In this document: positions 1-64,000 of the stretch, one piece after another
How positions within the stretch are numbered: the stretch's first letter is position 1
Layout of the letters: the number at the start of each line of letters is the position of its first letter
From: Patescibacteria group bacterium
GTDB taxonomy: Bacteria > Patescibacteriota > Minisyncoccia > Phycocordibacterales > UBA918
DNA length: 64,000 nucleotides
Assembly (NCBI GenBank): GCA_038061715.1
Contig: JBBTYP010000003.1
Span: 12,034 to 76,033, forward strand
Reading direction: 5' to 3'
The notes under the pieces: generated by a model
Told to the model about the DNA's origin: nothing
Database searches by the model: none
Seen by the model: only the letters and a program-made list of their open reading frames with translations
Made by a program: the position numbers and the translations under genes

Positions 1-123
1 TCTGCACCATTTTTAGTAACAAAACATGTTCGCATTGAGCATCCTGCTCTTTGCTCATCTAATAATACCCCACTCCCCTCCTCCACAATAAAAGATTTCA
101 ACAGGGTCTCTCCAGACAGAAAT

Positions 124-160
124 AAAACAGGCCGGAAGCAACGCTTCCGGCCTGTTTTGT
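124..160. terminator. Intrinsic-terminator-like hairpin downstream of nrdA (16-bp perfect stem, A-run/T-run flanks)
   Basis: aaaacaggccggaagc-aacg-cttccggcctgtttt; lies just 3' of the minus-strand nrdA stop. Confidence 0.6.
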
Positions 161-321
161 TCTGTGAATTAAACTTTGTTAGCGTTTGACCAGTTCCAGG
201 AATTTGCCCTCGGAAATGGGCAAATTCGGAACTAAATGCACCCCAAGAGTACTTCCATTTTTATAGTCGACTTACGTCTCCTTAAAAATTAGGGCGCGCA
301 TAGTCGCTTGCGCTCGTTTGC

Positions 322-2043
322 TCATTTATTCTTCCCTTCGTTTTCAATCAGTTTCTTGCGGATCATTTGCTGGGCAGCGTTCATGGAGTGCTGATAGTAG
401 AGGCTTTTTACCCCTTGCTTCCAGGCTTGGATGTAGAGAGCGTTAATATCTTTCACTGGTGTGTCAGGAGCTACCATGATATTGAGTGATTGTGCTTGGT
501 CGATGTGCTTTTGTCTGTCTCCCGCTTGTTCGATTACTTTACTTTGATCAATCTCGGAGAAAGTACGATAAATCGCCTTCTCGTCGTCGGTTAGACAAGT
601 GAGATTTTGGACTGAGCCGTCGTTGTCACGAATACTGTCCCAAGTTACTTTGTCATCATGACCCTTCTCTTGAAGGAGTTTTTGTAAAGTAGGATTTTTG
701 ATAGTTACTTTCATCTTGGCGACGTCTTTCACATAACAGTTAGACCAAATCGGTTCGATACCTTGTGACACTTGTCCAAGAATGAAAGCCGAAGAAGTAG
801 TCGGTGCAATCGCAAGAAGGGTGGTGTTACGGCGACCATAACCCTTAAGCACTTCTGGTTCGCCTAGAGTCTTGGCTAGCTCAATAGTCGCAGCATCGGC
901 TTTGTCTTTAATAACTTTAAATACTTCGCGGTTGAGAGTAGCCGCTTCATCACTTTCAAAAGCCAGGCCTTTGGCTTGAAGTAGAGAGTGGTATCCAAGG
1001 ACACCAAGACCGAGAGCTCTATTTGATTTAGCGAAGTTGTACGCTCGCTGCATAAAGTCGAAGGCCCGACGCTTCTCCGGTTCGGTGTGATCGCGGAGAG
1101 TTTCGAGCTTAATGATAAATTCCTCCATCACAGCATCGAGGAAGGCCGTCATGGTTTCTACCAAGTCGGTGTCTTTCCAAGCATCGTAGTGAAGAAGATT
1201 GATAGATGACAAACAACACACGAATGACCAATCTTCTTTGCTTGGTAGCATGATTTCGCTACACATATTGCTAGCATGAATGCGAAGGTTTTTGTCTTTG
1301 TAGACATCAACAGTATTGTTGTTGGCGGTGTCGCTAAACATGATGTACGGATAGCCCATTTCACCTCGGCGTTGAATAATCCTGGCCCACACTTTACGTT
1401 TCTTCTCATCACCCGCAATCATTGCTTCCATCCAGTCGTCCCCTACCGTCACGCCGTGGGTAAGCTTCTGAATAGGGTTGCCTTCAGTACCGATATCAAG
1501 AAACTCCATGATGTCGTCGTGTTCCGCCGGCAAGTAGGGAGAGAAGTGCCCCCGGCGAACTGAACCTTGTGATACCACTACAACGAGAGTTTCAAACAGT
1601 TGCATGAAATGTACTGAGCCAGAAGAAAAACCATTGTCATTACCAATTGTGGCCCCTCGTGCTCGCAGAGCTCCGAAAAAACCCGAACAACCACCACCGT
1701 ACTTACTCATCATCCCTACTTCAGCATTGGTGTAGAGAATACTACCCATGTTGTCGTCGACATAAGAACCAAAACAACTAATCGGTAACCCTTTATCGTC
1801 GCCGAAGTTGGCCCAGACTGGCGAAGCCAACGATATCCAACCGCGCGACATGTAATCGACAAATTTATCAGCAAAACCTTCTTGCTTGAGGTACTTTTCC
1901 GCTGTTTCTGCAATCACACGAATGCGTTCTTCAGCAGTTTGTCCAGGGGCAAGATAACCTCGGGCTAGAAATCCGCGACTATTTTCGTTCAGCCAGTACC
2001 ATGGTTCCATATCAGTTGTTCGGTTATTAATTAATCGCGACAA
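322..2043 (-). CDS. nrdA: Ribonucleotide-diphosphate reductase class I alpha subunit, no N-terminal ATP-cone
   Basis: 573 aa; PISCFGSYVDDNM...KYGGGCSGFF and NMCSEIMLPS active-site-region motifs typical of class I R1; short N-terminus. Confidence 0.85.
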   Translation of the reverse strand: MSRLINNRTTDMEPWYWLNENSRGFLARGYLAPGQTAEERIRVIAETAEKYLKQEGFADKFVDYMSRGWISLASPVWANFGDDKGLPISCFGSYVDDNMGSILYTNAEVGMMSKYGGGCSGFFGALRARGATIGNDNGFSSGSVHFMQLFETLVVVVSQGSVRRGHFSPYLPAEHDDIMEFLDIGTEGNPIQKLTHGVTVGDDWMEAMIAGDEKKRKVWARIIQRRGEMGYPYIMFSDTANNNTVDVYKDKNLRIHASNMCSEIMLPSKEDWSFVCCLSSINLLHYDAWKDTDLVETMTAFLDAVMEEFIIKLETLRDHTEPEKRRAFDFMQRAYNFAKSNRALGLGVLGYHSLLQAKGLAFESDEAATLNREVFKVIKDKADAATIELAKTLGEPEVLKGYGRRNTTLLAIAPTTSSAFILGQVSQGIEPIWSNCYVKDVAKMKVTIKNPTLQKLLQEKGHDDKVTWDSIRDNDGSVQNLTCLTDDEKAIYRTFSEIDQSKVIEQAGDRQKHIDQAQSLNIMVAPDTPVKDINALYIQAWKQGVKSLYYQHSMNAAQQMIRKKLIENEGKNK

Positions 2044-2170
2044 TTATACTTTATCTTAATGACTTGTCTCTAAAAGTGCAGATTTCAAGGCGTGCTAGAG
2101 GTGGGTCGTGAGCCATACTGGACGTATGGTGAACGTCACACTTCGACGCACAACGCTGAAATATGTGCTT

Positions 2171-3484
2171 TTAGAACAAGTCGTCACTGGTGACACTAGC
2201 GGAACGCTTATTGTAGTTGATTGAACGCTTTTGAAAGAAGTCGACATGCTTAGTGGCAATCACTTCGGCGTCAAACCAATCGGTCTCCTCTAAGAGAGCG
2301 TCACTGACTTCGAAGATGCGCGGCATTCCAATAGAAGCCAATGAGTTGTTAAAGCGATGTTTAATGAACTCTTTTACGTTCGCCGCTGGCATGAAGCTGA
2401 GCTCGCCCGCCTCGTAAATCCAGTCAACAATACTACTCTCCGCTTCGTAGGCTTCCCTACAAGCAGTAACGACCCGGTCGCGACAGTCTTGATCAAACCA
2501 TTCGGGATGCTCTTCCTTAATGATGTTGATGACGTCAATCCCAAACATCCCGTGAAGGTTTTCTTCTTTTGAGGTAGCCTCTACCGCATTTGAAATACCC
2601 TTGAAGAGATTTCGGTGTTTGTTAAATGACATTATGATCAAAAACTGAGAAAAGAGTGACACGTGCTCGACAAATAGAGAGAAGAGCATGACTGATTGGA
2701 AATAATCCTTATTTTCTTGGGTTCGGGAGAGTTCAATCACCTTTTCTAAGTAGTCCATTCGTTGCTGAATGACTGGTATGTCTTTGATCTTTTTGAATTC
2801 GTCATTGAGGCCCAAGATCTCCAGCAAGTGGGCGTAGGCATCGGCGTGACGCACCTCCGATTCAGAGAAAGTGGCTCCGACGGCACCGATTTCTGGTTTT
2901 GGCATTTTTTTGTAGATGTCGCCCCAAAAAGTCTTCACTGCTACCTCAATCTGCGCAATCGCTAGCATAGCGTTTTTGATAGCGCCGCGCTCCGCTTCGT
3001 TTACATTAACGTGAAAGTCTTGCACGTCAGACGTGAAGTTAAACTCGGTATGTACCCAATATGAATGACGGATGGCGGTAGTATATTCATAGAGTTCTGG
3101 GTACTCGTAGGGCTTGAAGTTCTGGCGCTTGGCAAAGATATCACGCTCACGTAACTTCTTACGTTCGTTGCGATAGATGATGTAGGCCTTAGCCGTCATG
3201 AAAAAACCCTTCTCCATGAGAGCTTGTTCGACTAAGTCTTGAATTTCTTCCACCGCGGGACTTCCATCGATACATTTGTTGGCTAGTTCACTACCAGTTT
3301 CAGCTGTACCGGCTTGCACACACATGGCGACAACTTTTTTGTGGGCCAGTTCGGCTACTTCGATAGCTGCATCGCGATTGCCTTCGCCTGTTTCGGCCAG
3401 GGCTTTGGCGATGGCGTTCTCAATCTTCACGATATCAAAAGGCCGATGTGAGCCGTCACGCTTTCGAATAGTTTCGATGTTCAT
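2171..3484 (-). CDS. nrdB: Ribonucleotide reductase class I beta subunit (R2) with fused N-terminal ATP-cone domain
   Basis: N-terminus MNIETIRKRDGSHRPFDIVKIENAIAKA...AKAYIIYRNERKK matches ATP-cone (NrdR/NrdA-type); remainder has R2 diiron-site helices (FSESEVRHADAYAHLLE, FVEHVSLFSQF). Confidence 0.8.
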   Translation of the reverse strand: MNIETIRKRDGSHRPFDIVKIENAIAKALAETGEGNRDAAIEVAELAHKKVVAMCVQAGTAETGSELANKCIDGSPAVEEIQDLVEQALMEKGFFMTAKAYIIYRNERKKLRERDIFAKRQNFKPYEYPELYEYTTAIRHSYWVHTEFNFTSDVQDFHVNVNEAERGAIKNAMLAIAQIEVAVKTFWGDIYKKMPKPEIGAVGATFSESEVRHADAYAHLLEILGLNDEFKKIKDIPVIQQRMDYLEKVIELSRTQENKDYFQSVMLFSLFVEHVSLFSQFLIIMSFNKHRNLFKGISNAVEATSKEENLHGMFGIDVINIIKEEHPEWFDQDCRDRVVTACREAYEAESSIVDWIYEAGELSFMPAANVKEFIKHRFNNSLASIGMPRIFEVSDALLEETDWFDAEVIATKHVDFFQKRSINYNKRSASVTSDDLF

Positions 3485-3984
3485 ACCAATAAACTACGTT
3501 AGTAAAAGTAGGATCATCGCGCACGAACGTAATTGGTGGAAGACTGCTGTCTCTACTACAGGCAGCACAATTAGGTTCACAAGCGATGTGGTGAGCTAGC
3601 TAAATTTAATGAGTTGCGAAGAATCGGATGAAAATGACTTGGGTCGTACGATTTGTACGGCGAGGGTTATTTCACTGGACGATAACAAAGCAAATCGTAA
3701 ATTTATCTAGCGTAGGTCGCGACTAACACACCACCATAATGAAATATGGCGTTCTAAACTCGATAGGAGTTTGTGTGTCTTACCTCCGACACACGAGACC
3801 TCGTGTGGTTCCCTTACTATAGCACCGCTAGTTCCTGCTTGGCTATTTTTATGGGTGCCAAACGAGGGCTATTTTGCGTCAACGTATCCTCGAGTGTGTG
3901 GATAAGTTCGATCACCACTCCTATACAAAATAGTTTTGGTTTTTGCCTAGATTTTCAAGTCGCCGAAAGTGTTTCGTGGTATAG

Positions 3985-4022
3985 AAAGAGAGCAGCGAGC
4001 TTCGCTCGCTGCTCTCTTTTAC
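3985..4022. terminator. Hairpin terminator downstream of mscL
   Basis: aaagagagcagcgagc-ttc-gctcgctgctctcttt perfect 16-bp stem, T-run. Confidence 0.6.
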
Positions 4023-4412
4023 CTATCGACTAAGCCGATCGCGGATCTCGCGCAGGAGTAAGACTTCCTCGGAGGGACTCTTTGGCACTTCGGCTGCCAC
4101 TTCCTTTTTAACGACAGCTGCTTGTGCCTTATTAATACCTTTAACCACCATAAAGATAGCTAAAGCTACGATGATAAAATCGAGCACTGACTGAACGAAG
4201 ACACCGTAAGTCATGGTGGCATCGCCAAGCCGGTAGGCCAGACCAGAAAAGTTTATTCCTCCCATGAGCAGACCGATTAACGGAGTGATGATGTCGGTCA
4301 CTAGTGAAGACACTATCTTTCCAAATGCGCCGCCGATAACCACCGCCACCGCCAGGTCGAGGACATTGCCCTTCATCGCAAAGGCTTTAAATTCTGCAAC
4401 AAATGCTTTCAT
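4023..4412 (-). CDS. mscL: Large-conductance mechanosensitive channel
   Basis: 129 aa; N-terminal [27 protein letters not shown]... canonical MscL TM1 signature. Confidence 0.9.
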
Positions 4413-4463
4413 AACTACAAATTAGTACTTATCTCGTAAAATAGATAGGTAGAGTATAGCTTA

Positions 4464-5609
4464 TTAATGATGATGGTGGTGGTGAGGTAATGAATCAGAT
4501 TGACTGTCAACTTCATGCTTTTGGTAGTACCAGGCCGCGGCAGCAGTAGTAGCCGGCACCGCCATAATGAGTCCGATGCTACCAACAATAATGCGCGTGA
4601 GTTCGGCCGCCACCACTTCTTGATTGAAAATCGCGGACATATTACTCCCCGCTTTGGCATAAAGTAAAATTAGTGGCAACGAAACCCCGACATACGCGAG
4701 AGCGAGGGTATTTACGATTGAACCAATATGGTCGCGCCCTACTGCAATCGCGCGAGTATACAGTTCCTTAAAATTAAACAGTGGGTTGGCAGCCTTGAGT
4801 TGTGCGACCACAGAGGCTTGCGTAACTGCGACATCGTCAAGGATCCCTAAAATACCGATGATAATTCCTCCCAGTAGTAAACCCGCCAGATCAAGCGAGC
4901 CATTAGTCGCAAAGTTGAGATATACCGAGGCGTCATCACTAAAACCAGTCAATCGCATTCCCCTCACACATACATATGATAAGACGCAAGTAATAAGCAC
5001 CGCACTGAAAGTTCCAATAAACGAAATAGTCGAGCGGGCGTTAAACCCGTGTGTACCAAAGAGAGCAAAAGCTAAAATAATGGCGGCGATACCTAGGGTA
5101 GTTAGCGCTGGATCATATCCTGCTAAAAGCGCTGGGACTAGCACGAAGATAATCGCAGCAACGCTAATTGCTAGCGAGAGCAGTGCCCGCACCCCTTGCC
5201 ACTTGGAGATACAAAGTAGCATTGCTACAAAGAGTGCAAAAATACCAAGGAGCATCGGCCGTCTTTCATAAGTTGAGAAAGTGATGTACTCATCGCCATT
5301 GATAGTCACAACTCGATTAACAAAAACCTTATCGTCCACCTCAAGCTTTATCATCTCAACGGTCATTGGTACGACTTCCCCTTTCTTTTCACCTTCCTCT
5401 AGCAGTACCCTGACCTCTTGTACGCTGGTGGTGGTGTCGGTGCCAGTCACCTCCCGTTCTTCACTACTTACAATTTCAAGCACAGTCCCTGAGACCGTTT
5501 CTTTTACATCTTGATGGATCGTCTCCGCTAGAGAAAGAGCGGGAGAAAATAAAGCCAGGCTAGCGATAACACAAACCCTAGAAAATAAGCCGCGCAACAT
5601 AAAATCCAA
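4464..5609 (-). CDS. YibE/F-family multi-pass membrane protein with natural C-terminal His6 tail
   Basis: 381 aa; signal/TM N-terminus, ~6 TM helices, general YibE/F-like architecture; ends ...SLPHHHHHH. Confidence 0.55.
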   Translation of the reverse strand: MDFMLRGLFSRVCVIASLALFSPALSLAETIHQDVKETVSGTVLEIVSSEEREVTGTDTTTSVQEVRVLLEEGEKKGEVVPMTVEMIKLEVDDKVFVNRVVTINGDEYITFSTYERRPMLLGIFALFVAMLLCISKWQGVRALLSLAISVAAIIFVLVPALLAGYDPALTTLGIAAIILAFALFGTHGFNARSTISFIGTFSAVLITCVLSYVCVRGMRLTGFSDDASVYLNFATNGSLDLAGLLLGGIIIGILGILDDVAVTQASVVAQLKAANPLFNFKELYTRAIAVGRDHIGSIVNTLALAYVGVSLPLILLYAKAGSNMSAIFNQEVVAAELTRIIVGSIGLIMAVPATTAAAAWYYQKHEVDSQSDSLPHHHHHH

Positions 5610-5751
5610 CCCCAGCCGCTATCGCTAAAGTATAAAGCACCGTCAAAATAAATGATGGCTTATCCATTACCTTTAGTTTAGTGGAAAGTGGCACTATGAG
5701 CAAATGAAAACACAAAACACCGCGGCCAGTGGCCGCGGTGTTTTGTTAATT

Positions 5752-6108
5752 TTACTCTTTTGCCACAAATCCAGCGTACAAGGCTACAATTGCAACCAGG
5801 AGATGCAGGATGTTGTCTGCCCCATTAGTGTGGATGAGTCCGAGCACATCACCACCCATCGCAAAGCCGAGGATTGTCACAAGTGCGTACACCACACCGA
5901 ACACTTTGAAGAAAAGTTTCGCGTGAGCAAGCGAACATGCCGCCCAAATGGCAATCAGACCAGTCGCTAGGTGGATAATATTGTGCAAGGCATCGACCTC
6001 AAAGATACCGAGCAAGTGTCCATCGGTAGTTACTCCAGGCACAAACCCGAGTACTCCAATGAGCACAAACACGATTCCGAATAATTTAGCTAATTTCTGA
6101 ACGTTCAT
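5752..6108 (-). CDS. DUF4383-like small membrane protein
   Basis: 118 aa, 4 TM helices; FEVDALHNIIHLATG motif resembles DUF4383. Confidence 0.5.
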   Translation of the reverse strand: MNVQKLAKLFGIVFVLIGVLGFVPGVTTDGHLLGIFEVDALHNIIHLATGLIAIWAACSLAHAKLFFKVFGVVYALVTILGFAMGGDVLGLIHTNGADNILHLLVAIVALYAGFVAKE

Positions 6109-6260
6109 ACATTAATCTCTTAAATGATAAACCCTTCGCTTCTATATAAATTGTAGCAGTCCTGTTCTACTTGACTAGAGGGTTTAAGGACTATCTCGAC
6201 AAACCATCAAAAAACCATTAGTATGTCCCGCACGTGTCCTCGTGACACATATTATAGCAT

Positions 6261-6333
6261 GGCGGCTATAGTACAACGGTTAGTGCATCGGTTTGTGGTA
6301 CCGATAATTCGGGTTCGATTCCCGGTAGCCGCC
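6261..6333 (+). tRNA. tRNA-His (GTG) with genome-encoded G-1
   Basis: Cloverleaf folds with 8-bp acceptor (G-1:C73), D-stem GTAC/GTGC, anticodon stem TCGGT/ACCGA, loop TTGTGGT, T-arm TCGGG-TTCGATT-CCCGG; no CCA encoded. Confidence 0.85.
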
Positions 6334-6339
6334 CTCGTA

Positions 6340-6367
6340 GTAAGAATCCCCTCACGGGGATTCTTAC
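6340..6367. terminator. 12-bp perfect hairpin between tRNA-His and convergent minus-strand gene
   Basis: gtaagaatcccc-tcac-ggggattcttac; weak T-run, so terminator function is uncertain. Confidence 0.45.
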
Positions 6368-6379
6368 GTTCGTTGTCAT

Positions 6380-6853
6380 TTAAGACTCAAAATCGTTAAG
6401 TATTTTTAGGAAGCTTTGTTGTGTGGCTTTAGGAATTTGTGGATGGTTGAGCAATTCAATCTTTCCCTTGCGTTTAATGATTTCTTTTACCTCTCCGAAG
6501 TAAAACCCCTGAACAGTTGCCAGAAAAAGATAGGAAGGATTCCAGCTTTGACTCATGCGTTTTACGATACTGAGAACTTCACTATTTTTAAGTGTTTTTC
6601 GATATTTTACTTCGATCAGATGGACAACCTTTGTCTTGTTATTGATGACAGCGAAATCTGGTGCTGTTCGAAGAGCTTCCACCATCTCATCATTCTCGCC
6701 CTGCCCCCTACCTACCAACTCAGGAATTATCTTCTCATAGCCAAATTCCAGAACAGTAAACTGTCCAGTCGAACGAAGCATTTGAGCGAACACTGTCTCA
6801 GCAATTTTTCCTTTAACTAAATTCCTCGCAAAAGATACTTCGTTATTTTTCAT
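6380..6853 (-). CDS. Hypothetical protein with PD-(D/E)xK nuclease-fold-like motifs (YraN/Hjc-like), immediately downstream of the type IIG RM gene
   Basis: 157 aa; GKIAETVFAQML...PDFAV...HLIEVKYRK arrangement (E...D...E-x-K) reminiscent of restriction-endonuclease-like fold. Confidence 0.35.
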   Translation of the reverse strand: MKNNEVSFARNLVKGKIAETVFAQMLRSTGQFTVLEFGYEKIIPELVGRGQGENDEMVEALRTAPDFAVINNKTKVVHLIEVKYRKTLKNSEVLSIVKRMSQSWNPSYLFLATVQGFYFGEVKEIIKRKGKIELLNHPQIPKATQQSFLKILNDFES

Positions 6854-6872
6854 AGTATTTATTTATACTTTA

Positions 6873-9281
6873 TTACTTAAGAAAACCTAAGTCGAATACT
6901 TGCGGTCTTATCTTCTCAGACAACGACTTATACGCTAGCTCAAAATCTTCAAACGATGCTTCTGGTAAACTCGCAGTCTCATTACGTTTTTTAAGTGCAT
7001 TTCGAATCTGATACCATCCTACATCTGGACGATTGAGCTTAAGGGCTTCTCGCACAGTATAGGGGTCAGTGTGCTCAAAATAAGCAGACCAAAGTTTCCG
7101 ACCCTCCTCAAGTACCACTTTGGATTCTACTGACAAATTTTTATCTTTAAGATACTTAACCATAAAATCACTCTCGAAGCGCTCTGATGTTCCCACTTCA
7201 CTTTCAGTGAAAGGAATAAAGTGATTCACTATGCTCCATTTTTTTCCGTTCCATTCCAAATCATTTGCACTTGCAGTAAGGTTACTACCATTAAATAGCA
7301 TCCAAATTAAACAGTCATTTTTAAACTCTTCACTCAAATCTTCTGTCGGTTGCAAAAACTGGTCTCTGTCATTTTGCCAAGTTGGCTTAATGATGCGTCT
7401 AACGGTAAACATTACAGCCGCCTTCCACAAGTCTGTTGGTGTAACAAAAATCGTACCAGCACTTCCAAAACCAGAAGAATATATAGATGTTGTTTTGGAA
7501 TGTTGCACATCACTACCTTGGAATACTAAACATGCAATGGCATCGTTAGCCCACTTAGTACCGCGCAAATCCTTTGTGACAGTTGCTGGTGATACAGCAT
7601 TTTTAAGGGGTATAACTTCTAAATCATTTGCCTTCGGTCGAACTATCCAATTGCCCAATAAACTTTCCTTGGGCGCATTGTAAAAAATCTTCTTCCCAAT
7701 TGGTCGAGCGTCATTATCTAAGACTTCAGTAGAAATTTCTTCAAACTGACTTATTTGACCATCTCCATGACTAGTACGCCAAATAAGGAAACCAATCGGG
7801 AACACACCTTTAATCCCGTCGAAAGATTTACTAGGAACAATGAAGCCACCCATATAATCTGCATCCCACTGTTGGCGAAAATCTTCAAAATTTGGAGAAT
7901 TTACATATTTAAGTTTACTGAACATTGCTAATGTCGCATTTGGTAGTTCTTTAGCAAACCGCACCATAAACTGCACAAAAAGCTCGCGAGCTGCGTAACC
8001 TTGCTCATCCATCAATTCTGCAACTTTTGTTTTAGAAACATTTTTCTTTGACTCTGAACGTTCATTATCTGAAATGTTTTCTGCATTCATTGCTTCGGCA
8101 TATGGAGGATTTATCAGTACTAAAATTTTCTTACCACTTTTAATAGCTCGACGAAGTGACTCCGGCAGCTTATTTGTTAGAGTGTAATCAATTTCTCCTG
8201 AATCAGAAATATCATCATTTAGATAATCATACTGAAAACGTTCAGCTGCGACACATGTCTTAGTAGCCTTCATAACATCTATATCAGCTTGATCGAGCGT
8301 ACTCATATAGATATTACGATGGTTACTATGCTTTACCTCGAGGTTTCCTACCCCGCAACACATATCCCATACAATGTATTCATCTTGCCATCCCTCCCCA
8401 AGAGTCTCGGTGAGTTTATTGTACGCAGCATCTACAACATGGAGCGGGGTGTAATAAGCACCCTTAAAGCTACGCTCATCGAGAGGAATAAGACTATCTC
8501 GTCTCTCTAGAAGATAAGTACGGTACTGCTCTTTTGGTGGCTTGTGATAAATAGCCCAAAAGCGTCGGTATCCTTCTTTGTTACTCAATTCGTATAACTT
8601 TCCATTGAGCGAGAAGACCGGCATTCCATCCTTATGAAGAAGCTCAGCAGGCATATCCTTGATTGAGGAAACCGTACCGTCATGCATTATGTCTGCAAAA
8701 AACAAAAGAGCGTAGTCTTCTTCCTGAACCCCAGCCAGCTCACGACCAATCATTTCAACCCAACGATCAAACACTTGTTTTAGATTGCTTGGAGTAATCT
8801 GAGTTCGGACAATCTCTCCTTCCTGAATAGCATTTTTAACAGCATCAATGAATTCCTGTTCGTGTGTCTTTATATTAAATGACACCATATAGGTACCTAT
8901 GTGCGCTGATACAGCTGCAAGTGCCTCTGGAGTTACATCACTAGCTGACTTACCCCATTTAATATCTTTCCGCTCCAAGACAGGTAAAGCGTCGATAGTC
9001 TTCATGATTGCTGCCTTATTCGTATCAATAACAGCTAAAAAAGGTGGCAGCTCTTCTCCATGATTTAGCCACTCTTTTGCGTAGTGCAAAAGTTGAGTAA
9101 ACATTGAAAAGCTACTGCAGGCACTACCAGCTTTTGCTTCAAACCATATTTCCTTAGTTTGAATATCAATTAAGCCCTTTTGATAGGCTTTTAGTCCCAG
9201 CGCTTTAATATAAAAATCCTTAACGTCCTCTTCACTACTGGCATTCTGAAGCTTTTCGTATAAAGTCATACTGAAAAGCAT
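6873..9281 (-). CDS. Fused type IIG/IIL restriction endonuclease plus N6-adenine methyltransferase (MmeI-like)
   Basis: 802 aa; N-terminal D-x9-E-x-K (LIDIQTKEIWFEAKAG) as in MmeI nuclease; methyltransferase motif I VWDMCCGVGNLE, GAYYTP, motif IV LVLINPPYAEA; C-terminal ~300 aa putative TRD. Confidence 0.75.
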   Translation of the reverse strand: MLFSMTLYEKLQNASSEEDVKDFYIKALGLKAYQKGLIDIQTKEIWFEAKAGSACSSFSMFTQLLHYAKEWLNHGEELPPFLAVIDTNKAAIMKTIDALPVLERKDIKWGKSASDVTPEALAAVSAHIGTYMVSFNIKTHEQEFIDAVKNAIQEGEIVRTQITPSNLKQVFDRWVEMIGRELAGVQEEDYALLFFADIMHDGTVSSIKDMPAELLHKDGMPVFSLNGKLYELSNKEGYRRFWAIYHKPPKEQYRTYLLERRDSLIPLDERSFKGAYYTPLHVVDAAYNKLTETLGEGWQDEYIVWDMCCGVGNLEVKHSNHRNIYMSTLDQADIDVMKATKTCVAAERFQYDYLNDDISDSGEIDYTLTNKLPESLRRAIKSGKKILVLINPPYAEAMNAENISDNERSESKKNVSKTKVAELMDEQGYAARELFVQFMVRFAKELPNATLAMFSKLKYVNSPNFEDFRQQWDADYMGGFIVPSKSFDGIKGVFPIGFLIWRTSHGDGQISQFEEISTEVLDNDARPIGKKIFYNAPKESLLGNWIVRPKANDLEVIPLKNAVSPATVTKDLRGTKWANDAIACLVFQGSDVQHSKTTSIYSSGFGSAGTIFVTPTDLWKAAVMFTVRRIIKPTWQNDRDQFLQPTEDLSEEFKNDCLIWMLFNGSNLTASANDLEWNGKKWSIVNHFIPFTESEVGTSERFESDFMVKYLKDKNLSVESKVVLEEGRKLWSAYFEHTDPYTVREALKLNRPDVGWYQIRNALKKRNETASLPEASFEDFELAYKSLSEKIRPQVFDLGFLK

Positions 9282-9312
9282 AGCATAAACTAGAAATGCT
9301 GGTTATTTTAAG

Positions 9313-9768
9313 TTAGATAGCAGCTGACTCAAGACGGGCTTTGAATAAGCTTATGATTCCACTTTTCTCTAATTTATAATTCTTGCCGTTGAAAGCTATT
9401 GAAGTCCCCTCCTCTTTGGCTAAATAAACTAAAATTGGTACATATCTTACTGGTCCATCTTTACCGAAAAAAATTGCAGCTATTATCCTTAAGCCCCCTG
9501 ATTTATCGGATTTTGGTTTTGTAGTTACTTGTCGAAACTTACACACCTGCACTCTCCCGCCAGTCTCATCCACTTCTTCAAGTAAAACAGTTTTTGAGGT
9601 TGGCACATGGAATCTAGGGCTATTTCTTAATTCCCAAAACTTACCCACCAAAAATTTATGATGTGCTTTTACGTCGAGCTTAAGACTCTTTATCTTTTTT
9701 AAACGTTTTTCATCCAGCTTCAGGAACGGTCCTTCTGCAAATTCCATAAATTTAAGCAGCAAGCGCAA
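9313..9768 (-). CDS. Hypothetical protein, putative toxin partner (RelE/ParE-superfamily-like C-terminus), overlaps upstream gene by 17 nt
   Basis: 151 aa; GGLRIIAAIFFGKDGPVRYVPILVYLAK resembles RelE/HigB-type core; translational coupling with Panacea-like gene. Confidence 0.3.
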   Translation of the reverse strand: MRLLLKFMEFAEGPFLKLDEKRLKKIKSLKLDVKAHHKFLVGKFWELRNSPRFHVPTSKTVLLEEVDETGGRVQVCKFRQVTTKPKSDKSGGLRIIAAIFFGKDGPVRYVPILVYLAKEEGTSIAFNGKNYKLEKSGIISLFKARLESAAI

Positions 9769-10276
9769 ACAAACCTGTTTTCTGCAGTTTATTCAGAGAA
9801 ACCTCTTCGGGCTCCTCAGCAACATCCTCTTCATTAGAACGATATTGTGCGTTCTCAAAATCAACAAGGTGATGGTAATCAGCCATCAAATAAACTGGAT
9901 CCTGGTGAGCAAGGTGTACGATTTGATTAACATTCAATTCTGAATAGCGTAAACATGTATTTTCAATTGATTGAATTTTCTTTGCATCCAAAAACTTTAG
10001 CTCCATTTCTCCAGCACCTATAAAATTTCCATCTGTAATGGTGAGAAGATTCTCAGAAACTAACTCCTCGATTGCCTTTTGAGCAATTTTGTTTATTGGG
10101 GTTGGACCGAAGGTATTTTTAATATATGAAACACTAGTGAGTCTTTCATTAAATTTCTCAAAGTAATCAGCTTCACTGAAAAAGCACAATTTCCAAAGTT
10201 TTGTTTCTTTCAACATCCTTGGATGATTTGCTGCTATATACCAAATTAACTCTTTAAATTCTTCTTTCTTGCTCAT
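9752..10276 (-). CDS. Panacea-domain (DUF4065/SocA-like) putative antitoxin
   Basis: 174 aa; KLWKLCFFSEADYFEKFNERLTSVSYIKNTFGPTP matches KLqKLlYfa...GPv core of DUF4065. Confidence 0.45.
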   Translation of the reverse strand: MSKKEEFKELIWYIAANHPRMLKETKLWKLCFFSEADYFEKFNERLTSVSYIKNTFGPTPINKIAQKAIEELVSENLLTITDGNFIGAGEMELKFLDAKKIQSIENTCLRYSELNVNQIVHLAHQDPVYLMADYHHLVDFENAQYRSNEEDVAEEPEEVSLNKLQKTGLFALAA

Positions 10277-10452
10277 AGTTTTATTATACGCTAAATACTT
10301 AATAAGTTTTCAGCTTCTCCTGTTGACCCAACAGTACCATATAATTCATATTTGTCTAAGAAAAGCTTGGTATGTAGAGAGTTGGGTCATTTCTGTGCTC
10401 AAACATAGTTCTAACTTCCTCTGCACCGTCGTCCAACCTGGTGGTATGTTAT

Positions 10453-10491
10453 AAAAATACGGCCCCGTTCTCACAGGGCCGTTTTAGTTTA
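10453..10491. terminator. Bidirectional intrinsic terminator downstream of ParB-like gene
   Basis: aaaaat-acggccc-cgttctcaca-gggccgt-tttagttt. Confidence 0.6.
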
Positions 10492-10506
10492 AGATCAGGT
10501 TCCGAA

Positions 10507-11649
10507 TTACCTGGCGGCTCGTATGATACGAGCCGAGCGAGCAAGAATGGAAGCTATCCGCTCAAGATCGTCAGCGACAACTGCACCGTGTTGGATCGTA
10601 AGTTGTTTCAGATCACCGGTTATATTTTCGAGACTGAACAACGCTGTCACTCGTTGGGCTCGTTCGTCCAGGGTTAAGATCAAGCTTTTGCCCTGATCCC
10701 AGGAATCAGAAGGTTTCTTCTGCCTTGAAATACCTGAGGCTCGACGATGGTGACCAGCCCGGGCCATGAGTTTTTGAACTCCCAGATTACCTTTCTTGTA
10801 ATCAATAAATGCTTGTACTTGCTCTTCATCAGGGAGATCAGCGACTTGTTTGATGATCGAAAACGGAATTGATGGATTATCGGCAACATGTTCAAGAGCA
10901 TGTTGACACAATCGTTCGCCAGCAATTTTTCGATTCGATAACCACACCGAATTGTTTTGCCCCAGACTCTCGGACACCTGCGCCTGTGTAAAACGGACGC
11001 CAGTATCTGGACAGGGTTCAAGCAGCCGTCTTGCCAGATCGATTTCTTCCCAAGGAGTATGTCCTTCTCGATTGAAATTGGCCACTGCCGATGTGAGCAG
11101 AGCCTCGTTGCGACCCTTGTCCTTAGACGTCTGCACTGTCGCCCGGAAAGGAACGCCAGCGATCTTACAGGCTCGAAGCCGTCGTTCGCCATCTCGCAGC
11201 TCATACTTCCAATCAAGATCGGGAGTTTCAACAACCAAACCGGGTTGAACCTGCCCCCGATGTCTGATCGAATCTGCCAAGGCATTGATACGCTCCTGAT
11301 CAAAATGTTTCCGCGGCTGATCTGGCAGTGGTGCGATTTGATCAACGGGGATCTCCAGCACTCGATCACCAAGAGTGATGTGCTGAAGCGGCGTCTCCAC
11401 CTCCTCTATAACGACACCTCCATGGAATTCACATAAACCAGTTTCATAATCTAACTGACCTTTGCTCCGATCATTTTCAGGGAGCAATAAACACCTTCGA
11501 CACAAACGCCATTTTGATTTGCATTTGCTGCGGCAGCAACCGTCCTGGTTTTTAGAGACAATGCTTGTTAGTTGACGACAAATATCCAAAGTCGCCGGTA
11601 CATGTGTAAACACGCACTTATGTGTCTCAATAACTCTCTGTTCAGACAT
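10507..11649 (-). CDS. Stand-alone ParB-like nuclease-domain (ParB/Srx) protein with Cys-rich N-terminal region; gene is GC-rich relative to flanks
   Basis: 380 aa; IPVDQIAPLPDQPRKHFDQERINALADSIRHRGQVQPGLVV...LRDGERRLRACKIAG is the ParB N-terminal domain signature (GERRxRA); N-terminal ~90 aa has many Cys (CCRSKCKSKWRLCRRC). Confidence 0.7.
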   Translation of the reverse strand: MSEQRVIETHKCVFTHVPATLDICRQLTSIVSKNQDGCCRSKCKSKWRLCRRCLLLPENDRSKGQLDYETGLCEFHGGVVIEEVETPLQHITLGDRVLEIPVDQIAPLPDQPRKHFDQERINALADSIRHRGQVQPGLVVETPDLDWKYELRDGERRLRACKIAGVPFRATVQTSKDKGRNEALLTSAVANFNREGHTPWEEIDLARRLLEPCPDTGVRFTQAQVSESLGQNNSVWLSNRKIAGERLCQHALEHVADNPSIPFSIIKQVADLPDEEQVQAFIDYKKGNLGVQKLMARAGHHRRASGISRQKKPSDSWDQGKSLILTLDERAQRVTALFSLENITGDLKQLTIQHGAVVADDLERIASILARSARIIRAAR

Positions 11650-11809
11650 GTCAGCTCCTTTCGATTTGCTATTCCAGAGATACTTATACTCCCATCAATA
11701 TAGCGTGTCAACGTAACAGTAAACTAGTACTTAATTATTGCTTTAGCGCCAGTGGTAATGTTTGTTATCCAACCATACACTTCTGACAACCTCGTTGTAT
11801 ACTTTCACT

Positions 11810-12913
11810 ATGGAAAGATCCCGATTATTATTCCCGTTAGTAATTCTGAGCACCGTGGCCTTGCTCATGGGTGCTACAGTATATTTTTACTTCGAAGGCT
11901 TGGTCGAGCCAGCACCTACTCTAGAAGCTGTTCCCGTTCCATCATTAGAACTAAAAAAGCCTGGTGATTTAGATCTCGGCGGACTCTTTATGATTGGGCA
12001 CTGGGCTAACACACCAGTTGCGAGCACTACTGCTCTTATTAAAGAGCATCATTTTGGAGGAGTGATTATTATGAGCGGCCCAGGAGATCCACTGGAAATT
12101 GCAGAGTGGGTCAAGGAATGGAAGGCGGCAAGTGAGAGACCACTTATAATCGCTATTGACCAAGAGGGCGGCCCAGTTAGTCGACTTAAAGGGACTGGTT
12201 TTATCACAACTGGACAACGAGATATTGAAACGACTAAGGAAGCTTACCAAGTCGGGTTTAAGCGCGGGCAGGAGTTAGCCTCGCTTGGAATCAATATGAA
12301 CTTTGCTCCCGTGCTTGATACCGCTAAGAATCCTGATTCTTTTATGTTTGAGCGGGTGTTCCCAGACGGCAGCGAAGCTGCCGCCCTCGCCGTCGCCATG
12401 GGTAAAGGTATGGAAGATGCAGGAGTGACCCCCGTTGCCAAACACTTCCCCGGCCATGACGACACTACCGATGATTCTCACTTCACCCTACCAACCGTCT
12501 CGATTTCAAAAAACGAACTGCCAGATTTCACAACGAACTTCACCGACTATTTAAAAACTGAACCTTTGGCTCTAATGACGGCGCATGTACTTTTCCCCCA
12601 GATTGATAGCTACCCCGCCACTCTGTCTCACTTCTTTCTCACCGATTATCTGCGGGGTGAACTAAAATTCGCGGGTGTAATTGTGACAGACGACATGAGC
12701 ATGAACGCTATCGATAGTACGTGGTCAACCGACCAAGCTGCCTTAATTTCACTTCAGGCCGGCGCTGATCTTATCCTATTTGCGGCGGAGCCAAACTCGG
12801 CCCTAACCGCGCTGAAACGCCTTGAGTTTGCCGTCGCAACGGGCGAGCTAACGGCAGCTGACGCGGAAGCTAAAAACACTCGAATTGACTCTTTGCGTCA
12901 GCCTTTGGATTGA
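11810..12913 (+). CDS. nagZ: Beta-N-acetylhexosaminidase, glycoside hydrolase family 3 N-terminal domain (NagZ-like), membrane-anchored
   Basis: KHFPGHDDTTDDSH and VIVTDDMSM motifs of GH3/NagZ; start placed at in-frame ATG (MERSRLLFPL...) rather than upstream TTG at 11762. Confidence 0.75.
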   Translation: MERSRLLFPLVILSTVALLMGATVYFYFEGLVEPAPTLEAVPVPSLELKKPGDLDLGGLFMIGHWANTPVASTTALIKEHHFGGVIIMSGPGDPLEIAEWVKEWKAASERPLIIAIDQEGGPVSRLKGTGFITTGQRDIETTKEAYQVGFKRGQELASLGINMNFAPVLDTAKNPDSFMFERVFPDGSEAAALAVAMGKGMEDAGVTPVAKHFPGHDDTTDDSHFTLPTVSISKNELPDFTTNFTDYLKTEPLALMTAHVLFPQIDSYPATLSHFFLTDYLRGELKFAGVIVTDDMSMNAIDSTWSTDQAALISLQAGADLILFAAEPNSALTALKRLEFAVATGELTAADAEAKNTRIDSLRQPLD

Positions 12914-12985
12914 TCCTCCCATCTGGTGCTTAAAATCTAGAAAAAACAAAAGGCCCTAACAGGCCCCTTGTTTAGGTAGGCAAAC

Positions 12986-13192
12986 CTACTTACACATTGT
13001 GCAGCTCTTCTTGTGTGTGAGTAGTTCGTAAACAGCTGAGAGACCGACCAAAATGTAAATGGCTTTGGTAAGGTTACCTTCACCAAAAATAGTTGTGACT
13101 AGATTCAATTCGAATGCTCCGACCAGGAGCCAGTTAAGACCTCCCACCACCAACAGAATAAACGTTACCATGTGTAGAGCTTTACTATTCAT
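12986..13192 (-). CDS. DUF378-family small membrane protein
   Basis: 68 aa; VVGGLNWLLVGAF...IYILVGLSAVYEL typical of DUF378. Confidence 0.6.
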   Translation of the reverse strand: MNSKALHMVTFILLVVGGLNWLLVGAFELNLVTTIFGEGNLTKAIYILVGLSAVYELLTHKKSCTMCK

Positions 13193-13259
13193 AGATTATT
13201 ATTATCTAATTAAAGTCTGGTAAGACATATTAATTATACTCCTGGTCTAAAATAAAACA

Positions 13260-13733
13260 CTACTCCTGGTGCGTTTCCGTTAGAGGGAAGACTCTCCTAC
13301 CAAGCAGTACCGCCCTAACTTCAGCCAAAACCTGCTTGGAATTTTGGTGTGTAACTAGATCTTCAGCCTCACTAAGAGAGCACCAACGTAACTCCTTAAT
13401 TTCACGGGGTTGGGAAATATGAGTCTTTTGGTTTCGACAATAACCTAGATAATATTTGACGGTCTTTTCAATCTTTACCCCTTCGTGAATGAAAGAATAA
13501 CTGATGATATGGCTGCTTCCTTCGTCAAGAAGAATTTCAATCAGACCAGTTTCTTCTTGGAGTTCCCGCCTGGCGGCCTCGACCGGAGTTTCGTTTTCTT
13601 CGGCATGCCCTTTGGGGAAAATCCAAAAGTCATCGCCCCGATAAGACACTTGATGTACCAAGAGGACTTCCCAAACCCCGTCTTTTTCAAAGACTGGCAC
13701 TACGCCATAGGAGTTATCGATTTTAATTTCCAT
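13260..13733 (-). CDS. NUDIX hydrolase
   Basis: Nudix box GHAEENETPVEAARRELQEETGL (Gx5Ex7REUxEExGU). Confidence 0.85.
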   Translation of the reverse strand: MEIKIDNSYGVVPVFEKDGVWEVLLVHQVSYRGDDFWIFPKGHAEENETPVEAARRELQEETGLIEILLDEGSSHIISYSFIHEGVKIEKTVKYYLGYCRNQKTHISQPREIKELRWCSLSEAEDLVTHQNSKQVLAEVRAVLLGRRVFPLTETHQE

Positions 13734-13849
13734 CAGGTAAGTATAGCTGTTTTATTTTGTGGGGGTAAGTAACTAAGCGGAGATGGAGTTGGTCACGAAT
13801 CACTAAGTATATTTGTTCGGCTCCGCCTCCAAATCTACTAAGTGTTCTC

Positions 13850-13951
13850 GAATCTTACAGATTCTGTACACCTTGTCGCTATTTTATTTCTCCTCACTCA
13901 TAAAATTGCTGGCAAGGTCTTGCGAAATGGGTCCCACCCCATTTCTCACCC
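13850..13951. repeat. Copy 1 of a ~90-100 bp intergenic repeat family: palindrome GAATCTTACAGATTC, core ACAAAATAGCTGGCAAGG..CTTGCGAAA, second hairpin, terminal TCACCC
   Basis: Shares order and conserved blocks with 23498-23585 and 23905-23994; hairpin 2 here aaatggg-tcccac-cccattt. Confidence 0.7.
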
Positions 13952-14077
13952 AGCTCGTCTGTTCACTATCGCTCACATGACTGCGCTTTTCAACTCCAGC
14001 CGAACGACGCGCAGGCGTCGTTCTTCCTGGACACCATTAAAACAAAAGCCGCACATACGTGCGACTGATGTTTTATA

Positions 14078-14164
14078 TGGTGTCCAGGACTGGAGTTGAA
14101 CCAGCATGCCCGTGAAGGCGCTACCACCTCAAGGTAGTGCGTCTACCAATTTCGCCACCTGGAC
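14078..14164 (-). tRNA. tRNA-Leu (GAG), type II with long variable arm, CCA encoded
   Basis: RC folds: acceptor GTCCAGG/CCTGGAC, D-arm GCG-AAATTGGTAGA-CGC, anticodon stem CTACC/GGTAG loop TTGAGGT, T-loop TTCAACT. Confidence 0.85.
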
Positions 14165-14272
14165 ATTGGTACCTCTTTTCGAAGTGGCGCCATTATGGAC
14201 TACTATTTCAAATATTTCAACCTAAAATATTAAAAGCGGCGACCCTAAGAGTCGCCGCTTTTAATTAAGGTA

Positions 14273-14869
14273 TTAGTCCTTCTTCTCTTCTTCGGTTGTC
14301 TCTGGAGTTTCGATTACTTCAGTAGCTTCAGCTACTTCAGTTGTAAGTTCTTCAACTGCAGCTGCGGCTTCAGCCGCCTTAGCTTCTTCTGCTGCTAGCT
14401 TTGCTGCAGCGGCCTCTTCTGCTTCCTTAGCAGCGGCTGCAGCTTTCTTGGTTTCTTCGGCAGCACGAGCAGTTGACTCGATACCTGATTCGGTCGACAT
14501 TGAGACTAAACTCATACGACGCATTTGTCGTTTCACTTCACGCGCTACCTTCTCACGAATGTAGTAGAGCTTGGCACGACGTACCTTGGCGCGCTTGACA
14601 ATTTCTAGCTTGTCAATCATTGGTGAGTAAAGTGGATAGATCTTTTCGATTCCAATTCCACCCGACATTTTACGAACAGTAAAAGTGGCCCCTGGCTCAT
14701 CACCATGCTTGCGTGCCAATACGAGACCTTCAAAAATCTGAATGCGGGTCTTACCCTTATCTTGAATCTTTTGGTGCACTCGAACAGTATCTCCCGCGCG
14801 GAGGCCGAGAGATTGTCGCTCTTCCATATTTACCGGTGACACTGCCACCCCTTCCATGACTGCTTTCAT
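14273..14869 (-). CDS. rplS: 50S ribosomal protein L19 with C-terminal Ala/Glu-rich low-complexity extension
   Basis: GDTVRVHQKIQDKGKTRIQIFEGLVLARKH...TFTVRKMSGGIGIEKIYPLYSPMIDKLEIVKRAKVRRAKLYY is the L19 signature; ~80-aa acidic/alanine tail. Confidence 0.85.
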   Translation of the reverse strand: MKAVMEGVAVSPVNMEERQSLGLRAGDTVRVHQKIQDKGKTRIQIFEGLVLARKHGDEPGATFTVRKMSGGIGIEKIYPLYSPMIDKLEIVKRAKVRRAKLYYIREKVAREVKRQMRRMSLVSMSTESGIESTARAAEETKKAAAAAKEAEEAAAAKLAAEEAKAAEAAAAVEELTTEVAEATEVIETPETTEEEKKD

Positions 14870-14925
14870 AATAATAATTTAATCAATAGGTCCTTTAAAC
14901 GTGCCACAATCTACCACAAAGGACC

Positions 14926-15687
14926 TTATTCTGCAATACGCTCAGCAGCTTCCTCAAAAGCTTGAGGAACGGGGGCGATGAAGCGTTCGCTTTGACCGTT
15001 CGGGAGTGTTAATTCTAGCTGGTGGGCATGGAGCGCCATCCGCGACAACCCTAAATTGTTAGATTTTTCTATGACATGGGTGGCATACAGTTCATCTTGT
15101 ACAATTGGTCGGTCAATAGCACGTAAGTGCACTCGGAGCTGGTGGGTTCTCCCTGTTTTAGGAATCAATTTCAGGTACGAAAATGCCTCGCCTTCGTATT
15201 CACCCATGCCAATCCGTTCAATGTCAGTAATAGCTTCTCGCAACATGCCCTTGGCGCCCTTCATGGCGGAGCGCAAACGGTGATCCTTGGTACTGCGACC
15301 AATCGGACGATTAATTGTTCCCCAACGATCGTGAATCCGACCGTAAACAAAGGCTCTATATTCTTTATAGACATTCCTGTCTTTGAATTGCTGCTTTAGA
15401 AAAGTGTAGGCCGCTTGGTGTTTAGCCAAAATAAGCACGCCTGAAGTCTCACGATCGAGTCGGTGTACGATCCCCGAGCGGTCTAGAATTTCTCCCTTTA
15501 CTGAATAACCCGGTTCACCAACTCCAGCTGCTGCTGGCTCGCGACACAAAAACCACTCCACTACAGTGGGTGTATTTTCTGTCTTTCCGTCCCCATGCAC
15601 CATCCAGCCTTCGGGCTTATTGATAACCAGGACGTCGTTGTCTTCATATAAAATAGCTGGCTCTTTCATGATTGCCAGTATACGCAT
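14926..15687 (-). CDS. RluA-family pseudouridine synthase
   Basis: HRLDRETSGVLILAK catalytic-Asp motif of RluA/RluD family. Confidence 0.8.
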   Translation of the reverse strand: MRILAIMKEPAILYEDNDVLVINKPEGWMVHGDGKTENTPTVVEWFLCREPAAAGVGEPGYSVKGEILDRSGIVHRLDRETSGVLILAKHQAAYTFLKQQFKDRNVYKEYRAFVYGRIHDRWGTINRPIGRSTKDHRLRSAMKGAKGMLREAITDIERIGMGEYEGEAFSYLKLIPKTGRTHQLRVHLRAIDRPIVQDELYATHVIEKSNNLGLSRMALHAHQLELTLPNGQSERFIAPVPQAFEEAAERIAE

Positions 15688-15705
15688 TATTTTGTATTTG
15701 TCAGG

Positions 15706-15978
15706 TTAATGTCTTACCGAAAATTCAGAGTGAGTCCCGGACACACTACACCAATCAATCCCCACGCTCTCTACGTGAGCCAATGATGAGCCTTCGTTTA
15801 GATATTCCACAAACTCTTTTAAAACATCAGGCAGACCTTGGGCCAAGACGAACACCGTTCCGTCAGTATTATTTTTGACGTACCCCACTAGAGCCAGGTT
15901 GGTGGCCGCCTCTTGCACATAAGCTCGATAAGCTACTCCTTGAACCTTCCCTATAACTACCGCCTGTAATTCAATCAT
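15706..15978 (-). CDS. acyP: Acylphosphatase
   Basis: 90 aa; VIGKVQGVAYRAYV...GYVKNNTDGTV matches acylphosphatase signatures. Confidence 0.8.
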   Translation of the reverse strand: MIELQAVVIGKVQGVAYRAYVQEAATNLALVGYVKNNTDGTVFVLAQGLPDVLKEFVEYLNEGSSLAHVESVGIDWCSVSGTHSEFSVRH

Positions 15979-16330
15979 ATGAAGGTTAGTATAACCCTCG
16001 ACGAAATTTAATACAGAGTTCGGCCTTGCATTTTGCTTGAAACCGAACTATAAAAGATAAGGAGCCACCAGGGAGTACCAAAATGCAATACAATCCTCAT
16101 CTAGAGGTTATGTATCCTAGCCGCAAGGCTAAACGGGCAGAGCGGCGGCAGTTTCTCAAACAGCCTCCCCACCCCAGTCCACAATCCGATCGGCCTTGCA
16201 CACTACCAAACATTTCTCGCTCTTCTCGCTAAGAACTCGATCTTTTACGGCCGGTCCCTCCAGGATCGGCCGTCGCTATTGAATTATTTTTAAAAACCAG
16301 TACTATATTGCCACGCAAATACATTTATTT

Positions 16331-16403
16331 GCGCGATTAGCTCAGTTGGTAGAGCAGCGCATTTACACTGCGAAGGTCGGGAGTTCGAGCCTCTCATCGC
16401 GCA
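16331..16403 (+). tRNA. tRNA-Val (TAC)
   Basis: Acceptor GCGCGAT/ATCGCGC, D-arm GCTC-AGTTGGTA-GAGC, anticodon loop TTTACAC, T-arm GGGAG-TTCGAGC-CTCTC; one G-A mismatch at 27-43. Confidence 0.8.
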
Positions 16404-16410
16404 CTTCTAG

Positions 16411-16446
16411 AAAACAGTCGCGGGCCTTAGCCCGCGACTGTTTTCG
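16411..16446. terminator. Intrinsic terminator after tRNA-Val
   Basis: aaaacagtcgcgggc-ctta-gcccgcgactgtttt. Confidence 0.7.
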
Positions 16447-16479
16447 TTTTGTAACTTTTTTTGGTATGGTTATCCCACT

Positions 16480-16551
16480 GCTTCCATAGTTCAATGGATA
16501 GAACAGGAGACTTCTAAGCTCTTGATGTAGGTTCGATTCCTACTGGAAGCA
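16480..16551 (+). tRNA. tRNA-Arg (TCT)
   Basis: Acceptor GCTTCCA/TGGAAGC, D-arm GTTC-AATGGATA-GAAC, anticodon loop CTTCTAA, T-arm GTAGG-TTCGATT-CCTAC. Confidence 0.8.
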
Positions 16552-16604
16552 CAGTCTAGCGAGACCTACTGAGAGGCTACAAGGCCTCGTAAACAGCGAT
16601 ATGT

Positions 16605-16652
16605 CTACAAAACAAAACCGAACGCAGATTTGCGTTCGGTTTTGTTTTGTAG
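16605..16652. terminator. 22-bp perfect inverted repeat hairpin between convergent tRNA cluster and minus-strand cassette
   Basis: ctacaaaacaaaaccgaacgca-gattt-tgcgttcggttttgttttgtag. Confidence 0.55.
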
Positions 16653-16739
16653 ATGTCAGTCTATTGGTAAGTCTGAATAAAGTCCCAAACATCTTTGTTC
16701 ATCCAACCATGACGCAACCCCTCTAGAGAGGAGGGTTTG

Positions 16740-17513
16740 TTACCAAAGAATCCTTACAATTTCTCCCAGTAACACATCCATATCTTGAGAAAAATTTACT
16801 TGTGTTTTTGTTGGCAAAACCTCCTTCTTTTGAATTGTTGTGTGAAGGTGACCATCAGCTATTTTCCGTGAGGAATTTTGAAGGTGATTAAATGTTTCCT
16901 TAATACTTTTTGCAGTTTTGAAATTGTTTGCTACTTTAGTAAAAGTCTGATACCCAAATATCGGAGCAACATGGTCTAACACGGTTCGTACCAGAAGTAT
17001 CGTGGAAATGTAATTCTTGTTTGCATAGTTAAAATTAATTTCTTCGCAAATTCGAACTAAGCGACTCAAATCGAAATCGTTACTTTTTACTACCTTAAGT
17101 TGGTTAATACGCTCTGGATCAATATAAATAGAGTTGTGATCTGGTGTTTGTTTTTGGGTGAGTGACTTAGCTGCTTCTGGTCTAGCTAATTTTGCGGCAT
17201 CACAATCAGAAAGCGCTAACTCAATTTCAATTAATCGGAGCCTGTCCGTTGGGATCATCCACGTGTCCTTCCGTACCAATCGTACTCGGGTGTCTTTCTT
17301 TAAAGTTGCACGAACAAAATCACTACGGATATTACCCAGTCCAGCAGAGGCGTATGCAAATTTCAAATCTTTGAGTGCAGCGTTACCACCACCGTACTTC
17401 GAAAAAAAATACAAAAAGCAAAGAATGCGTTTAGCTCGAGTATCGACATACTCGAGTGCGCATTTTGTAAACTCTGCCAAATCGTAACTATCTTCCATAA
17501 AGCATGTTCTCAA
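16740..17513 (-). CDS. Hypothetical protein, possible HEPN-like C-terminal domain (Rx4H motif RTVLDH); last gene of 4-gene cassette
   Basis: 257 aa; no recognisable family; ...ISTILLVRTVLDHVAPIFG... fits HEPN Rx4-6H; overlaps upstream gene by 26 nt. Confidence 0.3.
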   Translation of the reverse strand: MRTCFMEDSYDLAEFTKCALEYVDTRAKRILCFLYFFSKYGGGNAALKDLKFAYASAGLGNIRSDFVRATLKKDTRVRLVRKDTWMIPTDRLRLIEIELALSDCDAAKLARPEAAKSLTQKQTPDHNSIYIDPERINQLKVVKSNDFDLSRLVRICEEINFNYANKNYISTILLVRTVLDHVAPIFGYQTFTKVANNFKTAKSIKETFNHLQNSSRKIADGHLHTTIQKKEVLPTKTQVNFSQDMDVLLGEIVRILW

Positions 17514-17964
17514 AGTATTTTATTCCCTGCCTGTTTAAACGATATGGGGTTGGCAGACCATTTTTCCTTACTTTTGCACTTTCAAGGTAGGATCGAAGTT
17601 CCTTGAGCTTAGTCGAAGCGTTGGATGATTTAACTTTTATGCCCAGCTCAGAGGTGATGTGCTCTATATTGCCACTAGTTAGCCATATGTTGTTGAAGTA
17701 TTTATGCGAAATGTATAAACACATTAAGACCTTGGCCTCCATACTTTTAGCATCCAACACCTTCTGTTGCAGTAACTCGCTCTCTTCACAGTCGTTCACT
17801 CTGTTTGCAATTGCCAGAGTCATGTCTTGTTCATCCCGGTTTTCTGTGTCGTCTTTATTTATTGCTGGTGTTGTAGAAGAAAGTCCTCCCTCGAGAAGAC
17901 TTACTCGTTGTTCAAGGTCTTCAAGTCGTTGAAGAAAATCTGCTGGGGTAGTCATAACTTTCAC
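17488..17964 (-). CDS. Hypothetical protein (N-terminal coiled coil, C-terminal winged-helix-like region)
   Basis: 158 aa; translationally coupled within cassette. Confidence 0.3.
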   Translation of the reverse strand: MKVMTTPADFLQRLEDLEQRVSLLEGGLSSTTPAINKDDTENRDEQDMTLAIANRVNDCEESELLQQKVLDAKSMEAKVLMCLYISHKYFNNIWLTSGNIEHITSELGIKVKSSNASTKLKELRSYLESAKVRKNGLPTPYRLNRQGIKYFENMLYGR

Positions 17965-17966
17965 AA

Positions 17967-18533
17967 TTACCCAAACAACGCGACGATTTCGTCACGAATC
18001 TTATCAATACCTCCGGGCGCAAGGGAGAACACTGGTTTTTTTCCTTTACCCACACCTTTAGCCTGAATACCCTTAGCTTCTTTTAGATTTCGGCCAAGAT
18101 TGGAATCCCGGATACCCCATTCATCAGCTGCAACAGTAAATACCGTAATGGGTACTTCTTTTATATCAAGTCCAAATTTATATCCGGCAATTAACGCGTA
18201 GGCGAGATTACGTTGTTGGTCAGCAACTCCTCTGCCGACGGGTTTTATCGCGACATGAAGTTCGTCACCCTTCATTTCGTACAACTCATTGACCTGTTCT
18301 ACTGAGATTCCTAGCTGCGTTGCTAAGCGTCCCGAATCAAGAGCGGAACCTGGTAACGACTCCACTTTTGACAGACCTCCTACAGCAACACCACTGCTCG
18401 ATGTCGAGCTTTGAGCTTTAAGGAGATGTTCAAGCACGACTTCAAAAGCCTTTTCCTTTAACTCGGGTGAAGCGACTCCAGCGGCGTTCTGCGCTGCAGT
18501 AATTGCTTCTTCTAGATATTTGCGATCATCCAT
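17967..18533 (-). CDS. Hypothetical protein
   Basis: 188 aa; 2-nt gap to downstream gene; no recognisable motifs. Confidence 0.3.
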   Translation of the reverse strand: MDDRKYLEEAITAAQNAAGVASPELKEKAFEVVLEHLLKAQSSTSSSGVAVGGLSKVESLPGSALDSGRLATQLGISVEQVNELYEMKGDELHVAIKPVGRGVADQQRNLAYALIAGYKFGLDIKEVPITVFTVAADEWGIRDSNLGRNLKEAKGIQAKGVGKGKKPVFSLAPGGIDKIRDEIVALFG

Positions 18534-18544
18534 ATTTTTAGATC

Positions 18545-18991
18545 TTATTTATTAAGTAATACTTCAAAAAAATCCTCGCCCGATTGAGTAAGATCGTAGG
18601 TATTTTTACCTTTTTGTCTGACTAATCCGTCCTTGATGGCACGACTAAGGTACACCGGAGCATATGCTCCGTGGAACTTACCTTCCTTCCAACCCTGCTG
18701 AATATCACTAACCTGCACGTCAGTTTTAATAAGGATTTTTTCGTTATAGCCTACGATTGCCGCTACACGCTCCTGACCGTTTTCTAATGAGTTATTTCTG
18801 GCTAATTCAGGCAGTGTGATTTTTTTCTGCGTCTGCCGTATTGTAGGGGTTGGAGACAAAGATTGTTCGCTCCCAGACGTGAGTGCGTCAATCTTTACAT
18901 GCAGTGCTTGTAAAGAGGCTTTTATTTCCTTAAGTGTTTGATTGATATTCTCCATACTGTTTTGTAATACTAGGTTTATAGGGTCCGACAT
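18545..18991 (-). CDS. Hypothetical protein (N-terminal coiled coil), first gene of cassette
   Basis: 148 aa; preceded by 458-bp non-coding region. Confidence 0.3.
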   Translation of the reverse strand: MSDPINLVLQNSMENINQTLKEIKASLQALHVKIDALTSGSEQSLSPTPTIRQTQKKITLPELARNNSLENGQERVAAIVGYNEKILIKTDVQVSDIQQGWKEGKFHGAYAPVYLSRAIKDGLVRQKGKNTYDLTQSGEDFFEVLLNK

Positions 18992-19450
18992 CGTGGATAT
19001 CTGTTCGATATATTCCTATTATATTCTTTTGTTTATGGTTGTAAAGTGCTACAAATTTTACTTACGATGTGGAAGGAGTGGATAACTTCGGACATAACAG
19101 AATTAAGCTCGATAATAACTTTAAAAATAAGGGTTTTTAATACTAGTTGTCTGTTCGTATTGTACCGCTTACTCCCCACTTCGCAAACAACTTATCTAGC
19201 TAAGGTACTGACTAATAGCCCCGTTTAGCCTATTATTGACGACACAATACCTAACCAGAGAGTAATCTCTAGCGTGGTTTGAAGAATTCTTTCGCCAACG
19301 CGAACTGGTAATTGGTCGTTAGACGTCAGATTTGTAACATTTCGTTTAAATTGACACTACCGAGAGGCCTTAATTGGTACAGCGAAAAGTCGCCAAGAAA
19401 CCCTTGTGGAGCTTGATGGCACAAATTCCGATACTGAGAGGGAGCACAAC

Positions 19451-19852
19451 TTACTCCGATATTAATGTGGTGGCATCTAGCGCAGTTTCCAAATCCGTAG
19501 AACTAGCAGTCACTTCGGTTTCGCTAACCTCTACTGGCGCATAATTTTTATTTAAGGAATTGAGCTTATCTTGACGCTGTTTAATAATCTCGAGCACTTG
19601 ATTGACCAAGGTTTCTCGGTACACGACCTCTGCTGTATCATCAGCCGCCACCGAGACATCGATGGCTTGATTTTTAAAGTAAATATAAACACTTATAAAA
19701 GTAGCGAAAATAAATAATCCTAGAGAAACCACTAACCCGATTACCCACTCGCGTTGCGGGTGCATTAGCTGTGGATCACGAAGCGAAACTCTCTTTTTAG
19801 ATAGTTTCTTGAGAACATTCTTAATGTGCAGCCTATTTTTCATAATTAGCAA
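19451..19852 (-). CDS. Membrane-anchored hypothetical protein in pilMNO operon (PilP-position)
   Basis: 133 aa; single N-terminal TM; overlaps pilO by 20 nt. Confidence 0.4.
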   Translation of the reverse strand: MLIMKNRLHIKNVLKKLSKKRVSLRDPQLMHPQREWVIGLVVSLGLFIFATFISVYIYFKNQAIDVSVAADDTAEVVYRETLVNQVLEIIKQRQDKLNSLNKNYAPVEVSETEVTASSTDLETALDATTLISE

Positions 19853-20360
19853 TAAACACTCTAATCGTCACCTTGGCTTCCCAATTATTTTCTGAACGAT
19901 CTGTCATCTGCAATGAAGTTATCTCCGAAACGTAAGGGAGGTTTTCGAGAATAGTAACGAATCGATCGACATCACTTTGCGTACCAGAAAGTGTGAACTG
20001 GGCATTGACCCATTTATCTTTAGTTTTTTTGTCACTTCCTTCCTCAAGAGCGTCGGTCTTTAGCGTAATTCCGTTTTGTGGAGCCAAGGCTTCAACCTGA
20101 TTAAGGAAAGTGATGCTTTCACTCACTTGGGGTAAAAAGTAGTTATTTAATTGTTCGCGATCTGATTTTGAATCTTCGGAAATCTTTTGCAGATGATGGT
20201 AGGTTTTCTCAAGTTCGTTGCCAATTTTGATGGCGGCTAGTTGTGTTTTGAGGGTTTCCTCTTTGTCACTTATCATTTTGTAGCTAAAGCCAGACACTCC
20301 TACAGTAGTAAGGAGACAGACTGAAGCGATCAAAAAATTTCTAAGGGTACTACGGCTCAT
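19833..20360 (-). CDS. pilO: Type IV pilus assembly protein PilO-like
   Basis: 175 aa; N-terminal TM plus coiled coil; position after pilN; overlaps neighbours by 4 nt. Confidence 0.55.
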   Translation of the reverse strand: MSRSTLRNFLIASVCLLTTVGVSGFSYKMISDKEETLKTQLAAIKIGNELEKTYHHLQKISEDSKSDREQLNNYFLPQVSESITFLNQVEALAPQNGITLKTDALEEGSDKKTKDKWVNAQFTLSGTQSDVDRFVTILENLPYVSEITSLQMTDRSENNWEAKVTIRVFIANYEK

Positions 20361-20902
20361 AGATTTTTTTCTTTAGCCATTGTGATGCTGAGATCAAATG
20401 GTATATCGCGATCTTTGGCTAAATTAGAAATTGGTAAATCTACCGTTTCGATCCTTTCATCATCGAGCATACGAGTGCGAAAAGCCGCAAGCGTACGCCT
20501 GTCTTCTGCTGTACCCGCTACTTTTACTTCTTTGATACCCGTTTCATCCCGTCGAAGAGAAATCTGTGTAATGCGTAGACTGTTTGATTCAAAACCACGA
20601 AACAGCGAAACGTACTCGGTCATTGACGGATGTGCAAATCGATCAGATAAGGCAACCGCGGTCTGGCTGGCTCGTTCAAGCTCCTTGGCTACGTTTTCGA
20701 AGCTGGCGTTTTTCTCGTCCGCTGTTTCGGCTGAGGCTGTGTATGCTTTTACCTGAAGATTGATGAGCACGTACGATGGTATTAAAATAACGATACCTAG
20801 TAGCAATACAAAAGACCAGAGGAAGAACCAGACTGTCACCGAACGAAGCCAGTACTCATGGACTAAATGCTTTTTTGCCTCAAAAGGAATTAAGTTAATC
20901 AT
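20357..20902 (-). CDS. pilN: Type IV pilus assembly protein PilN
   Basis: MINLIPFEAKK... (INLLP-type start), single TM, fimbrial assembly family architecture. Confidence 0.65.
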   Translation of the reverse strand: MINLIPFEAKKHLVHEYWLRSVTVWFFLWSFVLLLGIVILIPSYVLINLQVKAYTASAETADEKNASFENVAKELERASQTAVALSDRFAHPSMTEYVSLFRGFESNSLRITQISLRRDETGIKEVKVAGTAEDRRTLAAFRTRMLDDERIETVDLPISNLAKDRDIPFDLSITMAKEKNL

Positions 20903-20904
20903 AG

Positions 20905-21993
20905 TTAAATAATACTCTTTAGGGCGAGTCCTATCGCTCCAGCATATCCATACGAGTACCTTCTACCAATTGGCGGGACGGTTTCCTCCAACGAAAAAGC
21001 ATTCTCCCAGACATTACCACGCACAGTCGGAATGTTGAGGGTTTCGCTTAGATAATCGGGTAAGCCTTTTAAATTAGCGCTCCCCCCACAAAGGACGACT
21101 GTTGTGATCCTTCTGGCTTCATCGTTGTCACTCTTCAAGTGCCAATACTGCATGCGGGTAGCGATCTCATCCTTCACCACCGATAGGGTGGAGATAAGGG
21201 CATCGCGTACCAATGAAGAATCTGTCCCTCGGACCAGGCCAATTGTATTTTTGATTTTAGTTAGTTCTGGTTCTGGCTTGTCACCGAGAGCCTTACGTAG
21301 TACTTGAGACAGTTGTTCGCCTCCAATATCTACGGTCGAAGTATAGAGCAATGCCCCTTTATGAACGATACCGATTCCAGCACGGGTCTTTCCAAAGTCA
21401 ACCAACATCGCCGCTCCCGATAAATTTTTTGGGATAACGGCTCGGGCCATAGCTTGGGCCTCGATCTCAAAGGAAACTGGTCGCAAGTCTGCTTCTAGAC
21501 ACGCTTCGTAATAAGACTGTATGGTCTGCCGCGGATACGCTACCACTGACACATCAACATTAACCGCCTCTTCCTTTGCTGGCAGTATGGAGTAATCGAA
21601 GAATACTTCCCGAGCAGGAATAGGAACGTTTTCTTCCAGTTTAAATTCCAGCAGTCCCCTAATTTCTTTATGGGGTGTGTTATTTTTGATGGTTGTCTCA
21701 AATAGATACGCTTTCTCTTCCGGTAACGACAATCGTACAAACTCGGCCTTGGTTTTTTCTTTAAATTCTTTTAAGACAGAGGCCAACTGCTTAGCATCGG
21801 TCACTTCGCCCCTTGTCACCACTCCACTGGGGATTGTGATGTCGCCCCACTGTTCTATCTGACGCGTGTCGTTATCAAAAATAGTTGGTTTGAAGGAGAG
21901 ATACTTGAGAGAGGTATCAGAAATATCAACGCCAATACAGGGCATTGTTAGATAGGTTGGTGGTGGCACAATACGAAATAAACCCGAAAGCAT
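20905..21993 (-). CDS. pilM: Type IV pilus assembly ATPase-fold protein PilM (actin-like)
   Basis: 362 aa; IGVDISDTSLKYL N-terminus and actin-like fold blocks typical of PilM. Confidence 0.75.
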   Translation of the reverse strand: MLSGLFRIVPPPTYLTMPCIGVDISDTSLKYLSFKPTIFDNDTRQIEQWGDITIPSGVVTRGEVTDAKQLASVLKEFKEKTKAEFVRLSLPEEKAYLFETTIKNNTPHKEIRGLLEFKLEENVPIPAREVFFDYSILPAKEEAVNVDVSVVAYPRQTIQSYYEACLEADLRPVSFEIEAQAMARAVIPKNLSGAAMLVDFGKTRAGIGIVHKGALLYTSTVDIGGEQLSQVLRKALGDKPEPELTKIKNTIGLVRGTDSSLVRDALISTLSVVKDEIATRMQYWHLKSDNDEARRITTVVLCGGSANLKGLPDYLSETLNIPTVRGNVWENAFSLEETVPPIGRRYSYGYAGAIGLALKSII

Positions 21994-22048
21994 AGCTATC
22001 TAAGTATACCGTGCTTGGGTGCAAAAATATTTGCGCGAACTCACACGT

Positions 22049-22669
22049 TTAAAATGTAAGTAAGTAGGCTACGTACGCGAGTACTGCCAAAAAGGCAACT
22101 AGTGATATCTTTTTGAGGTGTTTTTTGGCTATTTCTAGCGCACTTTCTCCGAAGGTGTGCGTTAGGTATGCCACCACTCCAAAGCGTACTCCTCGTCCGG
22201 CTAGCGATCCGAGAATGAACATGAAAATATTTCCCTTCAACACACCCGCTGCGATTACTACAAATCCGTACGGAATTGGTGTAAAAGCGCCGAGAAAAGT
22301 AATCATGAAAGTACCTTGATCAAAATGTTTTACTATACTATTAAAGGCGACGGTTGATTCTGGTGAAAGCAGGGCCAGTAGTTGGTCAGTGAAGAAAGTT
22401 GCAAACAGATACAACATTACCCCACCAAGGACAGAGGCTGAAGTAGCGACCGCAAAACCTAGCCAAGCCCGTGAGCGATTGGCTATGATGTAGGCGGCCA
22501 AAAATGGATCGACTGGACCAGGAAAAGCCACCGCTGAGTCGACAAAACTAATCGCTCCCAGCACCCATAAGCCAAACTTCGAACGCAAAAGCTGCCCTGT
22601 CTTTTCGACAATACCGGCCACTTCTTTCTCATATTGCTCTTCGAGCTGATGTATTTCTTCTCTAATCAT
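22049..22669 (-). CDS. DedA/YqaA-family membrane protein
   Basis: 206 aa; multi-TM with G-rich re-entrant loop (GSLAGRGVRFG). Confidence 0.5.
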   Translation of the reverse strand: MIREEIHQLEEQYEKEVAGIVEKTGQLLRSKFGLWVLGAISFVDSAVAFPGPVDPFLAAYIIANRSRAWLGFAVATSASVLGGVMLYLFATFFTDQLLALLSPESTVAFNSIVKHFDQGTFMITFLGAFTPIPYGFVVIAAGVLKGNIFMFILGSLAGRGVRFGVVAYLTHTFGESALEIAKKHLKKISLVAFLAVLAYVAYLLTF

Positions 22670-22998
22670 TTTAATTTAGTTCCGTTTTTAAGTGGCACAC
22701 TGGGGTGAAGCAGAGCAAACGCTGCTTCAGTGTTGGCAGCCAGAATCATGCCGTTACTTTCTAGACCTCTAATCGTACGCGGTGCGAGGTTGGTCACAAA
22801 TGGACATTGTTTACCTACCAAAATTTGTGGATCTTCGTAGTATTCACGTATACCCGATAGGATTTGGCGTGGTGTTTCCTCTCCAAAATCAACTTCCAGT
22901 CGCAGAAGTTTATCTGCATCAGGCACTACCTCTACCGACAAAATAGTGCCAAGTGAAATTTCTATTTTCGCAAAGTCAGTGTAGCTAATTTTTTCCAT
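22666..22998 (-). CDS. tRNA-binding protein (CsaA/Trbp111/EMAP-like OB-fold domain)
   Basis: 110 aa; KIEISLGTILSVEVVPDADKLLRLEVDFGEE...ILSGIREYY typical of tRNA-binding domain. Confidence 0.7.
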   Translation of the reverse strand: MEKISYTDFAKIEISLGTILSVEVVPDADKLLRLEVDFGEETPRQILSGIREYYEDPQILVGKQCPFVTNLAPRTIRGLESNGMILAANTEAAFALLHPSVPLKNGTKLK

Positions 22999-22999
22999 A

Positions 23000-23401
23000 C
23001 TACTTTTTTCGAGTGATAAAACTATCTAAAATAATAGCGGCGGCGGCGGCATCGGTCTGTGCATTCCTCCCTTGAATTCTGATTGCCTGCTGGGTTGAAT
23101 ACTGCTCGGGTTCAAGGTGAATCGGAATACCTTCTGCTAAGGTAAGGTCTGCTATAAATTCTTCCACTGCAGTGTGAATCTTGTTGGCCTGACCAGTATA
23201 GCCAACCGAATGTCCGATGACGACTTCCTGTACGTTCCTCTCGATAATCAAAGACGTTATAGTTTCTAATAACTTACTGTCATTTTTTATCACCCCATGC
23301 GGAAAAGCCATACTGCCTGACTCGTCAGAGAAAGCAATACCAACGTTTTTATGACCATAATCAATACCCATTAATCGCATGTATATGTGACAGCATAGCA
23401 T
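23000..23401 (-). CDS. ruvX: Holliday-junction-resolvase-like YqgF/RuvX
   Basis: MGIDYGHKNVGIAFSD... RNase H-like YqgF signature; true start may be the internal Met (MRLMGIDYG, ~23380). Confidence 0.75.
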   Translation of the reverse strand: MLCCHIYMRLMGIDYGHKNVGIAFSDESGSMAFPHGVIKNDSKLLETITSLIIERNVQEVVIGHSVGYTGQANKIHTAVEEFIADLTLAEGIPIHLEPEQYSTQQAIRIQGRNAQTDAAAAAIILDSFITRKK

Positions 23402-23497
23402 GAAAACAGGCGCACAAAGTATGCATTTTTACGCTCACTTGCCGCATAATACATATGTGATTTTGTATCCTTACGTCACAAACTATCTCATTCGCTC

Positions 23498-23585
23498 GAA
23501 TCTTACAGATTCAGTTCAGGTTGTCGCCATTTTTACAAAATAGCTGGCAACCTCTTGCGAAATGATATTAAGTCATTTCTCACCC
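23498..23585. repeat. Copy 2 of intergenic repeat family (GAATCTTACAGATTC ... ACAAAATAGCTGGCAACCTCTTGCGAAA ... hairpin gaaatga-tattaag-tcatttc ... TCACCC)
   Basis: Conserved blocks identical to copy 1; both hairpins retained through compensatory changes. Confidence 0.7.
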
Positions 23586-23711
23586 CACTCGTTGCGGTCC
23601 TCGGCTACATTTCATTTCGCCTGCGGGCTTCGCCGCGACTCGGTTCAAATCCTATTAAAAGCTACAACGGCAAAGACCCAGAAAGAATGCTCTTTCTGGG
23701 TCTGCCATTGT

Positions 23712-23783
23712 GCTCTCACCAGGAATCGGACCTGGATCACCAATTCCGCAAACTGGTATTCTATCCATTAAACTATGAGAGCG
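23712..23783 (-). tRNA. tRNA-Arg-like with anticodon GCG and non-canonical T-loop (TCCGATT); possibly a pseudogene or unusual isoacceptor
   Basis: RC folds: acceptor GCTCTCA/TGAGAGC, D-arm GTTT-AATGGATA-GAAT (paralogous to tRNA-Arg TCT at 16480), anticodon stem CCAGT/ATTGG loop TTGCGGA; C at position 55. Confidence 0.5.
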
Positions 23784-23904
23784 ATGGGAGGGATGTTACC
23801 ACAAGAAATAAGGCGCGTCACCCCCTTACTTAGACAAATCAGTACTTATATGGAAGCCAGCTTATATGTATAGTGCGAATGCAGTTTAAGGATGTTTACA
23901 TACA

Positions 23905-23994
23905 GGGGGCAAGTACACCTTGTCGCTATGTTTGTTCGTAAACTCACAAAATAGCTGGCAAGGCCTTGCGAAAGTCTCCCAGACTTTCTCACCC
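23905..23994. repeat. Copy 3 of intergenic repeat family (lacks 5' palindrome; GTACACCTTGTCGCTATG ... ACAAAATAGCTGGCAAGGCCTTGCGAAA ... hairpin gaaagtc-tccca-gactttc ... TCACCC)
   Basis: Abuts stop codon of minus-strand gene 23994-24464. Confidence 0.65.
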
Positions 23995-24464
23995 TAGAAA
24001 CCGAATAATTCAAGCACCTTCAAAAACAAAGGTTCATGAATGACTTCTTCAGGCAGGCGCTGCTCTAAGATACTTTCCACGTCATCAATGTGTTCGGGTG
24101 GGATTGGTAATACTAAAAGTGGTATGGATTTGCGGTGAGTGCGAATTAAGAGTTGCGGCCCACGCGGATCTTCCTCATCAAGGTGGTAAGCGTCGAGAGT
24201 TGAATAAGGAAACAGCTCATCCTCTACCTTCACTCCTCGCACACTAACACCATAGGGCACAATCGACGGTCTTTGCGCTGCCGACATCCCTAACACTCCG
24301 CCGGCGAGTCCTAATAAAAGGGCAAACATAACATTATCAAGTAGAATCGCAGTAACGACACAAGCGATTACAACTACTGCCAACGCCAAAAACCAGTCGT
24401 TGCCTTTTTCGACATGGTGATGTTGCGGTGCTTCCCAAAATATTCCCCGAACAGCTGGTTCCAT
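23994..24464 (-). CDS. Hypothetical membrane protein (2 TM helices plus possible bacterial PH-like domain)
   Basis: Start moved to internal ATG (MEPAVRG...) because the longer ORF would run up to the tRNA-Ser gene; TATTAT box directly upstream. Confidence 0.4.
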   Translation of the reverse strand: MEPAVRGIFWEAPQHHHVEKGNDWFLALAVVVIACVVTAILLDNVMFALLLGLAGGVLGMSAAQRPSIVPYGVSVRGVKVEDELFPYSTLDAYHLDEEDPRGPQLLIRTHRKSIPLLVLPIPPEHIDDVESILEQRLPEEVIHEPLFLKVLELFGF

Positions 24465-24565
24465 TTGTTTTATAATATCACAAAGCCAGTGTACATTTTG
24501 ACCAAGTTCTGTTACTATCTCGCGACAAACGACCGCCAGCAACCACTGCTGTCGGAAGCACATAC

Positions 24566-24652
24566 GGAGGGATGGCTGAGTGGTTGAAGGCGGCGGTCTT
24601 GAAAACCGTTAAGGGTGAAAGCTCTTCGAGGGTTCGAATCCCTCTCCCTCCG
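24566..24652 (+). tRNA. tRNA-Ser (TGA), type II
   Basis: Acceptor GGAGGGA/TCCCTCC, D-arm GCT-GAGTGGTTGAA-GGC, anticodon loop CTTGAAA, long variable arm, T-arm GAGGG-TTCGAAT-CCCTC. Confidence 0.85.
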
Positions 24653-24837
24653 CGAGTACAAAATAGCGCCTTTAGGTGCTTTTTTGTTCGCGGAGGGAGG
24701 CCTAGCTTTTCTCTAGAAAAGTGTCAGGCGGATTCGAAAAGGTTGCCAGCCCGGTTATGAACGAAGTGAAATAACCGAGCGACAACCTGTACTGAACATG
24801 TAATGTTCGAATCCTGGACAGGCCGTGAGTACAAAAT

Positions 24838-24861
24838 AGCGCCCGTATGGGCGCTTTTTTG
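24838..24861. terminator. Bidirectional intrinsic terminator (agcgccc-gtat-gggcgct-tttttt) preceded by motif gagtacaaaatagcgcc that also occurs at 24655
   Basis: Perfect 7-bp GC stem with T6 on plus strand and A-tract on the other side. Confidence 0.65.
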
Positions 24862-24880
24862 TTTGCTTGTTTGAGCTGAA

Positions 24881-27529
24881 CTACTTTTGGTAAATTGTCA
24901 TTGTGCCAGCACTAGGAGCAGTGGTGGTGAGAATTTCGCCCGTCTTAATGGTTACATCAGATAGGTTTCCAGCTGTGACGGAAGCGGTTGAGTAAGAAAT
25001 TCCGTAGGTTCCAGCGGGAAGGTTCCCGACTGTGAAACTTCCTGATCCAGTTGTCTTGACCACAACCACATACTTACCGTCTTTGTTAATAAAGGCTATC
25101 GCTTGTTTACCACTATTAGTAGTAGTGGCTCCGATGCGAACGGCTCCTTTGCGCACGTACTTAAATACTTGGGCAAGTTGTGGGGTTGCGTTAGCTAGCG
25201 TAATAATCGCATTTTGTGGATTCGCAATATTTGCTCTTAGGTAGTAACCCCCGTTGTCTTGGAGCGTAGTTTTTTGGGCTAGACCCCATTGTTGCCAAGA
25301 AGAAACGTTACCGATTGTGAGATCCTCCCATAGCTGATCAATACCAGCTCCGACTTTTTCTAACATCGCTGTTTTTAAGTTACTTGCCTTAGCAGTATTA
25401 GCAATACTCTGAATAGTCGAAACCTGTTGTGAGCCGTAACGGTGATACGCCAGTACGTCGAGCGATGAGATAATCCCTGCCACCTTTATCATGTCGTTAA
25501 AATACGGCAAGGTGTTCGCTTCGTTGGTGACGGACGGAGCGATGTACTCTGGATTAAATCCATTCGCACTCAATTTGCTTTTTACTGCCATCATTCCGTC
25601 ACCGAGTTGTTTACCTCTCCAACTCAAACTGTTTTCTGGTTCAAGATTGACTTCAAACGCATCGGGGGTAATTCCATATTTGTCGCGCATGTGGATGAAG
25701 AAGGCGAGGATTAATTCTGCAAACTCGTTTGGGTTGTTGGCGTGACTCAAAGAACCTTGTGAGCCCGTACCAAAATCAACATAGTTAATGTTTACATAAG
25801 GTTTCTCACCCTGCTTAGCCAATTCAGTCTTCATTGGTAACAGCAGATGTTCTACTTGGTAATCAAAGTATGAGAACTGGATCCCTGCCGCCGAAAGTGA
25901 ATTTGGATCGTTGTTATCATTAATTTTTTCGTAGTAACGGCCTTGAGTCTCTGTGTATGTCATTTGACCGTTAACAAAGCGGGGCCAGTAATCAACTGGG
26001 TTCTCCATTCCGCTGGTTATCTCTAATCGAACTCCGTTGAGGCCAGCCTTATTTACGAGCGCTGCTGCTACTGCTGTGTCATTCGCTATTCGAGAACCAT
26101 CGTAACGGTTATTTGCTTTGTCGATATCCCAACCTCGGTTCATTACCATCCAGGTGTCTATGGTTTGGAATTTACTACTTGGATTTATGTTAATAGTGGC
26201 AGAAGTCGGAGTTGGTGTTGGGGTAGGTGTAGGGGTAGGTGTTGGTGTTGGTGTTGGAGTCGGTACTGGTGCAGGCGGAGTTGTGTTCCCTCCCGAGACC
26301 CGGGTGAGAAACTCTTCCGCACTCCAACCATCAAGTCCGGCAGCGTAGTCGATTTTCCACCACCAAATATTGTTGGCGTACGATGGGCCTCCAACTACTG
26401 TTCCTGTCGAGCCCTTTGGTTGATATCCGAGCCATTGTCCATAAGCAAGAGTACGAACCGAAAGCTGATTACTAGTTACGGTAACCTTGTCTTGAAGAGT
26501 AAACTTGGTACTCAAAGGAACTCTATCTGATGTTTGTGGGCTTTCTAACACTAAGGAAAGGAAGTTCTCGGCGCTCCAACCATCTGCTCCCGAATCGTAA
26601 TCGACTTTTCGCCACCATAGGTTGTTGGTGTAAGTTGGACCACCAACAATAGTTCCTCGCATATGCCGATTTTGAGATCCGATTTGATTACCGTTGGCCG
26701 CGTCACGCACCAAGAGCGGTGCGTCTACCGTGACCGCACGGTCGTTAAGTTGAAATTTACTGCTCCCGACTGGTGTAGTTGATGGTGGGGTATCAATAAC
26801 AGGGGGTAGTGTTGTCGGTGTTGGTTTTGGAGTTGGGGTTGGAGTTGGGGTTGGGGATGGGGTCTCTACTGGTACTGGTAATGGTGTCGGTTCTGGTGTC
26901 GGTTTCGGGGTTGGGGTCTCTGTTGGGGTTGGCGTAGCGGTAGGGCTAGGAGCTGGAGTTGTTTCTCCGATCTTTTCAAAGCGTACAGCATCAACCGACA
27001 CATTGGACATAGTGCCAGTTAAGGCCGTAAAGCTAACGCTGGCTTCCTTAGTAGCCGAAAAAGTGTAGTCGCCGTGGAGTATCCACTGCCCACCTCCACT
27101 GCGCTCTGAGAAGTTTTTTTCTGCCACACCGTTGGCGTGAGTCACTGAAACCGGCACTTTATCAGCATATTTTTCGTTGCTCACGTAACGTACCGATACT
27201 CGGTAAAGACCGTCGCTTGGAAGGGTGGTGAAGAAAGTAAAGTTCCGCGTTGGGTTACTTCCAACCCACTCGGTATAAAAGTCGGAACCATAGTAACCCG
27301 AGGAAGGGGTATCATTACTCTCCCATTTCCCACCGTCTCTTCTAGTGTGAGCGGTATCGTTGTTATCAATAACAATGGGTGAGGATTGAGAATTAGAAAC
27401 GGCAGCCGCCTGGGTATTTGTGTCATCGGTAACAGTCAGCGGCGCTGTGTCAGTCTTAAAGAAGACATAGGCTCCGACCGCAATCAGAACGAGAACAAAT
27501 AATAATAGGCTGATGGTTTTTTTACTCAT
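24881..27529 (-). CDS. Large secreted multi-domain protein: N-terminal beta-rich domain, PT-rich linkers, two SH3-like ~45-aa repeats, C-terminal GH-A clan glycoside-hydrolase-like domain (NEP motif)
   Basis: 882 aa; signal peptide; repeats GTIVGGPTYTNNLWWRKVDYDSGADGWSAENFL and GTVVGGPSYANNIWWWKIDYAAGLDGWSAEEFL; PTPTPT linkers; FEVNLEPENS. Confidence 0.5.
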   Translation of the reverse strand: MSKKTISLLLFVLVLIAVGAYVFFKTDTAPLTVTDDTNTQAAAVSNSQSSPIVIDNNDTAHTRRDGGKWESNDTPSSGYYGSDFYTEWVGSNPTRNFTFFTTLPSDGLYRVSVRYVSNEKYADKVPVSVTHANGVAEKNFSERSGGGQWILHGDYTFSATKEASVSFTALTGTMSNVSVDAVRFEKIGETTPAPSPTATPTPTETPTPKPTPEPTPLPVPVETPSPTPTPTPTPKPTPTTLPPVIDTPPSTTPVGSSKFQLNDRAVTVDAPLLVRDAANGNQIGSQNRHMRGTIVGGPTYTNNLWWRKVDYDSGADGWSAENFLSLVLESPQTSDRVPLSTKFTLQDKVTVTSNQLSVRTLAYGQWLGYQPKGSTGTVVGGPSYANNIWWWKIDYAAGLDGWSAEEFLTRVSGGNTTPPAPVPTPTPTPTPTPTPTPTPTPTSATININPSSKFQTIDTWMVMNRGWDIDKANNRYDGSRIANDTAVAAALVNKAGLNGVRLEITSGMENPVDYWPRFVNGQMTYTETQGRYYEKINDNNDPNSLSAAGIQFSYFDYQVEHLLLPMKTELAKQGEKPYVNINYVDFGTGSQGSLSHANNPNEFAELILAFFIHMRDKYGITPDAFEVNLEPENSLSWRGKQLGDGMMAVKSKLSANGFNPEYIAPSVTNEANTLPYFNDMIKVAGIISSLDVLAYHRYGSQQVSTIQSIANTAKASNLKTAMLEKVGAGIDQLWEDLTIGNVSSWQQWGLAQKTTLQDNGGYYLRANIANPQNAIITLANATPQLAQVFKYVRKGAVRIGATTTNSGKQAIAFINKDGKYVVVVKTTGSGSFTVGNLPAGTYGISYSTASVTAGNLSDVTIKTGEILTTTAPSAGTMTIYQK
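26821..26960. repeat. Tandem imperfect hexanucleotide repeats (ggtgtt/ggggtt units) encoding PT linker; similar tract at 26207-26268
   Basis: Direct reading of sequence; encodes PTPTPTP on minus strand. Confidence 0.8.
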
Positions 27530-27644
27530 AAGTAAGGTGCGAAAATTAATAGTGGGCTTTTTATAAGGTACTTTACTATTGTATCAGCTCAATATAGCAC
27601 CAAAACTGAGTCTGTGAGCAACAGCCGCCCCCTTACTTTAATCT

Positions 27645-28409
27645 TTACTGACTTTTCGCCTCAAAGTGGCTGATAGTACCGTCACTATGGGTAAGCGTAA
27701 GTGTGGCACCTAAGTGGGTCACGCTCAGAGTACCTACAAACTGTTGGGTAAACTCCATCTCTTGCGAACCTTCACAAAACATTTTGGTCATGGCTAGAGC
27801 ACCAATCGAAATTGTCCCATCAGTCTCGGTATAATTGCCTTTAAAGCCATTGCAGTCAGTAGCGCCGCTAATGGTGCCATCGGTAAAAGTGACCGCGAAC
27901 ACACCTGGCTGCTTGGGTGTTAGGCTATGGTCTTCTTTAATTGTTTCAATCCAAACATAGGTACCTGACAAACTACCCACTGGGGTGGTAGTGGACATTT
28001 CCAGTGTCGAGCTGGCAGCGTCACTTGGTAGATAAATTTCTTGATTCTGGCCAACAAAAAGTGTTCTTCGGCCGCGTTGTAATGTCACTTCATCGCCTTT
28101 GTTCCAAAGCGAGAGATTTTCGCTTTGGTTTTCATACTTAGCGCCAGAAGCGGCTTCAACTTGCATAAATAACAAGTTGCTGTAACCCTTACCATTTAGG
28201 AGCGCCGTGCTAGTACCGAAGGTCACAAATATAGAATCGCCAGTTTCGGTAGAAATGAACGCCACCGGAGTCGGAGAAATAGCTGGCGGAGCTGCTATTT
28301 CTTGTTCGCTTAAGTCCTGTATGTTTGGTCTGGTGATTAACCAGGCAACACAGATAGTCCCAAAGAGTAGCAGGCCTCCTAATACTGTTGCTTTTACGAA
28401 ACTGCTCAT
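27645..28409 (-). CDS. Secreted protein with MliC-like and META/HslJ-like (DUF306) domains
   Basis: 254 aa; signal anchor; GATDCNGFKGNYTETDGTISIGALAMTKMFC resembles the META-domain GCN...G...M.C pattern. Confidence 0.4.
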   Translation of the reverse strand: MSSFVKATVLGGLLLFGTICVAWLITRPNIQDLSEQEIAAPPAISPTPVAFISTETGDSIFVTFGTSTALLNGKGYSNLLFMQVEAASGAKYENQSENLSLWNKGDEVTLQRGRRTLFVGQNQEIYLPSDAASSTLEMSTTTPVGSLSGTYVWIETIKEDHSLTPKQPGVFAVTFTDGTISGATDCNGFKGNYTETDGTISIGALAMTKMFCEGSQEMEFTQQFVGTLSVTHLGATLTLTHSDGTISHFEAKSQ

Positions 28410-28554
28410 ACCTGAATAATGGCCTATTTTAAGTAATTTTCCAAGTTCAATTATGCCTATTTATTGACTTTTTGTCTAAAATATGATATCATTCAAAGTT
28501 GGGAGAATACTTATATGGCGATCAAAATGACGCCGTTCAACAATAAGGGGTACC

Positions 28555-30066
28555 TTGAAAATGAACCATATAATCAAACGTCCCCGGCTATCGCTGTGGG
28601 ACAAAGTCAAGGCTGCCACCCGTTGGTGCCTTGTCCCTCCAATCCCTGAAGAGGTGTTAGTCCGTGAAGCCGACTATCGTCGCGGCCTGGATAACTTCGG
28701 CCCAATCTACGGCCGATGGCTCGCTCTGCGAGCAGTCGTAGAAGCTGAAATCGAAGCTTTTTTGAGTGCGATCTACGTCCGCCGGCAATATCAGCCGGTG
28801 CGACACGTCTTGTTCGCACGAGAACGCAGGCTATTTGTAGTTCTCATCGGCACAGTTGTGCTGATATTTGCTGCTAATGCCAACGCGGAAAAGCGGCTGC
28901 TGCCGCAATTCTCCGTCTCGATTGATGAGTTGTCGGCTTCGGTGACTGATTTCCTAATCAAACCAGACAATTGGCTGAGTGGTCCGGCTTCCCTCACGGG
29001 CAGTCGAGCCTCCGTCCTCGGTGCGTTTCATTACGCTAAAGAGGCTCGCTATGCTTTTGCTGCCAATAATGCTGAACGCGACCGCTTGGTCGCCAACGGC
29101 ACTTTGGTAAAGCTTGAGGGTCCATACCTTGAGCTGATTGACGTGTCGAGCCCTTACGTCTTGCCGGTGGTGGCGAAATCCACCAATCGACTCGGACAGC
29201 AATACGCTGAGCAGGGTTGTGGCAAATTGAAAGTTTCAAGCGGCATGAGACCGCTCGATTTTCAAAAGACAATCAAACACGGCTCCAGCCTATCGGTTCA
29301 TCCGACTGGTATGGCGGTTGACTTGCGTCGAATCGTCCCCGAGAACAAAGAGCAAATCACTTGCCTTAACTGGCTCGCGAAAACGCTCCAAGCCATCGAG
29401 GCCGACGGTCGAGTCGACGCCACAGCCGAGACAAGACCGGAGCGACACTTTCATGTGGTCGCCGTGCCGCATGTCTACGAAGCCTGGCTGGCGACTTTAC
29501 CGCCACAACTCGATCCTGACGTGAAATGGTTGGCAACGACGCTTCATTTTGAAGCCGCACCAAACGAACTAACGGAAGGCTATCGGGCCATCGCGTGGGT
29601 AATCCGCAATCGGGTGCGTTCGAGCGAATTCCCCAACACCACCATCGAGGTGGTAGCTGAGGGAGCCGCTGGTCTTAGTACCGGTGGTTGCCAGTTCAGC
29701 TTCATGTGTGACGGTAAGCAGGAGGATATCTATGAACCCTGCAAGACGCCGAACCCGCTCATGACGCGGTATTGGTTAAATAAATGCGCTGAACGTTGGG
29801 AGGTGGTGGTCAACATCGCCAAACAAGTTCTCGCTGAACCAGAAACCAATGACCCGACTGGGGGTGCGGTATTGTATTACGCCGCATCCATGCCAAAGGC
29901 ACCCGCTTGGTCAATGCGGAGGGTTGAGACAAGGAGGCGTGAAGACGGTTCCAAGTATCAAATCGCGCTTGCTAATGGGGACTTGAAAACAGGAACCATC
30001 AAGCAAATCGGTAGCCATATTTTTGGCTGCTCGATTTTCCGTGGCAAAGACGCCTGTCGATCATAA
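28555..30066 (+). CDS. Membrane-anchored two-domain peptidoglycan hydrolase: peptidase M15 (VanY-like) plus SleB-like cell-wall hydrolase domain; GC-rich (~58%) gene
   Basis: 503 aa; SSGMRPLDFQKTIKHGSSLSVHPTGMAVDLRR (SxHxxGxAxD zinc-site pattern of M15); C-terminal YRAIAWVIRNRVRSSEFPNTTIEVV...QFSFMCDG...GGAVLYY matches SleB family blocks. Confidence 0.65.
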   Translation: MKMNHIIKRPRLSLWDKVKAATRWCLVPPIPEEVLVREADYRRGLDNFGPIYGRWLALRAVVEAEIEAFLSAIYVRRQYQPVRHVLFARERRLFVVLIGTVVLIFAANANAEKRLLPQFSVSIDELSASVTDFLIKPDNWLSGPASLTGSRASVLGAFHYAKEARYAFAANNAERDRLVANGTLVKLEGPYLELIDVSSPYVLPVVAKSTNRLGQQYAEQGCGKLKVSSGMRPLDFQKTIKHGSSLSVHPTGMAVDLRRIVPENKEQITCLNWLAKTLQAIEADGRVDATAETRPERHFHVVAVPHVYEAWLATLPPQLDPDVKWLATTLHFEAAPNELTEGYRAIAWVIRNRVRSSEFPNTTIEVVAEGAAGLSTGGCQFSFMCDGKQEDIYEPCKTPNPLMTRYWLNKCAERWEVVVNIAKQVLAEPETNDPTGGAVLYYAASMPKAPAWSMRRVETRRREDGSKYQIALANGDLKTGTIKQIGSHIFGCSIFRGKDACRS

Positions 30067-30077
30067 GGAGAAGGAGT

Positions 30078-30767
30078 ATGAAGAAGCAGTTCCTCATCAT
30101 TGCTGGTGTTTTTTTCGCTGGCGTGGGAGCTATCCCAACCTACCAGCACCTGACCACCCCATTGGTGGTGCCAGTGCCGGTTTTCACCCCGAATGAAAAA
30201 CCAATCTTGGTCTCGGCCGAGGAAATCGCGGCGGCGGTGCGGGCGGATGCCTTCTTGGTGTCATCCCGCAGCAAAGCCACTGCGGTGGCGGTGGTGAAGT
30301 CGGGTGTCGACATCAGTTCCGACACTCCGACTGACGGCTGGGGGGCTTGGTTGCGACAATGGTGGAATTACCACACTACGCGCGACCGATTGACGGCTGA
30401 AGTGAGTGGTGAGGTGCTGGCGGGTTTCGACCTCAAGCAAATCACTGCCGCCAATGTCGTCAAAAATACCGACGACGAGGTGGTCTTCAATCTGGGTACG
30501 CCAGAATTCATGGGCGTGCTCAACGACGAGATGGCCACCAAGACCATCAAGCGGGAGACCGGTTGGTTTCGTCTCAAGGATGAGACCCTGCTGCTGGCCG
30601 CCCAGGCTTTGGGTGAACCAGCACTGCAGTCAAGCGCCTGCCACGACGGTGCTCTTCGCACCGCCGGTGAGTCGGGGACGGAAGTCGTGCGACGCATCAA
30701 CAATTATTTGCGTTTGCGAGGCTCTCGCCGAAGCGTTCAAGTGATCTTTACGCCACGCTCATGCTAA
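30078..30767 (+). CDS. Hypothetical exported protein co-located with the GC-rich hydrolase (same atypical composition)
   Basis: 229 aa; N-terminal TM/signal; 12-nt gap to upstream gene. Confidence 0.35.
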   Translation: MKKQFLIIAGVFFAGVGAIPTYQHLTTPLVVPVPVFTPNEKPILVSAEEIAAAVRADAFLVSSRSKATAVAVVKSGVDISSDTPTDGWGAWLRQWWNYHTTRDRLTAEVSGEVLAGFDLKQITAANVVKNTDDEVVFNLGTPEFMGVLNDEMATKTIKRETGWFRLKDETLLLAAQALGEPALQSSACHDGALRTAGESGTEVVRRINNYLRLRGSRRSVQVIFTPRSC

Positions 30768-30786
30768 ATGGGCTGGCGAAACTTTC

Positions 30787-30840
30787 AAGGGCTCCGCCTC
30801 GACTTTATGTCGTGCGGAGCCCTTTCTTTTATGTTTTCTA
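30787..30840. terminator. Intrinsic terminator after GC-rich two-gene unit
   Basis: aagggctccgc ... gcggagccctt followed by tcttttatgtttt. Confidence 0.65.
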
Positions 30841-30850
30841 TAGGACCTTC

Positions 30851-30872
30851 TCACTATCATATATGATAGTGA
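30851..30872. promoter_or_regulatory. 22-bp perfect palindrome TCACTATCATATATGATAGTGA (copy A); putative operator or recombination site
   Basis: 20-bp core repeated exactly at 38265-38284. Confidence 0.5.
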
Positions 30873-30882
30873 CCGATTATTT

Positions 30883-31377
30883 TTATTTCAGATAACTGTC
30901 GAAATAGATTGCATGGCAAGTATACCCTCCCGCATTTTTTTGCAAGTAATCCTGGTGGTAATCTTCAGCTGGCCAAAAGCGAGTTAATGGTTCTAGGGTA
31001 GTCACGACTGGACCTTGCCACCGCTCTGATTCGTTTACAATCTCTATCATCTCTTCCGCTGTTTTTTTCTCTTCATCGTTGGCATAGAAAATGGCCGACC
31101 GATATGAAGTTCCTTTGTCGTTTCCTTGTTGATTGAAAGTAGTTGGATTATGAATCTGAAAAAAGAAATCCAGAAGATTTTTGTATGAAGTTACTGTCGG
31201 GTCATAGGTAATCTCCACTGCCTCGGCGTGCCCAGGATGAAATTCGTAAGTTGGGTTTTCATTTTTCCCTCCGGCGTAGCCAGCTTCCGTGTCGATGACC
31301 CCGGGTTGGGTGCGAAGGAGATCTTCGAGTCCCCAGAAGCAGCCGCCAGCCAGTACAGCTTTTTTGAGTTCAGTCAT
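30883..31377 (-). CDS. msrA: Peptide methionine sulfoxide reductase A
   Basis: [15 protein letters not shown] active-site motif. Confidence 0.9.
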
Positions 31378-31380
31378 AAC

Positions 31381-31785
31381 TTATTTATTATTCATTTCTA
31401 GAGAAATACCGTTAATGCAGTAGCGGTCGTGTCGACCAAAATCGCGTTCGCCTTCACCCTTCCGCTCTGGTCCATCAGGGAACACGTGTCCGAGATGAGC
31501 TTTGCAATTGGCACAACGTACTTCGGTACGACGCATACCGTGACTGCTGTCATGAACCAAAATCACCGCCTTTTTGTCTACCGGGTCGGTAAATGACGGC
31601 CAGCCCGAGCCGGAGTCAAACTTTGTATCAGAATCAAATAGCACCGCCTGACAGATCGCACAATGAAACATCCCTTCATCGTCAATGTGGAGTAAGTCAC
31701 TGGAGTGCGGAGCCTCTGTACCACCCTCCCTAGCCACGCGATATAACTCTGGATTGTCTTTCTTCAATTGTTCATCTGTCTTCAT
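31381..31785 (-). CDS. msrB: Peptide methionine sulfoxide reductase B
   Basis: CxxC...CxxC zinc site and RCANCKAHLGHVFPDGP catalytic motif. Confidence 0.9.
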   Translation of the reverse strand: MKTDEQLKKDNPELYRVAREGGTEAPHSSDLLHIDDEGMFHCAICQAVLFDSDTKFDSGSGWPSFTDPVDKKAVILVHDSSHGMRRTEVRCANCKAHLGHVFPDGPERKGEGERDFGRHDRYCINGISLEMNNK

Positions 31786-31854
31786 AGATATGTATAATTA
31801 GATGTTAAGTCGACTTTACTACGAATAGTTTACATCTTTATTTCAAATTGACAA

Positions 31855-31886
31855 AGAAAAAGTCCCCTAGCGGGGACTTTTTCTTT
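31855..31886. terminator. Bidirectional terminator downstream of rpsT
   Basis: aaaaagtcccc-tagc-ggggactttttc. Confidence 0.7.
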
Positions 31887-31890
31887 GGTT

Positions 31891-32154
31891 TTATTGAGCT
31901 TTCTTAATACGAGCGCTGAGACGAGACTTTTTGCGAGCGGCAGTGTTGTCCTTGATGACGCCCCGCTTGGCGGCCTTGTCGATGGCTTTGTAGGCGGCTG
32001 GAAGAAGTTCCTTAGCCTTGGTAACATCACCAGCTACCACCGCTTTGTTGATGTCCTTGGTTACATCTTTCATGGCAGTCTTGCGGCGAAGGTTGAACAC
32101 CTGCTTGCGCTTAGACCCTCGTAGTGCTTTTTCTGCTCCTTTAGTGATTGGCAT
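31891..32154 (-). CDS. rpsT: 30S ribosomal protein S20
   Basis: 87 aa, basic, KAIDKAAKRGVIKDNTAARKKSRL typical of S20. Confidence 0.85.
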   Translation of the reverse strand: MPITKGAEKALRGSKRKQVFNLRRKTAMKDVTKDINKAVVAGDVTKAKELLPAAYKAIDKAAKRGVIKDNTAARKKSRLSARIKKAQ

Positions 32155-32247
32155 AATAATTTAAATTTGAAGTGGGCATACTGTACCCCAGGACCAGAAA
32201 AATGGCAAGTATTCGCCTATTCCCTTTTTGGCTTGTACAATACTCAC

Positions 32248-32820
32248 ATGATTCGAATGTTAGTGGGGGAAATTGTGGTGGTGGCTGATGGATATGTCAC
32301 GGTGCTGGTGGGAGGGGTGGGATATCTTGTCGGAACCAATACTAAAGGAGTGGCGTTTCGCGTCGGCGACCCTGTCACTCTGCACACTCACCTAGCCGTC
32401 CGCGAAACAGCGCTCGACCTTTATGGATTCGTATCGATTTCTGAACTCGATATTTTCGAACTCCTTATGCAGGTACCAAAGATTGGTCCGAAGTCATCAC
32501 TGCAGATAATGAATCAGGCAAGCCCGACCCTTCTACTTGAAGCGATTGGCAAAAAGGACGCCGCTTATCTGCACAAGTTGTCTGGTATTGGAAAGAAAAC
32601 CTGTGAAAACATTGTGCAGTTCCTGCATGACAAGGTAGAGGGAATGGCCTTTGCTATGGACCTTGATGTCACTAGTGGCCTGACTGAAGCCCAAACCGAC
32701 GCGATTGATGCGCTGGTTTCACTCGGCTACGATCTGACCTCAGCCCGGACTTCAGTGAAGGATCTAGCTGGTGAAACCGCAAACGACCTCATCAGACAAG
32801 CTCTCAAACAAATGCCTTAA
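32248..32820 (+). CDS. ruvA: Holliday junction DNA helicase subunit RuvA
   Basis: MIRMLVGEIVVV...VLVGGVGYLV N-terminus and HhH motifs; start chosen at internal ATG (ORF-track start 32167 gives a non-conserved 27-aa extension). Confidence 0.8.
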   Translation: MIRMLVGEIVVVADGYVTVLVGGVGYLVGTNTKGVAFRVGDPVTLHTHLAVRETALDLYGFVSISELDIFELLMQVPKIGPKSSLQIMNQASPTLLLEAIGKKDAAYLHKLSGIGKKTCENIVQFLHDKVEGMAFAMDLDVTSGLTEAQTDAIDALVSLGYDLTSARTSVKDLAGETANDLIRQALKQMP

Positions 32821-32947
32821 CCCTTCCTTACCTTGTCATACAGGTTCTGCAAACTTCGGTTTCTAGATTAATAAATGACATAAGGCTCACACTGCCTAGT
32901 TATTTTCAAACGCTGCCCATCATATAATAAAAGGACCGTTTTATTTT

Positions 32948-34222
32948 ATGGACAACATTCGAACTTTCATCAAAAAATATTTACCTGTTTCACTTTTTCG
33001 AGTACTCCAGCCACACTACCATCTGGCGTTAGCTTGGTGGGGCGCAGTGAAGTACAATCACCCTTCACGACAAATCACTGTCATTGCAATAACTGGCACT
33101 AAAGGCAAATCCACTACTACCGAACTCATCGCTCACATTCTTCGTGGTAGTGGAAAGAAAGTTGCTTCCCTCTCAACTATTCAATTTGTGATTGGCGACT
33201 CCGCGTCCCGCAATCTGTTTAAGATGACAACCCCTGGCCGCTTTTTCGTGCAGAAGTTTTTGCGACAAGCAGTTACGGCTGGCTGTACGTATGCGGTGCT
33301 CGAAATGTCCTCTGAAGGTGCTCGGCAGTTCAGGCACAGATTCATCGACTTTGATGCGTTAGTGTTTACCAACCTCTCACCTGAGCACATCGAATCCCAC
33401 GGCTCATTTGAAAAATACAAAGCGGCCAAGCTCTCGATTGCACACGCAGTATCACAATCAACCAAACGACCGCGTATCATCGTCTCTAACGTTGACGATG
33501 TACATGGAGACGATTTTCTTAATCTTGAAGCCGAAAAGAAAATTCCTTATGCCCTGGCAAATCTATCGCTACACACACTACACAAAGACAGTGTTAGTCT
33601 GGTTCTTGATGGCGTAACTATTCGGGTACCGATTGTTGGTCTATTTAATGTCTACAACACTCTAGCCGCTATTAAGCTCGCTCGAGCTTTGGGGGTTACG
33701 CTCGAAGCTGCGGCCGAAATCCTACGTACTATCCCTCCGATTAAAGGCCGGGTTGAACAATTTGAAAGTGGTAAGGATAAGTCGAAGCAACTAACTGCGG
33801 TCGTCGATTATGCCCATACGGTCGACTCACTTGAAAAGCTCTATCAGGCCTTTCCCGACCAACCGAAGGTGTGTGTCCTTGGTAACACTGGCGGCGGGCG
33901 CGACACTTGGAAGCGCCCCGAGATGGCAGCGGTAGCGGAAAAGTATTGTGACCATGTAATCCTTACCAATGAAGACCCTTACGATGAAGACCCGAAAAAA
34001 ATTATTGATGACATGGTCAAGGGGATGTCGAGTACAGAGAAACTAACCATTATCATGGACCGTCGTGAAGCCATCAAAAAAGCGCTTGAGCTGGCTCCTC
34101 CAGGTGGTTACGTCCTGGTCTCTGGCAAGGGCACCGACCCCTACATTATGGAAGCCGGGGGCAAGAAGACTCCTTGGAGTGATGCGGAAGTAGTGAAAGA
34201 ATTATTGGCTGAATTAAAGTAA
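32948..34222 (+). CDS. Mur-ligase family protein (MurE/MurF-like, short form)
   Basis: ITGTKGKSTT P-loop of Mur ligases; VVDYAHTVDSL block; 424 aa without a clear N-terminal domain. Confidence 0.65.
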   Translation: MDNIRTFIKKYLPVSLFRVLQPHYHLALAWWGAVKYNHPSRQITVIAITGTKGKSTTTELIAHILRGSGKKVASLSTIQFVIGDSASRNLFKMTTPGRFFVQKFLRQAVTAGCTYAVLEMSSEGARQFRHRFIDFDALVFTNLSPEHIESHGSFEKYKAAKLSIAHAVSQSTKRPRIIVSNVDDVHGDDFLNLEAEKKIPYALANLSLHTLHKDSVSLVLDGVTIRVPIVGLFNVYNTLAAIKLARALGVTLEAAAEILRTIPPIKGRVEQFESGKDKSKQLTAVVDYAHTVDSLEKLYQAFPDQPKVCVLGNTGGGRDTWKRPEMAAVAEKYCDHVILTNEDPYDEDPKKIIDDMVKGMSSTEKLTIIMDRREAIKKALELAPPGGYVLVSGKGTDPYIMEAGGKKTPWSDAEVVKELLAELK

Positions 34223-34295
34223 ATTACCGAGCAACAAGTTGACGAGGTCTTCTGAACAAACGAGCAAAGAACGGCGGCCTTCGGCTGCCGTTCTT

Positions 34296-34844
34296 TTAAG
34301 TTATCCCATGGTAGAGAACAATCCCTGCCGTTACCGACACATTTAGCGACTCCTTTTGACCAAGCATTGGCAACTCTATGATCACATCAGCCAACTCAAG
34401 GGTCTCTTTTGAAACACCTTCAATTTCGTTGCCGACAATGTAGGCAACATGTTCTGGCTCTTTAAAGTCCTTGAGTAATATACTCCCCTTTGCTAGCTCG
34501 ACAGCTGCCACGGTTACACCGCTTATTTGTAGCTTCTCTATCACTTCCTTTGTGGTCGCCATCTGCTCCCACAGCATGGTTTCGCTGGCACCAAGCGACG
34601 TCTTTTTAATTTCTGATTGCACTCGCCCAAATCTATCTATTGGCGTTGGTGTATAGCCCACCAAAAATATCTTCGCCACTCCGGCGGCATCGGCAGTCCG
34701 AAAAATCGCTCCGACATTGTACGCACTTCTGATGTCTTCGAGGATTATGTATTTCACAATGGTAGCGTAGCAAAGAAAAATAACTTTTACGAGATGTTTG
34801 ATTTTTAAGACTAAAATGTTATAGTTTTGCCACTTTGGAAACAA
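34296..34844 (-). CDS. SpoU/TrmH-family RNA 2'-O-methyltransferase
   Basis: NVGAIFRTADAAGV and IVGNEIEGVS motifs of SPOUT methyltransferases. Confidence 0.75.
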   Translation of the reverse strand: MFPKWQNYNILVLKIKHLVKVIFLCYATIVKYIILEDIRSAYNVGAIFRTADAAGVAKIFLVGYTPTPIDRFGRVQSEIKKTSLGASETMLWEQMATTKEVIEKLQISGVTVAAVELAKGSILLKDFKEPEHVAYIVGNEIEGVSKETLELADVIIELPMLGQKESLNVSVTAGIVLYHGIT

Positions 34845-34866
34845 AGAATTAACCGAGCAAAAATAT

Positions 34867-34940
34867 CCGCCCTTAGCTCAGTCGGTAGCTTGGGGAGCAT
34901 CCCATGCTTCCCAACCCTTGATTAAGGAGATGGGTCGATA
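34867..34940 (+). pseudogene. Truncated/rearranged copy of tRNA-Lys 5' half (22 nt identical to tRNA-Lys 5' end, 26-nt hairpin insertion, retained anticodon-loop segment, no T-arm)
   Basis: ccgcccttagctcagtcggtag + cttggggagcatcccatgcttcccaa + cccttgattaaggagatgg, compared with the intact gene 27 bp downstream. Confidence 0.6.
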
Positions 34941-34960
34941 TAAATTAAGGAAGAATATTT

Positions 34961-35033
34961 CCGCCCTTAGCTCAGTCGGTAGAGCGGCTCCCTTTTAAGG
35001 AGATGGTCCCAGGTTCGAGCCCTGGAGGGCGGA
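34961..35033 (+). tRNA. tRNA-Lys (TTT)
   Basis: Acceptor CCGCCCT/AGGGCGG (C1-G72), D-arm GCTC-AGTCGGTA-GAGC, anticodon loop CTTTTAA, T-arm CCAGG-TTCGAGC-CCTGG. Confidence 0.8.
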
Positions 35034-35050
35034 CAAGTGAAAAGCCCCAG

Positions 35051-35087
35051 ACTTATGTCTGGGGCTTTTCTTTTTTCGTCCCCCTTA
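35051..35087. terminator. Intrinsic terminator after tRNA-Lys
   Basis: aaagccccagac-ttat-gtctggggcttt-tcttttttc. Confidence 0.75.
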
Positions 35088-35108
35088 GTAACAAGAGGTG
35101 AGTTTGAG

Positions 35109-37655
35109 CTACGGATTACTTGGTACTGGAACCAGTCTTGGGTTCGCTAACCAAGAGAAGCTAGAATACATTCTGATCTGTTGGCCGTTTCCTAGATCAC
35201 CGCCCGAACAATTGAGCAAATTATCGATGCAATTTTTACTCCATATATCCATCACGGTATGATCCCAGGCGCCAAACCAATCGGAGTGTAAGGTAGATCC
35301 TGGCGTCATCATGGTTCCGTTGGACATTTTGTCAGAAGACAGATACCAGCTTGGCAGATTGGCATCACTGGTATACCAGGCACCCAGGGTGAAGGTTGGA
35401 ATTACGTAAGGGTGGGTTGATGGACACTGGGCATAACCCTGACCAATGTAGCTTGAGTAGGCGACGTGAGAACGGTGGTTAGCACTATCGAGGTTTTTAC
35501 CGTCCCAACATTCTGGTGCGCTCAGTACCGCACCGATCTGGCTTCCAACGGGGCAGTTAAGTCTAGCTTTGTCGAGATCCGCATAGTGTCCTGACACCGC
35601 ACCGTTACCAATACAATTGAAGTAGCCAGCTCCTGTTGGTTTGGTGCCGCTGACCATGTCGTATCCGAAGACAAAACGTAGTCCACGAGGCAGGTCTACA
35701 CAACCCATCGCTCCAATCTTGGTACAAAGGGGATCAGTCTTAGGTCGTCGTTTGTAGTAAATACTGATGTAATCAGGTTTTACTACATTACCCTTACCAT
35801 CAAGCATGGCCGGCATCCAGTAGGCTGACCGGTTGAGTGGACTCATACAGGTACTATTACCAGTTCTCCGCAAGCTGTCATAAGTTGAGTTTGCATTGGC
35901 CAGAGTATTACCAAAGAATTGATGTAGGTGTGACTTACCGGGTTGTCCAGGGTAGACAATTGGATCATCGTAAATGAGTTGTCCAGCATTACAGATAAAA
36001 CGGAAGGCTCCAACTACGTCTGGTTTTGCGCTGGCTGGGATAGCTCCCGTTCCCCAAGAGGGGACCAGTTCAGAGCTCACGGTAAAGTTACTAGCAATTG
36101 CTGCCAGCTCAACCCCAGGAGGGATTCCACTAGGAGTTGGCGTCGGAGTAGGGGTTGGGGTTGGGGTGGGTTCTGGTGTCGGGGCTGGGATTGGGGTTGG
36201 GGTAGGAGTTGGAATTGGAGTACCCGCCAACAAGGCGTCAATGACTGGCTTGTAGACACGTGAGAGTTTTACCTGACCTCCTTCACCAACTCCTTGGGTA
36301 CTGTCAGTCGGATGAACTCCATCTTGGTAGAGGGTCTTATCTGCTGCCGCCACATCTGGTCCCATCGGGGTAGTACCGCCAAAATCAATAACGGCATCAA
36401 TCTTTTTTCCAACTTGGGCTTTCAGCAAAAGATTGACCTCGGCTCTCCTTTTATTAAAATTGGTATTGTTTAGAGTATTGTTTGTCCCTGGGACAGCTTG
36501 TGGCAATACTGTTCCCACGGCCACCTTGGCCCCTCCAGTCTTAATCGGTTCGATGTATGTAAGGAGTGCGTCAACGTAGGCTTGTGCGCTGGAATAGTTA
36601 AGTAATCCGTTGGCACCGACCAAAACCGAGAATACCTTGGGTTTCGCATTAAGAACTAGTTGCCGTCTGGCAGTCATAGCATTTATATCCGAACCGCCGA
36701 CAGCCAGTCCTTTGAAGGTGATGTCAGTTCGGGAACTAGAGTAAATCCCCGTGTAATTACCTCCCCAAAAAACCGATATACTGTCACCTTCCGCTACCAC
36801 TACTGGCTTACCAGAAGTAGTCGGGGCTGGTTCTGGAGCTGGAGCTGGAGTCGGGGTAGGAGTTGGAGTTGGATCTGGGTCCGGATTAGGTAGTGGGGTC
36901 GGTGTAGGGGCTGGTTTTGAGGAGCCTCCTCCTCCGCCGCCTGTACTAGTGCTGTCATTTGTTACCGTCACCTTGGTTGACCTAACTACAGTAGTGCCTT
37001 TAGCCAGACAACTTAGAGTATAAGTGAAAGTGCCCACTCTTCGCGCCTTGATTGTTTTGCTGCCGCTTTTAGGTTGGGTTCTGGACCAACTTCCAGAAGC
37101 CTTGCAAGAACTTACATTGAAGGCATTCCAACGTAGGACGAAGTTTTTACCTTTCTGAACGGTAGCTGGTGAAGCATATATTACAATTAAGGGCTCAGCT
37201 GTAATCCCGGCCGTCAAGGCTCTCATGGAGGCACTGTACGGTACGTTATAGGCTTGATCTGGAGATTTCGCCAAGTATTGGGAGTGTTCTTGGGTTAAGA
37301 AAAAAGCTGTTTGCTCATCAATAGCTCCTGACACCCTAATATTGTTATCGGTTTGGAACTTACGGACAGCGGCTTCGGTAAGTGGGCCGAAGTACCCCGT
37401 CGGAGAAACTCTTAGATAGTCCAAGTTGTGGAGAAACAACTGCATTCGAGCCACCTCAGTCGTTTCAAAACCAAAGGAAATCGGAAGTGCTTGTATGCCT
37501 TCAGATGTATCAAGTGCAACCGGTTCGGTGTGAACCACGCCGTTGTGGGCAAACGCAACCGAACTAGTAAGGAAGGACAAAAGAACAAAAGTTACAATCC
37601 TATTACTTAGAGTCTTCATGTAAATAAGCTTTATTTTAATAGTAATTAACAGCAT
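35109..37655 (-). CDS. Large secreted multi-domain protein: peptidoglycan-binding domain, SGNH/GDSL-type hydrolase domain, PT linkers, Cys/Trp-rich C-terminal domain of unknown function
   Basis: 848 aa; signal peptide; PG_binding_1-like [27 protein letters not shown]; [15 protein letters not shown] (GDS block I of SGNH hydrolases); PTPTPT linkers. Confidence 0.5.
36133..36225. repeat. Tandem imperfect hexanucleotide repeats encoding PT linker (second tract at 36828-36950)
   Basis: ggggttggggttggggtgggttctggtgtcggggctggga... direct reading. Confidence 0.8.
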
Positions 37656-37674
37656 TATACCCTTTTATCCACAG

Positions 37675-38367
37675 CTAAATCCCCAATATCCACTCCTCCA
37701 GCGCCCCGTCCAAATCCCGCTTCCCTTGGTGGGCTAGGTGGTAGAGTTCAAGCAGTGACCGTGACAAGGCCTCGACTTCCCCATCTTTAAAATTACGGAG
37801 CGACTGAGTAGCCTTTTTGTAGGGGTAGTCTTTCATACCAGCCTCCTTTGCACTTCTGCTTAACTTCGCTAGTCGAAGCGATTTGAGCTGCCACCAGAGC
37901 AGGCCGATGGTTTCTTCGTCGCGGACTCCGGCCGCACGAGCTTCCTGGAGCAAGACCCATAGTTGTTTTTTGTCCTTCTTCGCCAGAGCTTCGGTGATAG
38001 CAAAGCGATTGAAATCAGTGGCCTTCGTGGCGGTAAATTCTTCAATCTCAGTGGCCTGCTTGGAATACTTCTTTTTTTTGTCGGCGAGAAGCGGACCTTC
38101 AAGGACGATGAAGATATTATGTGAAGCAGCCAGCTCGGCCAGGGTGCCAAAAATCTCTGATTCAAAATCCTCATCACCAGATGGTGTGTCGAGCAAAAAA
38201 CACTCCTTACCGCCAAACAGCGAACTGGCGCCCACCGCGCTTGCCACCAAGCCTAGTTTATATTCACTATCATATATGATAGTGGGAGATACTTCGAATT
38301 TATCTATCTCGGTTTGAGCTCTGTCCCTAATTGCCCTTCTGTCTGTTCCGTAAAAAACTGCGAGCAT
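37675..38367 (-). CDS. holA: Putative DNA polymerase III delta subunit (HolA-like, short)
   Basis: N-terminus MLAVFYGTDRRAIRDRA... resembles HolA LYLLYGEE... start; located 1 nt after polA stop; only 230 aa. Confidence 0.4.
   Translation of the reverse strand: MLAVFYGTDRRAIRDRAQTEIDKFEVSPTIIYDSEYKLGLVASAVGASSLFGGKECFLLDTPSGDEDFESEIFGTLAELAASHNIFIVLEGPLLADKKKKYSKQATEIEEFTATKATDFNRFAITEALAKKDKKQLWVLLQEARAAGVRDEETIGLLWWQLKSLRLAKLSRSAKEAGMKDYPYKKATQSLRNFKDGEVEALSRSLLELYHLAHQGKRDLDGALEEWILGI
38264..38284. promoter_or_regulatory. Second copy of palindrome TCACTATCATATATGATAGTG, inside holA N-terminal coding region
   Basis: Exact 21-nt match to 30851-30871. Confidence 0.5.
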
Positions 38368-38368
38368 A

Positions 38369-40756
38369 CTATATTCTTACTTTCAACTTCTCCATGTCGC
38401 GCCAATTTTGACCGACTTTTACTTCGGCTACAATTGGCACTTCGAAAGTCTCTTTACCCTCTAATACTCCTTCCATAATTGAGAGTAAGATTGGTACTTG
38501 TTTATCTACTTCTCCCTTCTTAATTTCAAACACCAGTTCGTCGTGAATCTGCAAGAGCAAGTGTACTCTCTCTTCGAGTTTATTTTTCTTTAAATGCTCA
38601 GCAATGCGCACCATCGCAATGCGCACAATGTCAGCTGCCGTACCTTGAATCGGAGCATTGATAGCCATACGTTCGGCAGCAGCACGAATAAACGGCACGC
38701 TTGAAGCAATACCGGCAAAGTGCCTACGACGACCAAAAAGAGTTTCGGTGTACCCGAGCTTGCGCGCTTGAGTCTTCGTATCTTCTAGGTATTCCGCCAA
38801 GCGGGTGAAGGTTTGGAAATAAGCATTGAGGAAAGCTTGAGCGTCTTCACGAGTAGTATCTTCACCGAGATTGGTACGTAAGGCATTGACTCCCATGCCG
38901 TAAAGAATCCCGAAGTTAATCACCTTGGCCTTGCGGCGCATACTAGGCGTCACCTCCTCGCTCTCCACTCCAAAAACTCTCATCGCTACCCCGTGGTGAA
39001 CATCCTCCGCTTTACGGAAAATTTCAATCATGTTTTTGTCTTGCGACATTATCGCAGCAATCCGTAGCTCAATTTGAGAATAGTCGATAGCCACGAGCTC
39101 GTAGCCAGATGAGGCGGTAAAGGCCGCCCGAATGGCCATCCCCTCGGTACTCTTTACTGGAATGTTTTGAATGTTTGGGTCTTTACTTCCCATGCGACCA
39201 GTGACGGTTCCAGTTTGCAAAAAGGTGGTGTGGATCTTGCCGTCGTCTTTAACCAACGTCGGCAACGTATCAATATAGGTGGAGACGAGTTTTTGTAATT
39301 CACGATAACGAAGAATTTCTTCAATAATTGGATGTTCGCCTTTGAGCTTTTCGAGTTCCGACTCTTTAGTGGAGCGTTGCCCGCCAGCAGTCTTTTTGGC
39401 ATTTTTCACCTTAAGGCCCAGGGTATCAAACAAGATGTCGCCCAGCTGTTTGGGTGAGTTGATGTTAAATTCTACTCCTGCCTGTTTGTAGATGCGTTTT
39501 TCAAGTCCAGTCAATTCTTTGTGAAAATCTTTTGAAAGGGTTGCTAAGTATTTCACATCAAGAGTAATGCCTGTCTGTTGCATTGTTTCAATCACAGGAA
39601 TTAGTGGCTGTTCGATATCGGTAAAGATAGGCTCTAGACCGGTGTGGATTACTTTTTCGCGCAAAGCCTTTACCGTTTCGTCCCACCCGTTCACTTTAAG
39701 GAAAGACCGTCCGTAGTCGACAATATCGTCGTACGAAGCGTTGGTGCGTTCACTTTCAAGGAGCCAGAGTAAAATGGCTGCTTCCTTGAGCGCCTGTGGC
39801 GACACCTCTGATTCGTCGCCGCCACCTTCTTCAGCTTTAAGTTCAAACAGCTTTCGCACACGGTCAGTGACGGTACGAAAACCAAATTCTGAGAAAAGAT
39901 TAAGAATAGCGGTGGTATCAGCTCGCTCCCGCCACTTGGTACCTGTCACATCAAATGAATCGAGTGCGTCAGTGCGAATCGTAGCGAGCATTTTAGAAAA
40001 CTCAGCTTCTTCTTTTCCGTCTTTCAAAAGACCGATAATGCGCGGAGAGAGGCCAAGTTCTTTAAACTGCGTTTCATCTTTTTGTAGGGCCTTATACATC
40101 TTTTCAATCGTGCCAAATTTTGAAATTAGAGTGGTGCCAGTTTTTTCTCCAATGCCGACAATCCCGGGAATATTATCTGAGGTATCACCCCGCAAGCCTT
40201 TATAGTCTGGTACAGAGGTCGGCGAAAATCCAAATCGCTCTTTCACCATCGCTTCATCATACAAAATAGTATCCTTGATACCCTTTTTAAGCGTATAAAC
40301 CTGTACGCGTTTTTTATCGACACACTGAAGGGTATCCATATCGCCCGAAGCAATAATGACCCGCACGTGTGAGTGCTCTTTCATGTAGTGAGCGATACTT
40401 CCGAGCATGTCGTCAGCTTCAAAACCGGGCTTCTCAAAAATCGGAATACCAAACGCCGCAAAGATATCGCGCGAGCGTTCAATCTGGGCTACTAGTGCAT
40501 CGTCAGTCTTTTTACGTCCTGATTTGTATCCGTCAAAAGCAGTATGGCGATAGGTTGGCTCTGGTAAGTCAAAACACGCCACCATATAATCTGGACGAAA
40601 ATCTTCGATGATCTTTAGCAACATCGTTACCACTCCATAGAGAGCACCAGTCGGTTCGCCAGTCGGTGAAGAAAAATCTGGTAGGGCGTGAAAAGCGCGG
40701 TGCAAAATCGCATGAGCGTCGAGAATGACTAGAGTTTCTTCTGTTTGCTTGGTCAT
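38369..40756 (-). CDS. polA: DNA polymerase I (5'-3' exonuclease plus family-A polymerase; reduced 3'-5' exonuclease region)
   Basis: 795 aa; DYSQIELR (motif A), RRKAKVINFGILYGMG (motif B), LLQIHDELVFE (motif C); N-terminal FEN-like domain. Confidence 0.9.
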   Translation of the reverse strand: MTKQTEETLVILDAHAILHRAFHALPDFSSPTGEPTGALYGVVTMLLKIIEDFRPDYMVACFDLPEPTYRHTAFDGYKSGRKKTDDALVAQIERSRDIFAAFGIPIFEKPGFEADDMLGSIAHYMKEHSHVRVIIASGDMDTLQCVDKKRVQVYTLKKGIKDTILYDEAMVKERFGFSPTSVPDYKGLRGDTSDNIPGIVGIGEKTGTTLISKFGTIEKMYKALQKDETQFKELGLSPRIIGLLKDGKEEAEFSKMLATIRTDALDSFDVTGTKWRERADTTAILNLFSEFGFRTVTDRVRKLFELKAEEGGGDESEVSPQALKEAAILLWLLESERTNASYDDIVDYGRSFLKVNGWDETVKALREKVIHTGLEPIFTDIEQPLIPVIETMQQTGITLDVKYLATLSKDFHKELTGLEKRIYKQAGVEFNINSPKQLGDILFDTLGLKVKNAKKTAGGQRSTKESELEKLKGEHPIIEEILRYRELQKLVSTYIDTLPTLVKDDGKIHTTFLQTGTVTGRMGSKDPNIQNIPVKSTEGMAIRAAFTASSGYELVAIDYSQIELRIAAIMSQDKNMIEIFRKAEDVHHGVAMRVFGVESEEVTPSMRRKAKVINFGILYGMGVNALRTNLGEDTTREDAQAFLNAYFQTFTRLAEYLEDTKTQARKLGYTETLFGRRRHFAGIASSVPFIRAAAERMAINAPIQGTAADIVRIAMVRIAEHLKKNKLEERVHLLLQIHDELVFEIKKGEVDKQVPILLSIMEGVLEGKETFEVPIVAEVKVGQNWRDMEKLKVRI

Positions 40757-40802
40757 AAGTTCCAGTATATCGCGAAACGAAGCGCTGCCCTATGTACAAA
40801 CT

Positions 40803-41273
40803 CTAGTCTATTTGCACAGTACGAGTTGTTTGGTCTTTAATAGAAAAAGTGAGGTGGAGCGCCTCAGGCGGAAGAGCCCCTTTTACTAGTTCCGCCCACT
40901 CCACTACCACTAAAGTTTGGGGGTTCTTTAGAATTTCTTTAAAGTGTAAAGGAATGAGCTCTTCTTCGCTCTCAATACGATAAGCATCCATATGAATAAG
41001 TTGGGTGAAAGTGTCATCAAACGTTTCGTAACTTTTCATAATTGTGAAAGTGGGGCTAGTGATGTTTTCGTTGATATGCAAGCATCGACCAAGCGCTTGG
41101 GTAAAGGTGGTCTTGCCTGAGCCAAGATCACCATAAAGTGCCAGTGTCGTGGCGCTCGTAGACAATTTAGCTTTGAGTAAAACAAGTACCTCTCCCGCAA
41201 AGGTGTCGAGTTCGTCCTTATTGATATCGCGCACCACTCTTTCAGTCATGCCATGACTGTACCAAACCTCCAT
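40803..41273 (-). CDS. tsaE: tRNA t6A37 biosynthesis ATPase TsaE (YjeE)
   Basis: ALYGDLGSGKTTFTQAL P-loop and SPTFTIMKSYE block. Confidence 0.8.
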   Translation of the reverse strand: MEVWYSHGMTERVVRDINKDELDTFAGEVLVLLKAKLSTSATTLALYGDLGSGKTTFTQALGRCLHINENITSPTFTIMKSYETFDDTFTQLIHMDAYRIESEEELIPLHFKEILKNPQTLVVVEWAELVKGALPPEALHLTFSIKDQTTRTVQID

Positions 41274-41308
41274 CCTCCTGAAAAGGTACGTGTTATCATT
41301 TTCATATC

Positions 41309-43045
41309 ATGGTCCAGTTCAACGATGTGTTTGGCGGTAATCGCGCGGTTGATATGCGTGCGGGAGAAGAAGAACGTTACGTGCAAGCCATGGCACCACG
41401 TTTTGGTTTCCCTTACATCTATCTCCGCGGCTACACCATTAATCCTGAAGCCCTCTTACTGGTGCCAGAACAAACCTCCAGAGCGGCCGAGGCGGTGTGT
41501 TTTGAGATACGACAGAAAGTCGTATCTCTGGCGTCCAAAAACCCAACTACCCCGGCGGTCACGACTCTAATCGAAAACTTAGTAAAACGAAAATACACCG
41601 TACAGCTTTACCTCTGTTCCACTCAGAGTCTCGAACATGTCTGGGCTCGGTACAAAGACGTTGTGGCTTCGACTACCGAGCGAAAGGGTGTTTTTGAAAT
41701 CAGCCCAGAAGACATTCTCAAACTGAAGGAGACAATAAAAGTAAAAGAAGACATTCCGGCTCTCATGGCCGCTATTAGCACCGCTAATAATATCCGCCGC
41801 ATTTCGGCCCCCCTCGAACTTATCTTTGCCGGGGCTCTCGCATTAAGAGTTTCTGATATTCATATTGAGCCTGAAGAATCTGGTATTCGCCTACGCTATC
41901 GCTTCGATGGTGTCCTACATGATATTGTCGACCTCGACTCATATATATATCAACGCCTGATGTCACGCTTGAAGCTACTCTCAGGTATGACCCTAAACGC
42001 CAAGAAGATTGCCCAAGACGGCCGCTTCACCTTTGACACCGGTGAGAAAGAAGTGGAAATCCGCTCTTCGATTATTCCTGGGGCAGTTGGCGAATCAATT
42101 GTGATGCGAATTCTCGATCCGAGTGTGGCCAGTTTTACAATGGAAAACCTTCGTCTCAATGAATACATCAAAGCTGCTATCTGCCAGCAAATAAAAAAAC
42201 CAAATGGTCTCATTGTTACTACCGGTCCAACTGGCTCAGGAAAGACGACTGCCCTCTACGCTTTCTTACGCGAAGCACACAACGAAGGGGTAAAAATCAT
42301 CACTATAGAAAACCCAGTGGAGTATAGACTCGATGGTATCGTTCAGACCCAAGTAGAAGGCGATTATACTTTTGCTACTGGACTAAGAGCGGTTCTTCGC
42401 CAAGACCCTGACATAATTATGATTGGTGAAATGCGCGACTTGGAAGTAGCCGAAACTGCTATCCACGCCGCTCAGACCGGCCACTTAGTATTTACTACCC
42501 TTCACACTAATAGTGCGGCGGCGGGCTTTTCTCGCTTAATGGACATGGGTATTGATCCGCGTTCATTTGGCACTTCGATAAATATTTTGCTGGGACAACG
42601 CCTGGTTCGCATTTTGTGTAGTGAATGTAGAGAAGCGTATACTCCAAGTGCAGATGAGGTTAAAGTAATGAAAGCTGCCCTGATTAATCATCCCCATCAA
42701 TTAGCCGTCCCCGAAGGAGCCACCATTTACCGAGCTACTGGCTGTGTGTTATGTGGTGGCACAGGCTATAAAGGTCGAGCTGGGATCTTCGAAGGTATTA
42801 TTATGGATGAGTCGGTGGAAGAAGCTGTCTTACGCGACCCTCGTGAACATGTGATTCTAGAGGCCGCCAAACCCCAGCGGATTCCTTCTATACTGGAGGA
42901 CGGGATCGAAAAAGTCATTCTTGGCATCACTTCCCTAGCTGAGCTTGCGCGTGTGGTGGAGCTACCGCCACCACACGCACTGGATAAAGTGGCTACAAAA
43001 AAACCCGAACTTTCTGAAGATGATTTCAATTCTCATATCGTGTAA
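41309..43045 (+). CDS. pilB: Type IV pilus / type II secretion assembly ATPase (PilB/GspE family)
   Basis: TGPTGSGKTT Walker A, VLRQDPDIIMIGEMRD, HLVFTTLHTN His box, C-terminal CxxC...CxxC zinc motif. Confidence 0.85.
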   Translation: MVQFNDVFGGNRAVDMRAGEEERYVQAMAPRFGFPYIYLRGYTINPEALLLVPEQTSRAAEAVCFEIRQKVVSLASKNPTTPAVTTLIENLVKRKYTVQLYLCSTQSLEHVWARYKDVVASTTERKGVFEISPEDILKLKETIKVKEDIPALMAAISTANNIRRISAPLELIFAGALALRVSDIHIEPEESGIRLRYRFDGVLHDIVDLDSYIYQRLMSRLKLLSGMTLNAKKIAQDGRFTFDTGEKEVEIRSSIIPGAVGESIVMRILDPSVASFTMENLRLNEYIKAAICQQIKKPNGLIVTTGPTGSGKTTALYAFLREAHNEGVKIITIENPVEYRLDGIVQTQVEGDYTFATGLRAVLRQDPDIIMIGEMRDLEVAETAIHAAQTGHLVFTTLHTNSAAAGFSRLMDMGIDPRSFGTSINILLGQRLVRILCSECREAYTPSADEVKVMKAALINHPHQLAVPEGATIYRATGCVLCGGTGYKGRAGIFEGIIMDESVEEAVLRDPREHVILEAAKPQRIPSILEDGIEKVILGITSLAELARVVELPPPHALDKVATKKPELSEDDFNSHIV

Positions 43046-43064
43046 TCGCTAGAACACGCAAACT

Positions 43065-43105
43065 AAAAAACGTCACTTGCAAAATACTGCAAGTGACGTT
43101 TTTTG
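43065..43105. terminator. Intrinsic terminator after pilB
   Basis: aaaaaacgtcacttgc-aaaatact-gcaagtgacgttttttg. Confidence 0.75.
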
Positions 43106-43171
43106 TTGGGTCAATATAACAAAAAAAATATTTGTGTTATTTTTGAAAAAGTTCCCGGTACTTTCCAGACT

Positions 43172-43296
43172 ATAACTCTCTAAGCAAGGCTTCCGCATTG
43201 AAAGTGAATGCCGCGCTAAGGTAACCTTTCGCACTCCCATTCCAGGATGGGCGCCAAAAATCCCTCGCAACGCATCCAAGTTGCTTAGAGAGTTAT
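43172..43296. repeat. 125-bp element closed by a 16-bp perfect inverted repeat (ATAACTCTCTAAGCAA ... TTGCTTAGAGAGTTAT); candidate structured ncRNA or MITE-like element
   Basis: Direct reading; internal sub-hairpin gcatt-gaaagtg-aatgc; lies in 390-bp intergenic gap between pilB and ruvB. Confidence 0.5.
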
Positions 43297-43437
43297 ATTC
43301 TTGAAGTAATTGTAAAAGCGTGGGGCACCAACCAAGTTGGCGCAAGAGGAACGTAACGGGTACATACTAGCATATCTAAACTATTTGTCAACCCCACTCT
43401 AGGCCTTATTTAATGGCTTTTTTGCTATAATTACCTC

Positions 43438-44424
43438 ATGACAAAGACTCCATCGATTACTCGTGAGGAAGCAACCAATGGGCTGGACCGGACTTTACGG
43501 CCTCAGACTTGGGATGAATATGTGGGGCAGCGTAAAATCAAGGAGAATTTACGGATTCTCCTTACCGCTGCGCGCGAGCGGGGACATGCAGCCGAACACA
43601 TCCTTCTCTACGGCCCCCCCGGACTAGGTAAGACGACTCTGGCGAACTTGGTCGCCAAGACTCTTGGCACCAACATGAAGGTGACTTCTGGTCCAGCGAT
43701 TGAGCGGGTCGGGGATCTCGCCGCGATTCTAACCAACCTATCTCCAGGCGATGTTCTCTTCATCGATGAGATTCACCGTCTCTCTAAAAGTATTGAGGAA
43801 GTGCTCTACCCAGCGATGGAGTCGGGTGTGCTTGATATCATCATCGGTAAGGGTCCGTCAGCGCGCACTGTCCAGCTTGAACTCCCGCCGTTTACAATGG
43901 TGGCCGCTACCACTCGCATTTCTCTACTCTCTTCCCCTTTACGCTCACGCTTTTCGGGTGGAACTTTCCGTTTAGAGTTTTATGCTGATGACGAAATCGC
44001 GACTATTCTAGAACGCTCCGCTTCACTGCTTGGCGTATCCACTAACCGCGAAATCCTAGAACGCATCGCCAAGCGCTGTCGCGCCACTCCTCGTACCGCC
44101 AACTATCTTCTCAAGCGTTGCCGCGACTTAGCCCAACTTGAGGGTGGGGAACTCACGAGTGAAATTGTCGACAAGACTTTTGCTCTGCTTGAAATTGATA
44201 ACCTAGGCCTAAGTGCTCCTGATCGCGCCGTGCTCGAAGCCATCATTCACAAGTTCAACGGTGGCCCCGTCGGACTAAACACTATTGCGGCCGCCACTGG
44301 CGAAGAACCCTCGACTATCGAGGATGTAATTGAGCCTTATCTCATTCGCCACGGCCTCCTCGAACGTACTCCCCGCGGCCGCACCGTCAGCCACAACGCT
44401 TATGAGCATATTAAAAATCTGTAA
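43438..44424 (+). CDS. ruvB: Holliday junction DNA helicase RuvB
   Basis: LLYGPPGLGKTTLANLVA Walker A, LFIDEIHRL sensor region. Confidence 0.9.
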   Translation: MTKTPSITREEATNGLDRTLRPQTWDEYVGQRKIKENLRILLTAARERGHAAEHILLYGPPGLGKTTLANLVAKTLGTNMKVTSGPAIERVGDLAAILTNLSPGDVLFIDEIHRLSKSIEEVLYPAMESGVLDIIIGKGPSARTVQLELPPFTMVAATTRISLLSSPLRSRFSGGTFRLEFYADDEIATILERSASLLGVSTNREILERIAKRCRATPRTANYLLKRCRDLAQLEGGELTSEIVDKTFALLEIDNLGLSAPDRAVLEAIIHKFNGGPVGLNTIAAATGEEPSTIEDVIEPYLIRHGLLERTPRGRTVSHNAYEHIKNL

Positions 44425-44432
44425 TCACTACT

Positions 44433-44981
44433 ATGTCCGGACATAATAAATGGTCAAAAATTAAACATAAGAAAGCAGCGACTGACGCGCAGAAGAGTAA
44501 GCTATTTTCTAAACATGCCATGATGATTACCATGGAGGCCCGTAAAGCGGCTGGGGATGCCACCTCAGCGGGGGTGCTGGCAGCGATTGAACGAGCCAAG
44601 AAAGACTCCATGCCAAAGGAGAATATTGACCGAGCGGTAGCTAAAGGTTCAGGCGCTGGAGCGGCAGCTCTTGAAGAAGTCATCTTCGAAGCTTTCGGCC
44701 CAGGTGGAGTCGGAATAATTATTACTGCCGTCACCGACAACAACAATCGCACCTCGCCCGAAATAAAACACATTTTTCATAAAGCTGGTCTACAGCTCGG
44801 TGCTCCCGGCTCCGCCATGTGGGCCTTTACCAAAACCGTCGACGGCTATACACCACAGAACCCTTTAGAAATTAGTGATGCTGACGGTGAGAAGCTAGCC
44901 AACTTGATAGAAGCCCTAGAAGACCAAGATGACGTCCAAGAAATCTTCACCACAACCGACACGCAAGAGGAGGTAGAATAA
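44433..44981 (+). CDS. yebC: YebC/PmpR(TACO1)-family probable transcriptional regulator (short)
   Basis: MSGHNKWSKIKHKKAATDAQKSKLFSK N-terminus characteristic of YebC family. Confidence 0.75.
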   Translation: MSGHNKWSKIKHKKAATDAQKSKLFSKHAMMITMEARKAAGDATSAGVLAAIERAKKDSMPKENIDRAVAKGSGAGAAALEEVIFEAFGPGGVGIIITAVTDNNNRTSPEIKHIFHKAGLQLGAPGSAMWAFTKTVDGYTPQNPLEISDADGEKLANLIEALEDQDDVQEIFTTTDTQEEVE

Positions 44982-44984
44982 AGT

Positions 44985-45464
44985 ATGAGAGTTATTGCAG
45001 TAGATCCTGGTTACGACCGTTTGGGGGTAGCGATTATGGAAAACTCTTCCGGTGCAGAAGTACTGCTGCACTCTTGCTGTATTGAATCCAGCCGTACCAA
45101 CTACTTGCCTGACCGATTATTGACTATCGGCACTGAATTTGAGCGACTCCTTGATGAATACAAACCCGATGCCATGGGTATCGAGACGTTATTTTTTAAT
45201 AAAAATATCAAAACTGCAATCGGAGTTGCCCAGGCACGCGGCATCCTGCTTTACCTGGCGAAGCAAGCGAGCTGCGCTGTATATGAGTTTGGTCCTCAAG
45301 AAATTAAGTCGGCGGTCACTGGGTATGGCAAAAGCGATAAACAATCAGTGATTGACATGATCATGCGTCTCGTAAAAAATGCTCCCGTCCAAGCTCTTGA
45401 CGACGAGTACGATGCAATTGCTGTTGGGGTTACTTGCCTTGCAACCTATGGCAGAACTCGGTAA
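44985..45464 (+). CDS. ruvC: Crossover junction endodeoxyribonuclease RuvC
   Basis: MRVIAVDPGYDRLGVAIME RNase H-like start; 159 aa. Confidence 0.8.
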   Translation: MRVIAVDPGYDRLGVAIMENSSGAEVLLHSCCIESSRTNYLPDRLLTIGTEFERLLDEYKPDAMGIETLFFNKNIKTAIGVAQARGILLYLAKQASCAVYEFGPQEIKSAVTGYGKSDKQSVIDMIMRLVKNAPVQALDDEYDAIAVGVTCLATYGRTR

Positions 45465-45541
45465 AATCCCCACGTAAAGAAGCGAGAGGGTTGAATAAAT
45501 CGCATTTCTTTGTTAAAAAATAAATGTAATTTTAATATAGT

Positions 45542-45805
45542 ATGACTTACATCAACGATGATATTGAAGGAGAGGAAGAGGAAATAGAAGATGACGATAC
45601 CGTCTCTCTTGCCGACGATGTCCTAGATGAAGTTGATGGTGACGACGATGAGCTAGCGGCGGATATGGAAGGATTTGGTCTCCTAGAAGAGGTAGCCGAA
45701 AAGGAAGAAGTGGAGGAAGAGGAAGATTTAGATGGAGACGAGAGTTTGGAGGAGGACGCAGAAGATGTCGACTACGACAGCTTCGATGACATTGACGAAA
45801 TGTAA
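45542..45805 (+). CDS. Extremely acidic small protein (87 aa, ~55% Asp/Glu)
   Basis: Composition only; AT-rich putative promoter upstream, hairpin terminator downstream. Confidence 0.4.
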   Translation: MTYINDDIEGEEEEIEDDDTVSLADDVLDEVDGDDDELAADMEGFGLLEEVAEKEEVEEEEDLDGDESLEEDAEDVDYDSFDDIDEM

Positions 45806-45810
45806 GACTT

Positions 45811-45838
45811 TTTAAAAAACTCCCTAAAGGAGTTTTTT
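45811..45838. terminator. Bidirectional hairpin terminator between acidic-protein gene and tyrS
   Basis: aaaactcc-ctaaa-ggagtttt. Confidence 0.6.
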
Positions 45839-45841
45839 AAA

Positions 45842-47080
45842 TCACATCTTTAAAATACACAACTGTTTCTTGCCGCGCCTTAAAATGGCCAAACCATTTT
45901 CAAATTGCAGCGGTTGCAATACAGTTTCTATGTCCATTACTTTAGACCCATCAAGGTTGACTGCTCCGCTTACAATGAACTCTCTAGCCTCTCGCTTACT
46001 AGCAGCTAGGCCAGCTTGAACCAAGACTTCAACCAAGAGGGTATCTTCCTTCACAATTTGAAGGGGCGCGTTATTTAGCACAAGCGCTCGTGCTGTCTCA
46101 TCAAGATTTCCTAATTTGCCTTCCCCAAACAGTACATCTGATGCCGTCTTTACCGCCATAGCCACCGTCGATCCATGAACAATCTCAGTAACAGCAGCCG
46201 CTAGTTTCTTCTGAGCTAAACGCTCGTTAGGGCTTTGCTTGAAAGCAGTTTCAATCTCAGCAATTTGCTCTAAGCTGTAAAGAGTGAAAATTTTCAAGTA
46301 GTCAACCGCATTTTCATCACTGGTATTTAGCCAAAACTGATAAAAAGCAAAGGGAGATGTTTTATGCGCATCGAGCCAGACTGAATTACCCTCACTCTTA
46401 CCCAATTTCCTGCCTGTCGATTTATCTACAATTAGTGGAATCGTGATGGCATGCACGGTCTTTTGTTCTTTCTTTCGAATCAACTCTACTCCAGCAATAA
46501 TGTTGCCCCATTGGTCTGAGCCTCCCACCTGCACATCGCAGCCAAATTTTTTGTTAAGTTCAAGGTAGTCGTAACCTTGTAAAAGCGGATAAGCAAACTC
46601 TGTGTAAGAAATACCATTTTCACTTGAAAGCCGCGTTGCGATTGCCTCCTTTTTGATAAGTTCATTGACTGTGAAATGCTTACCAATGTCGCGCAAGAAG
46701 TCAATTAATTTGAGTTCACCCAACCAGTCGTGGTTATTAACAAAAGTCACCTCTGCCCCAAGCAACCGTTTGGCTTGAGCTTGGAGCTTAATCACTCGCG
46801 CCGCCACCTCCTCTGGTGGTGTTAGAGGGCGCTCGACATCAGGCTTTGGATCACCAATCATGCCAGTACCGCCGCCAATAAGAAGTATGATGGTGTGCCC
46901 TGCCTCCTTAAGATGCCGCAAAAGCATCCAGGCGGCAAAGTTGCCCGCCTGAATTGAATCCGCACTCGGGTCAACGCCATGATAAATTACCCTTTTCTCC
47001 CCATCGAGAATTTCCCCTAGGTTTTCAGCAGAAATTTGATGGATAAATCCCCTATTTTTAAGCTCATCTGATAACTTCAT
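45842..47080 (-). CDS. tyrS: Tyrosine--tRNA ligase
   Basis: Class I synthetase; KLGKSEGN (KMSKS-type); C-terminal S4-like domain. Confidence 0.9.
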   Translation of the reverse strand: MKLSDELKNRGFIHQISAENLGEILDGEKRVIYHGVDPSADSIQAGNFAAWMLLRHLKEAGHTIILLIGGGTGMIGDPKPDVERPLTPPEEVAARVIKLQAQAKRLLGAEVTFVNNHDWLGELKLIDFLRDIGKHFTVNELIKKEAIATRLSSENGISYTEFAYPLLQGYDYLELNKKFGCDVQVGGSDQWGNIIAGVELIRKKEQKTVHAITIPLIVDKSTGRKLGKSEGNSVWLDAHKTSPFAFYQFWLNTSDENAVDYLKIFTLYSLEQIAEIETAFKQSPNERLAQKKLAAAVTEIVHGSTVAMAVKTASDVLFGEGKLGNLDETARALVLNNAPLQIVKEDTLLVEVLVQAGLAASKREAREFIVSGAVNLDGSKVMDIETVLQPLQFENGLAILRRGKKQLCILKM

Positions 47081-47153
47081 AATGAAATAACTTTAGCACA
47101 TATTCGTATTAAATCGTCTAGACAAGCCATGCTACTATTGGCTATATACTGGT

Positions 47154-49394
47154 ATGAAAAAACGATTATCACTGAAGCGAAATCCGCGCGAAATTTTAGT
47201 TGATGTCCTTATTTTTGGATTTGCTGGCTTAATATTGCTCATGGCAGCCGTACTAACCTGGCTCTCAACCCTAGAAATACCAGATCTATCCTCATTTGAA
47301 GAAAGGCGTGTTCAACAATCGACCAAAATTTACGATAAGACTGGAGAAATAATGCTTTACGACCTCCACCAAGATGTCCGCCGAACTGTTGTTCCTTTCG
47401 ATCAAATTTCCCATCACGTGAAAAATGCGACAGTAGCGATCGAAGACGAGCAGTTTTATGACCACTTTGGAGTTGATGTAAAGGCAATCATCAGAGCGGC
47501 TATTTCAAATGTACAGGAGGGGGGCCTTGGTCAGGGTGGTTCTACTATTACTCAACAAGTAATTAAAAACTCTGTGCTTCAGCGTGAAAAAACCTTTACA
47601 CGAAAAGCCAAAGAGGCCATTCTTGCACTCAAGCTAGAACAACTAAAAACCAAGGACGAAATTTTAGAAATCTATCTCAACGAGTCGCCATATGGTGGGA
47701 CCATCTACGGAGTTGAGGAAGCTTCGCAAGCGTTCTTCCGTACCGCAGCGAAAGACCTAACTATTGGCGAGGCTGCCTACCTGGCTGCCATTCCCCAGGC
47801 TCCCACCTACCTATCACCGTACGGCAACAATCGCGCCGACTTGGATGCACGCCAAAAACTTGTGCTTGATAAAATGCGCAACAACGGCTATCTCACAGTG
47901 GAAGAATACGAAGCAGCCAAAAATGAAGTGGTGGAGTTTGAACCCCAAATTGTTAGTGGTATCAAAGCCCCTCACTTTGTGATGTATGTCCGTGAACTGT
48001 TGGCCGAGAAATACGGTGAGGAAGCGTTAGCGGAACGTGGTTTTAAAGTTATATCTACCCTAGACTATGAACTTCAAGCGGAGGCCGAAAGAATCGTGTC
48101 TGAAAAAGTGGCCATTAACACAGAAAAATTCAACGCTTCGAACGCTGGCTTGGTGGCCACGGACCCAAAAACCGGAGATCTTTTGGTGATGGTTGGTTCG
48201 CGAGACTACTTCAGTACCGAAGTTGAGGGTAATTTCAATATCGCTTTAGCCAACCGCCAGCCTGGTTCTTCAATCAAACCTTTTGTCTATGCTGCTGCTT
48301 GGCGCGACGGTTACCTCCCCACGACTATTCTTTATGACGTACAAACTCAATTCTCAACTAGTTGTGAGCCGAATGACTTTAGTAACGAGTCACCCTGCTA
48401 CGCCCCCAACAACCACAACAACAAATTCCTAGGGCCAGTTAGTATGCGTAATGCTCTAGCCCAATCACTAAACATTCCAGCGGTAAAAACACTTTACTTA
48501 GTTGGGATTCGTGACGCCTTAAAATTGGCGGCTGACATGGGGCTCACCACCCTTAGCAACCCCGACCGCTACGGACTAACCCTGGTGCTTGGTGGTGGTG
48601 AAGTGAAGCTACTTGATATGACTAATGCCTACGGTGTATTTGCCAATAAGGGTGTCCGCGCCGAACCAAGGGCCATCCTACGGATTGAAGACAGTCAAGG
48701 CAACGTCGTCGAAGAAACCCCAGTTAAAGAGGAGCGTATTCTTGACGAGAATACAGCCAATATGATCAGTGACGTTCTTTCCGACAACGTAGCTCGTACA
48801 CCGCTCTGGGGAGCCAACAACCAGCTCTACTTCCCTGACCGCGATGTAGCTGGTAAGTCTGGTAGTACCAACAACTTCAGAGATGCTTGGATTATGGGCT
48901 ACGCACCAAACATCGCTGTGGGTGCTTGGTGTGGCAACAATGACAACTCTACAATGAAAGGGCTCTCTGGTCTCATTACCACCCCGATGTGGCGTGAATT
49001 TATGGATTTGGCCTTGTCTAAGCTTCCCGAGGAGTCATTTACCCAACCTTACATTCCAACCGACGTAAAACCGGTATTGGCTGGAGCCTACACCGATGCC
49101 TACACTTTGGAATTAGCCCTCGCTTCCTCCAGCGATCCCGCCACTGAATTCAACAATGCTTATAACGGAATTCATAGTATTCTCCATTATGTAAACAAAA
49201 ATGACCCGCGTGGGCCCTATCCAGAAAATCCTGGTTCTGATGAACAATACCGTTTCTGGGAATATGGCGTTCAATTATGGAAACAGAGTACCCTTGGTAT
49301 CTACGCCTCCAGTTCCCTTATTACCAGCTCGTCTACTGACGAGGATGAGAACGACGAAAATCCAAAACCCCGTAATCGTCGCACTAGAAACTAA
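47154..49394 (+). CDS. Class A penicillin-binding protein (glycosyltransferase GT51 plus transpeptidase), PBP1A-like
   Basis: IEDEQFYDHFGVDVKAI (GT51 motif), SGSSIKPF (SxxK), AGKSGST (KTG-type). Confidence 0.85.
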   Translation: MKKRLSLKRNPREILVDVLIFGFAGLILLMAAVLTWLSTLEIPDLSSFEERRVQQSTKIYDKTGEIMLYDLHQDVRRTVVPFDQISHHVKNATVAIEDEQFYDHFGVDVKAIIRAAISNVQEGGLGQGGSTITQQVIKNSVLQREKTFTRKAKEAILALKLEQLKTKDEILEIYLNESPYGGTIYGVEEASQAFFRTAAKDLTIGEAAYLAAIPQAPTYLSPYGNNRADLDARQKLVLDKMRNNGYLTVEEYEAAKNEVVEFEPQIVSGIKAPHFVMYVRELLAEKYGEEALAERGFKVISTLDYELQAEAERIVSEKVAINTEKFNASNAGLVATDPKTGDLLVMVGSRDYFSTEVEGNFNIALANRQPGSSIKPFVYAAAWRDGYLPTTILYDVQTQFSTSCEPNDFSNESPCYAPNNHNNKFLGPVSMRNALAQSLNIPAVKTLYLVGIRDALKLAADMGLTTLSNPDRYGLTLVLGGGEVKLLDMTNAYGVFANKGVRAEPRAILRIEDSQGNVVEETPVKEERILDENTANMISDVLSDNVARTPLWGANNQLYFPDRDVAGKSGSTNNFRDAWIMGYAPNIAVGAWCGNNDNSTMKGLSGLITTPMWREFMDLALSKLPEESFTQPYIPTDVKPVLAGAYTDAYTLELALASSSDPATEFNNAYNGIHSILHYVNKNDPRGPYPENPGSDEQYRFWEYGVQLWKQSTLGIYASSSLITSSSTDEDENDENPKPRNRRTRN

Positions 49395-49397
49395 CCG

Positions 49398-49709
49398 TTA
49401 GATAAATTCCACCGGGTGATTTTTTTCACCCAACCGCTCCTTGAGCGCCGCAATGATGATTGTTTTATTTTTAATGATTTCAGTTCGCAAAAGACTGGAG
49501 GTTTTTATATAAACTGTCTTTGAGGAGACGTTATATGTGAACTGCGAAGAAATTACTCCCACTCCTACCACCTTACCAACCACCTCAACCACCTCATTTA
49601 TTACAGATTGTTGGGGTGGTTTTATTAGTTTCTTATAGCGCAGTAGAAGATTGCCTAGTTGTTGATTGTTGTGTGTTGGATCTTTTTTCTTCATACAAGA
49701 CTTGTGCAA
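49398..49709 (-). CDS. DUF721-like small protein downstream of dnaN (candidate DciA-type helicase operator)
   Basis: 103 aa; genomic position typical for DUF721/DciA; sequence-level assignment is weak. Confidence 0.4.
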   Translation of the reverse strand: MHKSCMKKKDPTHNNQQLGNLLLRYKKLIKPPQQSVINEVVEVVGKVVGVGVISSQFTYNVSSKTVYIKTSSLLRTEIIKNKTIIIAALKERLGEKNHPVEFI

Positions 49710-49824
49710 ATGGCACCCTTCTTCGTTGTCCGGCGCAAAATACTCCTCAATGTACCAATGTACACCTCGTCGTATTTTGCTTGTACGCCTCGAATTGCAC
49801 TCATTTGTACAAGTCTCGTCATAC

Positions 49825-50919
49825 CTATTTATTCATCGGCATCACCAGATAGCGGAGTGATTTGTCAGACAAACCCTCAAGCACCAACGCTCTCCCTATC
49901 CCAGCAAAATGTAGCAAGATCGAATCATCTTCTATGTGTTGGAGAGGATCCATAACATATTGTTGGTTGAAATTAAGTGCTAGCTCGTCACCATCAACTT
50001 CAGCCTTGATGGTGTCGGTAGTGTGTCCGATTTCATTGTTGTTTGAGGCGATTGTGAGGTTAGTATCAGTGATTGTTAGGGTTACTTGTCTGAATTTGTT
50101 TAAGAATATGTTAGTCCTCTTAAACGAGCGAATGAGGTCTTCTTTTAGAACTGTCACATGAGAGACATATTCTTTAGGTATAATCTGCGCGTAGTCTGGG
50201 AAATTTCCTGTCACCAAACGGGATGACATATAGAGCCCGTTCTCAAATTTAAGAGCACAGTGGTTTTCTGTCACAATTAGTTTAGCTTTGCCTCCAACCG
50301 CATCACTTACGCGCGCCAACTCAACAGCATTCTTACTTGGAATCATAAAAGACTGATCAAGGGTGAAACTTTTTTGGGCTACTGTTTTTTCCATCAAACG
50401 AAACGAGTCGGTAGCGACAAAGGTGATGGTGTGCTCCTTTTTTTGTTGTACAAAAACACTCCCTAGTTCTGGTTTAATTGAAGTTACTGACGCAGCAAAA
50501 GCGACACTTTTAATACCGTAGGAGAATGTTTCTGGGTTGATTGAAATTTCCTCACCTTGAATTTGATGAAGAGTAGGAAAATCATCAACTGGAAAAAGTT
50601 TTATAGAAGTGTTTGATGTACTGGTTTCAATTAAAAGTACTTGATCTTCGGTTCTAAGAGTTATTTCTTTTTGTGATAGAAATTGAATGCTTTGTAAGAG
50701 GGTTTGAGCTGGCACTGCCACTACTCCTGGTTCAACCACTACACCTGTTAGTGGTGTCATTACACTTATCTCCAAGTTGGTGGCCTGTAGGGTAATGCCT
50801 GTATCGTTAGCTTCGATACGAACGCATTGAAGTACTGGCAAGGTGGCGCTTTTTGTACTTGTTTTACTAACAAGTTCTAGTGTTTGAAGTAAGCTGTTGT
50901 GTGGAATTAATATTTCCAT
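49825..50919 (-). CDS. dnaN: DNA polymerase III beta subunit (sliding clamp)
   Basis: 364 aa; three-domain clamp architecture, position next to dnaA. Confidence 0.85.
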   Translation of the reverse strand: MEILIPHNSLLQTLELVSKTSTKSATLPVLQCVRIEANDTGITLQATNLEISVMTPLTGVVVEPGVVAVPAQTLLQSIQFLSQKEITLRTEDQVLLIETSTSNTSIKLFPVDDFPTLHQIQGEEISINPETFSYGIKSVAFAASVTSIKPELGSVFVQQKKEHTITFVATDSFRLMEKTVAQKSFTLDQSFMIPSKNAVELARVSDAVGGKAKLIVTENHCALKFENGLYMSSRLVTGNFPDYAQIIPKEYVSHVTVLKEDLIRSFKRTNIFLNKFRQVTLTITDTNLTIASNNNEIGHTTDTIKAEVDGDELALNFNQQYVMDPLQHIEDDSILLHFAGIGRALVLEGLSDKSLRYLVMPMNK

Positions 50920-51236
50920 ATTTTTTATTTATACACTATTTTAGTCTTTATTATTAGGGGTGTGGAAGTGTGCAAAAGACAATTCTATGCTCTATTTTTA
51001 CTACTATTTTATTAACAATTAATTCTTAAACATAGGGACGACACACTTATATTGTGGGCATAAGTTGTGTTTAGTATACAAGTTGAAATTTTGGGTGGGT
51101 ATAAGTCGAATTTAAATCCCCAGTTTAATGCCCTTACCACCAATTATTTACAGGTTTATTTATACCTGATACACAACCTATACATAAGTTTTCCTCTCGG
51201 TTTGAAAGAAATAAAAAATGCCCAACTGGGCATTTT
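50920..51236. promoter_or_regulatory. dnaA-dnaN intergenic region, candidate oriC (AT-rich tracts plus DnaA-box-like TGTGGAA/TTGTGGG/TACACAA motifs)
   Basis: Conserved dnaA-dnaN context; motif GGGTGTGGAAGTGTGC at 50957-50978 recurs upstream of dnaA. Confidence 0.5.
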
Positions 51237-52640
51237 TTATTTCAACAACATTCTTACTTGGGTAATCTCTTCTTCAATCTCTCCTCCTCTTTTAATCTCC
51301 CCTTTAATTTTCTCACAAGAGTGGATAACAGTGGTGTGGTCTCGTCCACCCAGCTTCTTACCAATAGCGGGGTAAGAAATTTGGAAATCCTCTCGCAAAA
51401 TATACATAATTATTTGGCGTGGCTTCACCACCTCTTTACGACGTGTCTTTTCGTAGATACTAGTTGGTTCTATATCGTAGTAACGAGCAATTTTATCAAC
51501 CACATCAGTAATAGCCAATGTTTTGCGTGGCCTAGAGCTGTTTTTGATAATTAAACGCACTTCCTCAACAGTAAGGGTCTTACCCAAAAGTTGTGATTGG
51601 CACATGATGGTGTTGAGAGCCCCCTCCAATTCACGCACATTACCCTCAATACTTTGGGCGAGATAATCAACCACATCATCGTAAAGTACGATACTATTTT
51701 GAGCTGCCTTCGCTCTCAAAATAGCAGCCCGGGACTCCAGGTCTGGCGCGGGTAGGTCAACAATCATTCCTTGCCCAAAGCGAGACTGTAAACGTTCCTC
51801 TAAACCAGAGAGAAGGGCGGGATGAATATCGCTTGAGAAGACAATTTGTTTGTTGTTGTCATGGAGGGCATTGAAAAGGTGGAATAGTTCCTCCTGAGTC
51901 TTTTCTTTTGAAGCTAAAAATTGAACGTCGTCCATCACAAGAACGTCATACTGACGGTATTTATCTTTAAAACTATTAGCAGTGCCGTTTTGGAGTGAGT
52001 TAAAATAATCTACAGCAAAACGTTCACTAGTGACATAAAAAACTTTTTTACCAGTTTTTTTAATCTGATTGCCTACCGCCTGTATGAGGTGGGTTTTACC
52101 ATGGCCAGTTTTTCCATAGATAAAGAGAGGGTTGTAGGTAATGCCGGGCTTTTCACTAACCGTTCTCGCCGCCGCGTGTGCCAGTGCGTTGTAAGGACCA
52201 ACCACAAAGTTCTCAAAAGAATATTTAGGGTTAAGATTGTCGCTTTTGTTGACGTAGTAATCCTCAAGTGGAAGAGCGGCGTTGATGGTTTGGTTTTTGT
52301 TGGCCTCTTGCTTCTTTTCATTTCGTTGCACTACAACATACTCGATGCTGCGGATGTGTGGGGTGAGGTCACGCAAGGTCTTCAAGATCATGGTTTGAAA
52401 TTTATCCTGAAGCCAATCTTTTACAAATACACTGGGGACTCCAATGGTAGAAGTTCCGTCTTCGATTGAGACAATATGAGTGTCGCGAAACCAAGTTTTA
52501 AAGTTAGCAGCGGTTATAGATAATTCAATTTTGACGAGAGCGTCATCCCAGAGCTGTTTTACATCAATTTGTTTGGTTTGTAAGATGCGGTTTTGAGTAG
52601 TTTGGTGTGAAGCGATATTCATAAGATGTACGGAATGCAT
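51237..52640 (-). CDS. dnaA: Chromosomal replication initiator protein DnaA
   Basis: AAA+ Walker A GKTGHGKTHL, VLVMDDVQFL box, C-terminal DnaA-box-binding helix; start set at internal ATG (52640 or 52622) because the upstream ORF extension is non-conserved and contains a DnaA-box-like motif. Confidence 0.85.
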   Translation of the reverse strand: MHSVHLMNIASHQTTQNRILQTKQIDVKQLWDDALVKIELSITAANFKTWFRDTHIVSIEDGTSTIGVPSVFVKDWLQDKFQTMILKTLRDLTPHIRSIEYVVVQRNEKKQEANKNQTINAALPLEDYYVNKSDNLNPKYSFENFVVGPYNALAHAAARTVSEKPGITYNPLFIYGKTGHGKTHLIQAVGNQIKKTGKKVFYVTSERFAVDYFNSLQNGTANSFKDKYRQYDVLVMDDVQFLASKEKTQEELFHLFNALHDNNKQIVFSSDIHPALLSGLEERLQSRFGQGMIVDLPAPDLESRAAILRAKAAQNSIVLYDDVVDYLAQSIEGNVRELEGALNTIMCQSQLLGKTLTVEEVRLIIKNSSRPRKTLAITDVVDKIARYYDIEPTSIYEKTRRKEVVKPRQIIMYILREDFQISYPAIGKKLGGRDHTTVIHSCEKIKGEIKRGGEIEEEITQVRMLLK

Positions 52641-52875
52641 GACGTAACAAGCATTATACCTGGGTGTGGAAAAGTGTAAATAAGTTCGGAAAATCAGGGG
52701 AATTTTCAGTACCAAATTTTGATTCAAAAAACGCAACTGTGCACAAGCTGTGTATAAGAGTGCGTAACTTTTGCACCACTCCAAGGGTGAGTTTGGTGGG
52801 AGGGGCTACCCAGCCGGGCCCCTTAAGCCAGACACTATTGAAATATTTTTGAGTTCATGTATAGTAGTGCCACTT

Positions 52876-53025
52876 ATGTCAAAACGAACGTACCAACCAA
52901 GTAAGCGCAAGCGAGCCACTACTCACGGGTTTTTGGTTCGTACCGCTACTACTTCGGGCAAGAAAATCATCCAAGCCCGCCGCCGCAAAGGTCGAGCACA
53001 ACTGACTGTAAAAAAAGCTCGCTAG
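52876..53025 (+). CDS. rpmH: 50S ribosomal protein L34
   Basis: [19 protein letters not shown]... canonical L34. Confidence 0.9.
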
Positions 53026-53052
53026 AGCTTTTTTTGTTATTATTACCCTACT

Positions 53053-53382
53053 ATGTTAAAGCGAGCAGAGAGACTTAGTCGAGAACAGTTTGCGTACTAT
53101 GGCAAAGCGGGGAAGAAGCTGCACGGCGAACATGCCTCAATCAACCGCAGTCATTCCCCCACCTTTCATGCCTCCGTGGTAGTGAGTAAAAAAGTAGCCA
53201 AGTCGGCGGTGGTTCGCAACACTTTGCGCCGCTTGGTGTACGCCCAACTCTATGCCCTAAAGGTTACTGGAGAAACTGGAGTGTTTATCATATTCTTAAA
53301 ACCGGGAGCGGCGGCTATTTCCAAAGCAGCACTTCGTGTTGCAGTAGCAGAACTGATTGAACGAACGCTAAAAGCTGCGTAG
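53053..53382 (+). CDS. rnpA: Ribonuclease P protein component
   Basis: 109 aa basic protein; RNTLRRLV (RNR motif region); rpmH-rnpA-yidC synteny. Confidence 0.8.
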   Translation: MLKRAERLSREQFAYYGKAGKKLHGEHASINRSHSPTFHASVVVSKKVAKSAVVRNTLRRLVYAQLYALKVTGETGVFIIFLKPGAAAISKAALRVAVAELIERTLKAA

Positions 53383-53404
53383 AATAGGCCCATCATTTAT
53401 ATTT

Positions 53405-54133
53405 ATGTTTTCTTACATCTGGCACACCATTTTCTTTGATCCAATTTACAACGCCCTTATCTTTTTTGTCGACACCGTCAGGGGAGGCGATGTGGGATTA
53501 GCGATTATTGCGACGGTGGTGGTGGTGAAATTGCTATTACTACCACTTTCTATCAAAGCCGCCAAAACGCAAAAAATCATGCGTGATATTGAGCCGAAGT
53601 TACGGGAGATTAAAGAAAAGCATAAAGACGATCGTCAAGCCCAAGCCCAAGCGATGCTGACAGTTTATAAAGATTACAAACTCAATCCGTTTGCCAGCAT
53701 TTTCCTTATTTTTTTACAGATTCCGATCGTCTTCGCCCTCTACTTCGCTGTCTATAAAGGCGGCGGTATTCCTCTCCCTGAGGTCAACACGGCTTTGCTT
53801 TATAGTTTTGTGGCTGTGCCAGTGCAGGTTTCTACCATGTTCCTCGGTATTGTTGATGTAACCGGCCGGAGTATTCTCTTGGCGCTGGGAGCCGGTGTGA
53901 CACAGTACATCTATACCAATATGACCTTACCCAAATTAGCGGCGCGTGACCCAGAAGCGACACCAAGTTTCAAAGATGACTTCGCGCGCAACATGCATAT
54001 CCAAATGAAGTACGTCATGCCGGTATTAATTGTCTTCATCGCCTACACAATCTCCGCCGCTATCGCCCTTTACTTCTTCGTTAGCAACCTAATCATGGTC
54101 GCCCAAGAGTTTTACGTTCGTAAGCATCGTTAG
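53405..54133 (+). CDS. yidC: Membrane protein insertase YidC (short, Gram-positive-type)
   Basis: 242 aa; LLLLPLSIKAAKTQKIM...LNPFASIFLIFLQIPIVFALYFAV conserved YidC/Oxa1 core. Confidence 0.8.
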   Translation: MFSYIWHTIFFDPIYNALIFFVDTVRGGDVGLAIIATVVVVKLLLLPLSIKAAKTQKIMRDIEPKLREIKEKHKDDRQAQAQAMLTVYKDYKLNPFASIFLIFLQIPIVFALYFAVYKGGGIPLPEVNTALLYSFVAVPVQVSTMFLGIVDVTGRSILLALGAGVTQYIYTNMTLPKLAARDPEATPSFKDDFARNMHIQMKYVMPVLIVFIAYTISAAIALYFFVSNLIMVAQEFYVRKHR

Positions 54134-55231
54134 TTATTTGAAGAATAAACAAGTATTATCCGTTCCATTCTCATCATAGAAAGTGCCACCGGCGTACCTT
54201 TCACACAGTTCTTCTTCTTGTGAAAGGCCAAGCTTGCTGAAGGTGTCGTATTTTCTACTAGGGTCTGCGGCCTTATAAGCCTCGAAGGCATCCGTAAGTT
54301 CTGAGACTGGTTTCTTTGTGTCGGGTAGTTGGCAGGTTACAGCATTGGTATTGGATCCAGTGTAATTACCGTATTTAGATGAGCACTCAGATTTTATACT
54401 ACCTAGTAAATTAGTCATACATATACTATGTTGACCTTTCTGGCTTTCAGCGGGTAAATCTTTAACATTATTATCACACGCGCCTGCTACATTTGTCGTA
54501 ATAGTTGCCCCTGATTGCCCCACATATAGAGCACCAACTGGTTGGGTGGTATTAATTATTTTTTTATTTGCTATTGAATTGGCAAGTGAGGCGGCCTCAG
54601 CGGCTCCTTCTGAAAGAAAGCCACAACCAGCAATTAGATTATTTCTTTGACCAAACTGTATGGATCCTTTGGCGGCATTACATTTTCTAACAAAGTCACC
54701 CAGCGCAGCAGACGGGTCATCACATATGGTCGCATCGAGAATCACTGTTGAGCCTCCTCCAGTTTTTGTTTCGGATCTTTTTCCGCAACCTGTCTGAAGC
54801 TCGTTAATGTTTTTTTGGACAGCCACAGCCAATATCGGTGCCTGTAAGTCCGGACGTTTCCGTAGTTCGTCAAATTTTATTTCTTTATTAATTAGTTCAG
54901 GATTAATTAGTTCTAGGATTATTACCGCACTGAGAATGAGGAGAAGGCCGAGGACGGCGCCTTGGATGTCTTTGATGGCCTCGCTCTTGTTGCTGATTAT
55001 ATCGCTCAACATGTACTTAGTTCCAGCGATGATAATTTTGATGACCGCTAAGAGGGCGGCGACGGCAATGGACATACCGTAAAGGAAGTTGATGTAGCCT
55101 TCAAATGTTTGAACGTCATTTCCCGCCCCAGCGTTACTGAGGTCAACTAGCGGCGAATACACCTTGCCTTGCGCAAAGACAAATATCGGTAGTGACAGAA
55201 AAGTGATGAGGGGGAGTAAGAGTAATTTCAT
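54134..55231 (-). CDS. Putative VirB2/TrbC-like pilin fused to a ~230-aa Cys-rich extracellular domain
   Basis: 365 aa; signal peptide plus two hydrophobic helices (FLYGMSIAVAALLAVIKIIIAGTKYML, AVLGLLLILSAVIILELI) typical of T4SS pilins; 14 Cys in C-terminal part. Confidence 0.35.
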   Translation of the reverse strand: MKLLLLPLITFLSLPIFVFAQGKVYSPLVDLSNAGAGNDVQTFEGYINFLYGMSIAVAALLAVIKIIIAGTKYMLSDIISNKSEAIKDIQGAVLGLLLILSAVIILELINPELINKEIKFDELRKRPDLQAPILAVAVQKNINELQTGCGKRSETKTGGGSTVILDATICDDPSAALGDFVRKCNAAKGSIQFGQRNNLIAGCGFLSEGAAEAASLANSIANKKIINTTQPVGALYVGQSGATITTNVAGACDNNVKDLPAESQKGQHSICMTNLLGSIKSECSSKYGNYTGSNTNAVTCQLPDTKKPVSELTDAFEAYKAADPSRKYDTFSKLGLSQEEELCERYAGGTFYDENGTDNTCLFFK

Positions 55232-55234
55232 AGG

Positions 55235-56401
55235 CTAATTATCAGGGAGAGCTACTGTAAAGTCACGGTCATACACCCACAAACTGCTATCATTGTGGTT
55301 CACAAAGTATAGTACTTGAGACTTGGTTGTAAGCAGTGTCGCGTCAAGACTTCGGCCAGCGGTTTCGCTTAACGGTTCAATTTGAGTGGTGAATTTTGTA
55401 TCAGGTTTAGTGTACCAAAGTGCGTCGCTGAAGATGGTTTCACCGCGGTACCAGCTTTCAACACTACCGCTATAAATCGAAGCTACATCAGTGGCGCAGC
55501 TGATACCACTGTCAACCACAAGGCACTTTTCTGGAATAAATAGAAAATTAACCGGCGCTGTTTCACTCGAGGCCTTATTGTAAGTGTAACTCTTGTATAC
55601 GCCATTTTCGGTTATTGAATAAATTATTGATGTATCGTTAGCGATTGCGGATAGACCAAAACCAGAGACAGGTAACCGAGCCAGCGTGTCAGATTTTATC
55701 TCATAGAGATAGCCTTCTAAGTCGGCGGCGGTTTTAGGATAGGTGTAGTGGGTTCCAGCCACTGTGTCTCCCCAGAGAACTACCGCTTCACGAAAGGGCA
55801 CAATGAAAATGTTAGTCGTATCAGTAGTTTTTAGGTTGTAGGAATAACCACGAACCGACCGACCTTCTTTCACCGCATACAAAAGGGTGTCGTCAGAAGT
55901 GAATGAAGTACTAATCGGGTTTATATTTAACACCCTTGAAGACAGAGTCGTACTACCACTTGGTAGAGTGATTACAGTTACTAACTCGCTCCCGACTGAT
56001 ATTGCAGCGTAGGCTCCATCTCTAGACAGGACAGCAGTTTCGGCTGAGGGTACGGTGATATTGGAAAGTCGCTCTTCAGTACCGTCTTCAACATTTACAC
56101 TATAGACGTGACCAGTACCGGCCTCTACAAAGCGGACCGTGCGTGGCGTACTACTACTAGCATCAAGCGCCACGTACCCAATAGTCTGTCGAAGCGATAA
56201 TTGTCTCAAGTAAGGTGAGGTAGAAGTAGCTTGATCGTCGAAGACATCACCTAAGTCAAACTGTAGTTCGTCGCCGACTAGACCAAACGTATTGTAAAGG
56301 TCTTCCTTGGCTTCATCGCCCCCAAAGAATAGATAAAGCCATAACCCGATTAGAGTAATTAATATTATTGCCGCCAGAATTAGTAGCCAAGGTTTTTTCA
56401 T
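55235..56401 (-). CDS. Membrane-anchored hypothetical protein in T4SS-like cluster
   Basis: 388 aa; N-terminal TM; beta-rich, Ser/Thr-rich. Confidence 0.3.
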   Translation of the reverse strand: MKKPWLLILAAIILITLIGLWLYLFFGGDEAKEDLYNTFGLVGDELQFDLGDVFDDQATSTSPYLRQLSLRQTIGYVALDASSSTPRTVRFVEAGTGHVYSVNVEDGTEERLSNITVPSAETAVLSRDGAYAAISVGSELVTVITLPSGSTTLSSRVLNINPISTSFTSDDTLLYAVKEGRSVRGYSYNLKTTDTTNIFIVPFREAVVLWGDTVAGTHYTYPKTAADLEGYLYEIKSDTLARLPVSGFGLSAIANDTSIIYSITENGVYKSYTYNKASSETAPVNFLFIPEKCLVVDSGISCATDVASIYSGSVESWYRGETIFSDALWYTKPDTKFTTQIEPLSETAGRSLDATLLTTKSQVLYFVNHNDSSLWVYDRDFTVALPDN

Positions 56402-57378
56402 ATAACATCAATGGTGAGCTCCCCTTTAGTGCCTTGTAGTAATTTCTGGGTACTCTGAACGCGGAAAACAACATCCACCAGTCCGGTCTGTTCGGTCCGT
56501 TCCAAAGTTATATCGTAGGGGTTGTTACCACTGGGGGCATTTATGGTAGCTATATTCCAAGCTGTTACACTGGGACTATTAAATACTTCAGAGTCGAGAT
56601 AATAAGGCTCAGCCCGCAGAGTCGTGCTGTTACTCAAAAAAACAAAAGGACTCGTAAGTGCCCGAGGGACTACGCCGTAGAGTGTACTTACTTCATAAAA
56701 TAAAAGTCTCGGAGCGGCGACAGGGAGCGCGAGGGTACGTTTGGCCACCACGGAACCATCAAGCTTGGTGACAGTGAGAGAAAGTATCGAAGAACTATCT
56801 TGAGGCATAGTGAAGGAAACACGATTACCACCACGCAGTGGGCCCCCCTGTAATACCGTGTTATTGAGACGCCAGGTATATAGGTATTCATTAGAAAGAA
56901 TGACAGCGGTACTTAAAAGTGCGGTGGCATTGACGGTACTGTCTGGAGTCGCCAGCGCGCGACCCTTATAAAAAGCCGGAACATGAGTTTGGGGTTCGAA
57001 TATAATATCGAGATAAATCGGAGTGATGATTCTAGATACGGTTTCGCTTGAGCCGCTTGGCTTGCTGAGCAGGACTTTTACCACCGCACTCTCACCAGCG
57101 TCAGGGGAGACAAGGGTTATAGAACGCTGGTTGTACGCCCAGTCCATTTTAGTGTCGTTGTAGTACCAATCGATAGTGGCACCAAAGGCCCCTCCGGCGT
57201 AGTCGTTGAGGTCAATTGTGAACGATTGGTTTGGTGAGGGGTAGCTGGGGGAGAGCTCCAGTGAGAGGTTGGTATTTAAAAAATCTTCACCGCTCGTTTG
57301 AGCACCAGAAAAGCCGGGTGTTAGTAGTAGGAGTAAGCCAAAAAGAAATAGCCGCATACTAGTATGATACCAGACCAA
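56398..57378 (-). CDS. Secreted hypothetical protein in T4SS-like cluster
   Basis: 326 aa; signal peptide MRLFLFGLLLLLTPGFSGAQ. Confidence 0.3.
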   Translation of the reverse strand: MVWYHTSMRLFLFGLLLLLTPGFSGAQTSGEDFLNTNLSLELSPSYPSPNQSFTIDLNDYAGGAFGATIDWYYNDTKMDWAYNQRSITLVSPDAGESAVVKVLLSKPSGSSETVSRIITPIYLDIIFEPQTHVPAFYKGRALATPDSTVNATALLSTAVILSNEYLYTWRLNNTVLQGGPLRGGNRVSFTMPQDSSSILSLTVTKLDGSVVAKRTLALPVAAPRLLFYEVSTLYGVVPRALTSPFVFLSNSTTLRAEPYYLDSEVFNSPSVTAWNIATINAPSGNNPYDITLERTEQTGLVDVVFRVQSTQKLLQGTKGELTIDVI

Positions 57379-57396
57379 AAGAGCTAGAATCAGCGG

Positions 57397-58236
57397 TTAT
57401 TTGGGATAGCGCCAGACCACAATCCCCCACAAGATAAACCAAGGAAGAATGTTAAGAACAGGCATTAAATAACCAAGTAAGGCAAAGATAAAAGTTCCTG
57501 ATTTAATTACAGCATGTTTGCCCATAAAACAATGCACTCCAGAGAGGATATACATAGCTGCCATAAAGCCAAGGGTAAAGATACCAATAAAGAATACAAG
57601 CATAGTGAGCCCACTAAATAGAGCATTACTAAAACCAGTCCAGCTCTCTATAACATTTAAATTTACACCAGATACAGCTTCGATAACGTTAGTGGCGGCA
57701 TCATAGATGCCATAGATGATCGCTGTGAACCTACCTTTCATAAGAGTTTCGGCGACCCCTTCCCCAGCTCCAGCGAGACCCAGTGCCACAATTGCCATTA
57801 GTGCTAGTGGTAATTGTAAGCTAAACCAAATGGGAGTAGCGAAAGATAAAACAGTAATATTTACTCGGGTGGCCGAGATGGTGCCTTTAATACTTTTGCT
57901 AAGATCTTTAACGCCACTAGCACGTAACAACTTCTTACCCTCAGTTGCAGCTCCACCCACGCTTCGCATCGCCGCGCTAGTCGCCATCATTGGAACACCC
58001 GCTACTGCTCCAGCACCAGTTCGACTCAGTACCGCGCCAGTTCTCATTACTTTACCGCCAGACCTTTTAAGGCCTCCTCCTTTGCGCAAACTTATACTTG
58101 TCACTCTAGTAGCGGCACTGCCAAATTGACGAGCGCCTTCAAGGGGAATTTGCTCGCGTTCTCCCGTCGACGGCTGTAAGCCAGCGCCTGCATATGCGCG
58201 TTCATTGAACTCTTCGTCTGTGGTCGGGTACGCCAT
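57397..58236 (-). CDS. Hypothetical polytopic membrane protein in T4SS-like cluster
   Basis: 279 aa; Gly/Ala-rich N-terminal region, 4-5 C-terminal TM helices. Confidence 0.3.
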   Translation of the reverse strand: MAYPTTDEEFNERAYAGAGLQPSTGEREQIPLEGARQFGSAATRVTSISLRKGGGLKRSGGKVMRTGAVLSRTGAGAVAGVPMMATSAAMRSVGGAATEGKKLLRASGVKDLSKSIKGTISATRVNITVLSFATPIWFSLQLPLALMAIVALGLAGAGEGVAETLMKGRFTAIIYGIYDAATNVIEAVSGVNLNVIESWTGFSNALFSGLTMLVFFIGIFTLGFMAAMYILSGVHCFMGKHAVIKSGTFIFALLGYLMPVLNILPWFILWGIVVWRYPK

Positions 58237-58250
58237 GTACCCCGATTATA

Positions 58251-60041
58251 CTATACGCGGGTGGCTTGAAGTTCGGCCCTAGCTTGGCGGATTTGGAGGA
58301 GTTGGGACGGGTCGGAAGTAATAATTTGGTCTTCAGTGTAGGAAGCGATGACCTTGATCGCAACATGTTTAAGGCCGACGAAAAATATACCCTCACCAAC
58401 ATTTGATTCAAGCAATAGGAACTTTTCCTCGTCAGTTAGATTGAAGGTCCGTTGTATATTATCAATCGCCGTTGGCGACTGCTTCATCAGAAGCTGGATG
58501 GAAGAGTTGGTTATCATTGGAACTCCGTAAGGAGAACGAAGGAAGTCGTCCACATCTTGGGTTATGGTCGCGATTCCTAAATAGTATTTACGTCCTCGCT
58601 TGGCTAGACTAAAAAGGAAAGAGGCGGTGTCTTCACTCTTCATCATCCACCAGGCTTCATCGATAACGAGTAGCCGCTTGGCCAGACGGCGCCTAACTGA
58701 ACCCCAAATAAAGTTGGTCACAATATACATGGCGACAGTTTTGAGCTCGTCTTCCATATCACGTAGCGAGAACACCACAAACTTCTGATTGATGTCGACA
58801 TTCGACGGCTTATTCATAAAACCCGACCAAGTACCACCAGTGTACTTCTGGAGACGATTGATAAGCGACTGACTACCCTCCATTCCCGCTAACACCATTT
58901 CAAAGTCAGACAAAAGTGGTGGTTCAAGATCAGCAAAGTTTGTGTCGCCAGTAATGTCTTTTAGGGCGTAAGTTTCTTGGATGGCAATGTCGATGAGTGT
59001 TTCTTCTTCAGGTGCTAGGCCACCAAGCATAAGCCTAAAGAGACCAACTAGCTCAATGATGTGGGTCCTAAGAACGTCTTTAGGGTCCTCGTCACTTTGT
59101 GGCGCAGGCAAATCAAACGGGTTAATGTGGTGACTGGAAGAAAGAGAGATATTAAAGAAACGCCCACCGGTGGCTTCAGCTAAGTATTCGTATTCACGCT
59201 CTGGGTCAATCACAATCACCTCAGTACCAAACATGAGTGAGCGTAGAATCTCCAGTTTAAGGCCATATGATTTTCCAGCCCCCGAGGTAGCGAAAGTGAC
59301 GGAGTTGTAGTTGGTAAGTGAGTAACGGTCGAAAAGGACGAGGGAGGAGTTATGACGGTTGATACCGTAGAGAATCCCAGTGTCGGAAGTGAGATCAAAA
59401 GAAGTGAAGGGGAAGAAGCTAGAAAGCGGTGAAGAATTAAACTTACTGTGTACCAAAAGCTCATCATTTCCAAGGGGAATCATGCTTTTAAAACCTTGTT
59501 CCTGTTGAAAGAGCGCCGGCTTCATGGAAATCATTCGGGAGTCAAGAATACCCCTAATATCGTTCTCAGCTTTGTTGATGTGAGCCTCGTCTTCGCCGTA
59601 AATTGCTAGATAGAACCCGACATCAAACAGTTTTTCTTCGGCTTGTTGCAGCTTGTCGCGCAGATCTTCCAGGTTCATGTACGCGGCTTCGAGCTGTGGA
59701 TCACGCACTTCGCCACGCTCTTCCTTGATGTTAATTTGGCTCTGGACTTCCGCTACTTTCTTTTGAAATTTCTTCAGAGTATCGGCTGTATCAATCGGAT
59801 GAATAAAGATAGAAACATCAATTTCGCGAGCCAGGTTTAAGACTGGTTCGAGCCAGCCGTCATTTAGGTAGCGCGGATAAGAAACAGCGTAGTATACGCG
59901 CGCATTAACACCACTGATGTTAATGCTGCGCGGTGAAATACTCACCGCCGAAGGAGCGATGACATCGGTCAAGGTCATCAACTGTTCCTTGAAGGAAATA
60001 CCGGTTGGTTTTTTTGGCTGTAGTGCGTCTAGTATTCCCAT
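58251..60041 (-). CDS. VirB4/TrbE-family T4SS ATPase, C-terminal ~600 aa (ATPase domain)
   Basis: FATSGAGKSY Walker A, LLVIDEAWWMM Walker B; start codon 1 nt after stop of upstream ORF encoding the VirB4 N-terminal domain. Confidence 0.8.
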   Translation of the reverse strand: MGILDALQPKKPTGISFKEQLMTLTDVIAPSAVSISPRSINISGVNARVYYAVSYPRYLNDGWLEPVLNLAREIDVSIFIHPIDTADTLKKFQKKVAEVQSQINIKEERGEVRDPQLEAAYMNLEDLRDKLQQAEEKLFDVGFYLAIYGEDEAHINKAENDIRGILDSRMISMKPALFQQEQGFKSMIPLGNDELLVHSKFNSSPLSSFFPFTSFDLTSDTGILYGINRHNSSLVLFDRYSLTNYNSVTFATSGAGKSYGLKLEILRSLMFGTEVIVIDPEREYEYLAEATGGRFFNISLSSSHHINPFDLPAPQSDEDPKDVLRTHIIELVGLFRLMLGGLAPEEETLIDIAIQETYALKDITGDTNFADLEPPLLSDFEMVLAGMEGSQSLINRLQKYTGGTWSGFMNKPSNVDINQKFVVFSLRDMEDELKTVAMYIVTNFIWGSVRRRLAKRLLVIDEAWWMMKSEDTASFLFSLAKRGRKYYLGIATITQDVDDFLRSPYGVPMITNSSIQLLMKQSPTAIDNIQRTFNLTDEEKFLLLESNVGEGIFFVGLKHVAIKVIASYTEDQIITSDPSQLLQIRQARAELQATRV

Positions 60042-60042
60042 A

Positions 60043-60684
60043 TTAATTTGTTTCTTCGGTTAAGGGAGCAAAGCCAGTCGGGTCGTTTGGATTATAGGTA
60101 TGGTAGAAAAGTTCGACCAATTCATCCTTCCCGAGCGTGACCGTCTTGACCCCGATTCGAGCCAGACCTTCTGTCACTAAGGAGACCCGTTGTTCGAGCT
60201 GAGTCCGCTCTTCTTCAAAGATACCGTCACTAATAGTGGCTGCACCACTCTTGGCCCGAAAAAGGCCACTAAGACCACGGGTAATATTGACCTTGGTTGG
60301 ACTGTACGACACAATCACGAAGAAATTCTTGCTCATAACATCAACCTGAGCGGTAAAGGTACGAATGAACTCCACATATTCCCTAAGTTGTATTCGCATT
60401 AGATCATTATCCTGCTTGTCTTCAAGAGTGCCAAGCACAGCTAAGTAGGGTTCGATATTTAGTCGCCGCGAACGTAGTTGGATTTGAATCGAAAAATCCA
60501 GCGTATTAAGGAATTGTTGAAATTGCTGCAAAATAGCGCGCTGCTCATCATATGATTTAAGTGCGAAGTTGATAGACGAAGCCAAGACCACCATTGTCAT
60601 CTGGCCACTTTTTTGAATCACCACATTATCTCTAATGTCGCGTACGGCTACAAAGTTTTGACTGGCGGCGTGGTTTGGTGTCAT
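60043..60684 (-). CDS. VirB4-family N-terminal domain as a separate 213-aa ORF (split virB4)
   Basis: VAVRDIRDNVVIQKSGQMTMVVLASSINFALKSYDEQRAILQQFQQFLNTLDFSIQIQLRS matches N-terminal region of Gram-positive-type VirB4 (PrgJ/TraE-like); 213+596 aa equals typical VirB4 length. Confidence 0.55.
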   Translation of the reverse strand: MTPNHAASQNFVAVRDIRDNVVIQKSGQMTMVVLASSINFALKSYDEQRAILQQFQQFLNTLDFSIQIQLRSRRLNIEPYLAVLGTLEDKQDNDLMRIQLREYVEFIRTFTAQVDVMSKNFFVIVSYSPTKVNITRGLSGLFRAKSGAATISDGIFEEERTQLEQRVSLVTEGLARIGVKTVTLGKDELVELFYHTYNPNDPTGFAPLTEETN

Positions 60685-61094
60685 GATTTTTTCTCGATAG
60701 CTTGTAACTCTAGTCGGCGCGCAAGAGATGATAAGTCACCGTTCCTCTTTGTGCGAATGTGTGGTTCAAATAATTCAGGAGTGTTGAGTTTATCCTCGGG
60801 GATTTTGTAAAGCATTTCTTCTTTGCGCCATAAATAGAGACGTTTGCCAGAGAAATAGTTAACAATTGCTTCCAAAAAGTATGAGAAAGGCCGGCTGTTG
60901 ACTGGGTAAAAGGCCAAAGCACCTGCGAATACTGCTAGCGGTATACCAAAAGCGACAAACAAAAGAAACGGTAAGCGCAAGAAAAGTACCACTGCCATAC
61001 CAATACCACCACCGAGGTACAAAAATTGTCTCCAGGTTAAAGGGCCGAAAATTTTGTCTTCGATTTCGATAAATTGAGGCACCTCAAACCGCAT
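60681..61094 (-). CDS. PrgI/VirB3-like small two-TM T4SS protein
   Basis: 137 aa; MRFEVPQFIEIEDKIFGPLTWRQFLYLGGGIGMAVVLF... pattern of PrgI family; overlaps virB4-N by 4 nt. Confidence 0.45.
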   Translation of the reverse strand: MRFEVPQFIEIEDKIFGPLTWRQFLYLGGGIGMAVVLFLRLPFLLFVAFGIPLAVFAGALAFYPVNSRPFSYFLEAIVNYFSGKRLYLWRKEEMLYKIPEDKLNTPELFEPHIRTKRNGDLSSLARRLELQAIEKKS

Positions 61095-61145
61095 ACTCTA
61101 CCATTATACACAAAGAAAATGGCCGCTTTCGCGGCACATCCCCTA

Positions 61146-62009
61146 CTATTTTGTTTCGCTGTCCCATTGCGGAGATGGAGGCGCCGCACTTACCGCCTCC
61201 GCATGTACTATCAAGTCTTCTTTCTGCAAAATGTCAGCCTGACTACTAGCTTGATAAACCACATCCGACCCAGGTTTAATCGCCGCCATATCATGCGACA
61301 TGGTACGTACAGTTTGCAACGAAGCCAGTTCATTTTCCGCTGTTGAAATTTCTGAAAAGATATTTTGAGCAGTAAAGGCAGGTAGAACCGCCGCCTGACT
61401 ATCAGGGTAGATAAATTCATATAAGTGACTTTCTATGTCATTTTGTTCATACGGACCAGAAATTTTTAGGTTGTGATATAGGAATGGAATAAAATCTGTT
61501 GGTTTGTATATACCTAAATTAATATCACCGCAGAACTCAGCAATTGTTATACAAGATATTTCTTCAAGTCCCAGTCCCCGGGCCTTTCTTACAGCACCTA
61601 CTTTAAGCTCAATGTAATTTATAAGCTCATCTTTGGTCAACGATTCTAAAACGGTGTTTCTTTGCATGGCCTCAATTGAATGGCTCATTTCCTTGTAGGC
61701 TGTTCCAATGGAGGTCCTTATGTCAGTAGGGGTTGATTCAAGTATACTCAAAACACAAGTTACTGCTGCGTAGGCAGGCACGGAGCATTCGGTGGCTATA
61801 AACTCCATTAGCTCAAATTCATTTATGAAAAGAAACAAATACATTGTGTATCCGTTTGCAAAGACACCTTTCTGGTCTTCGTCAAGTAATAACAAGTCAG
61901 CATAAATAGCTATTGTCGTAGATGGCATGTCACCTAACACAAAGTCCTGGTAGTCTGGTGTCAGCGTTAGTAGTCGTTCTTTAATTAGTGTGTCGCTTAT
62001 ATCAGGCAT
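61146..62009 (-). CDS. Hypothetical cytoplasmic protein in T4SS-like cluster
   Basis: 287 aa, no motifs recognised. Confidence 0.3.
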   Translation of the reverse strand: MPDISDTLIKERLLTLTPDYQDFVLGDMPSTTIAIYADLLLLDEDQKGVFANGYTMYLFLFINEFELMEFIATECSVPAYAAVTCVLSILESTPTDIRTSIGTAYKEMSHSIEAMQRNTVLESLTKDELINYIELKVGAVRKARGLGLEEISCITIAEFCGDINLGIYKPTDFIPFLYHNLKISGPYEQNDIESHLYEFIYPDSQAAVLPAFTAQNIFSEISTAENELASLQTVRTMSHDMAAIKPGSDVVYQASSQADILQKEDLIVHAEAVSAAPPSPQWDSETK

Positions 62010-62011
62010 AG

Positions 62012-63961
62012 CTATTCTTCTTTTTTCTTATCGTCGTCTTTCTTGTCATCGAGCTCTTTAAGCAATGCAGCTTGCTCCTTCATGGCGTCTTGTTCTTTTT
62101 TGGATTTTTTCTTTTTACTGCCATCAAAACCATACTTTTTCCGTAACTCTTTTACTACATTCTTATCTTTGTACCATTCACCACCCAAAGCACCAGCTAC
62201 TAGGACACCTCCCACGGCACCTGTTGTTCCGCCGATTGCCGCCGTGCCGATAATTCCCGTTGAAGCACCACCACCACCAGCCTCTGAACCTCTCAACCAT
62301 TTATTCTTCGTCTCCTTTTCTCTGCGATCCAAGTAAGAAAGCTGGTGTTTGTACTGAGCTTTCGTCGCATTTTTCTCTAGCAAATCCTCGGCTTCTTTTT
62401 TAGCTGCTGCATGAGCAGCTGCAAGTCTGTCAGTTTCTTCCTTCAGAGAATCTTCAATTGCCTTCATGGCCAGCTGTTGCTCTACAATTTTCTTAGCCAG
62501 AATTTGTCGCTTAGCGGCATCTGTTTCGCCTACAAGTTTAGTATTGAGTTTCTTAATTTCATCACGATAAGGTCTTCTGGCCGTGCTCAACCTTGTGTTA
62601 TGAGCATCGAGATTCGTTGCAGCTATATTCTGAGCGTCTTTCAGGTCTGTATACTCCTTCGTTCCCATCACCTCAGCTTTTGCTTCGTCTTCATTCTTTG
62701 TTCCTAGCGAGTCCATGAACTTCTCCTCGTCTTTCACCGCTGCTTTTTGCCTAGTTACAAACCCCCCCTTGCTACTTTCGCCAAGACCAAGTCCTTTGCC
62801 CACTCCTCCCACGTTTCGGACATCCCAGGTCGAGTCGGCCGCTTTTCCTGCGGCTTTGTACGCAAGTTTACCGAATCGGCTATTTACTGCCCTAGTCTTT
62901 CCAAATTCGGACTCAGTGTAACGATTCGCTAGTGCTCCGGCTGTGTTCCTTCCAATTCTCGCTCCGACTCCTAGAGTTCCACCACCTACTGCACCGCGGA
63001 CTTTTCTTTCAAACGACTTACCCAGACTCATCGCTTTTTTGCCGCCGTCAGCACCGAGTTTGTCAGCGGCCCAGACAGAGAGGCCAAGGAAAATACAGAC
63101 TAAGATAAAGAAAGGAAATGTTCCTAGTTGTCCGGCGGCTTTGCCGCCTACTACTGTCTGAGCTCCCTGGAAAGTTCCTGCCCAGTCAGGGTTGGCAAAA
63201 CCATTACCCTTTTCTCCCACACTTACTTGTAGTCCAGAAATAATTTGAAGTGAGAAATAAATAAAGAGTAAATAAATTGGCGCCACTAAGGCTCGACCTA
63301 TAAACATTGACCAAAATCTTTCGAAAGTGTCTTTGATTGCAGGAATAATCCAACTCAGAAACATAATTGGTGATAGCACCATAAAGAGGTTTAGGACAGC
63401 AAAGCGCATTATCAACATGATTCCGCCAGCTGCGAACACAAACATGGCAGTAAGCATAAGCATAGCGGTGCCAAAGATATAACCCCAACCTTTGCCGTCA
63501 ACCTGTCCGACAGTCAGTCCAAAAGAATTGTTTATTCCCAAGCGAGCCATGAACTCTGTGGCCAGATCAATTTGCTGCAGACCGTCTTTGGTAGTACAGC
63601 CCTCACAAGTTGATCCTAAGCCATTAATAGCGATTTGGGCGGCAAGCTGGTTACTCATGTCGATAGCAAACTTTACAACAAAAAGACTGAAATTGACCAA
63701 TAAGGCAGCTAAAATTATATTAACAAGCCAACGACGAGTATTAGAATCGGAGGAATTTAATATCATCTTGAAACCGATATAGACGAAACCGAAGATAAAG
63801 CCAAGGTTTACAAAATCACGGACAATAATCCAAGTGTTATCAACTGCCACTCCAATACCAGTGTTAACAAAAGCATCGCCAAAACCAAGTACAAAGCTGT
63901 TCACAGCAAAGCTAAGGAGCGAAGCAGCCAAGGCCACAAACAATCCAAGTATTCCCATCAC
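62012..63961 (-). CDS. VirB6/TrbL-like polytopic membrane protein with charged/coiled-coil C-terminal tail
   Basis: 649 aa; >=6 TM helices in N-terminal 320 aa, Gly-rich linker, Lys/Glu-rich C-terminus. Confidence 0.45.
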   Translation of the reverse strand: MMGILGLFVALAASLLSFAVNSFVLGFGDAFVNTGIGVAVDNTWIIVRDFVNLGFIFGFVYIGFKMILNSSDSNTRRWLVNIILAALLVNFSLFVVKFAIDMSNQLAAQIAINGLGSTCEGCTTKDGLQQIDLATEFMARLGINNSFGLTVGQVDGKGWGYIFGTAMLMLTAMFVFAAGGIMLIMRFAVLNLFMVLSPIMFLSWIIPAIKDTFERFWSMFIGRALVAPIYLLFIYFSLQIISGLQVSVGEKGNGFANPDWAGTFQGAQTVVGGKAAGQLGTFPFFILVCIFLGLSVWAADKLGADGGKKAMSLGKSFERKVRGAVGGGTLGVGARIGRNTAGALANRYTESEFGKTRAVNSRFGKLAYKAAGKAADSTWDVRNVGGVGKGLGLGESSKGGFVTRQKAAVKDEEKFMDSLGTKNEDEAKAEVMGTKEYTDLKDAQNIAATNLDAHNTRLSTARRPYRDEIKKLNTKLVGETDAAKRQILAKKIVEQQLAMKAIEDSLKEETDRLAAAHAAAKKEAEDLLEKNATKAQYKHQLSYLDRREKETKNKWLRGSEAGGGGASTGIIGTAAIGGTTGAVGGVLVAGALGGEWYKDKNVVKELRKKYGFDGSKKKKSKKEQDAMKEQAALLKELDDKKDDDKKKEE

Positions 63962-64000
63962 AATAGAGTAGACAACTTCTTGAGCGGCGCAATTTATCGT

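Follow-up and report, generated by a model that had tools for sequence, protein, structure and literature searches.

A gene pair within a 64-kb stretch of patescibacterial DNA, the whole of which was analysed and is referred to here as the window, forms a sharp island of high GC content. The question it raises is whether such an island marks a recent import. A sequence-only reading had suggested that it does, interpreting the pair as an insertion that an episymbiont of high-GC hosts had captured from its host or from a host phage. According to this reading, the pair encodes a peptidoglycan hydrolase of endolysin-like architecture and an exported partner that might act as an immunity factor.

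The hydrolase and its predicted domains

Both ORFs were found as described earlier: the gene of the hydrolase, HYD, at 28555..30066 (+ strand; 503 aa from a TTG at 28555) and that of its partner at 30078..30767 (+ strand; 229 aa). In the NCBI record, a 'DUF5715 family protein', HYD begins at the ATG at 28561 and comprises 501 aa; sequence P0001 matches at 100%. The residue numbers used below are those of the 501-aa form. Residues 1–85 (28561..28815, +) constitute a predicted cytoplasmic region of three predicted helices, to which Pfam assigns nothing. This region is hypervariable, sharing no more than 28% identity with any homologue. It is followed by a single TM helix, residues 86–107 (ARERR-LFVVLIGTVVLIFAANA; 28816..28881, +), in agreement with the membrane anchor proposed previously: hydropathy peaks at 2.21 at residue 91 and the AlphaFold (AF2) model has a helix spanning residues 86–107. 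The RERR charges on the N-terminal side of this helix indicate an N-in orientation, which would place the catalytic domains outside. The mean pLDDT of the model was 84.8, with values above 90 in the ectodomain, which contains eight cysteinyl residues.

The peptidase part of HYD, residues ∼133–310 (28957..29490, +), has the LAS (Hedgehog/DD-peptidase) fold and is predicted to be a zinc peptidase. It scored barely over the threshold of the Pfam profile DUF5715 (30.0 bits vs a cut-off of 26.8; E 5e-7), the only profile to score for this part; neither the VanY nor the Peptidase_M15 Pfam model matched HYD at E ≤ 1. The earlier VanY/M15-type assignment thus stands for the motif but not for the profile. 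More specifically, SVHPTGMAVD (residues 245–254, nt 29293–29322) is of the SxHxxGxAxD type and, with HFH at residues 296–298 (nt 29446–29454), provides the H-x6-D and H-x-H zinc-binding signature of LAS/MEROPS M15-type peptidases. The putative metal-binding or catalytic residues H247, D254, H296 and H298 each show ≥90% conservation among the HYD homologues; homologue P0044, from locus L184, has lost the peptidase ligands. HYD differs from the established LAS metallopeptidases (MEROPS M15/M74: VanY, VanX, LdcB, MepA, Ply500 and the Streptomyces Zn DD-peptidase; also the Hedgehog N-domain) in that its profile is DUF5715. The closest outside relatives of the peptidase are DUF5715 + LysM proteins of other phyla (Gemmatimonadota, Lysobacterales), with 35–44% identity over ∼170 residues; these carry LysM wall-binding repeats where HYD has a Hydrolase_2 domain and a TM anchor.

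Residues ∼316–499 (29506..30057, +) comprise a domain with the SleB catalytic fold and a Cys-rich C-terminal tail. The SleB-family assignment was borne out by the Hydrolase_2 profile (54.7 bits vs a threshold of 27; E 1.6e-14; residues 338–457). Residue E331, located in HFEAA (nt 29545–29559), is an invariant position, aligned to the Glu in the YGES motif of SleB. We take the latter to be the catalytic Glu described in the SleB structure papers, and E331 to be its counterpart. The SleB/CwlJ family (Hydrolase_2, PF07486; Bacillus SleB catalytic domain, PDB 4f55 and 4fet) is accordingly a near system for this domain, but HYD is not an SleB orthologue: it scored 26 bits against TIGR02869, the NCBIfam model for these orthologues, whose cut-off is 236.5. 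By contrast with SleB, HYD occurs in a Paceibacteria setting without a sporulation context and has no Pfam match to an N-terminal PG_binding_1 domain. It also possesses a fused peptidase, a membrane anchor, the tail and an extra Cys-rich insert bearing the family signature GGCQFSFMCDGK (nt 29683–29718).

The SleB-type endolysins and cell-wall hydrolases of phages with Gram-negative hosts (Ruegeria, Stenotrophomonas, Xanthomonas and Pseudomonas phages) have a homologous glycan-cleaving domain (28–37% identity; Foldseek probability 1.0). However, these are single-domain proteins of ∼150–210 aa, whereas HYD has two domains and its locus is devoid of phage genes. Nor does the locus resemble a phage lysis cassette, with holin or other phage genes and a soluble or SAR layout: the neighbours of HYD are housekeeping genes and an 85-residue cytoplasmic domain precedes its TM helix. 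Overall, the sequence and the model support the prediction that HYD is a membrane-anchored bifunctional peptidoglycan hydrolase, combining an M15-like LAS zinc peptidase with a SleB-family domain.

The partner gene and its surroundings

The HYD stop codon and the partner start codon are separated by an 11-nt gap containing a strong RBS, AAGGAGAAGGAG; in relatives, the two ORFs overlap. The partner scored barely over the threshold of the DUF4230 Pfam profile (30.3 bits vs a cut-off of 27). It has an N-terminal signal-anchor helix according to hydropathy and, in the alignment, two invariant cysteinyl residues, C188 and C229. An AlphaFold model based on 23 close homologues was unusable (pLDDT 47), and a search of PDB sequences with the partner profile yielded no credible match. 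A DUF4230 match for the downstream gene was recorded in L001, L002, L181–L185 and L189. The partner is absent from L007, L009 and L010, and is therefore not obligatory.

An intrinsic operon terminator follows the partner gene (30787..30838, +), with an 11-bp GC-rich stem and an inner 4-bp extension, then TCTTTTATGTTTTC. The hairpin spans 30787–30824 and precedes the T-run; its z was −6.5 and the centroid energy was −39 kcal/mol for a 116-nt stretch. Together with the 11-nt gap, the RBS and the signal-anchor helix, this terminator supports the earlier view of an exported partner that is co-transcribed with the hydrolase. The terminator is followed, ahead of the 3′ end of msrA, by a perfect 22-bp AT-rich palindrome, TCACTATCATATATGATAGTGA (30851..30872, on neither strand in particular), which is probably outside the HYD unit since a second copy occurs at 38264–38285. 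The terminator and the palindrome, previously described as bounding the unit, are both real, but as both are on its 3′ side they do not bound it.

On the 5′ side, a 145-bp AT-rich spacer separates HYD from a divergent gene. A consensus scan of this spacer identified overlapping, divergent σ70-like promoter candidates (28450..28492), each matching at 10 of 12 positions: TTGACT-17-TATCAT with a TG on the + strand and TAGACA-17-CATAAT on the − strand. The divergent gene (27645..28409, −) encodes a predicted exported protein with MliC (lysozyme-inhibitor; Pfam, 2.8e-10) and META (2.3e-16) domains, whose SGAKY and NKGDE motifs align to Pseudomonas aeruginosa MliC (3f6z_B). An MliC/META gene adjoins HYD in 4 of the 19 loci, the most distant locus among them (the relatives concerned are L002, L184 and L104), and may thus be functionally associated with it. 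A search of positions 27000–36000 against Rfam detected no riboswitch or leader upstream of HYD, the only match being a tRNA at 34961–35033. In the literature, we found no biochemical characterization of any DUF5715 or DUF4230 protein: no paper mentions DUF5715, and mentions of DUF4230 give no function. Our search likewise found nothing on SleB-type enzymes in Patescibacteria.

Synteny and mosaicism of the gene pair

The search for homologues identified 44 two-domain proteins sharing 35–60% identity with HYD, the nearest full-length ones not exceeding 60%. Apart from one bin labelled Bdellovibrionales, their named sources are Patescibacteria, Parcubacteria and Paceibacteria. A metagenome scan contributed four further full-length loci only. 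The source organism is labelled Patescibacteria and the relatives Paceibacteria, Paceibacterota or Parcubacteria; the proposed episymbiosis with high-GC hosts found no backing, as nothing points to the Actinobacteria-associated Saccharibacteria. In at least 12 loci (the window, L002, L006, L007, L008, L104, L181–L183, L185, L188 and L189), the HYD pair occupies the same site, adjoining msrA/msrB–S20–ruvA–mur ligase–spoU–polA. Housekeeping proteins of these same-site relatives are only 60–90% identical. All comparison loci were retrieved via the hydrolase itself, such that genomes with an empty site could not appear; among the loci so sampled, the pair does not have the attributes of a recently inserted island. 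The locus contains no integrase genes and no flanking direct repeats or target-site duplications beyond short, chance-level matches, and the closest tRNA is ∼4 kb from the pair. Within the window, tblastn detected no silent donor cassettes or paralogues.

Identity between genomes is ∼47–79% for HYD and 66–99% for the flanks, and the one does not follow the other (Spearman coefficient −0.08 over 44 locus pairs). In L006 and L181, flanks of 92–100% nt identity enclose a sharply bounded ectodomain segment of ∼1 kb that is 48–70% identical. Homologues P0008 and P0017 are 100% identical at the N-terminus and 97% in the LAS domain, as compared with 67% in the Hydrolase_2 domain, and P0018 has the LAS domain of one clade and the Hydrolase_2 domain of another. 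Similarly, the B-type hydrolase of L104 has an α-type partner, and B-type hydrolases occur with partners of three types, which share ∼30% identity with one another. The identities of HYD and the partner were not significantly correlated (Spearman 0.18, p 0.28). By these comparisons, HYD is a mosaic, and the two catalytic domains, like the partner, assort among Paceibacteria independently of one another. A diversity-generating retroelement was rejected as the source of variation because the variable block, ∼1 kb at 48–70% identity, is not a short adenine-specific variable repeat.

The pneumococcal pbp genes and the surface antigens of Neisseria are mosaic genes shaped by interstrain recombination. 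HYD resembles them in having sharp-edged divergent blocks within a near-identical locus and a gene tree discordant with its flanks. By contrast, HYD is a peptidoglycan hydrolase of uncultivated CPR bacteria, and its catalytic domains are themselves the shuffled units.

GC content, origin and possible role

The earlier estimate of ∼58% GC for both ORFs against ∼45% for the surroundings holds for the partner (58.0%) and the window (45.4%) but is too high for HYD (53.8%); the GC content of the unit is 55.1%. The unit is the GC maximum among all 2.2-kb windows (+3.4 SD). The GC3 values of HYD (0.573) and the partner (0.683), as compared with 0.435 ± 0.055, take the first two ranks among 62 genes. 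In each of the 19 loci, the GC content of HYD is above that of the background genes, the difference being 3 to 10 points, and its GC3 is 0.53–0.63 in most of them. The relatives' genomes are also GC-poor, with the pair GC-rich in all of them, and no genome was found whose background GC equals that of the gene. The sequence-only reading had named, as evidence against itself, closest homologues in other CPR genomes that are GC-rich throughout; the homologues are indeed in CPR genomes, but these are GC-poor too.

An excess of this kind could be nothing special, arising as a by-product of amino-acid composition or by chance among genes. About half of it does lie in codon positions 1 + 2, both of which are raised (GC12 of the pair, +1.6 to +1.8 SD), with enrichment of Ala, Arg, Val, Trp and Cys, and GC12 correlates with GC3 over the window genes (r = 0.36). 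However, the other half is synonymous: after regression of GC3 on the GC of positions 1 + 2, residuals of +2.0 SD (HYD) and +4.1 SD (partner) persist, and the excess recurs across the 19 loci even in alleles with only ∼50% protein identity. We consider this account rather improbable, and the data support the pair as a genuine compositional outlier. The GC maximum and raised GC3 would also fit a recent capture in which an endolysin-like pair retained the GC content of its donor, an actinobacterial high-GC host or a phage of that host, and SleB-type domains do serve as phage endolysins. Nevertheless, recent capture is very improbable. The matches to Actinobacteria or actinophages that the sequence-only reading had expected did not appear; the phage matches are to proteobacterial phages (Ruegeria, Stenotrophomonas and Xanthomonas) and cover the Hydrolase_2 domain only, at 28–37% identity. 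Phages yielded neither a full-length two-domain HYD nor a contig with a DUF4230 neighbour. The nearest full-length homologues are patescibacterial and no closer than 60%, divergent relatives carry the pair at the same chromosomal position, the GC excess is common to all 19 loci, mobility genes, flanking repeats and an adjacent tRNA are lacking, and the N-terminal cytoplasmic domain and TM anchor are unlike an endolysin layout. The claims of insertion and of capture were both discarded on these grounds. An older event, in which the domains or the fused gene entered the clade ancestor from high-GC Gram-negatives and a shared allele pool slowed amelioration, is unlikely but conceivable, because each domain has its nearest non-Patescibacterial relatives in high-GC lineages. 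These are Gemmatirosa, Longimicrobiales, Gemmatimonadaceae and Lysobacterales for the non-family DUF5715 proteins (35–44% identity), and Rhodobacterales and Sphingomonas for non-CPR Hydrolase_2 domains with the CQFSFMCD motif; in addition, Hydrolase_2-only homologues of Saccharibacteria and Nomurabacteria are GC-richer than their surroundings. Yet in alleles that are 45–60% identical in protein, synonymous sites should be saturated and inherited composition decayed, whereas GC3 has stayed high in most loci, and no background GC reaching that of the gene was found. Rather than being the remnant of a foreign donor, the excess is more likely to be kept up by selection or by a recombination-linked directional force, namely GC-biased gene conversion. 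Across bacteria, intragenic recombination has been linked to higher gene GC (PMC4450053), and GC-biased gene conversion is a plausible cause, one candidate among others, of the lasting GC3 excess. High GC is not a consequence of divergence alone in this window, as the pilin-like ORFs at 19451–20902, fast-evolving surface genes that are 57–65% identical to those of L002, are AT-rich.

The strong diversification of both genes could also reflect an arms race, with the hydrolase as an antibacterial effector and the DUF4230 protein as its cognate immunity protein. In keeping with such a toxin–immunity pair, the two genes form an operon, their products are both predicted to be extracytoplasmic and, in some loci, a gene for an MliC-type inhibitor lies next to them. 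However, the partner does not co-vary with the hydrolase, B-type hydrolases being found with three partner types, and three loci lack the partner, so that the two are not strictly linked. Moreover, the hydrolase is TM-anchored and has no recognizable secretion-system or toxin-delivery domain. PADLOC matched neither HYD, the partner nor the MliC/META protein, a weak argument as its library is one of anti-phage defence systems. We judge a toxin–immunity role to be quite unlikely, and the suggestion that the partner is an immunity factor is weakened because partner type is independent of hydrolase type.

The pair is probably a native bicistronic operon of Paceibacteria, old and syntenic and a recombination mosaic, that encodes a membrane-tethered two-headed hydrolase and a DUF4230 partner and was not recently inserted. 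In this operon, HYD would be a type-II (N-in), single-pass membrane protein with two peptidoglycan-cleaving heads outside. The LAS-fold Zn2+ peptidase head (ligands H247, D254 and H298) would cut peptide stems or cross-links, be it as a DD-endopeptidase, a carboxypeptidase or an L-Ala-D-Glu peptidase. Glycan strands would be cleaved by the SleB/Hydrolase_2 head, probably a lytic transglycosylase with E331 as general acid. The translationally coupled partner would be a bitopic, extracytoplasmic protein, presumably a modulator or scaffold of the hydrolase. Anchored on the outside of the membrane, HYD would act on wall material within reach: its own sacculus, in growth, division or pilus insertion, the wall of an attached cell, or both. 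The catalytic residues remain constant as ectodomain segments, single catalytic domains and the partner move between lineages of Paceibacteria. HYD is thus a candidate surface or host-interaction factor, a wall-remodelling or host-wall enzyme under diversification. A more specific version, which we regard as doubtful, is that HYD opens the wall of the attached organism and that domain swapping tracks host peptidoglycan chemotype or hydrolase inhibitors, making HYD a determinant of host range. DUF4230 and, where present, MliC/META would then prevent lysis of the producer, and GC-biased gene conversion, at a recombination hot spot of a bacterium, would have left its trace in the lasting GC3 excess.

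To our knowledge, the host interaction of CPR/Patescibacteria other than Saccharibacteria is largely unknown, and most Paceibacteria have no known host. A clade-restricted, surface-tethered, two-headed murein hydrolase, with catalytic domains shuffled among genomes that are nearly identical elsewhere, is a candidate factor of the cell-wall interface, with possible roles in autolysis, in breaching of the host wall or as a phage receptor, and its ectodomain is experimentally tractable. What is new here is the mosaicism of the hydrolase, and the operon provides a first functional context for the uncharacterized families DUF5715 and DUF4230. The locus also counsels caution: a sharp GC island may be an old, native, recombining locus instead of a recent import.

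Architecture of the hydrolase and its partner

The two ORFs of the sequence-only reading were found at the positions and sizes it had given: a hydrolase gene (28555-30066, + strand; 503 aa from TTG) and a partner gene (30078-30767, + strand; 229 aa). The NCBI record of the hydrolase, "DUF5715 family protein [Patescibacteria group bacterium]" on a 322-kb Hainich groundwater contig, takes the ATG at 28561, two codons further on, as its start; residues are numbered here on this 501-aa form. According to Pfam, the hydrolase contains a DUF5715 domain (residues 192-302; narrowly over threshold), hereafter the LAS domain, and a Hydrolase_2 domain of the SleB/CwlJ family (54.7 bits against a threshold of 27). 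The VanY and Peptidase_M15 models of Pfam gave no score. The NCBIfam SleB equivalog scored well under its cut-off, so the C-terminal domain is of the SleB family without being a SleB orthologue.

In an AlphaFold model of the hydrolase (33 homologues; mean pLDDT of 84.8, >90 throughout the ectodomain), a helical N-terminal region of 85 residues precedes a single transmembrane helix (residues 86-107, RERR just before it); a disordered linker and two globular domains make up the rest. The predicted SxHxxGxAxD motif was present as SVHPTGMAVD (H247...D254), with H296-F-H298 further on, and each of H247, D254, H296 and H298 is shared by 90% or more of the homologues. An invariant glutamate, E331, is aligned with that of the SleB YGES motif, the catalytic residue of SleB. 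Catalytic residues are kept throughout the family except in its most distant member, P0044 (locus L184, 4395-5783), whose LAS domain has lost the metal ligands (H->R, D->S and HFH->GFD) while the Hydrolase_2 glutamate is still present. L184 also has a separate Peptidase_M15_4 gene two genes upstream. By the positive-inside rule, and with eight cysteines in the ectodomain, both catalytic domains are predicted to be extracytoplasmic.

The partner matched DUF4230 (30.3 bits against 27) and has an N-terminal signal-anchor helix and two invariant cysteines. Its gene starts 11 nt past the hydrolase stop codon, preceded by AAGGAGAAGGAG, and the two ORFs overlap in relatives, a sequence arrangement that indicates co-translation. 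Overall, profiles, model and motifs confirm the proposed architecture of a membrane anchor, peptidase-type and SleB-family domains and an exported partner, and domains, fold and residues support the putative enzymatic activity. The term "endolysin-like" is apt only loosely: resident wall hydrolases are the ones built in this way, with a cytoplasmic domain and a membrane anchor.

The divergent neighbour of the hydrolase gene (27645-28409, - strand) encodes an exported MliC (lysozyme-inhibitor) and META protein whose SGAKY and NKGDE motifs align to P. aeruginosa MliC (3f6z_B). It also adjoins the hydrolase gene in the related loci L002 and L104 and in the most distant, L184, and its product might inhibit the lysozyme-like SleB-type domain.

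Chromosomal site and origin

All comparison loci were retrieved through the hydrolase and therefore represent hydrolase-bearing genomes only. In at least 12 loci the pair occupies the same chromosomal site, adjoining msrA-msrB-S20-ruvA-mur ligase-spoU-polA, and the housekeeping proteins of these syntenic loci share 60-99% identity. A search of 5.8 billion proteins returned the two-domain architecture in 44 clusters at 35-60% identity, after which E-values rose abruptly from 1e-57 to 1e-18. Named members and genome matches were Parcubacteria, Paceibacteria or Paceibacterota MAGs, the sole exception being a bin labelled Bdellovibrionales. The latter (L010, 57-1175) encodes a short member (372 aa) without a partner beside a Suf Fe-S cluster operon; either the contig was misbinned or this is the family's sole occurrence outside Patescibacteria.

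The nearest outgroup of the DUF5715 domain comprised DUF5715+LysM proteins of Gemmatimonadota and Lysobacterales (35-44% identity); those of the Hydrolase_2 domain came from Saccharibacteria, Nomurabacteria, Rhodobacterales and Sphingomonas (about 29-49% over short segments). One Saccharibacteria MAG (L011) carries tandem Hydrolase_2-only genes (9818-10468 and 10627-11316), both GC-richer than their surroundings and, in local segments, 38% and 51% identical to the C-terminal domain. No full-length hydrolase was found in phage or viral contigs. Phage matches were confined to the Hydrolase_2 domain (28-37% identity) and came from phages of Ruegeria, Stenotrophomonas and Xanthomonas; with partial matches only and no actinophages among them, the suggested capture from a phage was not borne out.

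Nor did the flanks resemble those of an insertion. A strong terminator (hairpin 30787-30824, then a T-run; z = -6.5) and a perfect 22-bp palindrome, TCACTATCATATATGATAGTGA (30851-30872), are real, as had been noted, but both lie 3' of the partner gene and so do not bracket the unit, on whose 5' side lies an ordinary divergent promoter region, AT-rich and 145 bp long. No flanking direct repeats or riboswitch were found at the unit, and no mobility genes near it. The shared site in relatives, the Patescibacterial homologues and the lack of mobility genes or repeats fail to support insertion or host capture; on this comparative sequence evidence, the pair is not a recent capture. The palindrome, of which none is expected by chance in the window, has a second copy with one mismatch (38264-38285) in the 5' part of ORF 37675-38367 (- strand), upstream of polA. 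It was not found in related loci L001, L002 or L006-L045, and could be an operator or other protein-binding site.

A variable zone extends from ORF 23994-24563 to msrA. Within it, an 882-aa secreted protein (24881-27529, - strand) has a Golvesin_C domain, Pro/Thr-rich linkers and a GH30-type beta-sandwich; the otherwise syntenic L002 has a mechanosensitive channel gene in its place.

A persistent GC excess

The unit has a GC content of 55.1% against 45.4% for the window, and is the GC maximum among all 2.2-kb windows (+3.4 SD). The figure of ~58% proposed for both genes was accurate for the partner (58.0%) and overstated for the hydrolase (53.8%). In GC3 they take the top two places among 62 long ORFs (hydrolase 0.573, partner 0.683; 0.435 ± 0.055 overall), with residuals of +2.0 and +4.1 SD in a regression on GC at codon positions 1+2. 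About half of the excess lies at these positions, because Ala, Arg, Val, Trp and Cys are enriched in both proteins; the other half is synonymous. The third GC-richest gene of the window (43438-44424, + strand; 328 aa) has 53.3% GC and a GC3 of 0.53.

The hydrolase gene was GC-richer than its surroundings in all 19 loci with usable background (+3 to +10 points), with GC3 typically 0.53-0.63 against 0.39-0.52. The partner showed a comparable excess at every locus where it was measured, and Hydrolase_2-only homologues of Saccharibacteria and Nomurabacteria followed the trend. No genome with background GC as high as the hydrolase gene was found. The GC excess thus belongs to the gene family as a whole.

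The compared alleles are no more than about 45-60% identical in protein, a divergence at which saturation of synonymous sites is to be expected. Under amelioration theory, GC carried over from a donor should by then have decayed, which makes a directional force more likely than historical inertia. Intragenic recombination is associated with gene GC across bacteria (PMC4450053). GC-biased gene conversion at a hot spot of recombination would fit this association and is a tentative, rather doubtful candidate for the force. Divergence alone does not raise GC in this window, since its pilin-like genes are fast-evolving yet AT-rich. AT-rich blocks occur at 6380-10276 and 16740-20360 (35-41% GC, GC3 0.30-0.41), the latter with pilin-like ORFs beside pilM only 57-65% identical to their L002 orthologues.

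Mosaic exchange and putative role

Across 10 loci, the catalytic region was 47-79% identical, against 66-99% for the housekeeping proteins of the flanks (mean of six). In the 44 pairs of loci for which flank identities were available, catalytic-region identity was uncorrelated with that of the flanks (Spearman -0.08), as was partner identity (0.10). The loci closest to the window by flanks, L104 (89%) and L002 (87%), have very different cassettes: hydrolase and partner were 49% and 68% identical in L104 and 54% and 30% in L002. A tRNA gene (34961-35033, + strand; Rfam, 66 bits) is ~98% identical in L002, L181 and L182, in surrounding DNA of only 70-80% identity.

In nucleotide sequence, L006 and L181 agree at 92-100% in the flanking regions, over the first third of the hydrolase gene (its 5' part) and along most of the partner gene, against only 48-70% in a sharp-edged ectodomain-coding segment of ~1 kb. 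Hydrolases P0008 and P0017 share an N-terminus (100%) and LAS domain (97%) and differ in Hydrolase_2 (67%); P0018 joins the LAS domain of one clade to a Hydrolase_2 domain that shares 82-86% identity with a different clade. The cytoplasmic N-terminal region of the window hydrolase has at most 28% identity to any homologue. No silent cassettes were found within the window, and a DGR-type mechanism does not fit a ~1-kb variable block at 48-70% identity.

Hydrolase types A (window, L001, L006, L181), B (L008, L104, L182, L183) and C (L002, L007) occur in free combination with four or more partner types, whose mutual identity is ~30%. A cognate toxin-immunity pair, with the partner as the suggested immunity factor, is disfavoured by this lack of co-variation and by three loci without a partner. 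In the mechanism we propose, most steps of which we infer, a bicistronic mRNA would run from a promoter-like site (28464-28492) to the terminator (30787-30838), and the hydrolase would insert N-in through its one TM helix. Outside, the LAS domain (Zn via H247, D254 and H298) would cut peptide stems or cross-links, and the Hydrolase_2 domain (E331) would cut the glycan, probably by lytic transglycosylation as in SleB. Produced together with the hydrolase and likewise tethered outside, the DUF4230 protein would modulate or scaffold it. Cleavage may be directed at the sacculus of the cell itself or at the wall of a partner cell attached to it: we give remodelling of the own wall an even chance, regard attack on a host or prey wall as possible and distinctly less probable, and leave the remainder to other roles.

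The two catalytic domains belong to the known SleB/Hydrolase_2 and LAS/M15-like superfamilies. Their fusion, its membrane-anchored layout, the linkage to DUF4230, the restriction to Paceibacteria and the domain-level mosaicism appear undescribed; the literature searched contained no mention of DUF5715, and DUF4230 only as an uncharacterised annotation. From sequence comparison, the pattern is that of a functional surface-exposed protein diversified through homologous exchange among lineages, and what makes the locus interesting is its mosaic evolution and lasting GC anomaly, more than horizontal transfer.

Follow-up and report, generated by a model that had tools for sequence, protein, structure and literature searches.

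A perfect palindrome recurring in Patescibacteria genomes as the probable operator of a Trp-repressor-family protein

In a stretch of 64,000 nucleotides from a Patescibacteria genome recovered from Hainich groundwater (hereafter the window), the same 20-bp perfect palindrome, CACTATCATATATGATAGTG, is found at positions 30852-30871 and 38265-38284, once between genes and once within a coding sequence. What is the function of this sequence, and which protein, if any, recognizes it? A first-pass annotation had reported the two copies, 7.4 kb apart, considered them too long to recur by chance, and proposed either the operator of a dimeric transcription factor or a site for recombination and inversion. 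An exact search confirmed the two copies, and a role of chance in their recurrence was not borne out, as 100 dinucleotide-preserving shuffles of the window yielded 0 matches. The mismatch-tolerant count that had also been proposed left the number in the window at two, with no third match in the 64 kb even when up to 3 mismatches were allowed. In the same genome, a third copy, TGTCACTATCATATATGATAGTGACA, is located between two converging genes about 7.3 kb beyond the end of the window (L200 671-696, corresponding to about 71.3 kb in window coordinates). All three copies are 13-21 kb from dnaA (51240-52640), and two of the three have a stop codon on one side and a separate G+C-rich terminator on the other. 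Among perfect palindromes of at least 16 bp, the window contains just one more, CGGAGCATATGCTCCG at 18656, which is unrelated.

Site 1 (30851-30872, no strand) is a 22-bp perfect palindrome, TCACTATCATATATGATAGTGA, built around the 20-mer core. It is situated in the 3' intergenic gap of convergent genes, 12 nt from the stop codon of msrA (30883-31377, minus strand, Pfam PMSR), which forms a pair with msrB (31381-31785, minus strand, Pfam SelR; the pair spans 30883-31785). A gene assigned to DUF4230 by Pfam (30078-30767, plus strand), which is syntenic in the related contigs L005 and L009, converges on the site from the other side. Between its stop codon and site 1, we recognized by inspection a G+C-rich hairpin with a T-run (GGGCTCCGC...GCGGAGCCC TTTCTTTT; 30789-30832, plus strand) that is conserved with L009 and that a simple terminator scan misses because of its loop of more than 8 nt. 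Judging from its sequence, this hairpin is probably a terminator common to both convergent units. As RNA, site 1 is itself predicted to form a 9-bp hairpin with 3 G-C pairs (-10.4 to -11.8 kcal/mol, z about -3), and the scan scored it as terminator-like on the plus strand only; on the msrA strand, no T-run follows the site. The first-pass annotation had placed site 1 just after a GC-rich insertion, 3' of msrA. The intergenic position 3' of msrA stands, whereas the recent insertion does not: the block in question, a hydrolase gene and the DUF4230 gene with GC contents of 0.53-0.55, is syntenic in the related contigs L005, L006, and L009 and is thus not a recent acquisition. A clean insertion of an element at site 1 was rejected as well, since the spacer, when aligned with L005 and L009, is variable in general and has neither element boundaries nor duplications.

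Site 2 (38265-38284, no strand) is part of the coding sequence of a holA-like gene (37675-38367, minus strand, 230 aa), in which codons about 29-34 read TIIYDS. Homologues of the gene are named DNA polymerase III delta subunit by JGI, and no Pfam match was obtained for the protein encoded in the window. Directly upstream is polA, coding for DNA polymerase I (38369-40756, minus strand; Pfam DNA_pol_A, 5_3_exonuc_N, and 5_3_exonuc). The site is located 84 nt past the holA-like start codon and, by our measurement, 85 nt from the polA stop codon, in agreement with the position in the N-terminal coding region that it had been given before. In three holA orthologues, the proteins of which are just 74-75% identical, a 24-nt block, TCCCACTATCATATATGATAGTGA, is identical; none of the 8 third-codon positions within it varies, compared to 38 of 48 outside (p = 3e-5). 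According to this codon pattern, the holA copy is under selection at the DNA level. In the closest holA homologue that lacks the site, the corresponding codons read PTIIDES and there is no indel, which implies that the site was made by substitutions and not by insertion.

In order to place these copies in a wider context, one genome per species was scanned for the 18-mer core, ACTATCATATATGATAGT. This gave 107 stretches, about 90 of which belong to Patescibacteria (with labels such as Kaiserbacteria, Paceibacteria, and Parcubacteria); 14 loci come from other phyla, which is roughly the number that chance among palindromes would give. Single genomes carry 3-8 exact copies. No copy of the 20-mer was present in viral contigs, and Rfam found only tRNAs in the window, with no match at site 1 or site 2. 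With the flanks of the regulator gene described below excluded and gene calls in the fetched loci based on our own longest-ORF heuristic, 30 solo copies are in convergent and 10 in divergent intergenic regions; those in tandem gene pairs are mostly at most 50 nt past the upstream stop codon. The neighbouring genes, among them pgk, rpoC, rpsA, atpA/atpD, thrS, murC, prmC, holA, and dnaG, belong to no single pathway, and none of the neighbours examined is a his or trp gene, unlike the genes associated with HisR and TrpR. Copies within coding sequences are repeatedly found in orthologues from different genomes (murC four times, prmC three times, a glycosyltransferase gene and a TrmB-like gene twice each). 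Symmetry is pronounced: 242 sites are perfect, 65 have one asymmetry, mostly in the outermost pair, and 11 have two, while the background mode is five. The flanks of intergenic copies extend the palindrome with sequence specific to each copy (median +6 nt per arm, 54% with at least 5, maximum +20), whereas the median extension of coding copies is +1 nt per arm (p = 4e-4). Upstream of ruvB, L013 carries a 58-bp palindrome, and the orthologous spot in the window is an ordinary terminator without the core. In the Flavobacteriaceae Kordia and Algibacter, ATCATACTATCATATATGATAGTATGAT is found upstream of an orthologous 295-aa gene (L069 7717-7843 and L041 6991-7008), where it probably serves an unrelated regulator as operator and shares the 18-mer by coincidence.

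In at least 16 of the 18-mer loci, the palindrome brackets an ORF of 135-156 aa, and such an ORF is present at every locus that has two or three copies in a span of about 500 bp. At the latter loci, one copy is 0-25 nt ahead of the ATG and another 10-50 nt past the stop codon; wherever the gene is seen, the bracketing copies are located 0-40 nt before its start codon and 10-100 nt past its stop codon. The encoded protein matches Pfam Trp_repressor (PF01371) with E = 1e-12, above the gathering threshold; four palindrome-bracketed proteins scored 27.8-48.1 bits against the cut-off of 27, and a precomputed PF01371 domain is present on all 120 homologues among the matches listed, out of 2142. The profile search also retrieved the solved TrpR-like structures 3FRW (8e-11), 3KOR, and 3G1C, with E. 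coli TrpR as a weaker match (E about 1e-4). An AlphaFold model (AF2, pLDDT 88.6) predicts an all-helical, TrpR-like fold with a helix-turn-helix (HTH), which superimposes on 3FRW and 3G1C with TM scores of 0.81-0.86 and an rmsd of 1.5-1.8 Å (0.79-0.86 with 3KOR included); E. coli TrpR ranked after these three with a TM score of 0.6. Scores against the NCBIfam model yecD_yerC (TIGR02531) were 24.8-27.9 bits, below its cut-off of 42.2. At its C-terminus, the protein is extended by about 40 residues that include a conserved ..KKYPLHFLLFP motif. The possibility that its HFLLF part is a beta-clamp-binding peptide was rejected, as AF2 predicts this region to be helical with moderate confidence and shows no disordered tail. 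The family comprises at least 2142 sequence clusters according to the profile search, and the source annotations name its members just "YerC" or "Trp family regulator". The gene neighbours vary by clade (rpoC/dnaG, obg/secA, tgt/rarA, uvrC/uvrA), with synteny kept within clades.

The association was examined from the side of the protein, using 80 metagenome loci fetched via the protein alone, 76 of which had room on both sides of the gene; an 18-bp palindrome with at most one asymmetry was counted as a site. A palindrome was present on both sides of the TrpR-like gene in 61 of the 76 loci, on one side in 11, and on neither side in 4. In 67 of the 76 it was at most 120 nt upstream of the gene, mostly 0-40 nt. 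The central 14-mer was identical in 55 of 64 upstream/downstream pairs. While the centre, (C/G)ATATAT(G/C), is invariant among these loci, the arms are lineage-specific (ACTATC.., TCTTATC.., ACTATG.., GACTTG.., TTTACC.., CATTTC..), and the same variant is usually found on both sides of one gene.

We found that the base at position -4, counted from the centre, varies together with the residue at the opening of the recognition helix (G-x-[N/D]-T). This residue is Asp in all 25 cases with a TG-ATA half-site and Asn in 25 of the 34 with a TC-ATA half-site, while CC and CG occur with small residues; the Fisher p value of this association is 8e-16, not corrected for phylogeny. The co-varying residue aligns by eye with Ala80 of E. 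coli TrpR, in which Ile79-Ala80-Thr81 is the DNA-contacting stretch (PMC9413887). Operators of the TrpR family, that is of TrpR and of HisR (YerC), are 20-bp palindromes, and autoregulation is frequent among these regulators: a HisR site, for which the consensus is cacTTTAnnnnnnTAAAgtg, is found ahead of about half of the hisR genes (PMC9413887). This consensus resembles CACTATC-ATATAT-GATAGTG. A literature search found no paper tying TrpR-like proteins or such palindromes to Patescibacteria.

The linkage to the flanks of the gene, the co-variation of residue and base, and the 20-bp palindromic operators of TrpR and HisR together indicate that the palindrome is the cognate site of the protein. 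We therefore regard it as likely that the palindrome is the operator of a small dimeric HTH protein of the Trp-repressor family, belonging to a Patescibacteria-specific branch related to YerC/HisR, with the gene located elsewhere in the genome. Of the two earlier proposals, it is the dimeric transcription-factor operator that gains from these data, since the palindrome and its lineage variants flank a Trp_repressor-family gene and one of its bases co-varies with a recognition-helix residue. In the source genome, the TrpR-like gene was found neither in the window nor within about 8 kb on either side, nor among the 120 listed of the 2142 profile matches. When the regulator of the closest genome was used as the query, three matches were obtained, none from this sampling site. 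Two regulator candidates, one of which (P0197) comes from the same well (Hainich H41), are associated with different variants of the palindrome.

The nearest characterized relative is HisR (YerC) of Firmicutes, which belongs to the same Pfam family (PF01371) and shares the fold of the palindrome-linked protein (structures 3G1C, 3FRW, and 3KOR). Its operator is likewise a 20-bp palindrome with CAC...GTG ends and a lineage-varying consensus, and is found before the regulator's own gene (PMC9413887). In contrast to HisR, the Patescibacteria protein stays below the yecD_yerC cut-off and carries the extra C-terminal residues, and its sites have an invariant ATATAT centre instead of nnnnnn, are perfectly symmetric, and are found not only on either side of the gene but also past stop codons and within genes. 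E. coli TrpR at the trp operator, GTACTAGTTAACTAGTAC, provides the general scheme of a dimeric HTH repressor on an 18-20-bp palindrome, as proposed here, but is only distantly similar, recognizes another half-site, and is connected to the tryptophan pathway. Apart from the unusual architecture and placement of the sites, the pair would thus represent a variant of the TrpR-family regulator and its operator.

By analogy with TrpR and HisR, a dimer would occupy each site, with one HTH per half-site, and binding may need a small-molecule co-repressor, as it does in these two proteins. The TrpR-like protein would repress its own gene. An exchange of Asn for Asp in the recognition helix would shift the preference at position -4 from C to G, i.e. 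to GATATATC. Both sites in the window are outside promoter regions, one in a coding sequence and one in a convergent 3' region; this placement weakens the claim of a classical promoter operator and leaves that of a binding site for the protein unaffected. PurR at purB and the lacO2 site are intragenic roadblock operators. The holA copy is like them in being a putative repressor site within the first 100 nt or so of a coding sequence that is kept at the DNA level, and differs in its perfect 20-bp symmetry, which dictates the peptide TIIYDS. From its position at +84 of the coding sequence, it would act as an intragenic operator or roadblock through which holA and the genes downstream could be controlled separately from polA. 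The copies just past stop codons, namely site 1 and the third copy, might form protein-reinforced boundaries between converging or tandem units, or alternatively serve as titration sites of low cost.

The placement of the copies also lends itself to a different reading, in which the TrpR-like protein binds its sites as architectural landmarks, i.e. as boundaries or insulators, for roadblock termination, or for cruciform protection, comparable to matS, NBS, SBS, or the BIMEs bound by IHF. The position of most solo copies just past stop codons, the lack of a common pathway among the neighbouring genes, the presence of only 3-8 copies per genome, the perfect and extended palindromes, and the two of three copies that lie between a stop codon and a separate terminator in the source genome would all be in line with such a role. 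It is nevertheless rather unlikely, given that all characterized TrpR-family members are metabolite-sensing repressors (PMC9413887), that a site placed 0-40 nt ahead of the start codon of the protein itself is typical of autoregulation, and that copies in other genomes show no clustering around dnaA. The latter also led us to discard parS/ParB or other origin-linked sites: no dnaA was present in the 8-kb neighbourhoods of the copies from other genomes, and the linked protein is TrpR-like. Alternatively, the element could act as an RNA hairpin, be it a terminator, a stabilizer of mRNA ends, or a translational operator, so that the symmetry of the DNA would be a by-product of stem pairing. The copy-specific arms do lengthen the stem, often with A-runs and T-runs as in bidirectional terminators; orthologous sites 3' of pgk (L074, L081, L091) keep the core while their outer stems differ; the predicted hairpins range from -9 to -52 kcal/mol; and in one locus (L155, about 250-300) a 46-bp palindrome before the TrpR-like gene includes the gene's own GGAGG and ATG, so that the translation start would be sequestered if the RNA folded into a hairpin. 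However, structure alone leaves unexplained why all copies of a genome have the same 18-20 nt and why these co-vary with an HTH residue. Moreover, a by-eye tally of internal asymmetries in sense orientation gave about 9 G-T (G-U wobble) against 5 A-C, which is no significant excess, site 2 is inside a coding sequence, and site 1 has no T-run on the msrA strand. We consider such an RNA role quite improbable.

A selfish or mobile palindromic element similar to REPs or MITEs, in which palindrome, gene, and palindrome move as a unit and recombination between the ends leaves solo copies, would account for the identical repeats that bracket the gene and for gene neighbours that differ by clade. In the interval next to obg, one locus (L103 3076-3562) has the TrpR-like gene and two palindromes between obg and the gene for a 112-aa membrane protein, while another (L023 5740-6125) has three palindromes and no TrpR-like ORF, which suggests that the gene was lost and the sites were left behind. 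The arrangement also recalls REP/BIME sequences and REP-RAYT systems, in which palindromes bracket a gene and are scattered at the 3' ends of others, and some BIMEs carry sites for the DNA-binding protein IHF; here, by contrast, only the hairpin apex is conserved. Against a mobile unit, the bracketed gene encodes only an HTH regulator without a catalytic domain and not an HUH or DDE transposase, the synteny of the gene is conserved within clades, target-site duplications are missing, the holA copy arose without an indel, the copy number is low, and viral contigs lack the sequence, all of which renders this explanation highly improbable. The inversion or recombination pair suggested earlier has next to no probability in our assessment, and the same is true for a target of a LAGLIDADG homing endonuclease. 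No recombinase was called from 27 to 48 kb, the holA junction is the same in four independent, collinear assemblies, and relatives in which one or both copies are missing have the same order and orientation from holA to msrA. As a perfect palindrome has no polarity, exchange between the two copies would result in deletion as well as inversion, and either would break holA and disturb the interval with ruvA, the Mur ligase gene, rpsT, and tRNA-Lys. A 22-bp palindrome of 9+4+9 is reminiscent of the targets of homodimeric LAGLIDADG enzymes, and LAGLIDADG_3 genes are found 2-3 kb from the holA copy in three loci (L005, L006, L008), but such genes occur in none of the other approximately 190 loci fetched by palindrome or TrpR-like protein, nor in the window. 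With 227-276 aa, those near holA are presumably of the monomeric type, which cuts asymmetric sites.

The operator reading thus remains the one we favour, with the reservation that the bias towards 3' ends, the palindromic flanks specific to each copy, and the perfect symmetry are unlike ordinary operators and would be compatible with an RNA or DNA hairpin as well. Seen from the sequences, these features may stem from a function in termination, from transcription boundaries reinforced by protein, from the formation of cruciforms, or from growth of the palindrome templated by a hairpin. It is conceivable, if doubtful, that they belong together in a dedicated Patescibacteria system, in which the TrpR-like protein acts on a few symmetric, cruciform-prone palindromes, the bound hairpins function as boundaries and roadblock terminators, and the palindromes grow outwards by hairpin-templated copying. 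The sites would then be placed at the apex of terminator hairpins and inside essential genes (holA, murC, prmC, dnaG) and would not be promoter operators. If true, this would be a new way to punctuate transcription units in very small genomes.

To our knowledge, no regulator of the Patescibacteria (candidate phyla radiation), with their tiny genomes, has been characterized experimentally. The present results provide a widespread regulator family (at least 2142 clusters) with a defined site, a rule that relates one residue to one base, and a short list of targets per genome. They also pose a puzzle, in that symmetric sites at gene ends and inside a replication gene may point to regulation by roadblocks or boundaries and not by promoter occlusion. 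For genome annotation, they account for the recurrent peptides "TIIYDS" and "LSYMIV" as well as for long perfect palindromes in Patescibacteria genomes.

Additional observations concern the surroundings of the sites. In relatives, the polA-holA-SpoU neighbourhood holds small, probably mobile genes (L009/L010 9626-9970, L005 3756-4523, L008 2557-3387), with a 23S_rRNA_IVP gene between polA and holA and the LAGLIDADG_3 genes downstream of holA, pointing to a hot spot of gene turnover. The intact tRNA-Lys(ttt) (34961-35034) is preceded, 94 nt upstream, by a second, partial copy of its 5' two-thirds (34860-34945). This copy is at the edge of the interval that separates holA from the SpoU methylase gene and that varies in gene content among relatives; it may be the scar of a rearrangement or integration. 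The genes for two large proteins of secreted type (24881-27529 and 35109-37655) share long repeats, GTTGGNGTNGG on the plus strand, which encode linkers rich in Pro, Thr, and Asn on the coding strand. Since dnaA adjoins rnpA and yidC, the window takes in the probable origin region; a cluster of TrbL, PrgI, TraC, and VirB4/TraG-like genes follows towards the window end. An element of about 80 nt is present three times next to tRNA-Leu and tRNA-Arg genes (13847-13929, 23495-23564, 23913-23975) and may be a shared promoter or leader. Finally, at 43163-43305, two inverted arms of 25 nt enclose a core of 93 nt that has no Rfam match at the gathering score or at E <= 1. The core is strongly conserved in the orthologous spacer of L013, between a gene for a 574-aa protein and ruvB, and the element may represent an unannotated small RNA.

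Follow-up and report, generated by a model that had tools for sequence, protein, structure and literature searches.

There are few molecular handles on the way in which the Patescibacteria, a very large and mostly uncultivated group, live on other cells, and their T4SS is one of them. In a survey of 3,035 Patescibacteria genomes, VirB4 formed a clade of its own within MPF_FATA; TrsD, PrgI, VirB6 and VirB2-like pilins were the neighbours of virB4, relaxases were few, virB4 was often close to dnaA/dnaN/rnpA/ksgA/rpmH, and VirD4-like genes were present in most genomes, usually far from virB4 (PMC12102498). Saccharibacteria cannot grow as epibionts without their T4SS genes and pilins, and neither a relaxase nor a coupling protein was recognised there; this requirement has been shown only in S. 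epibionticum, the one genetically tractable species and a member of the class Saccharimonadia and not of the Paceibacteria (PMC10633639). The type of system, its origin-proximal position, the absence of a relaxase and the pilins are already published (PMC10633639, PMC12102498).

Here we analyse a locus from an ultrasmall, monoderm Paceibacteria/Parcubacteria bacterium of Hainich groundwater, most of which lies in a stretch of 64,000 nucleotides (the window). A preliminary description, made from the DNA letters, had read it as a cluster related to T4SS, probably not a conventional conjugative element, that might mediate host interaction; this last reading agrees with the published view of Patescibacteria (PMC10633639, PMC12102498). 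The locus is likely the core-genome T4SS apparatus typical of Patescibacteria, of a type derived from monoderm MPF_FATA conjugation machinery; it would serve exchange with a host cell on contact, or attachment to that cell, and not conjugation. It is a clean Paceibacteria example with the complete conserved gene set. Neither the existence of the system nor its general nature is new, and what may be new is modest, namely a single pilin with a hypervariable terminal module and a conserved accessory set common to Paceibacteria.

Gene content of the array

Nine minus-strand open reading frames, all in one direction, occupy positions 54134-64000 (Table 1). All nine had been placed correctly in the preliminary description, which nevertheless named ten items for the nine genes and had the cluster end inside the window. 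On the source contig the VirB6-like gene (697 aa) continues to about 64105 and is preceded, on the same strand, by two more genes encoding proteins of 553 aa and 294 aa. The full array thus comprises 11 same-strand genes between ksgA and yidC/rnpA/rpmH/dnaA, and the window holds nine of them, the first of which (VirB6-like) is cut by the window end. Packing is tight, with intergenic gaps of -4 to 51 nt and a 4-nt overlap of the PrgI stop with the TrsD start. The hairpin listed in Table 1 is a possible, weakly supported internal terminator or attenuator; in the hairpin scan overall, sites were no more numerous than in shuffled controls. Type IV pilus genes are also present in the window. Upstream there are, at a distance of a few kb, genes for a PcrA/UvrD helicase and a LysM-M23 peptidase and, at about 9 kb, a comM-like gene.

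Table 1. Features of the T4SS array within the window
Position	Strand	Feature	Basis
54134..55231	-	VirB2-type T4SS pilin with 250-aa C-terminal domain containing 10 Cys	orthologues, topology
55235..56401	-	membrane-anchored seven-bladed beta-propeller protein, 388 aa, invariant Cys pair	
56398..57357	-	secreted protein, at least one Ig-like domain, 319 aa	signal peptide, family profile
57397..58236	-	small polytopic membrane protein, 279 aa, 3-4 TM	TM scan
58251..60041	-	VirB4 ATPase, C-terminal two-thirds of full-length VirB4	NF045971, P-loop_TraG
60043..60684	-	TrsD-like protein, VirB4 N-terminal domain as separate polypeptide	profile matches
60681..61094	-	PrgI/VirB3-like membrane protein	PF12666
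61122..61135	-	GC-rich hairpin GCCGCGAAAGCGGC, then T-run	inside the 51-nt gap, the only sizeable intergenic gap
61146..62009	-	soluble cytoplasmic protein, 287 aa, cluster-specific family	no TM segment
62012..64000	-	extended VirB6/TrbL-like polytopic protein, window-truncated	orthologue matches, topology

The VirB4 protein scored 354.9 bits (E = 8.9e-106) against NCBIfam NF045971 (CD1110 family), for which the curated cut-off is 325, and matched Pfam P-loop_TraG at 3e-27; the best-scoring curated model is that of a Firmicutes ICE VirB4. Its nucleotide-binding motifs are intact (Walker A, ATSGAGKS, at residue 251; Walker B, LLVIDE, at residue 457), and a VirB4-family ATPase with such motifs places the locus in the T4SS superfamily. 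A weak match to CedB (7.7e-9) reflects the shared ATPase only. The adjacent TrsD-like protein matched VirB4 N-terminal model parts and TrsD (4e-9, 2e-5 and 1e-3, the last being the TrsD value). Its alignments cover positions 102-238 in the Mbov_0397 VirB4 model and 2-120 in the CD1110 model, and its precomputed annotation is PF26593, TraC-like. In 80 of 81 loci the protein, about 210 aa long, has a gene of its own, and the alignment has 30 invariant columns. The VirB4 that had been called "split" is this conserved, normal TrsD and VirB4 pair and not a disrupted VirB4. The PrgI/VirB3-like protein, whose gene is found in 78 of the 81 loci, matched PF12666 at 1.2e-9 (39 bits; gathering cut-off 27).

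For the pilin and the VirB6-like protein the assignment rests on orthologues, because the window proteins themselves fall below Pfam thresholds. The pilin has a signal peptide (residues 1-21) and a TM hairpin (about 50-68 and 91-109); by itself it reached 3e-3 and 18 bits against PF18895 (T4SS_pilin), below the gathering score of 26.6, and 6e-4 against the Mbov_0395 pilin model, while 50 of its 55 positional orthologues match PF18895 (best 4e-9) and seven match TrbC/VirB2. The VirB6-like protein has a signal peptide, at least six TM helices and a C-terminal region that is long and charged. It had no match in current Pfam; TrbL/VirB6 (PF04610) was matched by 12 of 55 orthologues (best 2e-8), the precomputed annotation of the gene is TrbL_3, and a weak match to R388 TrwI (E = 0.15) covers the TM region. 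A VirB2-like pilin and a VirB6 homologue near virB4 are therefore both supported through orthologues, and all four VirB assignments of the preliminary description survived the profile searches, directly or by this route. None of the cluster proteins matched VirB7, VirB9, VirB10, VirB8 or VirB11, as a diderm MPF_T system would require, and neither a VirB1-like nor a VirB8-like component was recognised in the array.

A fixed chromosomal site and vertical inheritance

VirB4 relatives numbered at least 549 in GTDB species genomes, and the best 80 of these, at 67-88% identity, formed the comparison set. Among these best 80, the same array occupies the same site between ksgA and yidC/dnaA, and record titles name Patescibacteria or are unclassified ("bacterium", "uncultured bacterium"), with no other phylum represented. 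The position near dnaA/dnaN/rnpA/rpmH/ksgA is the one typical of Paceibacteria. VirB4 is inherited vertically: its identity co-varies with that of DnaA (r = 0.97), PcrA (0.98) and YidC (0.90), and it is the more conserved protein (mean identity 74% versus 66% for DnaA).

These observations bear on a conjugative reading, in which the locus would be an integrated conjugative element, whole or as a remnant, that transfers DNA from cell to cell. VirB4, PrgI, TrsD and VirB6 are all of Gram-positive conjugation descent, and the helicase and M23 peptidase genes upstream might be taken as further parts of such an element; the latter two, however, are syntenic housekeeping genes. The array sits at the identical ksgA-yidC/dnaA site in dozens of species, VirB4 co-diverges with DnaA, and the GC content of the locus (0.43-0.47) is that of the window, without compositional anomaly. 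The 20 window proteins of at least 250 aa outside the cluster, and the 10 kb beyond the window, yielded no relaxase, T4CP or integrase, and there is no flanking tRNA or repeat in 74 kb; a T4CP or an unrecognised relaxase could be encoded elsewhere in the genome. Because the site is fixed across species the locus is not an ordinary ICE, and because the search of the 74 kb turned up neither relaxase nor coupling protein nor integrase it is not regarded as a mobile element; proteins for integration or excision were likewise not seen there. The conjugative reading is thus largely refuted and highly improbable, and the earlier statements that no relaxase or coupling protein is seen inside the window and that the locus is probably not a conventional conjugative element have held up.

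Accessory proteins and a possible mode of action

The accessory proteins within the window had been described as uncharacterised. Of the six in the full array, four (polytopic, cytoplasmic, 553-aa and 294-aa proteins) belong to no recognisable family; the other two have Ig-like and seven-bladed beta-propeller folds. We found no description of any of the six families in the literature. The likeliest start of the Ig-like gene is the ATG at 57357, giving the 319-aa product with its signal peptide, and not position 57378, where the longest open reading frame begins and where the gene had first been drawn. The family profile matched T4 Hoc, in its Ig-like domains, at 1.7e-6; its far weaker matches to phage decoration and Gram-positive surface proteins (E 0.012-0.5) are near chance; the gene occurs in 71 of 81 loci. 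In the polytopic protein the N-terminal region is disordered and a P...LP(W) motif is conserved; the protein gave no Pfam or NCBIfam match, and 40 of 51 positional counterparts fall into one family by iterative HMM. In the cytoplasmic protein an N-terminal helical domain and a linker are followed by a highly conserved C-terminal stretch of about 60 aa (…LQTVRTMSHDMAAIKPGSDVVYQSSQADIL…RWD). It had no match in Pfam or PDB; 62 of 74 positional counterparts form one family, which has 489 representatives among 1.84 billion proteins and a typical length of about 170 aa. The 553-aa and 294-aa proteins are anchored and extracytoplasmic; Ig-like or discoidin modules occur in some orthologues of the former, TSP3 Ca-binding repeats in some of those of the latter.

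As had been noted from the letters, the pilin, the sole one encoded in the window, is joined to a Cys-rich domain. The 10 cysteines lie within residues 149-361 and are all invariant in its only two relatives. Extensions of at least 50 aa are present in 47 of 55 pilin orthologues and fall into 41 unrelated sequence clusters with nearly always even Cys counts; in one orthologue the extension is a subtilase, and in another there is a weakly matched CHAP domain.

From this gene set we envisage that PrgI/VirB3 and the free-standing TrsD would dock a VirB4 ATPase hexamer at the membrane, where the extended VirB6-like protein and the small polytopic protein may form a channel or a pilin-extraction platform. 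VirB4 would extract the VirB2-type pilin from the membrane and feed it into a filament or stub on the surface and, since both pilin termini are predicted to face outward, the disulfide-rich variable module would be displayed on the cell surface. The Ig-like protein, the anchored propeller and the 294-aa and 553-aa proteins might replace the missing VirB7/9/10 as well as adhesins; these four extracytoplasmic, lineage-specific proteins would span the wall and touch the host.

The machine might serve adhesion or pilus assembly only, with VirB4, VirB3 and VirB6 inserting and extruding the pilin as anchor for a variable adhesin and nothing being translocated. This would fit the lack of a coupling protein or recognisable substrate, the hypervariable outward-facing pilin modules with their subtilase and CHAP examples, and the binding-type folds of other accessory proteins. 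We consider it unlikely: the ATPase and a putative cytoplasmic partner, with an invariant C-terminal peptide, are more conserved than adhesin display alone would predict, and type IV pili already supply adhesion in Saccharibacteria (PMC10633639). Still less weight can be given to a DNA-uptake or DNA-release machine resembling H. pylori ComB or archaeal Ced, which would import host DNA or nucleotides instead of exchanging proteins or signals. Relaxase-independent, DNA-importing T4SS relatives do exist, these organisms lack nucleotide synthesis, the T4SS of class ABY1 co-localises with comF, recG and radA (PMC12102498), and there is the comM-like gene upstream. Against this, deletion of comEC in S. 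epibionticum ended competence and not viability, while the T4SS was still essential (PMC10633639, summarised in PMC12857230); the array encodes no recognisable DNA-binding or DNA-processing protein, and the type IV pilus genes in the window already give the usual uptake route.

Within the preferred reading of a host-contact T4SS, we tentatively suggest, as a speculation, that the pilin carries a rapidly replaced disulfide-rich or enzymatic module on the T4SS filament, setting host specificity or breaching the host wall; that the Ig-like, propeller and anchored proteins are an undescribed wall-spanning part of a monoderm T4SS; and that the cytoplasmic protein is a dedicated partner or substrate of VirB4/TrsD. 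Most components are surface proteins with binding folds, which together with the cytoplasmic partner and its invariant peptide are testable parts. The pilin module is swapped between species while the motor stays 67-88% identical, and if the module tracks host range, hosts could be predicted from metagenomes.

Comparison with known systems

The extended VirB6 proteins of, for example, Rickettsiales (PMC12857230) likewise consist of a polytopic VirB6 core followed by a long hydrophilic C-terminal region, but there is no sequence relationship beyond the core, and the present gene is single copy whereas those form paralogue families. Bordetella Ptl and Brucella VirB also lack a relaxase or nearby coupling protein and act in host interaction and not conjugation, as proposed here; both are of the diderm MPF_T type and have VirB7-11, and their substrates are known, whereas no substrate or effector was recognised for the present locus. 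The order VirB3-like, TrsD, VirB4 is that of the MPF_FATA systems (TrsC-TrsD-TrsE of pGO1/pIP501, PrgH-PrgI-PrgJ of pCF10, and C. difficile CD1110-type ICEs), which also have a VirB6-like polytopic protein and lack VirB7/9/10. Unlike them, the locus is not mobile, has no relaxase, T4CP, PrgB-type adhesin or recognisable VirB1-like hydrolase or VirB8-like protein, and includes a VirB2-type pilin, which the Gram-positive MPF_FATA systems lack. The closest likeness is to the Patescibacteria-clade T4SS (Quinonero-Coronel et al. 2025, PMC12102498; S. epibionticum SEML1_0006-0019, Wang et al. 2023, PMC10633639), with which it shares a Firmicutes-type VirB4, a separate TrsD, PrgI/VirB3, VirB6 and a VirB2-like pilin beside virB4, a chromosomal position by dnaA/dnaN/rnpA/rpmH/ksgA, the absence of a nearby relaxase or T4CP, and a monoderm cell. 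It differs from that clade in having no peptidase or lysozyme genes directly downstream of virB4, and from the Saccharimonadia and Microgenomatia T4SS, with arrays of 2-11 pilins, in having a single pilin gene with a large variable module.

Gene organization and core T4SS components

An open reading frame (ORF) check recovered nine closely spaced minus-strand ORFs at 54134-64000, matching the nine co-directional genes of the preliminary description, whose interpretation as a type IV secretion system (T4SS) cluster is supported overall. The genes that it listed within the window stand, but the array does not end at the window edge: on the source contig the VirB6-like gene encodes 697 aa and starts ~105 nt beyond the window end, and two further genes (553 and 294 aa) lie ahead of it, so that the unit comprises 11 genes in ~12.5 kb. 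Intergenic gaps across the unit are -4 to 51 nt, and the sole larger gap holds a GC-rich hairpin and T-run; a promoter/terminator scan that included this hairpin found no enrichment over shuffled sequence. Upstream of the two added genes are ksgA, pcrA/uvrD, a LysM-M23 peptidase gene (opposite strand) and a comM-like gene, while on the opposite flank the pilin gene abuts yidC, followed by rnpA, rpmH, dnaA and dnaN. The convergent yidC (+) and pilin (-) genes end back to back at 54133/54134, their stop codons 0 nt apart, so that separate terminators would have no space between them.

Features of the T4SS unit and of the rest of the window, with the number of related loci carrying each counted T4SS gene (81 loci, many incomplete)
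Feature	Window coordinates	Strand	Length (aa)	Evidence	Loci of 81
Pilin	54134-55231	-		own PF18895 match weak, 3e-3	57
Propeller protein	55235-56401	-	388		62
Ig-like protein	56398-57357	-	319		71
Polytopic protein	57397-58236	-	279		
VirB4-family ATPase	58251-60041	-		NF045971, 354.9 bits; P-loop_TraG (Pfam), 3e-27	
TrsD-like, VirB4 N-terminal part	60043-60684	-		alignment to N-terminal part of full-length VirB4 models	80
PrgI/VirB3	60681-61094	-		1.2e-9, over gathering score	78
Cytoplasmic protein	61146-62009	-	287		
VirB6-like	62012 onward	-	697		62
553-aa protein	beyond window end, ahead of VirB6-like gene	-	553	N-terminal TM helix; no Pfam family	52
294-aa protein	beyond window end, ahead of VirB6-like gene	-	294	N-terminal TM helix; no Pfam family	38
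tRNA-His	6262-6334				
ORF in low-GC stretch	6873-9281	-	802	no Pfam match at E<=1e-3	
ParB_N-domain protein	10507-11649				
PilM	20905-21993	-		5e-30	
PilB/T2SSE ATPase	41309-43045	+		9e-107	
Golvesin_C + GH30 C-domain	within 24881-30066 / 35109-37655		882		
Hydrolase_2 cell-wall hydrolase	within 24881-30066 / 35109-37655		503		
PG_binding_1+GDSL+DUF1996	within 24881-30066 / 35109-37655		848		
MliC-type lysozyme inhibitor fused to META	within 24881-30066 / 35109-37655		254		

The ATPase scores over the curated cut-off (325) of the NCBIfam model NF045971, "VirB4-like conjugal transfer ATPase, CD1110 family", and its Walker A (ATSGAGKS) and Walker B (LLVIDE) motifs are both intact. The adjoining TrsD-like protein aligns with positions 102-238 of the Mbov_0397 model and 2-120 of the CD1110 model, and matches the TrsD model at 1e-3; its family profile found nothing among PDB sequences. 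VirB4 had been described as split, and it is indeed encoded by two genes, but these do not represent a disrupted gene: a frameshifted pseudogene was rejected, since 80 of the 81 loci have the TrsD and VirB4 pair, and conservation is high in each of the two (30 invariant columns in the TrsD family alignment).

The VirB3 assignment was confirmed by the PrgI profile match. For VirB2 and VirB6, the matches of the window proteins themselves are weak or absent (the VirB6-like protein has zero matches in current Pfam), and the assignments are borne out by their positional orthologues: PF18895 was found in 50 of 55 pilins (best 4e-9) and TrbC/VirB2 in 7 of 55, and TrbL/VirB6 in 12 of 55 VirB6-like proteins (best 2e-8). 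Against PDB sequences, the VirB6 family profile gave a weak match to R388 TrwI (E=0.15) spanning the TM region, and the pilin profile matched nothing. The precomputed annotation of the 697-aa protein is PF19590 (TrbL_3); current Pfam gives no such match with the threshold relaxed to E<=1, perhaps because the model has since been altered or removed.

Conservation and inheritance of the locus

With VirB4 as query, a survey of GTDB genomes, one for each species, returned at least 549 relatives, of which the best 80 are 67-88% identical and are labelled Patescibacteria or unclassified ("bacterium", "uncultured bacterium"), with zero from other phyla; the Patescibacteria labels are of Paceibacteria/Parcubacteria lineages such as Kaiser-, Nomura-, Taylor-, Adler-, Campbell- and Zambryskiibacteria, plus "Saccharibacteria" placeholder names. 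The contig itself is 75 kb long and comes from a 0.2-um-filtered Hainich groundwater metagenome, and the cluster proteins are named "Patescibacteria group bacterium" at NCBI (locus tags AAB618_005xx). The common order, determined by tblastn with the cluster and flank proteins, is ksgA, then 294-553-VirB6-287-PrgI-TrsD-VirB4-279-319-388/pilin, then yidC-rnpA-dnaA. Among the more distant relatives (loci L018-L083), many have the pilin and propeller genes in reversed order, and about one third lack the small polytopic gene after virB4.

VirB4 identity co-varies with that of DnaA (r=0.97), PcrA (r=0.98) and YidC (r=0.90), and its mean identity (74%) is higher than that of DnaA (66%). The locus belongs to the core genome, is inherited vertically and is under strong constraint. 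The absence of a relaxase and coupling protein noted earlier extends to all 20 other window proteins of at least 250 aa, among which no integrase was found either, and to the 10 kb beyond the window, where the sequence past 63961 holds the two added cluster genes and no relaxase, coupling protein or integrase. An integrated conjugative element was rejected on these grounds, together with the shared chromosomal site across relatives, the tracking of DnaA by VirB4 and the unremarkable GC content of the locus, in agreement with the earlier view that it is probably no conventional conjugative element.

Elsewhere in the window, GC content falls to 0.39-0.40 (vs ~0.46) at 6001-10000, where the 802-aa ORF lies between tRNA-His and the ParB_N-domain protein; it may represent an acquired island or encode an orphan surface protein. 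The PilM and PilB/T2SSE genes in the same window indicate that the organism has both a type IV pilus and a T4SS. At 24881-30066 and 35109-37655 the window encodes a number of large enzymes acting on the cell wall or glycans, probably secreted, which are consistent with a host-surface-attacking lifestyle.

Variable pilin module and accessory proteins

The window contains a single pilin gene, whose product consists of a signal peptide, a two-helix pilin hairpin and 250 residues with 10 Cys. A search of 5.8 billion proteins yielded just two relatives of this C-terminal domain, with 10/10 Cys invariant, and AF2 prediction of the fusion from the three-sequence alignment gave an unusable model (pLDDT 53). 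The pilin cores of 55 orthologues form one BLAST cluster; 47 of them carry extensions of at least 50 aa (median 164), which fall into 41 mutually unrelated clusters and are usually Cys-rich with even Cys counts. In one of two orthologues (L044:13293-15032 and L045:14984-16282), a Peptidase_S8 (subtilase) domain precedes the pilin core (5.6e-18); the other combines a long N-terminal insert with a weak CHAP match on the C-terminal side (3.5e-3). Cargo can therefore sit at either terminus of the pilin, both of which face outward.

A signal peptide is present in the 319-aa protein, whose family profile matches T4 Hoc Ig-like domains (1.7e-6); other matches are near chance (Gram-positive surface protein, 0.012; phage decoration proteins, 0.16-0.5). 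Fold searches with the 388-aa propeller model returned generic seven-bladed propellers only and no T4SS components. The 279-aa protein is polytopic (3-4 TM helices), one family taking in 40 of 51 positional counterparts. Both the 553- and the 294-aa protein are extracytoplasmic and anchored by a TM segment, with Ig-like or discoidin modules in some 553-aa and TSP3 Ca-binding repeats in some 294-aa orthologues. Pfam scans of the 553-, 294- and 287-aa families left the conserved core unmatched and picked up occasional accessory modules only, and the family profiles found nothing among PDB sequences.

The 287-aa protein is soluble and belongs to a single family that covers 62 of 74 positional counterparts and has 489 representatives among 1.84 billion proteins. 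Members are typically ~170 aa long, the window copy having an extra internal segment of ~110 aa. Its C-terminal ~60 residues (…LQTVRTMSHDMAAIKPGSDVVYQSSQADIL…RWD) are far more conserved than the N-terminal domain: close relatives keep them nearly unchanged as that domain diverges. In distant members the protein ends in DPYRE instead. No other window protein carries this peptide.

Proposed working and comparison with published systems

We propose that PrgI and TrsD would hold a VirB4 hexamer at the membrane, where VirB6 and the small polytopic protein would form a channel or pilin-extraction platform. VirB4 would pull the pilin out into a surface filament or stub, with the variable module on its outward-facing terminus, and the Ig-like, propeller and two anchored proteins might stand in for missing envelope-spanning and adhesin parts. 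The 287-aa protein could be a substrate, or could use its invariant peptide to dock on the ATPase. The cluster may alternatively serve in DNA import, or may display adhesins without any translocation; contact-dependent interaction with a host cell, not conjugation, is probably its role.

Neither the conserved Paceibacteria accessory set nor the variable pilin appendage was found described in the article texts of PMC10633639 and PMC12102498. All general points on this type of system are already published there. Saccharibacteria cannot grow epibiotically without their T4SS cluster, pilins included; the cluster resembles Gram-positive conjugative systems but lacks a recognisable relaxase or coupling protein (Wang et al. 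2023, PMC10633639). VirB4 occurs in 2,417 of 3,035 Patescibacteria genomes (Quinonero-Coronel et al. 2025, PMC12102498) and forms its own clade inside MPF_FATA, with TrsD as its most abundant partner, PrgI/VirB3, VirB6 and VirB2-like pilins nearby and relaxases rare; the Paceibacteria and Microgenomatia clusters lie near dnaA, dnaN, rnpA, ksgA and rpmH (PMC12102498).
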